NCBI GenBank assembly: GCA_904063045.1 | Contig: CAJFCJ010000010.1 | Location: forward strand, 1,054,001 to 1,118,000 | Direction of reading: 5' to 3' | DNA length: 64,000 nucleotides | Origin: Dimorphilus gyrociliatus | Taxonomy: Eukaryota; Animalia; Annelida | Part shown: positions 1 to 64,000 of the stretch, piece after piece | Numbering within the stretch: the first letter of the stretch is position 1 | Layout: every line of letters begins with the position of its first letter | Notes under the pieces: model-generated | What the model was told of the DNA's origin: nothing | The model's input: the letters and a program-made list of their open reading frames with translations, nothing else | Database searches by the model: none | Translations under genes and position numbers: made by a program

Positions 1-331
1 TTATTTTAAGATAGAAATTCAAAACTAGGTTATTGTTTATTAATTAATGTTTCTTTAACATCAAAGTCATTGTTTTACATGCAAAAAATTTATTTGAATC
101 ATAAATGCTGCTTATCGATCGTCCTTGAACATTAGGCTTTTATGGACCTACACTCTTTCAAGCTATATTTTAAAAAAAAAATTGTAAGCACACAGTTTTC
201 TATAAGAGCTTGGCAACGTTCAAAACCGGTTCGGTTTCGAATTATTGAAGCGTGTCGCATGATCTGGCTGTAGACATTTTCATAATAAAGAGTATTTTAC
301 AAAGGATTTTATTTAATTTCTCCATGTTGAA

Positions 332-3300
332 ATGTTTACTGGAATAGATATTTCTACAGATAATTTGAAGACTCACTGTGTTGAGAATTATAACGGAAAG
401 AAGGGACTAAATAATGGTGAACGGAGTACTTACTTGCAAAAATTATTTCCTAAAAGATTTGGGTCAATTAATAGAGCATTAGACCAAATTTTGAATGGTA
501 AGGTGAAAATAAAAAGATTGAAAAATGATGAAATTGAAAAATGGTTGAAAAAGCCAACAAATAAATCTTCAAAGACAACACAAGATGTTCTATGCTCAGT
601 TACAACAGCTGATGTAAAAGAAGAATTGGCTGGAAAAGATCCTGAAAAGGATAATACTTTTTCTATGGCACATGAGCAAGAAAAGATACTTGAAAGTTCT
701 GACAAAGAGATAATGGATAAAACATTTTCCTATTTTGCTCCCCTGGTAAATGGTAAAACAATGGCTTATCCTAAATGTGGAACAGCTTCTTCAAATGGAG
801 GAGCTGAAAAGGTTTTGGAATTTCACAATTCAACAATATATTACCAATGCTTAATGTGCTGTGAGAACAAAGATTGTTTGGTTGAGCTAATTGAGCATAA
901 TGTCAGAAAACATCTTTCTGAGAGCATAATGAAATGCGGTTATTGTTTTAAGTTGTTAAATAAAACTTCTTTTGAAATATACCTTCATCAGCGAATGGAA
1001 CATTTTTCTTTACCTGTTAAAATTGAAGAATTTTCACTAAAGAAGGATGCTTGCAAAAGGGTTATTTTCTATCACATGTGTTTGATTTGTAATCATTCAA
1101 CATTGAATGTAAATCATGCATTCTATCATGCTAGTCAACATGTAAACAATGTGATATCGAATTGTCAGTTATGCTCATCAATAGAATACCAGCCAACTAT
1201 GAATGAAGTATGGAACAAAGCCAAACTTCGAGGATACTTTAAATTAAAGCCTCAAACTCAAAACATGTCTGGAGAGAAACAAGGAGATTTTACATTTGAA
1301 GAATTGTTTGAAAAGAAGACTTTTCCATCTAATTTTCCGTTGAAACTGAACAATGAGATCTCTGAATTCACTTCAAAAGAAGGACAATCTAGTACAATTG
1401 CTCAAAATGGAGGAGAGGATGCAATTAATAAACCTAAAAGGTGAGTAATATATTCAATTTGTGATTGTATGAAACTATGATAAACAAAATAAAAAGGTAG
1501 TAGCAAGTTCATAGCTAGTTCTATTAAATTAAACATTTTCTAATCTAAATTCTACCATTATGCTGTGGAAAATTATAATTGCAATTCTTCGACTTTTAAT
1601 CAGGAAATCAATGTTTTTAAGAATGTAAACAGACGTCACTCAGCCAATAGACCAAAAATAGTACTTTTCATTTTAAATTAAAATCTATGAACAGCTGCAA
1701 ATTTCAGTTGTCTAATGTATGGTAAAGTATTAATATGATATCATTATACATAACTATAACCCCTTAACAACCGGAAAATTTACTTGTTAAGGGTATTGAT
1801 TATAAGCATTTATATGTAAACAGCAAGAGTAGAAAAATACTGGGACTGTAGTCTCTTATTGATTTCCTATTAATATTTTACTTGAATATTGTAAAATAAG
1901 AAAATTTCACAATTTTTTCATTTAAGATATTTCTATAACACTATAAATATAATATAAAACTGAAATATATTACTTTTTCAGTAGTAAAATCTGTCCAAAA
2001 AGTAGTCCAAGCAATGAAAACGGTGCAAGTGAAGTAATTGATCTAAGGTATATTTATTTCCGTTTTGTTCTTGTAGTTTGATTGATTTTTTTAGAGGTTG
2101 AAATAAAATCATTTATACATATATAAAATAGTTAATCAAATAATAAAAATAAGTCAGTTGTTCACTTAAAAAAAATGACCCAAAATATGTTTTAAGATAA
2201 GATAAATGATTTTTATTCATTTGTCTTTTTTTTTATGAATAATATGAAAATTTTTCATATTCCTCTCTTCTTTTTTTTTTACCTACTTTTACCTTTTAAA
2301 TATTGTAATATCTGATTAAAACACCAATGCTTTTATATAAAAACATTATTTTTATTCATTTGGCCGTAAAATCTCATTCAATTGTATAGTACAAGTTATT
2401 GTGTTGTAAATATATTGAAATTTACAAAAGGCATTGTTATTCATTCAATTTTCTTTTTTAACTTTTTCAAGTATCAAGAAGATAAATAATGGAAACGGTG
2501 TAAATTCAGATACAAATCTGTATCAAAATCAAAATGAATTAAAAGTTCATGAAAATAAAATAAATAATCAAAATGAGTAAGATACACTTATTTATTTTTA
2601 TCTATAAAAACATAGATAACTTCATACCGATTCAATATTCTTTCAGATTAGATAATATGGAACAATTGAATAATGTTAGAGAAAAACCGATATATTATAG
2701 TTGCAAAATATGCGGTGCAAATTCTTCAAAAAAGACTAGAATTGAGGATCATATCAAAAAACATACCAACGATTATGCTTATCAGTGCTCACAGTGCTCT
2801 TATAAAGGTTTATCATTGAAAAATATCAAACATCATCGCAACCAGTGTCACAATGATCATAGTAATTTTATTTTAAAAGATAAGAAAGAGTTGAAGAGGT
2901 TGTGCTTGAAGAAATGTAAATTTCAATACCAGTTTCCGACGTCGCTTATTAAGATTCAAGAGACAATACCGCTAAACTTTCCTGTCAATCACATTGAAAA
3001 GACCAAGCTTTCTTCATTAACTTGGACAAGAATGGCCTTTGGCAAGGACACCCCACCCTCTCTTTCGCACAACGAAAGTGGACGAACTTTTCCAAATTCT
3101 CCACCTCTGTATTTACCTCCCCAGCCTCAGCCTCAGCCTCAGCCTCAGCCCTCAGTACCGCTACAAATACCAATACAACAAACTCAACCTCATATTTCTC
3201 ATGCTCCTCCATCAATTATTTTTTCTGAGCCTTATCAGTTTCAAAGACCACCAGTTGAAATGGTTGCAAACAATTTTAAACCAAAGACTTATGATAAATT

Positions 3301-3835
3301 TACTACCCAGCTAAAAGCATCTTATAGTGGCAATGATAGATTGAGAAATCCAGTAATGACAACACAACAACATAAATATTCAAGCAGTGAATCTCATTCT
3401 ATAAACGCAACACCTTTTCCATATCCTCAGTCAGCAAAGTCAATGTTTGAAAGAAACGCCTTCTATCCAACAAAAGGATCAAATATGAAAGACAGGCAAT
3501 TTGAACTGAACAACAATGCAAACCGGAATGTAATGTCGAATTTGGAAAAACTTGAGAGGGTCATCACCTGTAGACTAGCGGAAAATAAAACAAATTCTTC
3601 ACATAGTGTTGCATTCCATTGCAGATATTGTCCCCATACAACAAAAGATCCATCTCATCTGTTTAATCATATTAATAATCAGCATAAACTTCGATTAAGT
3701 GAATTAGATAAGTTTCACTTAATAAGACTCTCCTCTCAAAAGATGAGAATTTTCCCCTTTATTCTAAGCAACATGAACAACAGCGAATTTGGGATAGCGG
3801 TAAGGGCTCTACAGAGACACTGGGTGGCCAAATAA
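332..3835 (+). CDS. Multi-C2H2 zinc-finger protein, 4 coding exons (332-1440, 1982-2047, 2472-2576, 2647-3835), about 822 aa
   Basis: Joins the ORFs 332..1444 and 2573..3835 through canonical phase-2 introns (AG|GTGAGT at 1441; ttttcag/ttcaag/tttcag acceptors); spliced length 2469 nt = 823 codons. Fingers: YSCKICGANSSKKTRIEDHIKKH, YQCSQCSYKGLSLKNIKHHRNQCH, FHCRYCPHTTKDPSHLFNHINNQH, plus degenerate N-terminal CxxC..H..H units. P/Q-rich central region. Confidence 0.85.
3119..3155 (+). repeat. Coding hexanucleotide repeat (CCTCAG)n encoding a PQPQPQPQPQP tract
   Basis: ccccag cctcag x4 ccctcag seen directly inside the last zinc-finger exon. Confidence 0.9.
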
Positions 3836-4045
3836 ATGAACAAGTAGACAATATTTAAGATAGATATACTTGTATAAGCATATGTTCTCTATGTCTTCTT
3901 GTATGTTATTATGCAATATTTTAAAGTAAACTTATGTATTTATATTCTAGTTTTAAACAATATATTTATACGTTTCTTTATTTTCAGTAAAATGAAATTA
4001 AAGCGAAACAAAGCTTGTATAAACACATCTAGTCTTTTAGGTAAA

Positions 4046-7000
4046 TCATACACTGCTTTCATTTTTTTGATTGTCATCTATCAGTCGAATGTTTTTTGGT
4101 AATAAACTAATATTATTCTCATCATTCATAGGATCATTGTAATAATCTTCTTTAAAAGGTGGCGGAGGAGGGGGTGGTGACGTAGGTGCCGACATATTTT
4201 GAAAATATTCTGGATTTTCAACAGTCATCTTCCTCTTAGCCTGAGGAGTAGCTATAAATAAAAAAATTGTTAGTCAATATTAATCGCTCGTTTAAAACGC
4301 GATAAATTGAATCTTTGTTAGGAATCTTTACATTTTTGTTTTATTTTTATAGCTAATAACTGTTTTCTCTGCATAGAATCTGTTAAAACTGTATTGAGTG
4401 TCTTTTGGTTAGAATATATATTATCTATACTCTAACTATAACAGTTTTAAAAATTGCACAAAGCAAGCAAAAAAATTGCAAATAAAAAGGATAAGAGGAA
4501 GAACCTCATAAAAAAAACTACTCTATATTTAATCAATAAATTGTCTTCTTTAATAATAGTAGTAATAATATAGAAATACAAGTTTAACAAGAATCAAAAT
4601 GGACTCTTTTCTCTGGTTCAATTAAGTATTTTTTTATAAATATTCTTCTTTCTTTTTTGATAAGGTTTTAATAAATATTTAAAAAAATATTAATATTTCT
4701 ATAAAATATTAATTTCCTCTCTCTCTCTTGCTATTCTATTGTTTTTTTTCTTCTTTCTAGCTTTTGTTTTGTTGTATTTCTTTGGTTTTTTTTTGGCGGA
4801 AGCAACGGAAAAAAAAAGTAAATAAAAAGAAATAAACAATAAATAATAATTATAAATAAATCTCAATAACGCAAAATAAAAAATAAATTAAATTGATAAA
4901 GAGGTCAATTTGAAATCAACTATTGGTGTTAAAGCTAGTGACACATTCTAATCTCTTGAGTTTTGTTCAAAAAAAAAACCTTTTTTAGCGTTGGTTTCCT
5001 TACTAGTATGTGGTAATTGAGCGTTAATTTCATTTAAATAATTTGGATCAAGTAAATTTTCATCTAACGGTGGAGGAGGTTTCGGTGCTGACATAGTTGT
5101 ATAAGAATTTTTACCAAGAACATCGATATAATCTCCAGCCTCCTGCCTTGGTTGTAGATAATCTTCAACACCTGTTGCAACGGGTGGTGGAGGAGGCTGT
5201 AGACTGGGTAATGGTTCCTCTTCAATTATTCGACTGGGCTCAGAACTATGGAAAAAAGTATAAACATTTATACATGTACATTATCATAAATGAATATGTA
5301 TTAATATGGATAGAAAATATGTTATATCATAAATTACTACATTTATATATTTATGTATAAAATAATTTAAAATTGAAAAATATAAAAAGGTCAGAGATAT
5401 TCACTTAAATAAATAAATATATTATAATATTATATATAAATAAAACAGTAGAAATTAGCATATTTATCAAATTAATTTATGCATAAAATATTTTTTAAAA
5501 GATTAACCATATTAGTTATTAACTGCTTTATTGTTTTGTATGCCTTTTTTTTTGTTATCAATTTTTTTTCTTTCACTTTTAAACAATAATGAAAAAAAAA
5601 AGAACAATTAGAGAAAAAAATGGTTAAGAGGGTTGATTGAATATTTATTTAGAAGGACTAATGAAGCAAAAGGTTTTTGTATTATCTTTTTTGTTTTCAA
5701 TTATTTTTTATATTACTAGTTTTACTACATTAAAAAAATATAAAAAGCTGTGTTATTTTGTTATATCTACTTACGTTAAATCAGTTACGTCACTGTTTAT
5801 AATAGATAAATATTTTTTAATTAGTTAAACTAATAGTGAATTAATTTAAATTTTGCAATTAAAAATTATAAAATGAAAAAAAATAAAGTCTCTTGAAAGA
5901 AAGAGAAAGAAAAATAAACATATGATATAAAGAAAATAAGGGAGGGGAAATATACAATTATCTATGTATGATTGACTGTGTTTAGAGAGAGAGAGAAAAA
6001 GAGAAAGAAGAAAAAAATAAAATATCTTGTATAGAGTATAATATAATAGAACATTTTAGAATTATAAATATTCTATTTCTTGGAAATTGGCTGTACAGTC
6101 AATAAATATTTTGCTCTTGCATGCGTCTGAAAACTCTAACAATGAAAAGGGGAGCGAGGGGGAGCTAAAAAGGTGAAACATCTAAGAGTAAACATATAAG
6201 AACTGAACTGCTTAGCAACCTAGGGCGGGGAATTATTTTGATTTTTTGAACAAATGAATAAAAGAGATCTTTAATCAAAAGTATTGTGTACAGCGAAAGG
6301 AATGTAATGTGTCTAACTTGACCATATACAGTATTTTGAAAATATTAAATCTACTTCAACTAACAATAATAACATGCTTTATATTCTATCAATAACGCAA
6401 AAGAACCGCTTGAAATATACAATATTCACTTAAATGTCAAAATTTACTACTCTTGAATATTTCATTTTTCTTGCATATTGAAAAATTGATTAATTATAAA
6501 GTTATGATTTTAAGCGGTAGATGGCGTATTAATAGATAAATATAAATCTATACAGTTGAAGTATTTTATCTGATGGCCTAGTTTTACAAATCTGCCATCA
6601 ATTTTACTATGTTTCTACAATTACCAAAAAGATCCTTTATTTGAATTGCAACAGGCAAAACCATTTATACCGTTCATCCTGTCTTTCATTGTGTGTTTTA
6701 ATCTTTTTTTTTGGTATTTTGAAAAGCCAAGTTTATATATTGAATTTATCATTTTTACTTAACATATTATTCATTTCTACTTATAAAAATTTAATAAATA
6801 ACTTACCTATATCTCATACTAGAACGGCTTTGTCTAGCTGAGAGTTTCTTGTCTTCAAGTGAATTGCCTAATGGTTTTGAACAAGAGTCGTTCATTGAAT
6901 TTCTGGCATGATTGTCACCCATAAACTGCAAGATAAAGATTATATTTTAAATAAGCTGTTTAGTAAGATATTAGGTTGATAACAAAGTTGATGTAAAAAT

Positions 7001-10000
7001 CAATTAATATCTTTACTGTAGAATCAATAGTCATTCTCGATGTTTCCGTTACGTCTCGTGGTTGAAGATAGTCATCAGCATCAATTAGTTTTGTGGCTGT
7101 CGTTGAATTAACACTCATCCCCCTCATTAGTTCAACTGTACTATGTTCCTCTAATGGTAATTTCATAAGACTGTCTCCCTAAACATTTTAAGTAGATCGT
7201 TAGTTGTTTGAAAAGTAAATAATACAGAATAAATATTGCTTAATATTTTCATTAGAAACAAATATACGTAATTTAGTATACCTTTATCACAAGATATCTT
7301 CCTGGATCGACGCACATCTTGTTGAATATTTCACGAAGTTCTTTAAAACTAGGTCTACTATCTGCATCCAGCAACCAACATTTTATCATCCACATGTAAA
7401 CGTCGATAGTACAAATTTCAGGCTGTGGTAGTCTGTCTCCTCTTTCCAAGGCAAACGGTACACTCCTTGCTGGCATACCTTCGTAAGGTCGTTGACCATA
7501 AGTACATATTTCCCATATGGTGACACCTTAATTTCAAAGATTAAAAGAAAATTATTCTATGAAGTAATTTCCAAACGAAAAGAAAAAATCCTTTTTTCTA
7601 TTACCGTAACTCCATACGTCACTCTTGTGCGTAAATATTCTATGTTGGATACATTCTAAAGCTAACCATTTAATTGGCATCTAATTTGGGAAAAAAGAGA
7701 TATTTTTTTCTATAAACCAAGTGTCATTAATAAATGTTACAATTCTGTTACCTTTCCACCACCAGCTTTGTACTCTTCTTCATTTATATTTAGTAATTTT
7801 GCTAAACCAAAATCAGTAATCTTCACTAAGTTTGGTGAATGAACTGAAAGAGGAAAATGAAATAATAATTTTAAAATTGAAGGAAATATATCATAATTAT
7901 CTTTAGTTACCTAATACATTTCTTGCAGCCAGGTCTCTATGAACAATACCTCTTCCCTCAAGATATTGCATTCCCTAGATAATTTTAAATAGTTAATAAC
8001 ATTAAGTAAATTGTAGTTTAAACTGTTTGATTTATATTTATGTTTACCGTAGCTATTTGATGACACCAATTAAGTATTGCCTTTGATCCAATATTTTCTT
8101 TACTTCTTCTAATATAATCCAGTAAACTTCCATATGGCATAAGTTTTGTAATCATCATCATCTGCGATGCTATACAAATTCCTAAAATTTTTACACAGCA
8201 TTGATTATCAACAGAAGCCATAATTCTAGCCTCTTCCAAAAGTTCCTTGAAAAAAAAAACAAATTTTTTCTTTATTGATCTCTCAACAGAAGAACTAATT
8301 AATTTAAAATTTACAGTGCTCTGTTCAGGCGAGCTGTCCGTCAATACTTTAATTGCAACCAGAATTTTCAGATTCTCACCAGCCGGTGTCCATAAACCTT
8401 TAAATACTGTTCCAAACGCTCCACTACCAATTACTACACCTTTCTTTAATTCGCTATCTTTAATTAATCGAACGTGAGCCATGTCTGGATTAGCTCCTGT
8501 AGGATCTAGCGGTATAGTTTCCCCTTCCAATTTCTTTTCAAATTCCAGTCTAAAAATAATAAGTTATTATTGATTAAGCAAAAGAAAATAGGTTGTACAA
8601 AGATACCCTTAATAAATATTTTACAATATCCTCATATAAAAAGAAAAGCCTTTGTAAGCTAGAGAAGCATTTTTACCTCATTACTTAACATATATTGTAT
8701 ATAAATATACATATGTACAATAATAAAATTCGCTAAGAGATATAATAATTATTCGTGTTTTTACCTTCTAGCCTCAGTCTGAACTTTTTTCCTCCAAATG
8801 AAAATACCAATAGCAACAATAATTAATAATAAAAATGCAACAGTGACTCCTGCTGCTATTCCAATGGTTTTTTTCCTCCTTTTATCACTATTTATAAATA
8901 TATTTTATAATTAAAAACAAGGTGTTTTTGATCAATTTGAAAGAATTTCTTACTTTTGAATTTCTTCAATTTCAGTATCAGGCAGACATAACCATTTTGA
9001 TTTAATCGGCCCTCCAGTCTCATCTTTAACGTGACTCCATCCTTTCGGACAATCAGTAACGCATTCAAACTAGAAAAAAAAAGAAATATACCAATATTGA
9101 TAAAGCCGTCTTTTTAAATATAGAAAAAAAGGAAGAAACTATTTTAAGAAAATCTTTCATTTGCATAATAAATAGTCAAATTTCTACAAAGGTCAAATAA
9201 GAAGTCTGGCTTATTTGATTATCACCCTCTAAAAGCAAATGTTGAATAGAAAATGATTATGTTGACTAGAGAAATTTTATATTTATGCATAAAACTTTTC
9301 ATTACTTTTTCGTTATTATCATCGACTCTCTTTTTATAATTTTTACATTCTTTGCAATCAGCAGACGTTGATCCTTTACAACCGATACATGTAGTGTCGC
9401 ATTTAGAACACAATCTATCCTGTAGAAAGTAATCGTCATCACATTCCCAAACGCATTGTGACCCTTGTCTGAAATGCTTGCAATCAAGGCAGAAACCTGG
9501 TCCCTTTGCGCTGCAAGTGAGGCACGTAGGATGACAATGAAAGCAACTCTAGAAAAAAAGTCATTATATTAATTAAATTAGAAAAAGTATGTAATCAGAG
9601 CAATATGAAATGGAATATAAATTTGGTACATGTTTGCCCAGCATTGGATGATCGTGTTGTATTTTTATAGACACTGAAACTTTATCTTTAAAATATCCAA
9701 CTGGACATTTATAATTTTCCGGTACACATTTATCAACAGCAAATTTCTTGGTTAAAATTGCCATTTTACAGCTATTACATGCACCCATTCCAATATCTTT
9801 TCCCGGTCCAGTACAGCCATCTAAGATAAAAAAAAATCAATAGCAATTTATAAAATAGGATTGTCAATGACTACATAAAATGTATATGCGATATATATAG
9901 AGGGAGGCTCTACTTCCGGATTTATCTCAACTGCCAAGAAAAACGCTGCCAAGTGTACGGTAAACAAATGGAAATTTATATAGAGATATCAGAATTGTTT

Positions 10001-13000
10001 ACGACTGTCATTTTATACAAACTGTAAGAAATCACAGTAAACACTTCCGTATCCTACAGTTTGTTTTTATAATAATATAAAAAAAAGAAGGAGGATTTTC
10101 TTTTTGGATGGAATCTTTTTTTTCATTGTTTTCTGCTTTTATTATAAACTGCCTCGCGGAGAACGATAAAAAGTGAAGGTAATATTTTACGTTCTTTCGA
10201 ATTAAAAGACATAAATTCTTGCTAAACGCCTACACTTAGTAATAGAAAAGTTTTTTAATACTATATATACTAATAATATATATCTTCTAGTGAATAAATA
10301 ATTAAATAAGAAGTTTAGTGAGACAATCAGTAATTTTTAATAAATCTATATGTAAGTATAATATGTGGGTGTATATTCCTCAAACAATAACTGTCAACTA
10401 GAAATGTTTATCATTCAATCTATAGTCAAGGGATTATCACCCTTGTGACCTCTATCCCATAATTCTTTATCAACTTAAATCAAGTGCAAAATAATCGGTA
10501 GTATAATAAGCTTATAGGCTTTCTTTATCCTCTTTAGAAAATATAAGTTAAGAAAATAACATTTGAGATATGAGAGAAAAAAGAAGAGAACATTCTGTAC
10601 CATAATTTTTCAGTACAAGCTTTCTCATCTTATTAAAACAACCATGTACATGAATAATTCTATTTAAATAATTTGTATTTTAGCTATACTTAGAACATTC
10701 CTTATGTATTAAACAGTATTTTTTATAATTTATCACTAGATAAGACTACTGATAGCGCGTCAAATACTATAGATAAAGTGGCTGACTACTTTTAGATATG
10801 AATCATCTCCATTCTGTCAAACTATCCCTTATAAATTAACTAGCCCAATGAAAGAGTCGGTTTACCTGTACAATACTCGTAACAAGGCTGACATTCACTG
10901 TTGTTATCGGGATACATATTTGTCGGACACTTTTTAACGCATTTTGACAATCCAAAAACTTTTAGGGTTAGTATACAAGAATCACACTCTGTATCTTCTG
11001 GTCCTGAGCACCCATCTTTGCAGCCTTCGTGGCACTGTCTACACTCTTGAGCAGTATTATTTGTATACGTTGGAATTTTAGTGACGGCTATGGAACACGA
11101 TGAGATACATCTGAAACATTAACGTTGAATATTATACTCTTTATTTAAAAACTAATAGCAAAAGATTATTTCTATTACTTGTCCTTGAATTTGTAATTTC
11201 TACAACTTCCTACACAATTCTCCGGTCCAGGACCAATACAACCGTAAGTAGGATGACATTCGAAATCACATACGGCATTTTTAGATTCTAAACAAAGTAA
11301 AATATTTTAGCAGGCATAAATAATTGTTTTATAAGACATCCTCTTCTAATTTACTAACCGCAATAGGATTTTTTTGCATTGTTTTGGATATTAGTTTTGT
11401 ATCTATCGAGTCTAACAGTATCAAAGTATTTTAGAGATTGTTCAATGTAGCATAAATTAGGATTATTTGCTATAGTGATATTACAATCAACAGTTTGAAT
11501 ATTTTTCAAACCAAGATAGTTTAATTTCTTATTATTTGTAAAAGAAAATCGATGAAAAGCTTTTTTCAATTTCGGTAAATCTATTGTTTTCAAATTCTTA
11601 TTTCTAATAACATCAATTCCACGCCTGAAAGAAAAGGAATTGTAAATGAAGAAATAAAAGAAATATATAGATTTTTTAATTTTACTTATCATCAATTTAA
11701 AATTAATTTAAAAAGTCATTAACATAAGCTCGTTTGTCAAAAGACCTATTTAAAGAAGTACTTAATTTAATCATACCTAATAACTTCGAGATTTTTAAAA
11801 TGATCGAAATTTTTCAATGGTGTTTCAAAAACCATTATATATCCTTCTAGTTCTTTAATAGTTTCAAATATTTTAAAGTCTTCCTCTTTGAAAGGTATTA
11901 ATCCAGCACTGAAATATTTCATAAGATAGATATAGAGAAATCTTTATTTAATTTATATTACCTAGGTTTAAAACTCGATTCCAGAAAGTGTAGATCACCG
12001 CTGAGAATTGTACAGTCTTTGAAATCTTTGAAATCATCGAGTGTATTAAAACTCCGGTTGTGGGGTTTCTTGATATGACACTCTAAAATAAAACAAAAGA
12101 AAATGTCAAATCAATAATCTAATACATTACTGGAATAATGAAAAAATAAGCTCACTTTTAGGGCAAGGTCCATCGCATATTTCGCAAAAGTTAGTTCCAT
12201 CTTTCTGATGTGTACGCTTAGGGCAAGTTCGGGCGCAAGAATTGTCAAATTGTGAATGAAAGAGATAATCTATTAAAAATTTTACAGATTATTTTATAAT
12301 TTATGGATAATTGTTCATAAAATTACTAAATAGTATACTAACTTGGACATTTATCTAAGCAGTAATACCCCGCAAAATACTTTCCATCTGGATTTTTCTC
12401 ACGTTCATTGGTATATTGATTAATTTTCCATAGACTGGGACAAGTAGAAACGCAAGATTCACCGTTTCGAAAATTTTTACATGCCTGATAGATCATATTC
12501 TTTCTTTATAGTTTAATCATTTATAGTTTTATAGTAGAAACTTACATAGCAATCCGTATTTTTAGAAGTATGGCAGCCAGCAGCACAAGATGCATGACAG
12601 CATTCCTTGTTCGAATTACATCGAAGTGTTGCGCAACTTCGCGGACAGATGGTTTTTGTTACTAAAACGGAAAAGAATTAAAGAGACCTTCCGAGAAAGG
12701 AACATTTATTAATATATACTAACACTCTTGACAATGAGTTTTTTCAGGACCCCAGCAATGATTACTAGGACATTCACGATGACATTCTGCGATAGTGTTT
12801 AACTTCAATTAGCTCTATTATAAATTATTAACAAATATATTATATCTTACCGCGTTTAACGCAAGAATTAAAACCATTTTTAACATATTTCTGACTTGCT
12901 TCATTGAATATATCATTCCAACTGATTTTTTCTATAAAGCAAACTTCATACAAATAATTGTTGACGTACTGAATGTTGCCAGATTGTATTTCTATGCAAT

Positions 13001-14548
13001 AAAAGAAAAGAGGTATTCACAATGGTCAATTAAAGATATTTGTTCTCTAATGACTTACCTGTTAGTTTAGGAAGTATCAAATTTTTCATCAGAGATGAAA
13101 TTATAACAAGTGAATATTCTTCAGGCTTTTGACCTGAACTGGATATTTGGTTACGTAATGGATATCTAATAGCACCTCGAATAATTCGTAAATTTTTGAA
13201 AATAACATTTGTTTTCGGTAATTGCAGTTGAAAAATTAAAAGATATCCAGTTATTTCTTGTATAGAATCAAACATTGAAAAATCTGGATTATCTTCTTCC
13301 TTTAATCCTGATATCTCCAAATTGCCATCAATAATAACGCAATTTTTACCATTGCCATAATATTGTTTTAATGTTGAAAATTTATCGCTTGTAGATAGAC
13401 CATCAGCTGTCCCTTTGCAGACTGTATCAGGGAGGAGGGAAAAAAATGAAGAAGATATAATAAAAAATTTTAATTTTATATTGTTTTCTTATATAATTTA
13501 AATAAAAATTAATAAATAAAAACAACCATAGATAGATAGAATATTTGATAAAAGAAAAATTAGCCATAAAAATGTATACATCTATTTTTATAGATTCCCT
13601 TCCCTTTTTATTAAATCTGACAAACTATTAAGAAGTAGAAGATGGAAAAAAAATAGTGAATATAATAAATGATTGAACGGGAAGAATGGTTCAAATATGG
13701 TTTCATATTTCAATTATATTTTAGATGACAATTTCTTGCGAAATATTTCTTTTTTTTATATTAACATTAGCCATTTTGCTCTTGTTTACAAAACATTTAC
13801 AACTAGAAATTATATTGATATAGGAATTGGGAAACTGTCTCTACTGAATGATAGGATATGATAAGCTGCAATTAATTCCTGTAAACAAAAAAGTATCAAC
13901 CTAAAAATGGAATGAAATAGGAAACAAATGAACTTTATAAAAACAGGGGGAAATTACAACTTTTTTTTACAGTCATTTAACTATTTATAGTTAAAGGATA
14001 AATAATAAAAAATTAATCATATATCTATCTGCGTTTAATGAGTAATAATACGCATACTCAGTACACCTACACTATCTTATTGTAAAGAATTACTCTCTTG
14101 AATCTTTAAACAATTATTCGAAACTCTTCAACTTTTCGTTCATTCATAAAGGTTATATAGTATGTTCTATAAACTTTTATGATAGGTATTATATATTTAA
14201 TTAGATAGTTTTTATATAAATTTGACTTATAGTATAGACATAAAATTTTTTCTATTATTATTACAGTATTGTTAAAAAGGAATTGTTAGCTTATTTCTAA
14301 AAATAGAATAAGTTTCTAATTAATAATAAATTAGTAATTTTTATTTTTTATAAGTACCATGAAACATTCCATTTCATATAGTCCAAATTTTATGATTTGT
14401 TGCTCTATTATTTATAACTATTTAGACGTCTTTTAGGTAAAACGTTTTAGTTTGTCTACATTTTATCACCGCCTACATATACACTATTTATAAATATAGA
14501 TAAATTGTGTAGAATGAGTGCATGAAAGTGCATATATATACATAAATA

Positions 14549-14584
<36 letters not shown>

Positions 14585-17213
14585 TACATACGTTACCCAT
14601 TGATATTTAATCTTACAAAATTCTTAAACACGAATTATATACAATAAATGCGCAAGAAAGATAGAAATATCTTGCCTCCATTCCAATATTACATTACAGT
14701 ATTTTACCCTTAGCAAAGTATAATTTTTACGTATTTATACTGTATTATATAACCAGATAAATAATAATTAATATGCCATAACTGTATTTAAAAAACAAGT
14801 TTCTATTTATTTACAAGAAAAATACAAGTTATTATGAAAAAGGAAATTTATAAATGTACATGTAGAATTTTTATAGTACTAATAAAACGATAACTATTAC
14901 CACTATTCCATTATAATTGTTTCCTGTGGCGACTATTATTTATTATGCCATCTAGTTTGTGATTAATACATGTACAATTATACCCAATATCAAATAGATA
15001 GATATATAATATAGAATATGTTATATATCAAACTCTAACCTAGCTATATCATACGTGACTAAATAAACTTACTGTAAAAATTAGCTCACAGTACGCTGTT
15101 GCTTTAAGCCCAACGTAATTGGTAAGATTTATAGCTATAACAAGCAAAAAAATAACGAACATCTACTTTTACAGTCATTCTTTCTTTCTCTATCTATGCA
15201 ATTCCCTTTCTTTTTTTATCTATATAAGAAACATATCCTTTCTTCAGTCAGAGCCGAGAAAATTGGCATGTAAACCAATGTGGATAAAGCAAAGAAAAAA
15301 GATAAAACATGTGCAGAGAGTGTGTTCTCCTTTTCTATTAAGCCTAAAAGTTTTTATTATATAAAGAGATGAAGATAATTCGTACAATTGTAGTATTAGA
15401 TAAAGTCTTAAAAGATGCTCAAATATTGTTTAAAAGTAATTAAAAATGATAAATTTTCTAATAATAGTTTGCATCACAAAAAATACGTTACAGCAGTTCT
15501 TCTATCTCCCTTTTAATTATAAGGAAAAGTCAAGTTCATTTTAATATTTAACGACCTTCCAGAGTATCGTATTTTTTTAATACATATTTTCCATATGTTT
15601 GTGCCTGTAAAATGTATTTATACAAAATATTTTCAAACTATTTCGTACTCAGTTATCGAGTGAATTTGTATGTTATCCCCTACATTTTTAGAATTCTTTA
15701 ACAATATCTATTAATCTTGAGATATATAGGTTTTTTTTGCTAACTTTTAACCTAATAGGACAATCTAATAATATGATTTAGAAATAAAGGTCAAACGGAT
15801 TACATTATTGATGAAATTTAATTAAACTTCAACTGATTTTGTCCTACTAAATAAGAAATATTATAACTCTATACAGTAGTTAAACTGAATAATTTTCTGC
15901 TTATTAGACAAGATTTAAGTTTTGCGGTCATGCTTCATTGAATCATCATCGTATGCAATTTTTTGTAGAATTTATTGTATCGTATTTCGTTAAGCCTATT
16001 TGTTTCAAGTACTTGTTTATATTTAAAATACACCGCCCTTTTTTTTGGGAGAATTTAATGTTTTTTTTATTATTATTATTATCGTTATTCGGTCTTACAC
16101 ATTTTCCCCATCTTCCGGTTACTTAAGCAAAAAAATTGGTGAAGCTTAAATTAAAAATACTAATGTAGACAGTACAATAACAATACGATATTTTCATTCA
16201 ATACAGTAGAAAAAGTTGAAAAAGTTTCCCTAATTAACCAACTTAAAAAGAACATTACACCATTCATAAAGGGTTGATAAACAAACGTCTATTGCAACAG
16301 CGGTGTGTTTATACTCGAATTAAACAAGTGCAGCTTATTTATAAAAGAAGAGAACTTATAGCTAACGTGCTGGCATCAACCACTTGAAGGAAAAGAAAGC
16401 AACTTTACTAGAAAAGAAAATACAACATTTTCTACAATACTCCATTCATTTGTTTCCATTTTTGTATTGAAATTGGATATATGGATATACATATATATAT
16501 ATATATGCATATATCTATTTCTTAGTATACCTATTTAAATTGAATATTTTTAATATGTCAACTTAAAAGAAATAAAAATTAAAGAAGAAAAAAGTAAGGC
16601 TAATTAGCAATTTTAAAAAAGTTATGCATATTAATGCTTTTTAAAGTAGGAATTATTGTTTCTGCTTTAAAATTTATCGTTTTGTTTTTGGTAAGAATAG
16701 CCACAGCTGTTAACTTTGTGTGCAAAGTATTTTTTTTAAATAAACAAGGTTACACTAAAAAATGAAATGTTCTTATTTTTTGTTTTGTTTTAAAAGACGT
16801 GTAAAAAAAAAATATTAAAAAAATAACAGAAAAAACACCAAAATATCTATTGAAATAAAAGTATATAAAGTTAGACAAAGAAGAACAAAATATTTCTCAA
16901 ACCTCTCGTATCGTCCAAATGGGTAACTAGATGCATAACCAAATACAATTTATCAGCCTAACTCTTTTAATTTTATCTTTATAATTATATTAATTTTTCT
17001 TATTTAAATACAAGTATTAGCTAATTATTAATAAATAAAATAACGCTAAAAACATTTATTAATTAATTCAATATTATATCTAAGACTTTTTTTTTTAAAT
17101 CTAAGTAATATGTATGAAATTGGAAAGATAAAGAATAAAATACACTTACTTTCAACATCCGCAAATACTATAGAAGGCAATAAAAGGATTATTAAAACGG
17201 CAGCGATATTCAT
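4046..17213 (-). CDS. EGFR: Epidermal growth factor receptor (EGFR/ErbB receptor tyrosine kinase), 26 coding exons, about 1358 or 1395 aa depending on the exon 25 donor
   Basis: Exons (minus strand): 17150-17213 (signal peptide [18 protein letters not shown]), 13059-13421, 12851-12991, 12724-12786, 12546-12661, 12343-12484, 12156-12269, 11962-12082, 11777-11908, 11359-11624, 11179-11287, 10866-11110, 9630-9820, 9306-9548, 8954-9069, 8765-8887 ([26 protein letters not shown]), 8315-8549, 8048-8245, 7911-7974, 7752-7843, 7605-7680, 7282-7526, 7017-7178, 6807-6925, 5115(or 5004)-5245, 4046-4251. All junction phases match. L1/furin-like/L2/Cys-rich ectodomain; kinase motifs [34 protein letters not shown]; tail motifs RYSSEP and VENPEY. 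Confidence 0.97.
6515..6528 (+). promoter_or_regulatory. Putative CTCF-like site (GCGGTAGATGGCGTA) in EGFR intron 24
   Basis: Core AGATGGCG at 6519-6526 resembles the established CTCF consensus; the function is inferred. Confidence 0.35.
14552..14582. repeat. (TA)n microsatellite in EGFR intron 1
   Basis: Perfect TA run seen directly. Confidence 0.95.
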
Positions 17214-17285
17214 TGTTTTAAAAGTAGCATAACATAGATGAATGGTATAATTTCTTGTTAAGATAGTTCGAAATCTTGTTTTATC

Positions 17286-17445
17286 TTATATATACATATA
17301 TGTATATATTACGTATATACATCAATATATATATATATATAAAAACATATATATATATATATATATACGTATGTATTAATATATATACATTAATATATAT
17401 TTATGGAGAGAGAGGGAGAGAGAGAGGAAGAGAGAGAGAAAAAGA
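17286..17445. repeat. TA-rich and (GA)n low-complexity tract just upstream of the EGFR start codon (probable promoter or 5' UTR region)
   Basis: tatatata runs followed by ggagagagagggagagagagaggaagagagagag, 70-230 bp upstream of the ATG at 17213. Confidence 0.7.
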
Positions 17446-17829
17446 GTAGAGTAGGTTGATTGCGATGTGAAGTATATAATTCGTGGTGATCTGAAAGCAA
17501 AAAAAAGGGCAAAGTATATATCATATTTCAATTAATTAACCATATTTAATGAAAAGAAAAAGTAAAACTATAATACAAAACTGATGTTGGGTTTATAATA
17601 AATTATTTCTACTCTCAATCGTTTAATAATAGACCATTTTATCAGACGTATAAATTATTAATCATCATTTCTTCTAAACAAAACTTTTTAGCAATTCATA
17701 ATAGTGAAATAATTCATATTTAAAGTTTTTCTCCCTTCAACTACGTCATTTTACATTGCAGTAGCGAAAATTAATACTCTTGAACTAATTATATGTATTT
17801 AGATATACTAAATAATTCTATAACAATAA

Positions 17830-19920
17830 ATGACAAACGAGAATTCTACTATAAGGTAATATCGCCAAAAGAGAAAGTAAAGGCATAGTTGATAAATGTA
17901 CTAGCCGCCTATAAGAATTCATATAAAAGTGACCTTTGAATAATGATGATAGAACGAAACAATTACTTGTAATATATTTATTCTATGAGTTTTTATAAAT
18001 GGATATGTTTAGATATGGCAACTAACTTTCCCTATTTCTATTTATATATTATAAGTTCATAGCAAATATAAACTTTTATAAGGTATAAAGAGCATTAAAT
18101 ATAATTTTTATATGTCGTGCTAAAAAATAAAAGTTATATAAAAAATTGATTTGTAAAGAATTTCTCCATTTAAAAATTCTTATATTATTAAACAATTTAC
18201 TATTATTTGCCTTCTATTGAGTAAACACTTTCCGATGTTTGACAGTTGTTCTATGATTGAGAGAAGCTCTCTTCTACAACTCATTACGGTAAGTAATTAC
18301 CATAGTATTTATATTTTATACAATCTGATAAAATTGATTATTTAAACGTTCAAACCTTTTGCCTAAACGTTGAAGTTGAAGAGTAAAGAGACAACCTCTA
18401 GGCAACCATTATATCAAAAGCATCTATCATATAAAACAAACAATACGAACACGTAATGCCTATAAAAAGTTTGTCACTATTCTCTTTATGACCATAAAAT
18501 AGAGAATGAAAAGTGTTTATTGTTTATTAGAACAAGAAGAAGAAAAAAACAAAATATTCTTGCCTAAAGCTACAAATTGTAGTTTAGATATTGATGATGT
18601 TGAAAAAGAAAGCTTAGCTGATAAAATGAGTCTATGGGCTGAAGAATCAAGAGAGAAAAAAAACTCACAAAAGAAACAAACAAGAGTATTTGATAGAACT
18701 GCAGTGGTATGCAAAGTTTATTTTATAGATATATATGCTGTATATCCGTATACGATTAGTATCAGCTAAATTAGAAAGAGCTATAGTTTACTATTAAACC
18801 AGTATACGTATAATTAATCTATTGTCTACTCTTTTTGCTGTCTATCTAAACAATAGGTAAAAAATAAATTAAAATATGTTACTATAAATAACGCATTACT
18901 CAATCTTTCAATCAAGTAAAAGACTATAATAGCAGGAATGAAAAGAATAGAATGTTTTCTTGTAAAATTATGTAAATAGTAAAACAATTTATGAGAAAAG
19001 GAAAAAGCGAAAAGATAGATCGAAAAAGGGAGAAATGATCTAGATAAAGAGATGGTGATGATAAAGGAAGGAAAATAAAAGATTCTGTATTCTCATCTTA
19101 AACTGCAAATTGAAAGTGAAATGTTTTTCCCTAGATAAACAAAAAAAAAACCTAGACTATATATTCATTCCCCATGTTAATTCTTTTTAAACTATAAAAC
19201 TCTTATACATATCTTGCAAATTTATTCACTTTTTAAATTTGTTAAGTTAATGAAATTGTCATAAACAATTCATTTAATGTATGGTTTTATAAGGATAAGT
19301 GAAAAATAGGAAAATTCCTCTCTTGTTTGGGCCACTAAATCAAATAGAATATTTAAATATGAAAAGATTCATACTAATAAGAAAGAAGGAAGTCAAAGAC
19401 AAATAAGAATCTTGTGCAAGCTTTTTCCATTTATCATTTAGCATCGGTTTACATTGTCTGTGAATGTCTAAACCTTTTTCAATAAGGTTATTTGTGCTAT
19501 ATGGATTGAAAACAGACGATGAATAGGACAACTATGATATCTGTTTAGATATACGAGCAAAGGAATAGATGATCGAAAATAGAAATTTGAAACCCTTGCC
19601 AACTGATAACGAATTAGGAGACAAGATAACAATGCTCTTACTCAACATCTAAACTTGAACACTCCAGTGACATTTTTGCCGGATGTTGCCTATCAAGTGA
19701 ATAGAAATCTAGTTCAAATTTCCTTTTTATCTTTAAAAATATTGTTTTATGTCGTTTTTCTTTAGTTCGTTCACTCAACAACGCTCGTCTAATTTCTTTT
19801 ATCCCTCTCATACACACACACACACACATACAAACACACACGTATACACAATCCTTTTATTATAATAGTAGTTTATTTCTTCCTCTATAGGACGTCTTAC
19901 AATCTGAACAAACTCTTTAA
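17830..19920 (+). CDS. Putative small orphan protein (about 100 aa), 4 exons: 17830-17855, 18246-18288, 18503-18706, 19891-19920
   Basis: Donors AG|GTAATA, ACG|GTAAGT and GTG|GTATGC and acceptors tttgacag, aaaatag and ttcctctatag give a phase-consistent chain MTNENSTISCSMIERSSLLQLITRMKSVYCLLEQEEEKNKIFLPKATNCSLDIDDVEKESLADKMSLWAEESREKKNSQKKQTRVFDRTAVDVLQSEQTL*. No family recognised. Confidence 0.4.
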
Positions 19921-20365
19921 GCAGCACTCTCTAGCATACATGCTAAAAATGCTCTCAATGTCTTTCGTACAATTTCATTGTTTATAGATAAGAAATGGAG
20001 GATATAAGTATAGTTAGGTTACAGATTAGATCATTTGTTTATAATAAATTTTATATTTTATCGAATGTCACAATATTATTAAATATTATATGAAATAGAC
20101 AACTCACCTTTTCTTGTTAAAAACAGTATAAACGATTATATTTGTAAAAAGTTAAAATATTTGTGAACGAATACAATTTTGAGAGAAAATCCAGTTTAAT
20201 CAATTGTTATCCGAAAGAAATAGGCCACCAAGTCAATATACTGCACTTACTGCTTGATAAGTCATAGTATGTAATATGAATTAGGTAGGCTTAGAAACGC
20301 TGAATTGTAATAATGCTTAAGGTCTTGCTGAATATTTCGACTCGTATGAGCGTAGGCCATAAACA

Positions 20366-20394
20366 TTACGTGACGTCACTACTTCTCAACCAAT
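20366..20394 (+). promoter_or_regulatory. Perfect CRE palindrome (TGACGTCA, 20371-20378) followed by a CCAAT box (20390-20394)
   Basis: Motifs seen directly in a locally GC-richer intergenic patch; the target gene is unknown. Confidence 0.35.
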
Positions 20395-20642
20395 CAACGT
20401 TGATTGTATCATTTGGGAACCATTATGCCAGCGGTCCTATATTTTTTGTATTTTTGTTTTGCTACTTTGAGTCTAGGGAATAGGTTTTGAATCGATCCAC
20501 TCACAAATATCTATCGATTATATTTGCGGGATAGCTCTCATTAAGTGCAAATACTTCGATTTTTTAAATCCAATATTTAGAACTAATCTTCAAAACTGTA
20601 TTAAATATATAGGTGTCGCAATTCTTCAATATTAAATATAAA

Positions 20643-20656
20643 GCGCCATCTGTATT
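20643..20656 (-). promoter_or_regulatory. Putative CTCF-like site (AGATGGCGC on the minus strand)
   Basis: gcgccatct at 20643-20651. Confidence 0.35.
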
Positions 20657-23117
20657 ATAATATATAAAAACTAGTTATGAAGATTAACTACTTAGAAAGC
20701 AGAAGAAATAGAGAATGACTTTATGAGAAGAATGTTAAGAACATTCCTCTTGAAGTTGAATTTATTTGAAAATTAAGATAAACTAAATCAAAAACAGATA
20801 TAACAATATTCCAGACATATGATTAATCTGTCTTACATAAACTTGCTCATCTTTCTCTTTCTCTTTCTCTCTCTCTCTCCCTCTCTTTTAATAGAATACA
20901 ATTATTCTACGTACAATGAAAAGGGTATTTTCCCATTCTGAACTGTACAAATCAATCACTTACATTTGAAAACGAAAGTAAAAAGAAGAAAAAGAATATT
21001 TTTCCTATTATCAAATAAATAAATCATCTTGGTTGAAAATCTAGGAAAATAGGAAACTCTTAAGATAAATAATTAACAGAATGTCTATTAAAGAGTTCCA
21101 AGTTAATGAAAATAACGAGGTATAAGGACAACTATTTTTAAATATAGAGATCAGTGCAAAAATGCAACAACAGCTAAAATAAAACTGATTACATAGCTAA
21201 TTTCTGTAGGGGCTAATTGTTTGGTTTTGATAATTTATCAATTATAATACTATCAATATCTCACACACGTATTCTGAATATTATAAAATATAGAAAACAT
21301 GACTTTATAGTATATCATGTATTTTATTAAAATGTATATACTGTATATATATATGCTGTATATATAAATTTATATTTAGATTATCCAGTAGGGGGAAAAA
21401 CTACATAAACAGTAAAATCTATATTCACTCTTGAATAATAGGATTATCTAGTTGGTAACTGAACTATGCTCTAAATTATAGCTGTCACCTTTAAGAGCAT
21501 GAATTGAAAGAAAATAGTTGGCCCTTACAGTATGAATCTAGTGTTCGCCTTCATTTTTAGTTTTAGTAGTGCTCTAGCAGTTTGTTTTTTGAAGAAAACC
21601 CTCCTCTGATGCACAATAATTCCACTTTAAGAGTAATCTTTAAAGAGAATTGTTTTCTCTTGTTTGAGATAGTGTTAAGTTAAAATCAAACCTTTTGAAT
21701 TAATTTAATTGTATCTGGAAAGGTGACATTATTCTAAGTTAAATTTATGAATACTGTACCATTTACAATAAAATTCTCCTTCTAATAATATTACCTGATG
21801 ACTAAATGTATATATCACTAGATCACATAGTACTTGTTGACTAAAATACATGACAGGAGCCTATTGCCAATAACATACTAACGTTCTTAAAATGTTTAGA
21901 TAACACTTTTATCTATCAAAACTTTATAAAAGAAGAGTCCTAAATTAGATATTGCAAAGTTCCTTTCGAGCAAAAGAATTTAATGAAGTCTTTAGTAAAT
22001 GTAGAATTCTGTAAATAGCATAGATTTTAAAAATAGCTTGATAGTTTAAATACTATGGACATATAAATAGATATACTTAGATATAAATATGCATATCATA
22101 ACTCCAAGTTTCAAATGATTGTTCATAAATTTTCCACGTTTCTTCACTCCAAAAGTATGCAATTTAGCATGGAATATTTAATCAGAATATTCTAGTAGTT
22201 GAGTTGTTAGAAGTTTTCGGCGGTATGGCATAAAAATATCTTGTCAATTACAAGTAATTCTTAAGTAACATGTCAGCAAAAATTGCGGAAAACCAATTAT
22301 TTGCTTCCCAAAAAAAGGTACCAAATTTGCTTTTACATATATCTATTATAGTAAGCTATATTCTCCAATTGAAAACTCTTTGCTCATACTTAGCATAAAC
22401 TGTAGACATGTTTATAAATAAACTTTGGAATATATTGTGTCTTCTTATGGTTTTTTACATTAATTTATTGTCTTGAATTTGTGTAAATGATGAATTATTT
22501 ATAAAAAAAAAAGTATATCTAAGCGTAGACACCCTGAGAACAAATTTTTGAGACAATCGATTTTAAATTTGCTGAATAATTTCACGGTAATGACTTTTAA
22601 CAATAATCTTTAATACCTTTTCAAATGAAATGGTTAAATATTGGTTATTTATTTATAGAATTCTTTTTTAAAAATAATCCCTACCAGCGATTTGTATAGT
22701 TCATATTTTTTTGTCATTGCCTTATTAATCTTATTGTATGAAAAATATGAAAATATAGTTTATCTCTTTTCTCTCTTTCTCTCTTCTTTTCTCTTTTTTA
22801 TGATAAATATTTATTATGAAGATAGGCGTTAATGTAAGATACGACGATTGGTTGATTACTTTAATTGAAAAAAAGAAAAATAATCGGATAATTATGAAAT
22901 TTAGTTTTCAATTGTAGTAAAATGTATTATAAATGAAATATTCAGCTAATAATACTGTAACTAAAGTTCTTTAAAAATACAAGTTAACGCATATTTCATT
23001 ATACGATAAATACAGTAGACAATTATTATTATTATACTTTCGTTAATATCACGAAATCAGGCTACATATCTTTTAAACATTACCAAGTTTTAGTATATAA
23101 TTTATACATTCTCTCTT

Positions 23118-23161
<44 letters not shown>
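23118..23161. repeat. Compound (CT)n(AT)n microsatellite
   Basis: Seen directly. Confidence 0.95.
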
Positions 23162-23166
<5 letters not shown>

Positions 23167-24184
23167 TAGGATATTTTAGGAAAAGAATTCGTGAGAATAA
23201 AGAACGAACTTATTGTCCTACTTCTGTGCCTCTAATTTGCGAATTTTTTCATTATAATGAGTATATTATAAAACAGTAAAATTTATTATTGTCAAGTTTT
23301 TTCAACATTAACACACACCAAATATAGAAGTTACTTTTTCAAGTTAAAGAATTCTTTATTGTTTTCATCAAATCAAATCTAAAATTGTCATTCTTTCCTA
23401 TAAAAGATTTACTTGTGAGCTTATTCTATTCATAGAAATTCGTCTATTAGATTAGTACATTATTGTATTTTCTGTTCTAATTTGATCGTTTGGTAGGCGA
23501 GTTTGTAGTCATGTTCGTATAGTTAGGACAAAGTTTAAAACTATTTATAATTGATTGAGATATCAAAATCAATACTATATACTTGTATATATAGTATATT
23601 AACGGTAAGTACATTACTATTTCTTTTAAATGTAGCATTTATCTTATTAATGTTATCTTAACCATTGTATGAAAAGAGAAGTGAATGCAAATTCTGAATT
23701 CTGACATATTCAACGATAATTTCAATTAACCACGGAAATTTGTTTTTACAATTCTTTTGACGGAGAGAAACTTTATTTATAGAACTCAAATTATTCTTGC
23801 TACTGAATTATTAATTTGTTAAAGCTCATTAATTGTTTTGATCTTTTATTTAAGTTTATTTTTCCTGCTAAAGATGGTCCAAGAACTCTTTTAAAACAGA
23901 ATATTAATATTAAACCACTCCTTTAAAAGTATACACTGCTAACATCAGGAAGATATTCGGAGAAAAAATATTCATATATATATAATATGTATATATATAT
24001 ATTTGTTGATATAGATAGATTGAAAGAAGTGGGATAAAGGAAGCACTTAGCATCTCTACCACGCACTGGGCTGTCATTGGTAAAGATAAACATAAATAAA
24101 TTAACATTTCATAATCTTTTTGATGTATATAAACAGTTTTGTCTTCCTGAAAGTAGTACTAACACTTCTGTAAGGAAGATAGTT

Positions 24185-24428
24185 ATGAAGTTCTATATAC
24201 TCATACTGTTATTTATTATTGTAATAAACTGCAATGTTTATGGGTCCACTTTCGATAAAGATTATATAAGTCGTTTACTTAAAATAAGAAATGGCGACAA
24301 TGATTCACAATTGAATGAGAATAAAGTAAGTTAATCTTGGAATTTGTTTAAAATTATTAGTTTGTGGAATATTGAAAAAGTCAAATAAATTTTCGGCATT
24401 TATGTATATAATGTATATCTTTAGAAAG

Positions 24429-24468
<40 letters not shown>

Positions 24469-25150
24469 GAACAACTGGACTAACTGGACTATATAAATTA
24501 TTATATTATATTTTAATTGACAAAATAGTAACAATTACTCAATAACATGTTCTAAGATAATAACAATAACAAAGGAAATGAAAATAATAAGTCACGAAGA
24601 GACAAGATATGAATTAGATACATATTTGTATACGTGAACGTATACGTGAAAAATGAAAAATCGAGTAATTAGTTGCTCAAATATATATATAGGACTATTT
24701 CTTAAAGAAGGAAATCTTAAAGAATATAAAGAATATAAATAAATGCTATTTATAACTGATGTTAGTTTTTATATAATAAATAATAACCTAACAAATTATT
24801 TACGTAACAATTTAATACACATTATACAATTGTAAATCATTTGAAAAATTTAAAAGAAATCTTATACAGTACATATAATTATCTCATTTCAGGTTATTCT
24901 AAGGGATGCTCAGGATATGATTGGGAACTCACCTTGGAAAGGTTACTCAGAAACCCTCAAGAAAAAAATGGATCTTCTAGGTTTAATTCTAAAACGAAAT
25001 TTAAAGAAAGCATCTCAGAAACGTATGTATGATTTAGGTATGAATTATGATTTACAATTTAGAGGCATTAAAATATCTATAGTATCTTTTCTTTTCCATA
25101 TAATCACTGTAGGACTTTGCATTTGGAAAGCCTGCCCACCGGAAAGATAA
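24185..25150 (+). CDS. Neuropeptide precursor of the somatostatin/urotensin-II-related type, 3 exons (24185-24325, 24893-25022, 25113-25150), 102 aa; predicted mature peptide LCIWKACPPE(R)
   Basis: Signal peptide MKFYILILLFIIVINCNVYG; donors AAA|GTAAGT (phase 0) and AAAC|GTATGT (phase 1); acceptors catttcag and cactgtag. The spliced C-terminus is ...KKASQKR LCIWKACPPER*: a dibasic KR site followed by a 6-residue Cys ring CIWKAC, comparable to vertebrate urotensin II CFWKYC and the Aplysia UII-like CLWKVC. Confidence 0.88.
24432..24464. repeat. (AG)n microsatellite in intron 1 of the neuropeptide gene
   Basis: Seen directly. Confidence 0.95.
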
Positions 25151-26377
25151 AATATATATAGATATCTTCACACAAATTGGCTTTAACTTTCACAAGTAGA
25201 ACAAAAAAAGAAGTTTTCTGTAATATTTTTAATCGATTTATAACCTAAAATATATTTTTAGAAAGTTATTTTTTTGAATGTGTTGGCCAATTCGTACAAA
25301 CAAACAAAAGGAATACAAGTCTCAGCATTGTATGAATTATTTATAATATATTAAAAGAAGAATATTTTAGATATAGGATCTTGTTTGATAATTTCTGTAC
25401 GCTGTACAATAAACTTATTCTAAATGTTCTATTATAATTTCAAGCAAAAGACCCTTCCCCATCCCAACTTTTTTCCTGTTTCTCGACCTCTATTTTAACC
25501 ATCTTTACATTTTCTTTTGTACATAAATGAAGAGACTCAATACTATCTTCTTAGTTCTTCATAACTTTACAAAAAAGATATGTAGAATGGATAAATAATT
25601 CAGTTTTTTCGTTTACGCATATAGTATTATTCCTTTTTATAGTATTATATCTTTTTCATATTTTTGCTTTGATTGCAACAAAAATAGCTATATTTAATAT
25701 TTCCCATCGAAACATTAAAATTAAGTTCTTAATAAGAGACACAAAGTAACTAATAGACTGTGACGAACCATCATAAATGATTAGTATATTGAATATTGTC
25801 AATACATCAACAGTTCTGTTTTATCATATTTATATGTGTCATAAGATCAAGGTATTATGAATATAAGTAACTTTTACAAAGAATATTCTATTGAGAGAAA
25901 AGTATATTTATATATTGGATAGTGCAGAATATTTGACACAATGATTTACTACCGCTTTACCTATCATTAATGTATAAAATGACTAGAGTTGCTATGCAAT
26001 CTCACTATGTACCTATTATATAAATATTTTCAATCTTTAATTCTTTAATTCTTCAATTTACCCGTATCTTTCATTCTGGATTTCTTTCTTCTCTTTCTCT
26101 CTTTCTATCTCCTCTCTACCCATTTCTCTTTTTAACATTTTTCTTAGAAAATAAGGCAAATACTTAGTAAAATGGAAAATCTAATATTGTTTCAGACCTA
26201 AGTTAATACTTTTTGAATCGAAAAGTTAAGCTATAAAAAATACAACTTACTCTAATCTGATAGTCTTTTTTAACGAAATAAGGACATCAAAGCATTTGCA
26301 TTTCTGTTATCGTTTTTTCTCTCCTCGAAATACATACTTGTTTAAGACTGATAGATCAACAACAGAAAGCTTATACT

Positions 26378-29300
26378 ATGTCAGGTATGCTTATTAATAA
26401 TAGAAGGGAGATTAATATATTATATATTAATTTACAGTATATATTTGTATATATTAATAGTACTGTATATATATATACTTTCTACTGTATATAGAAGCTA
26501 TAAAGTGGCCGTGTAAAATGAATTTAAAACTTAAAAAAGATAACAGATAATGGTGTCTTGGTAAGAATTAATTTATTTTCTATCAGAGGCCTTAAAACTG
26601 TCTTATAGATTACTTTTATACAGTTAAACTGTGTTTATAAATAGAAAGAAGAATCGACGGAGCGGTATTTTGCAATTTTTCATAGATGTACTATATATAT
26701 ATAGTTATAATTAATGATTATCATTCATCACGAAGATGATGGGTAAATTTTGTGTTATATCTATTTTTAGAAAAAAGTCTTAAATCTTGTTTCTGTTTCT
26801 TTCTTATAACTTTTTTTTTGTTTTAAACATTACATCTGTGATAATAAAAGTAATACTATTAAAATAGTAAATGTAAATTATATAGTATCAGTTTAGTTAG
26901 AATCTGAATAGACTTCTCCATGTTTTACGTTAAATAGAATAATGTTCTCAATTGCTATCTCTTTTATCAAAAAAGAAAAATATAAATTAGAATATACAAC
27001 ACCAACTGAAAATAGTTCATTCATTTAGATTAAAGATGGCGCTTTATATTACTTATACTCCATTTCGTGTAGTGAAGTACGACGACAGTTTTTTTTAGCT
27101 AAAAAGCAACAATAGCAGTTTAATTCTTACTCTTCTATAAATAGATGATGGAAAAATCATTAAAAAAACCGACATTTATGTAAATAGACAAAAGGCATTT
27201 TAAGTTTAATAATTTCATTTTTTATAAAGCTGAACTATAGGCATCACTATCTATAAATAGTATTTAGGTGATATGAATCATCAAAAAATATAAAAGAAAG
27301 TTAAAGTGTAAGTAATGGATGCCAAAAGGGTGGAAGGTACATACGAGTGGAATATCCTATTGCAGCATAAAGACATTTTACAGTTTAATAGCTCATTAAA
27401 TATTGAGTACTTAGGTAAAATTTCTAAAAGTTGAGTACCAATATAGATGTAGTACTTTACAAAATCTCTAGTTTACTTTTTAATACGTAGGGGTGAAAGT
27501 TTTTAAAATTAATAAATTAAATGTAAAGTTTTTATATCGTTTAATCTCAATTATCTTAATCGATTCTTATGTTCATTATATATTCTGTATTAGACAAGAT
27601 ATCGATCTTAATGCTAATAATAGTTCAAATCGATTGATATTTCTCCTATAGCAAATAGACCTGAATGTTGAACCTAATAGATTCTCTGATTGACGCGCTG
27701 TGTTATTATATGAACATTAAAATTCACTTCTAGAACAGAGCGAACGTATTCTTAGGGAAGACTCTCAAGTTCGTAACACGATGCAAGGTCAAAGAGTAAT
27801 AGTCAATCGAGACATTGAAACACTGCAGCACTTAGAGGAATCCTATCCCAGAATAGAGAGAAAGAAAAAATTCCAAGAGATCGTTGATTATACAAAAAAG
27901 CAATGTTGTTGCAGTAGAGGAAAGGCTATTGATAAAACTTTATCTTTCTTTCCTTTCATATATCTACTACGTGGATATTCTTTGAAGTCAGACTTAATAA
28001 TGGATATAATTGCTGGTTTAAATATCGGTACTGTGCACATTTCACAAGGTTTGGGTTTTGCCCTTTTGACATCAGTTCCAGCTATTTATGGCTTATATTC
28101 TTCCTTTTATCCATTACTAATTTACTTCTTTTTTGGTTCCTCCAAATATGTATCAATGGGTACTATGGCTTTAATAAGTATTATGTTAGGTTCAGTTGTT
28201 GATAGAAAAATCGAAGATTCCGATGTTTTTATACGCTATCAAGGTATTTTTTATTAAATAGAACCCTAAGTTAAAATTGGAACTTCATCTACTTACAATT
28301 TGAACAGCATCGAATAATTCGGCAACCTTAGAAAGTGAGTTAAATTGTGCAAAAGTTCAAATAGCAATGGGTGTTACATGCGTTGTCGGCATTGTTCAAG
28401 TGGTACTATGCCTTTTAAGAGGAGGATTTATAACAAATTTCATGTCGAAACCACTAATTAGAGGCTTTACTACGGCTGCTGCAGTCCATATTATAACTTC
28501 TCAAATTAAATCTTTTCTTGGAATCGAAATTAAAAGACATGATGGATTATTTAAGATTCCAATGACATATTATGAGATTTTCAAGAACATTAAAAAAACA
28601 AATCTTGCTGACTTTTTAATAGGTTCAGCTTGTTTTTTTGTTCTTATGTTTATTAAACAAGTTATCACTCCTCGAATAAAGAAAAGATTTAAGAAATGCC
28701 CTCCTCTTCCAGCGGAGCTAATTGTTATGGCAGTTTGTACAGGAATAAGTTACAAAATCAATTTTAATTCGAAATATTCTGTAAGTATAATTGGAGACAT
28801 TCCAAAAGGAATACCAAGACCTGAAGCACCTTCATTAAGAATCATGAAAGATATTATACCAGATGCTGTTTTGATAGCGTTAATAAGTTTTATAGTATCT
28901 ATATCTGTAGCAAAGCTCTTTTGTGAGAAGTCGTCCAGCAAAGTTGATGCTAATCAAGAGCTGTTTTCTTTGGGTTTAATCCATATAATTGGATCATTTT
29001 TCTTTAGTTTTGCAGGAGCAGCAGCACCGCCCAGATCCATGTTAAATTTCTCTTATGGTAGATCACAAATAAGTAGTTTAGTATCAGCTGTTATCGTACT
29101 TTTAACAATGTTATGGTTATCTCCTTTATTCGCTTCGTTAACCAAGAGCTGTCTGGCTGCCATAGTTATAGTGGCAATCCTACCACTACTACTTCAGTTT
29201 AAAGATATCTATGATTGGTTTGAATTAAGCATGTTAGACTGTTTTAACTGGTTAATAGCTTTTTTAACCTCAGTTTTCCTTAGTCTTCCTTACGGTCTAA

Positions 29301-29809
29301 TAATAGGAATTTCTAGTAGTACCTTAACAGTTCTGCTACAGCATTTTATGAGCTCCGTCAGCAACCTGACAATAGCAATTGGACCTGATATTCTTCTTGA
29401 CACCAAAGTTAACTGTATACAAAAAAGTTGTACATCAATGCGAATCATTCAAGTAAATTCCCCAATTTTATTCATTAACGCTGAAAAGATACTAAAAGAA
29501 GTAAAGAGTGTAATTTACGATATGGAAAATTACGTAACGGAAATGGAGAAAAAGTATCTGATTATAAACAGTGCTGGAATAACTAATATAGATATATCAG
29601 GAATTGGCTGCTTAAAGTCTATCAGAGGAATTTGTAAAGATAGTAAAATAGAATTATATTTTTGCTGTATAAATCAAAATATCTTGTATGCTGTTGAAAA
29701 CATTATGGATTTTAAGCAACTTTTATATCCTTCTTTACAGGACGCTATCTCTCAATGTGAAAGTTATGAAAAGAGATACGCAGATGATTTTAATAGTAGT
29801 TACTTGTAG
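26378..29809 (+). CDS. SLC26/SulP-family anion transporter (prestin-like) with C-terminal STAS domain; exons 26378-26384 (or alternatively 27315-27336), 27734-28243, 28308-29809; about 672 aa
   Basis: Family motifs DIIAGLNIGTVHISQG, YGLYSSFYPLLIYFFFGSSKYVSMG, FMSKPLIRGFTTAAAVHIITSQIK and DANQELFSLG; STAS motifs SPILFINAE and IDISG. A 64-nt phase-1 intron at 28244-28307 joins the two ORFs. The first micro-exon is ambiguous: both ATGTCAG|gtatgc and ATG..GAAG|gtacat are phase-compatible. Confidence 0.93.
27030..27044 (+). promoter_or_regulatory. Putative CTCF-like or YY1-like site (AAGATGGCGC)
   Basis: agatggcgc at 27034-27042. Confidence 0.3.
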
Positions 29810-30292
29810 AGTAAACTCTGAATCAGTTTGTCTATTACAGTTGAAAAGGACAAAGATAATACGGATTACTTCCCTATCTATATTAGAAGAAAAATATAGA
29901 ATAATGCAGAATCAGGAAATAACAATTGATTGGATGGATTCTCTATTAGATTGGAGATATGAAAACTAATTTATTTTTTAACAACCTAATAGATAAAACT
30001 GGAATATTCATATATCAAAATGTTTAGAGCCTTTTAGAAATATTATCAGTAATTTTTACAGGTTTACCAACATTAGGGCGTTGATAATCAACATAATCTT
30101 TTAATAACAGCTCTAAGATGCCATTTGCTTACATGTCTGATTTGCTCCTATGCCATATTTACGTGTATATGTATAGTGATATAGTTACAGTGTATATAAT
30201 TTCCTGTATTGATTTGTATATTCTTTTTTAAAATATGACATTTTAGAATGATTAAAGATGATATAAAAAAAATAAAAGATTTTAATTTCTTA

Positions 30293-32178
30293 TCATTTGA
30301 AAATTTGTTGTAAATTTTCATTGCCATGAATTATTCTTAGCTCGCTCATTTGATCAAATATAAACCAATTATGCAATTCCTGTTTTATAGATTGTGGTAG
30401 TAGATTCCATTGTGATTTTCCTTTATAGACAATTTTGAAGCAGATTCTATTGAAAAATAAAATTACTTATATATATGCAGTTTGGTGATTAAATTATTAA
30501 CTAAAATACGAGAGACTCTGAGTCAACGTTTGATAAAAATCGCTTTAAATAGGATTATCTGCTGTAAGATCATCTTAATCCGTATTTCTATCTAACAACT
30601 ATATTGTTACCTATAGAGGGAACTTGGACCAAATCTGTGCTCCTTTATAGGGTAAGGGTACTACAGAAATAAAACATGCTAATGAAATTTTTTATAATTA
30701 TATAAATTGAGTGTAGACGACTTACGTCGCTAAGTCCGATATTTTGTGCATTATTGCTCACACCACCTATTGTTATAGCCATACTATCCAAAGTTGGCAA
30801 AGTTACATGCCATAGCCTTGGCCTACAAGCATTTTTAGAGATACAGAACCAGTCTAGAGAATCAAGTTTAAGGATCCACTCGTCAGCTGAAAACTCTAGA
30901 TTAGTTCTTATAGGAGACGTAAGTGAACAAAAAACAATTACCCAGTGGTATCCCTTCGAAAGATAGGCCACCGTAAAGAAAAAGAAAATTAGATTTTTGA
31001 AAATAAGACAGCGTATGAAATGATCTGCCGGTTGGTTTACTTTTCTTTTCTGAATCGTTAAACAAGACACTCCATCTCATGGTAAGCATGTTTAATTTAT
31101 GCATATCGTTCATTCTTCTTTGCTTTGATCTTCCTCCAAACATAAATAAATCATTTTTAACTAAAACAGCAGCCTGTCCAGCTCTAGGGCATGGTATATT
31201 ACCATAAGTATTTACTTTTTCCCATATTTTATTTTCGAAATTGAAGGCTAATACTTGATCCTCAAAACAAACTAGTTCTCTATTATCCTTATAGGAAACG
31301 TTCGAGCTAACATTCGAATCGCAGTACAAACTGTTTCTAGAATCAAGACGTTTTCCAAAGCATCCCCAAACGTAAAATCTAAAAGATTTGTATTCGAAGT
31401 AAGAAAGTCATTTTCTTAATTAGCTATTAACTATACTGACTTATTCTTAAATAGCCAAGCCGAATGTTTATTTCTTTCAATCGGCTTTCTATTATACTTT
31501 GGCTGTATTTCTAGCCATCCAGAATATTTATCTGGACCTAAAGTAGATATGTTCATGTACTCATTCCCTAATCCTCCACAAGCTATAAAGCGCTTATCAC
31601 AATAGACCAAGGAAGATCCATTAGATAGGTATTTTACAGGCTCGTGGGCAGCAGATGGTAGAATATCCAAGCTAAAAGAAAATTAATCATTCAGTCATTC
31701 CCTCTTCTCTTTACAGAAATATGTAAAATTAGTTAAAGGTAATAGCTGATAGAGAAATCTATTTCGAGCTTTTTTATTAAAACTAATATGGATTAACTAA
31801 ACAGTTCATAAGCTTATCGTCGTTTTTATCATTTTAATTTAAATTTTCAATTAAGAATTGAATTAAATAACATAAGTATACCATTTCTTTAAACCGATGT
31901 GATAAAGGAAAAGGTTTGTTGCTGGAAATGATATTTCTGAATATTTCGAATCCTTTTTGAATAAATATATAACAGAATTAATAGTAATAAAAGTTATAAT
32001 ACCGTTTATAAATGCAAAGGAAATGCGGGAAAGGATTATAGCAATTAATTAACCTAAAATAATATCTTACCCTTCCACGCAAACCTCCAATAATGACTAT
32101 AATATCGCCCACGATTGTACATGAGTGACCTATCCTCTGTACGCTTAACGGAAGATCAAATAAACATGCAGAATTCAT
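30293..32178 (-). CDS. KLHDC2: Kelch domain-containing protein of the KLHDC1/KLHDC2 group (Cullin-2 substrate receptor type), 7 exons, 403 aa
   Basis: Exons 32071-32178, 31882-31952, 31441-31671, 30942-31378, 30726-30886, 30611-30660, 30293-30446 (1212 nt, phases consistent). Kelch repeats (RIGHSCTIVGDIIVIIGG, PCPRAGQAAVLVKNDLFMFGG, PTGRSFHTL..LFLYGG, RPRLWH) and a C-terminal BC-box-like segment PSSLYRICFKIV...WNLLPQSIKQEL. KLHDC1 and KLHDC2 cannot be separated by eye. Confidence 0.88.
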
Positions 32179-32420
32179 TTTTCATTTAAAAACAAAGACT
32201 GATTATATAGTAATAAAGGTAATGTTACAATTTTAAAATTGACAAAGTGATATAACGGTAATATTAATTAGCAAAATGTAAATAAAAAATTGCTATTCTT
32301 CTATTTTCAACATGAGTATTTTTATATTTATATTAAAGAAATAGACTGGACAGCTAACTTTTTCTACATTAAATAAATAAAACATATTGATATCTGGATA
32401 ATATTTCCACTTATTTATTA

Positions 32421-35400
32421 TTAATAATAGACTAAATTGTTAATTGTTGAATTTGACTCGTAGCGTGTAAAAGACTTCTTTTGAACGTTACTTGTATTAT
32501 TGTAATCTGGATCAGGAACTTGTCCATCAGACGTCAATCCTACTACCTTTATTGATTGATTTTCAGATACCGACTCATTTCCATTTTCAGTACTATTAGC
32601 GGGAGATTCCTTTAAAAGAAAGGAAGATAAATTACAGCGAGTACAGATGAATTAGCGAATTGTAGAAAAAAACAATGTAATTTGAATTTAAAAAGAGCTT
32701 GCCACTTCTCTACAAAGATTAATACACTTGTACTTGCCGTCTTGTCGAGGTGTTGATGTTTATCTTGATTGTGATCTTGTAAAACTGGTCGTTCTAACCG
32801 GAACTAAAGTGAATGAATTTCCAATATAATACAAAAAAATAAATGATAAAAGAAGTATATAAAGGAACAAAAAGGAATATGGAAAAGCTATCTTGTTCAT
32901 CTAACAATTACTGTAAAATTATCTACAGAATTATAAAATATATATTAAAAACTCTATTTATTAGTCACGTAGTAAACTTTTAGCATCTACGCCGCAAAAA
33001 CCACCCACGCAACAACCTATTTTTCTTGTAAAAAAAAAATAGCAAATGGGAACTTGAGACGATCAGACATATTTCTTGATAGAATTAATGTAATTTCTGA
33101 CTAGAATTTTCTATCTTCCTTAAAATATTATCACTCAGAGATAATTAAGATCATTTTAAATTTATTTAATACATTTTTCCAGTTAATATAAACATGAATA
33201 TTCATTAAATTCTATCATATAACTAATATATACGAAAAATGAAATGGAATATGTTGTTATTCTTTAACAATTGTATAGAATGTGTAATGATAAAATTAAT
33301 TGTAAATTCATTAAGTATACTCATTATAACATAGATAGTATATTAGTTATGTAGTTTTTTTAATGCTCTTTGTAACTTTGTGTAATCAAGCTATGAATGC
33401 CATTGAAATTATTTTTAGATCTTTCTTTAAAACAATTGCGATTAAAAAATAACTTTTAACTAATGTTATATTTGACATATCCTGAATAAAATAGCATAGA
33501 CCAATAGTTTTAGACCATTAGACAGTTACCGGAAATAAAGTAATTTGACAAAATCGATAACCTTAGGACCTGGTATTTGCCTCTTGAGATGAAATTTAAT
33601 GATGTATATTTATTATGGATTGTCTAAAAAGGTGAAATTTGATTCTATCAAACATAGCTTTTTTCACTTTGAAAGATATTTTAATATGAGAATAGGAATA
33701 GAATTAGTCTAAATAATTTAATATTACACACTGTCACTACTTCCATCTAGAAATGACAGAAAGTAGGCTACATTTTTAAGTGTCTAACATAATAGGCAAA
33801 GAACTTTATACTTATATATATATATCTTTTAGATTCTAATCAGAGTTATTTCTCTATATTTGTGATTTAATTCTGTTGAAAAATTAAATAGTAAATGTGA
33901 AATGATTAAAAGCAATATTTCCCGAGTTAATTTAATTAGATCTCTCTTTCAAAGATCAATTAACACTTTGCTACTGTAAATTTGAAATGAACGGTAAATA
34001 ATAATGTGCAATTACACTAATTAGGTTTCTTTTCTCATAAATACTCTACTATGTTCATTTAATGTCAAGAAACTAAAGCAGAAAGGAACGATTTGTAGGT
34101 AAAAGCTTTACTTTATCTTAAAGGTTTATATAGTTGTATAAATATTAAATTTTCCATATCAAATCTTCGGAATGAAAGTATTTAAAAATATGAAATTCCC
34201 TTATCCTAAAGTCTAAGCATATCTTCAAATCTCTTAAAAAATATACAATATCATATTAAATATATAAACAGGATTTACTGAATTAACCTGAAAATATTTC
34301 ATTCTTTTTTACCTTTTAAAGAAAGATAGAAACGTCTCTTTTCAGTATAGCACTTGTTTTAGTGAAGGCTATGTTATAAGGGTTTTGCATCTTTGTAATA
34401 ATATATTTATTTTAGCTTTCTTATCTGTGAAGAATAGATTATATTTCCTTTTCTTCCTGATGAACATTTATAGTTATCTATACGTTTTCACGTATTAATC
34501 GTTATTTAATTCTAACGAAAGAGAACAATGAAATTTTTGCGAAATCGATTTTATAATATACTAATATATATAATTATGCATACATATACTATTTCCGTAC
34601 TTATATTAACGTAACGTTCTACATAGTATAATGGTACAAATGTCAGAACTAATTCAGCAAGCTTTTATGATATTTATTTGACTTGTCCTAATTCTCTTTC
34701 TTGAAGACGTTAAGCCTAAATACAGAAAGTAAAAGCTATAGTTTACTTCATTGGGAAATGAGATTTAATACGTTTAGGCAGAAAATATATATTATTGATC
34801 TTGTATAATAAACATAATTATTAGTATTGTTTAATATAAGCATTTGAAATAAATCAACAAGGCAGTTCTTGTCATGAACTCTTTTCCTTAATAATTTTTC
34901 TTTCTATTACTTCAATTTCCTGTAAAAGTACTTTTTTTTAATTTACACTTTTATAGTGTCTACTGGCACTTAGTAAAATTAGAATCAAGTCTTTTAGGAG
35001 TCAAGTCTCCTAACATCTTAATTATCCTACTATTCTTAAATAACTTATTGTTTATGTTAATATTTGACATTATTATTATCATTCTATAGCATCATTTCTC
35101 TTCTATAGTTGTACTTGGATTTTTTAAAAGTATCCTCATTTTTTCTTCTTAAGTTAATTTGAAGCCTCTTAAAGAAAAATAACATTTTATCAATGTTATT
35201 GTCCTTAAATGGTATGGAATTCCTTTGTAAAATTTCACTACTGCTATTATTCTTTTATAATAAATTTGTGGATGGTTTCCGTCCGAAAAGTGTTTTCTTC
35301 TTAAAGAAAGTCTCTATTAGCTAATTTGTTAGATATTGCACTGTTAACTACTTTTACAAAACTGTAACTTGTTTCTCCTATAAAGACTTTTCAAATTAGT

Positions 35401-37531
35401 TAGTCTTAAACTTCAAAGATTCTTTTGCTGTTTTGTCCAGTTTAATTAAGATTATCTAAGATAAATGAAAATGAAAATTCTATGTAATCCCTGCCCTTTG
35501 TAAGAACAGTTTTTAGTTTATATGTATTTAAATAAAGAGTTCGGATAGTGTAGATTATACACTGTCTTGATTTTAAGGTTTTGATATGGGAAAAATATAT
35601 TAAAGTCACATACATCAAGCGTATGTTAAGCCTACCGTTTTTGTCTTATTATTAAAGTATATTATTTATATAGTGTATGAGTATGTACAGATTTACATAG
35701 CAGAAACTTTAAAGTGATTATTACTACTCTTTTAGGCCTAATTTTACTTGACTTTGATGCTAGAAACGTCGATATTTAATTGATGTTCAACAATTAAGAC
35801 ATAAAAGAAAATGTGCTACAAACGCTTTCGTTAGTTTCAACTGTTGATAGTCTTGCTCGAAAGTTCTTATAGATGGGAGAAGACACAATTTTAGCAAAAT
35901 TGTATTCATTTTCCTCGTGAAAGGGAGATGGCGTTGCATAAATTTGCTAAAGTAAATAAATTTGCTATAAAATGATGTTTGTTTCAAATCTGTCTGATGA
36001 CTATTTAGAATGCAATCTTTTACTTACTAAATTGTCATTGTTGTCTGTTCTTTTACTTCTTACATTTTGGCTAAAATAGATGGCATTAAATATAGATTAG
36101 TAGTTTTACAATTATCCCAAATTTTAAGAACAACAATGGTTTGCAAACCAGATTAACTAGTGAGGTAAAACTATACCCAATCTGGATATAACAATCAATA
36201 TAGATGATCAAGAAAAGTATTGTTTAATGAGCTTGGTACACATAGACTTAAGTACTTAATTAAATATTTGAAACTTTAAATATTAATAATGATAATTAAT
36301 CGTGTGTATTTTCTTAAAATCACGTTTGATTTGCTGCAGATGTAGACAAGGAAACATAGATTTTCCCTAAGAATTACCCCGAATCAGAAAATGTTAATTA
36401 ATGATAAACATTAACATTAAGTATACCTTTTCTTTTCATGAGTAGTTTCTCTCTTAATGCAAAACAACCACACAGAAGTTATAGTTAAAAGGATTAACAA
36501 AATTCCTCCTAATGAACTGCACAAACCTATCAGCCACTCCCTTTTAACGTGTACACAGTTGTTGTCTAAAGCTTTTCCAGAGGGCCAGCATCTAAAAAAA
36601 TTGCGTCGATCGACTGAATGTAATAGTTGTTATGGTTGTAAAAGAATAGAAATAAAAAAGAATTACGCTATATTAAGACTGGAATTGGTACCATCATCAA
36701 TTAATGCCATAGGTAAATTTGTCGATTTATCTGTATAAATTTAATATTTATTATTGTAAAAATTATCAAGCTATTTAAAGCTATCATTTATAATGAAAGA
36801 AAGAGAAAATTCTCCGTCTATTTCTGTATCTATGATTGTGTATGTCTTTTATCAGAATATCTAGTTTGCAAAAAGTTTAACTCTACGATTGCATTGGGAA
36901 TGGGAATTGATTTCTATTTTACTCGATAAACAAATCACCCTAATATATCAATTCCAGAAATCAATCCTTTGACCTTGACAGTTTCGTTAGTTTTTCCTCG
37001 GTGTTATTTTTTATTAGTAGGCGTTTCATCCTGCTCTTTTCTTTACAAAGAGAATTCTTATAAAAAATTTAAAGCATACAGTCATTACATACGTAGATTT
37101 ACCTTAAAAAAAGAAGAGAATATAAAAAATTTCTTAACGTTTCATCCTGTTTTACTATACTTTGGAGAAAGACTGTAATGCTTATTCCTTTTTCTTACGT
37201 ACTAAAGTAGTATAGATTGTGGAGTAATGTTTTCTTATATTGATTACCGATGTATGTAAAAAAAACGATTTTTTTTACCATTATATTACTATTTATTTAA
37301 TCGTTTCTCTTTCCATATGAAAAATATGACATTTGACATTTTTCTGTTTACTGCTATGTTTAACTAAATCATTCGCACTATTCTTTGAAGTCAATACGGG
37401 AGTAGAATAGTGAAATAGGTGACCGAGAAAAGTAATTTACCATAGAAAAAGCATAAAAGATGCGAAAGTATCGTCAAACTTAGTGCATTACCTTGGTCTA
37501 AGCATCTATTTGGCCCTATTTCAGTACTCTG
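32421..37531 (-). CDS. Putative orphan single-pass transmembrane protein with a Tyr-motif-rich cytoplasmic tail (5' end and some exons unresolved)
   Basis: Phase-consistent exons 37492-37531, 36667-36730, 36427-36591 (TM WLIGLCSSLGGILLILLTITSVWLFCI followed by KRE..KK), 36028-36070, 35824-35946 and a terminal exon 32421-32609 (ESPANSTENG...DGQVPDPDYNN...NNLVYY*). Most splice sites are canonical; 32726-32803 is a possible extra exon. Confidence 0.6.
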
Positions 37532-37767
37532 CTATAAGGGCGTGGCTGGACAGTTAAAAACTATTTTTATTTCCCTTTCAAATAAATCTCAATTAAAAGA
37601 TAGAGGCAGGAAAATAAAAATGAAAGAAGAACTTCTTTACAGCTTTAATTATTAATGGTGGAGCTTTTCAGTTGGTAAAGAAGGAAGCCACAACTAAAGT
37701 CGGTTATAGTTTTTTGACATTTTTATAGGGAATTTATTAATAGTTAACGTTTAACTTTTTCTTGAGA

Positions 37768-37815
37768 GAGAGAGAGAGAGGAGGCGGGGAAGGGGGAAGG
37801 AAGGGGGAGGGGAAG
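37768..37815. repeat. (GA)n plus G-rich purine tract
   Basis: gagagagagagagagagggaggcggggaagggggaaggaagggggaggggaag seen directly. Confidence 0.85.
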
Positions 37816-39899
37816 AGAATAAATCAACAACGGTAATTTATTAGATGTAGATCATACAAACGATTAAATTTTTGATAGGCAGGAAAATTCTCGTTTAGAC
37901 GAGACGAAAGAGAATAATATAGAGCTAAGAAACGCGAAGAAATAGAACAGCTTTGAAATAAGAAATCATGTAATGTTTAATATCATGTTTTGTTTGCTAA
38001 ACTCTCTTTGAAGAAATACGAAGATTCTCTTTTTGGTATATATACAATATATAGGAAATTTAATTGATGAGCTATCTTCATTTTTTTTGTTTATACACTT
38101 ATCGTTTATAAAATATTGTATGAATTACACTAGAAAAAAAAGTATATATGGAATTTCTTATTTAAATTGAAGTTAAATATTGACAGACTTTTCTATCCCT
38201 CTTACAGAGCATACAACTATTCTCTGACTAGTTAATTCAAGAGTGAAAAGTTCAATATAACTTTAGTAGTGATTTATTGTTAATTAAGTAACTAATAAAT
38301 TATCGATTAGATTAATTGAAATCAATATGTATACCTGAAAAGAGATTAATGGCTCTTCTAAAATATAACTTTCAAGAGATGTTTCCCTCGGGATATTCAT
38401 TATTTCTAATACGTTTTAGAAAATTTATATAGAATCTTAAACGACTATATTGTGCATTTGTTGTAAAAACTACGTCTACTAATACAAAAGAAGAAGCTTA
38501 AGAATAATATAAAAATAAATACCTATTGAAGCTGATGGTAACTTCTTCATACCTTTTTGTTGTTGAAGTGAAGAAAGAGTCAGTTGTTATCAATGTTTAG
38601 ACATATGCTTTTCGTGGTTTATGTAAAAAGATAAGACACGAAATCTTTAAAAAAGAAAAATAAAGCTGCTGTACTCAAGACATGCAAGAGAGCAACTCCA
38701 TGACAACTTTTATATAAGATCGTTGTCTCAGAGAGCTCCCCTGACTTGCTTGAGAATTAACTACAAAATGAAAAAATTAACACCCTTTCCCCCTTATAAA
38801 TATTCTGCGGTCTCTTTCAAACTTAAAGTACGATTTGTTTGAATGCAAACGGCACGCTTTACAAATAAATTGTAAAAAAGTAAATTTGTTGATTTTTCTA
38901 TAACTTCTGTGATATTTACCCGACAAGGATTGGTTGTCGTGACTCTGTTTTATGAATTTGGATTTTGGAGTGGTGTGAGTTTAGACCTGCTTTATTTATT
39001 TTTTAAAATATATATAAACGTTCATCTATAATTAAATATATGGAAATTTGTCATTGAATACTTAAATTAACAAGAGGGATATAGCTTATATATATATATA
39101 TAATGCTATACATTACGTCACAATATATCACATCCCGCCTTAACATACAGTATAATAATAAACAAAATCCAATAGTGAATATTTTACATCGTGATAAAGT
39201 GAAGAAAGTGTAAAGGCAAATGAAATAAATAAGATTAATATCAAGAAATTCATTGATAAAATAAATTTTATAATCTTATCAATCAATTTTTGCAAAGCTT
39301 TTCAAAAAATTTTCAAAGACTAGTATTGAATTTATCAATATTCACGCGAAATGAAACATAGACGTGTAGGTGATCATTAAACAATTTTATTGGAAACACT
39401 AAAAATTATGTCTTTCGTTTTATATTAGAAGAATATGTTCGTCTCTATTAATAGATAATATTTTTTGAATAAATTAGTACAGTTTAATATTAATAATGTT
39501 TAATGATCACTTGTTTTATTTTATACCATTGACGTAAAAAGTAAAGCAATAAAATTAGACTATAAGCAGTCGACTTATATTGTTTTGATAAAAGATTAAG
39601 TGTAGACTATAATTTTTATGTACGATGGCGTTTCTGAATGTAAATATAGTTATTCACTTACGGTTTATCCAACTATAGTCTCACTTTGGATAAAAAACTA
39701 TTATTCTCAATCCTCAATCACGTGAAAGGTACATATGCATGTAGCAGTAAAATGCTTTTCTCTTATATTGTATTCTTCTCTTTATTTCTTTTACTACGTT
39801 CTAGATCTGCAATAAATCTAAAATTAATACTAGTCGTGAAGCTTCAACTGGAATCAATATATATATAGATATATGTATATATGCGTAGTGTATAGAGTG

Positions 39900-39901
<2 letters not shown>

Positions 39902-39937
<36 letters not shown>
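39902..39937. repeat. (TA)n microsatellite
   Basis: Seen directly. Confidence 0.95.
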
Positions 39938-39941
<4 letters not shown>

Positions 39942-41694
39942 CTCGTTATCGTTATTCGGGTTATATTCATTAGGTGAATGTTCAGAAATATGATAGCAGC
40001 GAGTTTAAACTGTAATATCCTCTGAGGAATCGCACTAGCATCTTTTTTAAAGGTCGTATTTCGTTAGACGTTTTATTAGACGTCTAACACTTGGGAAAAT
40101 TATAGTTTGAGTTCAACGACCTGTGTATTATTTTTTTCTCTCATATACATTTCTTTTGTTTTAAGCTGATAAATAAGATTTCTATTACTTGTAGTTATCA
40201 TTATTTCCTTTTTTATTTAATAGTTTATTAAATATATTAGATTTATTTTCATTTTAATGAGAAATTTTAGTAAATCACAATATAAACGATAAATAAATTC
40301 AATAATAAGTTTACTATATTTATTTCGTATTAGATTTTTTAAAGTGAAAAGAATTTAGAATAACTTAAATGTTTCTCTTCCAACTAAAGATGGATGGAAT
40401 ATTCGATAAAATCGTGACATACTGATAAATTCTCGACGAAGCGTTAACTGAGACATTTATAACTAATACTTCAAGTATAATAGGCCTGTATAAATTCTAC
40501 AGAAAAATATATATTGTATATTCATTCGAGCTTGCATAATAAACTGTCAAGAAGTGTTCCAAACCATCGAATCCCTCTTTCGCTTGTTGATAAAAACGTC
40601 CCAGCATCTTTTGAAGTAGATACGATTATTAATAAGGGAATACTATTGTAAGAATAATTATGCCTTTATATCTCAATAAAAGAAAAAAAAAGTCTACTAG
40701 TTTTACTAATGAAAATAAATACTTGGCAATTTGCATATAATTAAACAAAATGTAGACGTCTAGTGCGAAATATACAGTATATTACATATATACATGTATA
40801 TATATATATATATATAAATATGTATATACCTGATTTTTTTCCTCTGAATACAGTATGGAAGGTCTAATAAAAAAAAGGGAAAGACCTTTTCACACCTATA
40901 TAAAAGCAAGATATTTAATATAAGAATAGTTTTCCTGCTTAAAATATGGTATATTTAAATATTTTATGAGCTGAGAAATACATGCAAACTATATTTACAT
41001 AAGTAAATACATATACAAAAAAAAACTAATCTTTTCTTTCTTGATAAATATTTAAACAAATTATTTCAAAAGTTGGTGTTTAATAAAAATTCTTTCCTTA
41101 TGAAATTTATTTTGCCTATTTTATTAATATTAATAAGTAATAAACTATACAATTATTAAGTTTATTAAATATGTATGCATATCTCTCTCTCTCTCTCCTC
41201 TCTCTCTCTATATATATATATGTATAAACATTTATTTCCCTATTATCGACAATTTTATACTTCAGTTTTTAATTAATTATTACAAATAATTTATTAATAT
41301 CTATAATTTTATTATTAACTTTATGTATTGTTCATACGAGACGTATGAGTTTATCTGTGTTTATTTACTTTTGATTTCCCCTTAAATTACAAATATATAT
41401 GTAGTAATCATTAGCGTTATACGAAAACTGCACGTGTCATATTAAGCATACGCAGATTTTTATTTATTCATGTATATGTATTCCCTGAAAGGGTTTCCCA
41501 GTCAAAAGAAAATTTTGATTGGTATTTTACTTTCTGAAAGATTTTATTATATTTTCTTGTTTACAAAGAAGTTTTATATACAATCTTTACAATATAATAT
41601 TTTTCAAATAGGTCATTAGCAACTAATTTGAGCTATGGAAAAGGAATGAGAGATAGATTGATAGTGGGTGAGATAGAGGAATAACTAGATAGTG

Positions 41695-41699
<5 letters not shown>

Positions 41700-41726
<27 letters not shown>
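41700..41726. repeat. (GA)n microsatellite about 400 bp upstream of the GPCR-1 ATG
   Basis: Seen directly. Confidence 0.95.
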
Positions 41727-41729
<3 letters not shown>

Positions 41730-42121
41730 CAGTGCAAAACAGCTGGTGAGCAACAGGGAAATCTAGGAAGGAGTAGTTGGGAAATTATTCAAATTGAACC
41801 CAGTCTAAATTTTGTTATGTATTTACTTTCAAATGGCTTTAAAACTTATTTTGATAATAGAGTTCTTCGTATTTTAAAAATAATGCAATATGATGGACAA
41901 GGTAGCTTTTATAGCAAAACTTCACTCTCATATTCTTTTGACAAACTTAATCGTTAAATTATAAATAACTATCTCATTACCATTGAACAACGTATAATAA
42001 AATACTACAAGACTATTATATGCTACAATAGCATTTTTTTATAGTTTCTTTCTCTCCTACGCCCTCTCCTTTAACCATCTCCGCTAGACGTCGTTTAAGT
42101 ATTGAGGCCGTCACTGTTGAG

Positions 42122-44095
42122 ATGTCGGCCGAAAGGGATGGAATCATTTATTCAATCAACGAGAGTTTTCCAGAAAATTTTACTTATGAATATCCTTCCA
42201 GCGATCATACATTGAAATGGATGTATTACGCAAGATATTACGCAATTCTCTTTCTAATTTTTGGTGGTTTGATTGGAAATATATTATCTATATTAGTATT
42301 TACTCTAACTCATCTCCGTCAACAAAGTTCAAGCCGATACTTGGCTGTAATGTCTGTTGCAGACAGTGTGTACCTTATATCTATAAGCCTTCATCATTAC
42401 AGCATATATCCTATGCCGACAGCTATTTGCTCTCTTAACTTTTATTTGGGACATATTAGTAGTTTTTTATCTGTTGCCTTCATTGTAGTCTTTACAGTTG
42501 AAAGATACGTTGTTGTACGATATCCTTTTAAAAAGCAGCAATGGTGTTCCCCAAAACGGGCAAACAAAGTGATTGCAATTATATGTGCTCCATCTTTTGC
42601 CATATTTTCGTATTGGCTATGGGCAAGTGGTGCCGAACAATATACATTCGATCCAGATCCAAATTCGGATACAAATTACAACGTCTCTGTTATAAGAATT
42701 TGTGGTCCAAAAATGAGGTATTATTCTCTTCATTCTAACTTTATTTTAGAGAATCTTAACACAGACGAGCTTTAAATAATATAGTATATATTTATATATA
42801 TAGTATATACAGTATAGCCCCTATTCCATAGAATTAATAGAAGTTAAAGTAGCTCTTAAATAGAATTACTCACTTGTTGTTTATCAATTATATATTGTAA
42901 TGCTTCAAAATATACACTGTTTATATATGTGAATGTGTGCATATTAAACATATTTTACATAGAGATAAAATTAAAAGATAGACAGAAAAAGAAATTTCAA
43001 TACTCAAACAGAGTTTCTCATATGCAAATATTTTTTATGCATTTGTACACACACATCCTCATTTGGTAAATAACGATTAAAACTAATAGGAATTGTGAAT
43101 AATAGGCTTTAAAATGATCAGTTAAGTAAAAGATATACTTGTTCAAATGTCCTAAATATCAGAGAAGTTGAGAGAAACCTTAGACGCAATAAATAAGAAT
43201 ATATTTCTTTTTAAGAAAAAGAGACAATTACACAACTTTGATTATAGCATGGATTTTTGTAATAAGTATAAGGAGGTTTCTTAATTCTATGTTTTAATAC
43301 ACTGATACTTACTATATTTCTATTTAAACAGAATTAGAAATACAATTTTTTTATATAGATTTAACTAGCGAGAGAGAGTTAGTTGAATATGTTGTTTTTA
43401 TTTATTTGAAATAATATTCTTCATTTTTTCAACTATATAGATTCAAGACATTTGTTGAATGGGCTCACTACGTGGATGTACTTGTTAGTCACGTTATGCC
43501 GATGATATTCATTGTGATTTTTAATACAAAAATTATAGCAGCAGTCTTACGAATTCGAAGTGGTCGAATTCGAGCTAATTCTGAACAATCAAGTCAAGTG
43601 AGCCTTTATAATTTACATAGTGCAGCTCATAATCGACCAAGGAATGCTCAAATGCATGTGACCCGTGTTCTAGTGATAATTTCAACAGCTTTCGTGGTAC
43701 TCAATTTACCTCAACATCTAGTTCGTTCATACAGTTATGTAAAAAGTCATGTCCAATCAAATTATGCTGCGACTGGAACAGAAATCTTGTTACAGCAGAT
43801 AACGCAATTCATTTATCTATGGCATTTTGCAATCAATTTTTATTTGTACAACGCCTGCAGTAGAACTTTCCAATTGGCCTTAAAGCATTTATTGTCTAAA
43901 TTACGATTTCAATTGATAAAGATTTGCTGCCGGAAAAAGAGAACATTTCAAGATTCTCATAAGTCTGTCTTAATGAGATTAAGATGGAACAAAGTCCCAA
44001 CGTCGAAAAGGAATTCCTCTTCTGTAAGTAGGCAACTAGAGAATGCACTTATTCCGGCTGATAGAAACGGAAAAGACAGTTGGAACAGTCGATAG
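42122..44095 (+). CDS. Class A peptide-type GPCR (FMRFamide-receptor/GPR139-like orphan group), 2 exons 42122-42717 and 43441-44095, 416 aa; possible in-frame upstream exon 38952-38974 via the acceptor at 42087
   Basis: TM1 GGLIGNILSILVF, TM2 YLAVMSVAD, TM3 FTVERYVVVRYP, ECL2 Cys, TM6 FVVLNLP, TM7 INFYLY. Phase-2 intron AG|gtatta...tatag|A. Confidence 0.93.
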
Positions 44096-46319
44096 AAAGT
44101 ATCATTTTTATAGAAGAATACTTTATATTTTGCTGTATAAAATAAATACAAGATTTATCTCTCAACTGTGTAGTTCTTTTTGCAGACTATAAAAAGAAAT
44201 CAGTAAAGAGGAATTTAAAAAACATCTGGAAGGAATAAACGATGAACTGAAGGAGCTAAAAATTATGTGTACTCTTCTCTACACTATTGATACGATTTCA
44301 TTTAAGCAAATATTTCAAATTGTTGCCCGCATTGGGAAATTAAACTGAACCGATTTTCATCTTAAAAAAAGGATGATAAAATTGAATTCACTCATAAATA
44401 TAAGTGATAAGTTGACATAATAATTACAACAGTTCACTTAAAAGTATTTTAAAAAGGATGATGGTCAAAATATGGAGCAAAATTTCTCTTTTATCTAAAA
44501 ATTTTGAAATTATAGCAAATTTCAACGGAAATAAAACCTAAAGGAAACTGCTGACATGCTGATAATTCATTTTAAGAGCAGAAATGAAAGATACGCTATA
44601 AAAAAAACCTTCTTGCTAGTCTACTACAAATTCTCACTGAGTTTTGTGGATATCTTAGTAAAAACATCATAAATAAAAGGAGATACTATCTCGTCTCACC
44701 GAAGAGCGAATATCGTAATATATTAATTGTCACAAATAAAATGTGACTGTGATAATAGAAAAACGAACAGGACAAAACATCTATACATATTTAACATTTA
44801 ATCATTCTTTCTTAACTTTTACTTATCACTTTTGGTAATTGGTAAAACTTTAATTTTGACATAACCATGTGTTTCTTTTTTTACATAGTTTACTGTTTAT
44901 ATACAGTATATACATATAGTTTTGCGTATGGGATAAAAGAATCTTATACCTTTGTTATTTCTTTATAACAATTATTTTAACATTACTGTCTTTCTAAAAA
45001 ATAATTTTGTTCGTGTATTTTACTTGTATTATACTATATATGTATTGTTTTTAAAGCATTTGTTAAACAAGGCAACATTTATTGAATACTTGAAGAACAT
45101 GAATAAATATACCTTTTCTATAATTATTTCTTATCTAAATGACAAGAACTAATTGATAGAAACTATCAAGAGAATTATGTAATATCTGATAAAAAGTTGC
45201 GTAGCTGGTATTTTTATAGTACAGACTCTTTGAAAAGCAAGATATTTATCAATCTATTTAAGTTTTATTTATGTAACCCGCTACATTTTCTTTAAAGACG
45301 AGAGAAGACAAAAGGAAATATATACTGTATTTAGTAGAGGAAGGAAAGATAGAAGGGAACTATTTATAAGCAAATTTACTCTTACCCTCCAAAAAGACTC
45401 TTATTCGTCATTCTATTTTACTAGATAATAATTTAGCAAACTAACACTTTCTCTTTTAATATCAAATTATAGATTGTCAGATAGAGTAGTTTTTTTTGAA
45501 TATTTGACAAGAATATCATTCTAATTTGTTAATAGAGTAGAAATTTGATGAACTGCAAAACAGTCTTTGTCAATAAGTTATTGAATCAAAATAATTCAAT
45601 TGTTAAATCCTAAAGGATAGTCTTTTTTGAAATTTAAAAACTAATAATAGGTAACTCTTTTCATATGTCTATATGTGCATTTTGTGAAGAGTAGATGGTA
45701 TAGGTCTATATATTCTCTTGGAAGATCATGATTGAAAGAGTATTTTTAGGAGAAGATTTATATTTGTAAGAAATAATTCTAATTTTATTAGTAGAAAACT
45801 ATTTATTAAAATAAAAGATACAATTCATTGGCAGGGAATTAAGAGAGAATTTTGAAATTGGTTAGCCTAATCAATAAGAAACCATTGAAATATATATTGA
45901 ATTGGAAACAATGGCAAATGTATAGCGCTTTATATTTAGACAAAAGCCAATAGACTGTTCACAAGTTTATAATATGATAAGGTGTGAAAAATGCTAAATG
46001 AATGTTTTTCGATTGAGTACGGTATAATTAGTACAGAACAATCTTATTTGTGAGAGTAAAGAGGATGATGCTGATAGTACCCTGTGGGCCAAATAGGTTA
46101 CTGTACTGGGAGAATATTGCTTTTTATTACTTAACTATGCTAATGAGAGCATTAATTTTTATAAAAAAAAGAAGAGAAAGAAGAGTTACCTTAATGTAAG
46201 ACATTAATTTCAACTGAAAACTATAAATTTCCCTCTATTCCCCTTTCGAATGCTTTATGTGTTTTGGCCTTTAATTTATTGTTACTTTAATTTTGTGATC
46301 CTATTGCTCAAAGAATAAG

Positions 46320-47927
46320 TTAATTATTCCCAGTTTCCATTGAAGATACATGCTTTTTCTTTTCTATAATGGAAAGCTGAAAGTTAGCGTTAGGGCAGCC
46401 TTCAGCAGTGTTCCAAAGTAACCTGTTGTAAAAAATTAGGGCAATAGTGGAAAAAATTTCCAAGAAATATCCGTCCTTTTCTTTTTTCCCATCTTCTCTC
46501 GCTTTATGATTAAGGAACTTTTACTAAAAACCAAAATTGGAACCGATTATAGAGAAATTTCGTACTCATTGTAGAATCTTTAGAAATAATTATAATTATA
46601 CTGCTCTTATATATACATTTAACTAAAAAAAGAAGAATCATGATAACAAAAAAACATTCTCTTATAGCTAAAAAAAGCTTAAATTAGTAGTTTCGTCAAT
46701 AGATTGCTATTTATAGAAAATAAACATATTTTTTTTTCTAATTTATTCTCTACGATATTTCGTAATAAATCCATGAACACAATTATTAGCGTCACAGGGA
46801 GGCAGCTAGCAAAAGAGGAAATGCCTTTTATCTTTTTTTAAATCCATTTCCGAATAGTCATTGAAAAAGAAGAATATTCATTATATAATACTTGTAAATA
46901 CTACAGTATATACATATATATTAATATAAAAAAAAACATTATAAGCCTATGAATTATCTGGTATTTGAATAGAATAAAATATTTCATTTAAATTAGTTAG
47001 ACAATCATCTCAATACTATTCAATCTAGATGTTTTATATAGCATAATGTTTCTTTACTTGGAAAAATAATTTGTTAATTTTGTGGAATAACATAATACTT
47101 GTTGACTCTAAATATTATTATCTTTTCCTAATCAAGCAACAAATGGATATTATATTGACTTGTTGTCACTGATCTTTTTCTCGCAAAATGATATAATGAA
47201 TTTTAGGAGTAGAATACTATCATAAAGGGATTTTTTTTTCCTTTTTAAGGATATACTTCATATGGAGAGCAAAGAAGGGAAATTTTGCTAGTCCTTTACC
47301 ATTCTCTCGCCTCTTGGCAGTTAGTAATTAAGGCACTTTCCCTTCTTTGAAAGAAGAAGATATAAGTATACCGAATTCTTTGACATGTGTAAAATTGACA
47401 ACCAGAAATGGTAATAAAAACTATTCATATCTCTTTTTAATTTATTACGAGTAAAATTAAATTTCTATGAGTATCCCTGATTGGCCTGTTGTCGTTGCTG
47501 CGTAGTATATACTTGAATATGCAACTGTATATGTAAACTAAAAATGTCATGGTAAATATGTGCAATGATCGAATTATTTTCATTATGATTTTAATCTTTA
47601 TTTTTTCAATATAACAACTAATTCACGCTCTTACTGTAAAAATAAATCTTATTAATAAAAGTATAACTTGGACGTTTTTACATTGGTTTCTTAATAGTTT
47701 TATTTTATTTCGGTATTTTTAAGTATATAATATAACATACTATTTTTAAACAATCACCCTTTTTTATGGGAATATGAACGAAAAGTTGATTTCATTGTCC
47801 TAAAAATACTCAATCTATAAAGATGTTAGTAACCTTTGAGAAGGTGATACTTTATATTAACATCTAGAAATCGCTCTTTTGAAATCATTATAATATTCTA
47901 AAAGAGTCAGATGGAGAAAGTCAGATA

Positions 47928-47972
<45 letters not shown>

Positions 47973-50900
47973 AAAGAAGGAAAAAAAGTGATAGCAAATG
48001 AATGAACATTACTTCTTAATTAGAGTTGTCTTAAGTCAATATAATTAAATTCTTTTCAGGGGAAAGATTAAAGCTAAGCCTGTTATTTGATAAGACATCA
48101 CAATTCAAATCCTACTATTTGTATAAGTATGCGATGACGGATTCATTACAATAATGAAAATTATTTACAGGAATCCTCATTCGGCCTTCTTGGGAATAAT
48201 TTGTCTGTTATTGAAATATGAAGATAAGTAATCTATAAATGATACAAAAGAAGTTGCACGTAGGCAACAATACATTGGATACCTATCAAGTTTTGCATGA
48301 CCTCTTCTGGGAAATAAGTACCCTAATTTCCATAATTGCTCCTGGTATATTTTATGTGGAAAAGTCCGAAATCTCATATAAGAATTTTCCCTCAGCTATC
48401 ATGCCAACGTTTTCGAAACACAAAAAAAGAGCTACAAGGAATAAGCTATTTTTTACACTGGAAATCCATAGCTTTACTATATTCTCTATTTTATTATTTA
48501 CCTTGAAGACCAAAAGGATTGTTATATTACTGTTGTATCGAAAACCATTTCCCAGAAAATGTCGAAAGCGATATTAGTATCTGTACATTTAACAACGCTA
48601 ACAGCATAAAGTAGAATGTCAATTAATCAAGATTTTAAGGCTTTCCATATATCATGAAATTTCATGTTCACAAAGCCAACGTGACATTCACTCATGAAAT
48701 TTATGTTATAGAATCTTTATGCTCAATGTGTAAGAATTCAAATTAGTATATAATTTTGTAATTTAATAGAGAACATTCGATAAAATTCACTCTAGCTCAT
48801 AATTAGACATGAAAGGAATACAATTTGATACATAATAATTTCAAAAGTTAACTATGTATGCTTTGATGATATTGAGAACACCTCTAAATTAAATTTCTTA
48901 AACGAGAAGATGTTTATTTAAGTGACAGTAGATTGTATTATAGAAATAAAGAAAAAAATTCCCTGTAGGAGATTTTCTAAATTTTCTTGACATGTTAAGA
49001 GAAAGTACCAGAAGAATCAAATAAGTTGGTTCACTAACGTCAATAAAATTTAAGTTGAAGCTCGTCGTAGCCCTTTTATCCTAGACATCTTGAAATTGGT
49101 CTGTACAAATTATACTTCTCAAACGAATGGTAATAATCCTCCTTCATTTATCTCAGCACTATTTTAGTTACAAACAATTTTCAGTGACACGTAAAAAATA
49201 AACACAGGAAGATAATACTTAAATTTTTTTCTTAGAAAATTTTCTCATTATGTAAATGATGCTATCGTTAAAAGAAAGATGTTTACTAAAGTCTTTTTTA
49301 TTAGACAGTTGCTTCCAAATATTAGAATTTAACTATTTCTGATTAATTACATAACATTGCCGTTAAATTAATGTCCGACCTTGAAGTAATTTATACACTT
49401 AATAAGTTTTCCAGGTAAAGGAATAGTTTCTAGAAACAATTTATCTATCTTCGGATATATAAGAAATTAATTCAAGCACAACTTGCCTAGTTTCAAACCA
49501 TTAATATAATAGTACTATTCTTAACCAAGAAAGATAAGATGACAGGAAGAGGATAATTCCTTGTGAGTCCTTGTTTTGTACGATATTTTTCTTTATGATT
49601 GTTTAAATATTAAATATTGTTTTATCGCAAAATGTCTTTTTAAATAGAATATAAAGAAAGTCAGTTGTATATAACAAAAATGAGAAATTATTGATTTTTC
49701 TATATTGGATAGACACTAGATTCTTATAATTCCGCATGTTTTCCCTCTAGTGGTTTTATAACTAATAGCATATGCTTTTACAGTTCATAAATATAGGGAA
49801 ATGTATAAACAGATTTTTTAGATCACTATAATTGGACTCCCTCCTCACACTTTCTCCCTACTTTCACTAATTCTTTCCTCTCTCTCCATCTTTCCATTTT
49901 CCTTTCTTTTCTCAGCTCCAATTAATTGTATTTTAAAATATATATATCCTAATTGTCCTAAATTCATACGAATAATTATTAGATAAGTAGCTACTTACAC
50001 AGTAAAAAAAGAAAAAAAAAATGATTGTTTTATTTATTATTTATCTATTCATTCCCCAAACAATAAATGATGGTTGCGAGAATCCTTTATTTCTTTATTT
50101 ACAAAAAAAGAGAGAAAAAAGTAAAAGCTAACTCAATTTCTTTTTTATTCTGTATTCTATTTAAACTTTGTGTTTTTTGTGGACCAACATTAAGAAATCT
50201 AAAGCTACTTTATCGACCCAAATTTCGTGATGACTCACAAAAAATCTTCTACTTGCTTTATCATATACTTATTTCAACTAATCCTTTATTCCACCTCTTC
50301 CTTTCTTTATATATGTAAAAAATAAATTTATATATTTTTTTCCAATGTCCTATCTTTCTTTTTTTGGGTTGTTTTTTAATTCTACTAAATTGTCTATTCA
50401 GAAAAACTGTTTGCATTGTATTTGAATGAAGCGCAGTCTCTATCCTTCAGTCACCTCAAGTTCTCAACCTGTAACACTAATAGAATTTTGATTAAAAAAT
50501 TGGACTTTTTTCTGATCGAATGTCTCTTCTTGGCAGAGAATAATAATTAGTTATGAAAAAATTCATCTTCAGTGCTAATATCTTGAATGACCACTTCAAA
50601 ACAATAGCTAAGAAACAAAATAAAAGATAGATGAATAGATAGACAATTTTAAGTGTTAGAAAGGAGAAATAAGAAATTAACAATATGTACAATGAGGTAA
50701 AAGGATGATATATAGCATAAAAAGAGAATGCTTTAAATAATAGAAAAAACTGTTATACTGTTATTTATATTCGCCTTAAGCAAAGTCGCTGTATAGAATA
50801 TTTAAGAAAAATATGTGCCATTATTCATCTAGTCATTGTAGACGATACATAATAATAGATAATGCCGAAAGAGATTCCTATGATTATAATAATCCGTTAT

Positions 50901-51202
50901 ATGCAGTTATTCTAAATACTATGAATTAACATAAACCCTTTACTTTTTATGTAATTTTTGTAATTTTCTTAAGTTAACAATTAAAATTTAACAAATCTCT
51001 TGTTATTTACCAATGGTAAAATTTGACTACGTGATTAATATACGGAATTAGTATTAATATTGTTAGCACCAAGGTCAGGGTTACTAAATCAATCCAATAT
51101 TATATCGGGAATATTTACAATATATCTAAGCACACATTGCTGCGGAGGTATATGCAAGATATACACAGCTATTAAAACAAAAACACAATAACTTTTAATC
51201 AT
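46320..51202 (-). CDS. Putative orphan secreted or signal-anchored protein (about 156 aa), 7 exons including a 16-nt micro-exon, antisense between the two GPCRs
   Basis: Exons 51119-51202, 51011-51026, 50469-50528, 48531-48580, 48283-48395, 47300-47344, 46320-46422 (471 nt; six phase-matched GT-AG junctions). Protein MIKSYCVFVLIAVYILHIPPQQC...FDIFWEMVFDTTLRENSYMRFRTFPHKIYQEQLWKLGYLFPRRGHAKLDRRESALITNCQEAREWLLWNTAEGCPNANFQLSIIEKKKHVSSMETGNN*. Some splice sites are weak, and the frame stays open upstream to 51276. Confidence 0.45.
47932..47970. repeat. (GA)n microsatellite
   Basis: Seen directly. Confidence 0.95.
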
Positions 51203-52593
51203 CTCTTGTAGTCTCTCAGTAATTATACACCTAATTTTTAACAGAAGTGTCAAGCTTAATTGTTGAAGAGTTAACACTAAATTTACAAAGAAAATGAAGA
51301 TAAAAGACTATAGAATAAAGCATAAAGAATTCTAGTTAAATAGTCCAGTTACTATAAAACTGAGTATTTATAGACTGAAGAGAGAATAATTTGTCACATT
51401 TAGCTTTCACTGTATAAAAATAAACATTCTAATTTCTATTTATTAAGTTTAAAATAAATAAAAAGGATTCGCACAATACATATTTTTTAATTTTTTACTA
51501 TTAATTAAAGATTGCAAGAGCAAGAACCACTCAGTCATATTAATTTCCTTTACCTTGAAGCATGTATGGCTTTAAAAGGGGTAAAACTAGGACCTTATTT
51601 AGTCGATCAAAGCCTTTAATTATAATAATAAAAATAACAAAAAATGTTGATTTTAGATCATTCTTAACTATTTTAAATTTAATAGAATTTTCAAGTTTCT
51701 TATTACACGCTTTGACTTAAGGAATTTTTTCATGGGAATCTAGACGGTATAAAGACCCTTCACCTTTGACCCTTTCCATCCAGCTAGCAAATTTTAACCT
51801 TTTGTATATTTTACATTTACAGTATTGTATAGTATATAAACTGCATTGGCGTTTTGTTTTTGTTAAAGTTAAATGTTGTGTCATAAATATTCATACTACA
51901 AATGGATAGATTTATACATCTCAGTCTGCCTTTCTGATCTAACCCTTTTAAATACCCGTCTACTTTCTTGACAACTGACGTAGATGCATCAAAATTTGAG
52001 GGTAAGACTCTAACCCTCTTCAATTTAGACTACTTTTAATCTTCCCTATATGCATATATTTCTATGAATTTTTCTTTTCTATTCTTTTGTTTGGTCAATA
52101 AAGAAAATAAAATAGTCCCTTTACTATTTGATCTAAAATGTACTTGATTAGTTCATACCAGTATTTTACTTGAGTATTTAGGAATTTGTCGACAAATGAT
52201 CCACTTACTCCCTTTCCATAGGAGTTTCTAGATAAAAGTATTGACAAAAAAAGGAGAGATGCAAATGAAAGGGAGTGACTTTTAAAAGCATTTACGATTT
52301 AAGTATACGGGGCTAGGCAGATAATAATATAAAACTCGTGAATATACGGAGAATTAGAATTTTATTTAAATTAGAAGGTGAAATATTAATAACCTTGATA
52401 GAAAAATATTATTTATAAAAACATTATTTGTTAATAACGGCCAATTTATTCAATCAATAAAGCCGGTCTAAACGGTAATAAATATAAAAAAGTGCTATAA
52501 AAATTATAACATAACCTTGCCCAATTCCATTATCCATTTGTAATCATAAGAGGCCGCAACATCATCGGACGATAAAGCATACTTTAATCTTCA

Positions 52594-53643
52594 ATGGAGG
52601 AATTCAAGCTTCTTTACAACATAACAAACTCATCTCATCAATTCCAATCAGTCACAACTATTGAAGGGATTCTCTTCCAAATTAATTTTGTTATAAGATA
52701 TTACTGTCTACCTATTTTATTAAGCTGTGGTTTGGTTGGAAATCTTCTTTCTCTCTTGGTATTTTGCTGCAGTCGCTTAAAATCTCAACCATCTACTCGC
52801 TATTTATCATGTTTAGCAGTTGTCGATAGTCTGTATCTGTTGACTGTCAGTTTTGTGTACGATTTTATCCCTATTCCTTTTAATTCTTATGTATGCAAAG
52901 GGGTTTTCTATTTGTCCCATCTTTCTACTTTTTTATCTGTTGCTTATATATCATTATTCACCATGGAAAGATATATTGCTGTTAGATACCCGTTTCAAAA
53001 GAGACAATGGTGCACAATGAAACATACTAATCGACTTATTATATTAGTGTCGTTATTTGCATCTATCTTTTATTCTTTCTTTTTCGTAAGTATTTCCTTT
53101 ATGGAATCTTATTTATATAAATGCCTCATCGATCCAAAATACGAATTCCATCTCTTTATAGTTGGGTTGATTGATACTATACTGAGTATGTTTTTACCTA
53201 CAATTTTCATAGTATTATTTAACTCTTTAATAATACGAGCAATGGTACAACTGCGTCATATAAGAGGAAGAAATTTTGTTTTATCACAAATTCATATAAC
53301 AAAACTATTGATAATTGTATCATTTTTCTTTGTTTTAATGAATGCTCCTGTTCAATCGTTGAGATGGTATGCAATAATTCAAACTGCGTACAATAAGAAT
53401 TATTACAGAGAATTTACATTGGAACTTTTGGATCATTTATTTAATTATATAAGTATGGCGCATTTTGCAGTGAATTTCATTTTTTATGTTGCTGTAAGTA
53501 AAAGTTTTAAAACAGCTTTTAAAGGATTATGTAAAAGAGTTTTAAATGCTATTGAAAAAAAATTCTTTAATGATCAATCATCATCAATTTATGGTTTAAG
53601 AATCTTCTTTAAGTATTCAAAAGTGTTTATTGTAACAAAGTAA
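52594..53643 (+). CDS. Class A peptide-type GPCR, intronless tandem paralogue of the GPCR at 42122, 349 aa
   Basis: Single ORF with 7 hydrophobic segments: CGLVGNLLSLLVF, YLSCLAVVD, FTMERYIAVRYP, FVLMNAP, VNFIFY. Shares RYY...RYL...FLSVA..ERY..VRYPF..QWC with the upstream GPCR. Confidence 0.93.
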   Translation: MEEFKLLYNITNSSHQFQSVTTIEGILFQINFVIRYYCLPILLSCGLVGNLLSLLVFCCSRLKSQPSTRYLSCLAVVDSLYLLTVSFVYDFIPIPFNSYVCKGVFYLSHLSTFLSVAYISLFTMERYIAVRYPFQKRQWCTMKHTNRLIILVSLFASIFYSFFFVSISFMESYLYKCLIDPKYEFHLFIVGLIDTILSMFLPTIFIVLFNSLIIRAMVQLRHIRGRNFVLSQIHITKLLIIVSFFFVLMNAPVQSLRWYAIIQTAYNKNYYREFTLELLDHLFNYISMAHFAVNFIFYVAVSKSFKTAFKGLCKRVLNAIEKKFFNDQSSSIYGLRIFFKYSKVFIVTK

Positions 53644-55652
53644 TTTACTTGTAAAAGAAATAACGTATGCTCCTATATTCTATGCTCTCTTCTTTAATTA
53701 TTTGTATAAAAGACAATTGAAAATTGAATAGTTCCACTTTGAAAAATTCTAGACGTGAAATGTATCTTATTTCGTATACGTCATTTGTTAAAGTATATAT
53801 TTATTCAGTTTTCTATTCCTTTAGCTTGCAGAAATTGTATTATTCTTGAAATTTTACACTATTGCTAACAGTTTACAATCTCTATGTGGTTACATATTAT
53901 TCTTAATAAAACTATCATTATTATAAGGTGTATTATTTTATTCCTTTACGGTCTTTTTTCCAGTCACGAAGAATTATATTTTATAGAAATACTTGTTCTA
54001 TACTCAGCCGACAGTTAAGGGATAGTAGTGAAAAATTTATATTTGCGATTGTAAATTAATAATAATTCCACTTTTTATAAAGAATAAATACAATATGTAA
54101 AAAAAGATGAAGATCTCCGTTACTTTACGGAAGAGTATTCTTAATCGGAAGTAGAAAGCATTAGGAAATTTAGCGATTAATTGAAAGGCAAGCTGCTAAA
54201 CTTATCAAAATTAGGTGACTGCCCACAATGAATAAGCTTATAGAAACCTGCTGCAGTTATATATCATCTCTCAGAGAAAAAAACTAGGTTGAGTAGTCAT
54301 TGACCTCACGATATAATAAGCTTCTTTCATTTTCTTTAATTTCATCAAAATAAGCCAGTAATTGACAAAGATTTTATCAATATATAATTTACAACACAAA
54401 GACATTTGAGATTCTTTCTATTCAATTTTAGCAAAGACTGTTTTATAGTTTTTCTTCCAAGGAGTTATTGGACATTTTCTGGAGATTGTAGCATGCGCAA
54501 CTGTTGAAATAGCATTAACAAAAGTTTAACAAACTATTCATTAATCAACAAAACATTAGCTACTCAAAGTACAGAGGAATACAAATAATACTTTTTACAA
54601 GAATACATGTTGTTAATAGTTATAACAAGTGGTCTCTATCGCTCACTATTCTCAAACAAAAAATCACAACTCTAGATGAGAGACAAAGAGAGAAAGAGTG
54701 TGTGAGGGAGAGGGGATGAAAGGGGAGAGTGAATGAGTAAGTGAGTGAGAAGAGAGTGTGTGTATGTGTGCGTGCGAGGGAGAAAGAGGACAGTTATAGC
54801 AGACACGAAATATTAATAAAAAAAAGCAATGCTTTTTCTAAGATTATGATGGCCGCTGACTTGTGCGTTTTTATTCTACAACGTAGATTAATACCTAGTC
54901 TCACGAATTTATGCTTTTCCAAGAAGGCAACTACAATACTTTGTTATTGTTTCATTCTTACAAGAATTAGACACTCATTTCTAAATCCATCTCGAGAACT
55001 TTTATTATTATATCAATCTTTCTGCATCTTTCACCTACATTATGAATCTAAGGGCATTTAAGAAAGATTTCTCCCTTTATTTCTATATTTCATGTATGCA
55101 AAAAGGGGGTGATAGATACTTTGAGAGAATATCTTAAAAAGGAATGTTTAAGAGGCTTAATCCACGTGATCATGCCTAATTTCATATACGGTATATACTT
55201 TATTTTGGAGCCAATTAATTATGAATAATAATTCTACTGAGTAATAAAACAATAATAACAAGATTTGGATTAGGATTAGAATTAATAATATTCTAATTTT
55301 TTTCAACTCATTTTCATGAGCAATTTTTTTTGTATCAGTACCAGTATTGAAATAATTCCAGAATATATTTATTAACTTATAAATAGATATTAAGGGGCGA
55401 TAAATTGACATGTTGAAGGTAAAGATGTTGTTTACTTGAATTAAGTAGATATTTTATTTAAAGTGTCAACTGCATTTCGAAAAATATTCTTCTTATTATT
55501 TCTTCATTGTGAATGAAAGAGAGAATTTGTAATACACAGATAAATTGTTCTATTATGTATAAATTCTTCTCCTTCAAATGCTTTAAACCCTTTTAAAGCT
55601 TAAATTTAACGAGCATATATTTGCATAGATGCTAAGAATTTATTCTTTCATA

Positions 55653-56528
55653 TTAGGTGCGATCCGTATATTGTAGACGTTTTGTATTTTTAGCTCTAAT
55701 AGTAAACTAATTTGAATAATATTTGTTTAATGTCATAACCTATAGTCTACTCTATAAAAATTAACTATTTGAGTTTTTAATAGTCCCCCCATTGTTTATA
55801 CACATGTGCCATTTGGATGGTAGTAAGTCAATGCTCTTCCGATAAAAGGAAGATGGTTTTCTCCTCAGAAATTCCCTGATATCTTTTTCTAGCTCATCTA
55901 AATTATCATAGTCAACTCCCCTGATATGATCTTTTAGTCGTCCAAACAAGTAATAGTCAGATGGAGCCAAATCAGGGCTGTATGGGGGATGTGGACATAT
56001 CGACCATCACTGATTCATCATAAAACCTGTTGTGTATAGACTGGTATGGGGTCTGGCATTATCATGTTGTAAAATGATCTGTTTTTCAGGCCTTATCCTA
56101 TGCAGTCATTTCTTAATCTCTTCAGGGTCTCCACATACTGGATGGAGTTGACTGTTTCACCATAATCCATGAATTCAACATGGATTAAGCCTGAGCTTCT
56201 TCCCTTTTTTATATTAATAACCCACCTTCTTACTGAACCTTAACTCAGAGTTTCATCACCGCAATAGCTTTTTAACCGTGTGTGAATGTTCTTTGGAGAG
56301 GCCTTCTCATGTACTAAAAATGAAATAATTTTTCGTTGATCGGAACGTGTAGGCATGACTAGCAGTTGCTTGCACCAAAATAATTTTGTAATGGCTTGAC
56401 AGAATGGGGTGAAAGTTTTCACAATGAAAGCTAACAGATTAAGTAATATATTTGGAAAGTATCAATACTATTAGTTAACCCGTTTTAAAATTACAGCAAA
56501 ACGTCTACAATATACAGATAGCACCTAA
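55653..56528 (-). mobile_element. Mariner (D,D34D) DNA transposon, 876-bp internally deleted, non-autonomous copy with 32-bp TIRs and TA target-site duplication
   Basis: TIRs TTAGGTGCGATCCGTATATTGTAGACGTTTTG (55653-55684) and its near-perfect reverse complement (56497-56528, 2 mismatches), flanked by TA at 55651-55652 and 56529-56530. Transposase remnants: N-terminus MPTRSDQRKIISFLVHEKASPKNIHTRLKSYCGDETLS, plus HDNARPH and YSPDLAPSDYYLF, interrupted by stops and frameshifts; the central part is missing near 56190. Confidence 0.95.
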
Positions 56529-57157
56529 TATTTAAAATCTATAACTAGCATATTCTGTATATTTTGTATGGTATATATAAAATTAAATTCTCTTAGTCGC
56601 ATTCACTCATATAAACGTAATTATACATATACAGTATACATATAGAAAAAAATATGGGTGTAAAAAGCTCATTGAAGTTTTGAAAGGTAAAAAAACGTTT
56701 GTAAAGTTCAAAGTTTTCTTCTATAAAAGATCTTTTAGAAAATGTCAAAGGTTACTTAAAAAGTTCAGTATCGATTTTATACTATTGTTTTAAAGAGAAA
56801 CAAAAACAAAAGCAGAGAATTTTTTTGGCTAATTTGTTTAATAAAAAGAAATTATTCTGCTAGTAACTAGCTCATTAGTCGAATCCATGAGAAAAGTATT
56901 ATCTTATAATAAAGAAATTACCCTCCCAAAACCTTTGAAGATTTCTTTAAAGATATTTGGCTCATAATTCGCTTTTTATAAAAAAAAGAATTAATTTTCT
57001 TTAGTACTAGAATTAGGCTATTTAGAGTGTGGTGACACTTTTGTTTGGTTTAGATATGAGGAAAGAAATGAGGATAAAAATAAGAGAAATTAATAGAGGA
57101 TAGGGAAAAAGAATAGATTTAAATTAATATTAAAGAGTATATAATTTCATGAAAGTG

Positions 57158-59759
57158 TTAAAAATTCAAATAGTGAATTATTTGATATGGAAAGCAATCA
57201 CCAAAGATATTATATTTAAAGTTTGTATTACATTTAATGTTGATAAATTGACCATCTATGACACTTTGATAATTATTCACTTAATACCAATCACCGTTGT
57301 GCGCATTTACTTTGGTATAACTTTACTTAATATACAAATACTTTACTAAGTACTTGAAAGGCACTATTAAAAATAATCAAGTTAATACTTACCAATATTA
57401 GACCCACAAACTCCTGGACAATGCTTGATAACAGTATTTTTTCCTCTCCACATGATTATCCGACCGTATTCTGGCTGAACAAAGCTATGAAATTTCGGGA
57501 AAATAATAGGTTTCCGTTGATTAACTTTTAGCTGATAAATAAGAAAAATGTGAAAGAAAATATGAAAGAGCAAATTGCTTCAGGTACCGATTCTCTGTAC
57601 AGAGATAATTTTAGGCAAAATTCTCAGTAATACTTACAAAAATAAGAAAATGTACTCTGGAATAACAACTGGAATCTTTAATATATTCTTCAGGCGAATA
57701 AAAATTTACTGGTTCCTCAAGGAACCTAACATGAATATAATCTTCAGCCCATTCGTCCCTATAGGCTAATGATTTAAATAACTTTGTCATATTTCTAAAT
57801 GGATATTGCTTGGACAATAAAGGAAATCTACAATAGGTGAATAAACATGATTAATAATGATACAAATATTTTTAAAAACGTACTTCAAACGAGCTTCCTC
57901 TGTTGTTAACACGCCTTTATTAATCTGTGCATACCAAGTGTGTTATGAAAAATAAAGTTAATTAACTAATTAAGTAAATTAACCGTTTGGTTAGCCTGAG
58001 TCGATACTATATTTAATATAGTTTTATCTAAGGCATTATCGATTATAACAAGTCTCTTATGAATTTGGGTGGCTTTTATTGCAGTGTTTGCTAGAGTGAA
58101 TGATTGTAAATCTCCTGTAGGCTGTAAAAGCGAAGGAAAGATAAAAACAATTTTCTCTATCTGCCGTAATTTGCTTCTATACCTCTTTATAAATTTCCCC
58201 ATTGCACAGTTTTCTCTCTTTTTCATCAACACTTGAATAAGATGATTGCTCTTCCTCTGTATCTAAAAATTCGTTTTTATTCTCTTTTGCTTTTATTGTA
58301 GCATAATCTAAGCTAGTTCTAAAAGAGCGAGAATCCGGTTCTGTTGCGGATAAAGAAAACAAAGAGTATTTAATACAAATGCAACAATTTTACAGTTGAT
58401 GTATAGTAATAACTTTGTCGACGTCTGTAGTATTTTTTTTATATTTGCCCTCAACCTCACTCTCCCTCAACCGCACCCTTCTCTGTCTCTCCTCTCAGTT
58501 GTTTTCTTTCTATCTTTCTCTCCCACGCATACACACACCTTTCATTCTAATCGTTTAAAAAAATCGTGATTGTTCTTAAAGATTTCAATTATACGGCAGG
58601 GAATTAATAGTAAGGTAAAACAACGTAAAGCTTTATATCGCATTCGCATATGTTTTAATTACGATGATTAAAAGAAAAGAGCAACGATAAAGGAAATGTT
58701 TACCCTGATTTAGAGAGAAAAAATAACAATAACTATTTTGTTTTTCACGCTTATTTTACTCTAGTTTATCTTATCGTTGAAATTTTTTTAGACATTTGCT
58801 TGAGGTATATATATGGCGCCATCTATCGGCTTAGAGTGGATTTAGGAGTTTAAATTACCATTTTTTAGTAGAATTTCAAATATATCTACTGCTTGCCTGT
58901 ACAACTTTTTCTGATAAATAAAAGAAATCGAAGTTATTGATGCAAGATGAAGATAAAAAAGAATCATACTTTCAAATAAACGGCTGCTTTCATACTAGTG
59001 ATTTCTTTTAAGTGCTTCCTATCCGAGAGAAAGTTTTCCCCCTCTTTTAACCATAACAAGACTTCATCGTCGGCATCTTTCGCGTAAATATCTTTAACAA
59101 GATGGAGAAATTCCTCGTCAGACCACTTTGCCATTGTATGATGCAATAGTTTTCCATTGAGTAAAGACTTTATCGGTATTGAATACATTTTAATTAGTTG
59201 AACAATTTCCATAGCTAAGAACGGTGTAAGTCTTTTCAAATCCAAAATATGTCTTTGATAAATATTTGCCGTATTTTTAGAATCTAAAAGAATAGTAGAT
59301 TTTTAAAAATTAATACTTTAATATAAATTACCATAAATCGAAGAATGCAAAGAAAGATCATGAATATCTTCAAGAATATGATACCAAATGTGTGTCAAAC
59401 GAAATATAGATCTATATAGAACTATTATATTAAAATGTTTATTTTTGACCAAGTCATCTCTTAAATGTTCAACTTCTTTTAAATTTTCTATCGTTACTCT
59501 GAAAAATATAACAACAGCAAATTATTATTATTATTATCATTGTTTTCGTATTGAATTTATTATATTACCTTAAATTATTATCAATTTTATCTTTATTATC
59601 AAAAATATATTCATCTTTTTCGTATAAAGTTTTAGTGAAGTTTCCTAAATTATATTCCAATTCGAGAATTTCTTCAATATATAAAGGCGTAATCCAAAAT
59701 TGAACTGTTAATCTTAAACAACTAAACAATAAAATAGTAAAGAATATTTTATCTTTCAT
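57158..59759 (-). CDS. Prolyl 4-hydroxylase alpha subunit-like protein, predicted catalytically inactive; 9 resolved exons plus an ambiguous last exon (about 470-495 aa)
   Basis: Exons 59569-59759 (signal peptide MKDKIFFTILLFSCLRLTVQ), 59332-59498, 58970-59283, 58859-58910, 58183-58340, 57984-58121, 57884-57924, 57638-57827, 57393-57531; last exon candidate 57158-57255 (alternatives nearer 57350). P4HA N-domain and TPR-like patterns (IFRLTHIW; IVQLIKMYSIPIKSLLNGKL; WSDEEFLHLVKDIY...VLLWLKE), RKLCNGE, and a degenerate catalytic-domain scaffold (IIFPK, QPEYGRIIMW, CPGVCGS). Confidence 0.8.
58813..58830 (-). promoter_or_regulatory. Best CTCF-like site in the window (CCGATAGATGGCGCCA on the minus strand)
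   Basis: atggcgccatctatcgg seen directly, in an intron of the P4HA-like gene; close match to the invertebrate CTCF consensus. Confidence 0.45.
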
Positions 59760-60291
59760 TGTCAACTCGAAATATCTATCTGAAATAAAAATATTACTTA
59801 AAAATATAAAAAGCTTGCCACGAAATACGACAGATTTTATTGAACTCTTTTTATTGATACCAGCTTGGTAAAAATTGATTTTTTTTTAAATATAAAGAGC
59901 GTTTTCGTGTCGAAATATATATATGCATGTATATATAGTATATATATGTATATATATATATATTTAATAGAACGAACTGAGTCATTATATCTGACTACTT
60001 AAAGAGTAATACGTGCTGGAAATATATTTTAAAGGGCCAATGTGATTTGTTAAAAAAAATTATGTAACGAGGAAGAAATTAAACGGCGGCAAAGAAGCAG
60101 GTTAAATGTTTGGAATTTCCGTTTTTAACTTATTCAAAAACACATCTCAATTATCACAAATTATCTTAATGTAATAGAGATATTAATATATAATCTAGGT
60201 ATAAATCATCTAGAAATTTATAATCATTTTTACACTGAAAAGAACTTTTTGACTAAGCCAATCCCTTCTTAGGCTGAAAACTATTTGAATT

Positions 60292-60306
60292 TAACAGATG
60301 GCGCTG
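60292..60306 (+). promoter_or_regulatory. Putative CTCF-like site (ACAGATGGCGCTG)
   Basis: agatggcgc at 60296-60304. Confidence 0.35.
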
Positions 60307-62123
60307 AAATACTTTTCTTATTGTTGCTTTTTACGATATCAACTCTTCTGAGCTTTTAAAAGACTACGTTTGTCATAATCCAACTTAAAGCGTTGATTTT
60401 TTTTCACTTTGAAGAGGATTCAAGCAACATCTTATGACGTTGCTACCGATACATGAGAACTAAATCGGCTTAATTGTCAGTGAATCCTTTTCATTCACTA
60501 AATTAACTTATGAAGCAGTATGTGTAGTCTTTTAAAATATTCTTGTATGAGAAACCTAGCTATTATGTTATACATTGAAAAAAAGTCGAAGATTGATGTA
60601 CACTTGTGAATAATAGTACGGATCAATATAGGCCGAAAATACAAAGACAACTTAAATGCTATAAAACTAAGGAAAAATGCATACTTTCATCATACGTGTT
60701 TACATTATTAACGTGTTTGAAGATTGCTATCTTATATTAATCTTATTAAAGCTAATAATCATTATTTATTTTAAACAAAATAAACGAAAACCAAGTAAAG
60801 CTTTCGCAAATAAAATGAAAATTATTATCAGTAAAAATGTAGATTGTAAATCATAGGACGAATGTGATCAGATATATATATATATATATCAGAATTATAG
60901 AATATATATAAAAATTTCTTTTTCAACATTTCTTTTTATATTACAAGTAGAACAAATTCTAACGAGCAGCCTCAAGCAATTCTCAACAATTGTTTTTACT
61001 GTAGAATCCAGAAGAGAAAGGCTGATATGTAACAGTGAATTTTCTATATTTTTCTTTTTTATCTCGCTTCTTCAATACTAAAAACAACTATTTTTATTTA
61101 ATTACTTTTTTTTTATCTTATTCAATTTTCAACTCTTCTCTCTTCTGAGTGCCATCGCTGTTTCTATTTGTACTATTTCCTTTTGTTTTATAATACTAAC
61201 CTGATTGAAATGTATTCAATTGTTATAAATAAATTTTTAAAGATAATTTAAGACTTTTTTCTTGTTAGAATACAATTAAAGATTAAAAAAAATTGATTAG
61301 TAGGCGGAAAAGTACGATTAAAAATATTCAAATCATCATTTATTATATAGTATATAGTTTATGAACAATTTGACAGTTATGCGATTATTTTATTGAAAAA
61401 TTCATTGATTTATTTACAATATCTATGATGTGATTAAAAACCAAAGAGAAAGAGAAAGAGAGAGAGATAAGAAACCATCCTGAACAATATAAACATTCAA
61501 CTAACAGACGATTTTAACAAGTTAAATACGTTTCTCCTTTCGATAAAAGTAGATGTAAGGCTATTTAAGACACTTTTACTAATAGAGACAGTCAATTAAC
61601 CTGATAAATTCGATCCCCTAGGTAAAAGACAAAAGATCACGTAAACTATATACATTTTTATCTATTAATAATTAAAATCTCTAAAACATATGGTAAAAAT
61701 TTAATCATTATAAAACAACCATTTTTAGAAATTTTCAATTAAATTAGCCCATAAAATGAAAGTTTTTAATTCAATTATCTTTTTATATGTAAAGCAAAAA
61801 GTGAAAAAGCTAAAGGAGGAAGTGCCATTAAAAAAATATCTTGCTGAATGGTCAAAGTTGTATTATCTATCTTATAACTTGGCGATAATTTCTATGGTTA
61901 CCTTGTAGAGTATAACTATAGAAAAACTATTACAAAGAAAGAGCAAAATGGATGCAATGCTTGATAGGAGTGAGATAGAAATGCCATTTCTATTTAGTTA
62001 CAGCTGATTTTTTTTTTGTATATTTGCGTTGTCAAGCTAACTTTCTTATCAAAAACCTATATATAAGTCCCTCCTGTCGATTCAAATAAATCTTATTTCT
62101 GTGTCACAAGTGGAACTAGCAGA

Positions 62124-62889
62124 ATGGCAGAATTTCAAAACGGTCTCTTTGGTTGCTTTAGTAATTGCGGCCTTTGCATATTTTCATTTGTTTGTCCGTG
62201 TGTACAGTAAGTATAAAAATATAATAAGAAACTGCTTTCATCCTTTAATAAAGAGTAAAAAATTGACTCCCTTTTATTTAACATCTTTTATTAAGGAAAG
62301 TAATGAAGTCACTTTCACAGGTGTTGACTTTTTAGGTGTATACCGCCTAAATTTTCATAATTGAGTTATACGAGGTTCTTATTAAAATAAATTATTCATT
62401 ACTTAAGTATTCATACTTAATTAAACATTCAATTAAGATGATATTCTTTAAAGTAAATTACTTGTGTTTGTAATTATATAGTACTCTTTTTACTTTTTTA
62501 CATTTTGTGAATGAATTTTTCACTATCTAAGAAAACTTATCAGGCGTGGGAAGTCATTACGCTTAAACTTCAAAATGATTGATAAGACTTTAAAGAGCTT
62601 CGGTTGCTAAAATTATAATCTAAAGATAATTGTTTGATGTAGATTTGGAAGAAATGCTGAGAAAATGGGCGAAAGTTGTATGCTCTACGGATGCTTTATG
62701 TTTATACCAATTTTTAATTTCTACATCACTGCCAAAATGAGGGAAAGGATTAGAGAAAAGTATGGAATTGAGGATTCATTTTTGATGGACGTTGTTATGA
62801 AATGTTTCTGTCATTTCTGCTCCTTAATACAAGAAACTAAAGAATTAGACGACAATGCCGGTGGATCAATGGCGATAGATAGGCACTAA
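62124..62889 (+). CDS. PLAC8/cornifelin-family Cys-rich protein, 2 exons (62124-62206, 62643-62889), 109 aa
   Basis: MAEFQNGLFGCFSNCGLCIFSFVCPCVQFGRNAEKMGESC...MRERIREKYGIEDSFLMDVVMKCFCHFCSLIQETKEL matches the typical PLAC8 pattern (GLFGCF, xCPC, R..IR.KYGI, CxxCxLxQxxxE). Phase-2 intron CA|gtaagt...gtag|A. Confidence 0.92.
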
Positions 62890-64000
62890 TAGAAGAGCTA
62901 AAAATAAAAGCATGCACAAATGAAAATGAAGAAGAAAAATAGTTTAATTCTATCTTTCTCATTCATCTTTTTCTATAAATTCTAATATCATTCTCAGTGA
63001 TTTTAATAACAGAAAAAGTAAAGAATGATATATTCAGTAATTGAAACAATAAGATTTTCAAACTAATCCAATATGAACTCTTATTCTTCTCAGGTTGAAA
63101 TTATGAACAATTTCAATAAAATTCAATATTCATAGAGCATATTTGCTTTCCTTTTATATACAATAAAAACAAAATAAACAAATAGTACAAGATTCTGTTG
63201 ATACTTTATTAATAAGAGAAGGAATTAAAACTTGCCTTGTTTTTAGAATTTTACGATATCAAAGACAAAAACGAAAAAATTGGTTTTATCGTTAGAAGTA
63301 TTATTTCTTCGTATATAACCTAAAAGCTTTCTGAAACGCAACGAATAGTATAGAAAGATTTGAAAGTGGAGAAGCCACATATAAAATATCTTATTCAGAG
63401 AACTTCTCTTCGCTTCAATCATGCATAAAATTTTTTGCATCGTATTATAGAGAAACTTGTAAAAATACACAATTATCTTTTATCTAAAATATATACAACG
63501 TTATATCTTTATATTAAAATATTAATGAGATTATAAATTGTTTATAAAATATGAAATATATGCAAAACATTCTTTAATTATAGGTAAATATATCGTATTA
63601 TATTATATATGCCTTATATAGATAACAATAGCGATAACGTATACTGTAAAAATTATACGTAAAAACGCATATAAGCCTTAATATGCTTTATTCTTATTTA
63701 TTACAACACTTAAGAAGTATGCTACCTGTGAAGTTTCCTACATGATATAGCATTTACGTGAAAGAATGTATTTTTTTTTAGCTTGTAAACCATGAACTTG
63801 GGAAAATGTGATAGTTTTATTATATTCTTTTATGTTAATTTTATCCCTAGAATTATACGTAAACACTCTGAAAAGATTAAAAAAAAGTTCTCTAAAGGTT
63901 AAAAACTCTAGAGAAATAAGGTTAGTACTGACCTTGAAAAATAATTTTATTCCATAGAAGTATTTCTCATATATAAAAAGAGTTAGACAGTTTTGTAACG

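What the first reader, a model, noticed from the sequence alone, without database searches (positions are those of the whole stretch)
24185..25150. Hidden somatostatin/urotensin-II-related neuropeptide precursor (KR|LCIWKACPPER)
A 102-aa prepropeptide is visible only after splicing three short exons: signal peptide, spacer, KR cleavage site formed across the last splice junction, then a C-terminal disulfide-ringed peptide with the Trp-Lys pharmacophore (CIWKAC). It parallels urotensin II (CFWKYC), the Aplysia UII-like peptide (CLWKVC) and cone-snail consomatins. Protostome members of this system are poorly characterised and such small genes are often missed by annotation. The Ala in the ring and the PPER tail may be lineage-specific.
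Basis: partly seen in the sequence, partly recalled or inferred. Interest (0 to 1): 0.85.

Follow-up and report, generated by a model that had tools for sequence, protein, structure and literature searches.

The report
Annelid somatostatin/urotensin-like neuropeptide gene
The three-exon gene is really there and encodes a small ring-shaped signalling peptide. It belongs to the somatostatin/urotensin-like family already described in molluscs and annelids, reportedly including this worm, so it is genuine but ordinary.

Summary
Exons 24185-24325, 24893-25022 and 25113-25150 (+ strand) join through the only two strong donors in the locus and the two best acceptors. They give a 102-aa precursor: signal peptide, spacer, KR split across the last junction, then LCIWKACPPER and a stop.

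It is not chance. A bare C.WK.C ring is expected about 54 times in a 73.8 Mb genome of this composition, but C[ILV]WK.CPP only about 0.006 times. Decoy upstream sequences almost never give such a precursor.

The core CIWK-CPP matches 7 of 8 residues of Ct-SSRPL1. That is the Capitella peptide shown to activate its receptor (Koch et al. 2022). The layout also matches the family's canonical gene: three exons, a phase-0 then a phase-1 intron, ring in exon 3. Ten related terminal exons found in metagenome contigs all carry a phase-1 acceptor just before the ring.

Koch et al. report three such genes in Dimorphilus gyrociliatus, only one of which keeps intron 2. This locus may be that gene. Earlier notes of this scan flag four further candidates on other DNA of this genome. 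One of them was followed up and called real but ordinary.

The species name comes from earlier scan notes and was not checked here.

The parts
24126..24133 (+). TATA-like box TATATAAA, 52-59 nt upstream of the ATG (inferred promoter element)
   Evidence: Read. TATA-like strings are common in DNA of 27% GC, so this is weak evidence.
24185..24325 (+). Exon 1 coding part (47 codons): signal peptide plus the start of the proregion. Ends at donor AAA|gtaagt, phase 0.
   Evidence: This is one of only two strong donors in the locus.
24185..24244 (+). Predicted signal peptide MKFYILILLFIIVINCNVYG, with Val at -3 and Gly at -1 before Ser21
   Evidence: Judged by a hydrophobic-core heuristic and the -3/-1 rule; no dedicated predictor was available.
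24326..24892 (+). Intron 1, 567 nt, phase 0, GT..AG. Contains an (AG)16.5 microsatellite at 24432-24464.
   Evidence: GC is 0.23 against 0.33 in the exons.
24893..25022 (+). Exon 2 (130 nt): proregion with basic sites KKK70-72, KR81-82, KK85-86 and Lys90, plus the first base of the Arg91 codon
   Evidence: Acceptor is ttatctcatttcag, donor AAAC|gtatgt, phase 1.
25023..25112 (+). Intron 2, 90 nt, phase 1, GT..AG. In frame and free of stops, so it reads through as the 77-aa ORF 24917-25150.
25113..25150 (+). Exon 3 coding part: last two bases of Arg91, then LCIWKACPPER and TAA
   Evidence: It has a phase-1 acceptor, as do ten related terminal exons.
25115..25147 (+). Predicted mature peptide LCIWKACPPE(R), with a Cys93-Cys98 disulfide ring holding the Trp-Lys pair
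   Evidence: Compared with Ct-SSRPL1 and apUII. Processing is inferred.
25350..25413 (+). Candidate polyadenylation signals ATTAAA (25350) and AATAAA (25408), implying a 3' UTR of about 200-260 nt
   Evidence: Inferred.

Best explanation
This is a functional gene for a precursor of the somatostatin-and-related-peptide-like (SSRP-like, 'invertebrate urotensin II') neuropeptide family.

Inferred steps, none shown here:
- The 102-aa prepropeptide enters the secretory pathway through a 20-residue signal peptide.
- A prohormone convertase cuts after Lys90-Arg91, and perhaps also after Lys85-Lys86, which lines up with the KR site of a relative.
- Cys93 and Cys98 form a disulfide, giving a six-residue ring that presents Ile-Trp-Lys.
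- A carboxypeptidase may remove the last Arg.
- The product, LCIWKACPPE(R) or the longer ASQKRLCIWKACPPE(R), would be released from neurons. It would act on a class-A GPCR orthologous to Capitella Ct-SSTL1.

Shown here: the gene model, its non-random nature, the near-identity of the ring and tail to a ligand known to activate its receptor, and the shared intron phase.
For: - Gene model with the only strong donors and the best acceptors.
- Exons richer in GC than introns.
- Chance estimates far below one per genome.
- Core CIWK-CPP is 7/8 identical to Ct-SSRPL1, pQASSGAQICIWKVCPPTPW, which activates Ct-SSTL1 at 13 nM.
- Aplysia apUII is a mass-spectrometry-verified disulfide peptide at the C-end of a 112-aa precursor.
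- The canonical family gene has three exons, phase-0 and phase-1 introns, and the WK loop in exon 3. That is exactly the layout found here.
- Ten terminal exons in metagenome contigs encode CIWK[VI]CPP behind a phase-1 acceptor. In L064 the recovered exon 2 runs from a phase-0 start to a phase-1 end (...ASKR QASS|G) and rebuilds the published peptide type.
- Run X2 holds 0.34 of the sampled words of 24100-25300. That is about what a fully spliced mRNA would hold (0.32-0.39 by my count), though X2's library kind is unknown.
Against:
- No sequence homologue by word search or by phmmer against 1.84 billion representatives. That is expected for so short a conserved part.
- The proregion shows no evident similarity to L064's.
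- The tail lacks the C-terminal Trp and the Gly/Ser N-extension usual in protostome members.
- Ala replaces the Val/Ile seen in the ring of the relatives.
- The species assignment rests on earlier scan notes, not on a test made here.
Confidence: 0.8

Rival explanations
1. It is a real duplicate of an SSRP-like gene that is silent or decaying: an intact-looking but unexpressed paralogue. The working ligands would be made by the other loci of this genome.
For: Four other candidate loci are noted in the same genome. This copy has a shortened tail without Trp and a shortened N-part. No RNA evidence was obtained.
Against: The reading frame, signal peptide, both splice-site pairs, the dibasic site and both Cys are intact. 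Exons keep a higher GC than introns. RNA run X1 and run X2 hold parts of the stretch.
Confidence: 0.1
2. It is a chance arrangement: a random C.WK.C string near a stop, joined on paper to unrelated open stretches by permissive GT-AG choices.
For: With lenient GT..AG rules, 1592 models reach the ring in the real locus. Paper splicing is therefore very permissive. About 54 bare rings are expected per genome.
Against: C[ILV]WK.CPP is expected 0.006 times per genome. Strict models with a dibasic site arose in 0 of 1500 decoys and 1 of 1500 Markov sequences. The intron phases match the family.
Confidence: 0.03
3. It is a secreted SSRP-like peptide used outside the nervous system, for example a glandular, defensive or reproductive secretion. 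This would parallel the recruitment of the family into cone-snail venom.
For: The family has been recruited to venom in Conus. The tail is atypical. Nothing here shows the tissue of expression.
Against: Endogenous members in molluscs are specific to the nerve ring or to neurons. The ring is of the conserved signalling type rather than the fast-diverging toxin type.
Confidence: 0.06

Closest known systems
Annelid SSRP-like peptides, e.g. Capitella teleta Ct-SSRPL1 (Koch et al. 2022, PMC9048919)
   Same: C-I-W-K-x-C-P-P core (7/8 identical). Peptide at the C-end of a small precursor. Three exons with phase-0 and phase-1 introns. Ring in exon 3.
   Different: Ala instead of Val in the ring. The tail is PPER-stop rather than PPTPW followed by RR. 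KR lies one residue before the ring, so there is no pGlu/Ser/Gly N-extension. Exon 3 starts 5 nt before the Cys codon rather than 11 nt.
Aplysia californica apUII / Conus signalling SSRP-like 1 (Romanova et al. 2012, PMC3493602; Koch et al. 2022)
   Same: L-C-[IL]-W-K-x-C-P. A precursor of about 100-112 aa with the peptide at the C-terminus. In Aplysia the disulfide was verified by MS, and long and short processed forms both occur.
   Different: The mollusc peptides have 20 residues, with an SGGMS N-part and an AAPWL[IV]S tail. This one has 10-11 residues, or 16 if cut at KK.
Vertebrate urotensin II / URP
   Same: A six-residue ring C-x-W-K-x-C at the C-end of the precursor. The size of the short form (10-11 aa) is close to UII.
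   Different: Vertebrates have an aromatic Phe before WK and Tyr after it, where this peptide has Ile and Ala. Their gene structure differs, with additional phase-1 introns. Orthology is inferred from the literature and was not tested here.
Allatostatin-C (protostome) / somatostatin-14
   Same: [quoted passage not shown]
   Different: The AstC loop always has six residues between the Cys and no WK. The somatostatin loop has 10 or more. This peptide has four residues with WK, so it is not an AstC.
Consomatins (cone-snail venom)
   Same: The same exon/intron plan and the same WK ring.
   Different: Consomatins are venom-gland toxins under positive selection. Nothing suggests a venom role here.

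Membership tests
Protostome SSRP-like (somatostatin/urotensin-like) precursors, as defined by Koch et al. 2022 | Cys loop with four residues between the Cys, containing the Trp-Lys motif | tested here: met
   CIWKAC at residues 93-98.
Protostome SSRP-like precursors | Aliphatic residue (I/V/L) before WK | tested here: met
   Ile94.
Protostome SSRP-like precursors | Preprohormone layout: N-terminal signal sequence, canonical basic processing site, peptide at the C-terminal end | tested here: met
   Hydrophobic 20-aa leader, KR90-91, and the ring 4 residues from the stop. The signal peptide was judged by heuristic only.
Protostome SSRP-like precursors | Three exons, a phase-0 then a phase-1 intron, first intron longer, WK loop in exon 3 | tested here: met
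   Introns of 567 nt (phase 0) and 90 nt (phase 1). The same phase-1 acceptor occurs in ten relatives, and exon 2 of L064 runs from phase 0 to phase 1.
Protostome SSRP-like precursors | N- and C-terminal extensions: several Pro and a single Trp in the tail, Gly/Ser in the N-part (described as common, not obligatory) | tested here: inconclusive
   Pro-Pro is present. There is no Trp and no Gly/Ser N-part if cleavage is at KR90-91.
Protostome SSRP-like precursors | Transcribed and spliced; expressed in the nervous system | not tested
All that exists is word shares of 0.12 (RNA run X1) and 0.34 (run X2, kind unknown).
Protostome SSRP-like precursors | The peptide activates an SSTL-type GPCR | not testable with these tools
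   Shown only for Capitella, in the paper.
Allatostatin-C | Loop of exactly six residues between the Cys, without WK | tested here: not met
   The loop has four residues and contains WK.

The most novel reading that the evidence does not exclude
[quoted passage not shown] It would be an unreported paralogue in a family of at least five loci in a miniaturised genome. A new KR at the splice junction and loss of the Trp tail would have trimmed its product to the size of vertebrate urotensin II (10-11 residues). That would be an independent shortening which might change receptor preference.
Probability: 0.35. Interest if true: 0.3.

Novelty: already known. Interest (0 to 1): 0.18.

Why it matters
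The finding adds a well-supported gene model for a small neuropeptide gene that open-reading-frame lists miss. The gene keeps the ancestral three-exon plan in a species where two paralogues have lost intron 2.

Its use is practical:
- completing the neuropeptide catalogue of a miniature annelid;
- providing a short natural analogue (no Trp tail, Ala in the ring) for structure-activity work on SSRP-like receptors.

It does not change the picture of somatostatin/urotensin evolution drawn in 2022.

Tried and rejected
- **Word-based protein search** with the 85-aa read-through of exon 2, intron 2 and exon 3 found no candidate.
- **phmmer** of the same query against 1.84 billion representatives found nothing.
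- **Exact exon-3 DNA** in metagenome contigs found nothing.
- **Supplements of Koch et al. 2022** and of its preprint are not held, and 'CIWKAC' occurs in no held paper. Identity with a published Dgy gene could therefore not be checked.
- **Findings look-up by sequence** came back blank.
- **Ab initio upstream exon models** in the related contigs were spurious and I discarded them. Only exon 2 of L064 was recovered convincingly.
- **The idea that the two downstream GPCRs are the receptor.** They are mutual paralogues. Their matches to solved structures are weak: TRH, opioid, galanin and SST4 receptors at 45-49 bits. A word-based search gave only unnamed hits of 26-28% identity. At TM3 position 3.32 they carry Gly and Ser; from my own knowledge, SST, UT and opioid receptors carry an Asp there. 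I do not support this idea.

Full report
**1. Observation**

- Exon 1 (24185-24325, 141 nt) starts at an ATG and ends AAA|gtaagt, phase 0.
- Exon 2 (24893-25022, 130 nt) follows ttcag and ends AAAC|gtatgt, phase 1.
- Exon 3 (25113-25150) follows ctgtag and reads GA CTT TGC ATT TGG AAA GCC TGC CCA CCG GAA AGA TAA.

The joined CDS is 309 nt: 102 codons plus a stop. The product has a 20-residue hydrophobic leader with Val at -3 and Gly at -1. It has a spacer with basic sites at 70-72, 81-82 and 85-86. KR90-91 follows, with the Arg codon split by intron 2, and then LCIWKACPPER.

**2. More than chance?**

Paper splicing is permissive. With any GT..AG allowed, 1592 models with a signal peptide reach the ring in the real locus. 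So I asked for strict sites.

Between the ATG and the ring there are only two GT[AG][AT]GT donors, at 24326 and 25023. Both are the ones the model uses. The two acceptors it uses have the highest pyrimidine counts. Exon GC is 0.33; intron GC is 0.23 and 0.24.

I placed the ring behind 1500 decoy upstream stretches from the same window.
- Any strict model arose in 13 of 1500.
- A model with a dibasic site within 12 residues of the ring arose in 0 of 1500.
- With second-order Markov sequence that last figure was 1 of 1500.

From the window's own trinucleotide frequencies, a bare C.WK.C is expected about 54 times in 73.8 Mb. C[ILV]WK.CPP is expected only 0.006 times. The genome size is taken from the abstract listed.

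**3. What it is**

Earlier notes of this scan name the genome as the annelid Dimorphilus gyrociliatus. I could not verify this independently. The 24-32% GC and tight gene spacing are compatible with it.

Koch et al. 2022 (PMC9048919) define protostome SSRP-like peptides by these features:
- a WK motif in a four-residue Cys loop;
- an aliphatic residue before WK;
- Pro-rich tails;
- a gene of three exons with a phase-0 and a phase-1 intron, the signal peptide in exon 1 and the WK loop in exon 3.

The locus meets each of these except the common, non-obligatory Trp in the tail and the Gly/Ser N-extension.

The Capitella ligand shown to activate its receptor is pQASSGAQICIWKVCPPTPW, with an EC50 of 13 nM on Ct-SSTL1. 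The present peptide shares CIWK-CPP with it. Aplysia apUII' is SGGMSLCLWKVCPAAPWLIS. It sits at the end of a 112-aa precursor, and its disulfide was verified by MS.

**4. Relatives found with the tools**

Most are chance hits in bacterial DNA. Ten look like animal terminal exons.
- Five read ag|G[CT] AQI CIWKVCPP[TS]PW RR ... stop (L010, L050, L064, L074, L093).
- Five read ag|[GC]T x-x-x-R-I CIWKICPPSP[TK]WG stop, or SPAF stop (L006, L017, L022, L023, L060).

In all ten a pyrimidine-rich YAG acceptor lies 11 or 17 nt before the Cys codon, which means a phase-1 intron. In the window it lies 5 nt before, also phase 1.

In L064 I recovered exon 2: cag|NNANKLL...HIASKR QASS|G gt. It starts in phase 0 and ends in phase 1, with an intron of 356 nt. 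Joined to exon 3 it gives QASSGAQICIWKVCPPSPW, the published Capitella peptide with one Thr-to-Ser change. That validates the acceptor choice.

Aligned on the intron, the KR of L064 falls where the window has KK85-86. The window's KR90-91 is an additional site at the junction. The second group of relatives also has Arg two residues before the Cys (RR in L006), so cleavage next to the ring has precedents. The source organisms of these contigs are unknown.

**5. How it most likely works**

All of these steps are inferred from the family.
- The signal peptide is removed.
- A convertase cuts at KR90-91, possibly also at KK85-86, giving a short and a long form as in Aplysia.
- Cys93 and Cys98 form a disulfide.
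- The terminal Arg may be trimmed.
- The peptide is secreted from neurons and acts on an SSTL-type GPCR.

There is no Gly before the stop, so no amidation is expected.

**6. What is missing**

I have no RNA-level evidence. I sent nothing from those places to any search tool afterwards.

The run search gave an RNA run X1 holding 0.12 of the sampled words, and a run X2 of unknown kind holding 0.34. By my count, a fully spliced mRNA reaching 25300 would hold 0.32-0.39 of the words. So 0.34 is suggestive but proves nothing.

Sequence searches found no homologue. That is expected when only about ten residues are conserved.

**7. Novelty**

Koch et al. state that D. gyrociliatus has three SSRP-like genes and that two of them lack the second intron. 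The present locus keeps it. It is therefore a good candidate for the third, canonical gene.

The supplements are not held, so I cannot prove identity. The scan notes four further candidate loci on other DNA of this genome. One of them (s1-080577) was followed up and called expressed, spliced and ordinary. Another (s1-080683, 1441 nt) may also have more than one intron.

I put about 0.6-0.65 on this locus being already published and about 0.35 on it being an unreported paralogue. Either way the kind is known.

**8. Surroundings**

- A sulfate permease (SLC26) gene lies about 2.6 kb downstream, at 27781-29806.
- A receptor tyrosine kinase with Receptor-L domains lies on the minus strand at about 8018-13320.
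- Two paralogous orphan class-A GPCRs lie 17 and 27 kb downstream. Their best matches to solved structures are weak and mixed.
- At TM3 position 3.32 these GPCRs carry Gly and Ser (read). From my own knowledge, somatostatin, urotensin and opioid receptors use an Asp there to bind the ligand's basic group. I found no support for a ligand-receptor pair.

**9. Verdict**

This is a real, well-formed member of a known neuropeptide family, in a species where the family has already been reported. Interest is low.

Noticed in passing
window 42122-44092 (+) and 52594-53640 (+): Two paralogous orphan class-A GPCR genes lie 17 and 27 kb downstream of the peptide gene. They are 42% identical over TM1-4; one is split by an intron and the other is intronless. 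They match TRH, opioid, galanin and SST4 receptors only weakly (45-49 bits). Position 3.32 is Gly or Ser, not Asp.
   Followed up: partly
L010, L050, L064, L074, L093; L006, L017, L022, L023, L060 (exon coordinates): Ten public metagenome contigs carry terminal exons of animal SSRP-like genes (CIWKVCPP[ST]PW-RR and CIWKICPPSP[TK]WG). This is presumably host or eukaryote DNA assembled within metagenomes. L064 also holds exon 2. The source organisms are unknown.
   Followed up: partly
window 25023-25112: Intron 2 is 90 nt, in frame and free of stops. A transcript that retained it would still end in the ring peptide, with 30 extra residues after KR. By my estimate the chance of an open 30-codon stretch here is about 0.1, so this may mean nothing.
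   Followed up: no
window 27781-29806 (+): A sulfate permease (SLC26, Sulfate_transp plus STAS) gene in at least two exons lies about 2.6 kb downstream of the peptide gene.
   Followed up: partly
window 8018-13320 (-): Exons of a receptor tyrosine kinase: a kinase domain at 8018-8527 and Receptor-L domains at 11354-11692 and 13033-13320. It looks insulin- or EGF-receptor-like.
   Followed up: partly
window 13400-27700: About 14 kb holds no ORF of 70 aa or more except at 15119-15364, at 18506-18769 and in the peptide gene itself. That is long for a genome described as compact. It may hold small-exon genes or regulatory DNA.
   Followed up: no
window 24432-24464: A perfect (AG)16.5 microsatellite lies inside intron 1.
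   Followed up: yes
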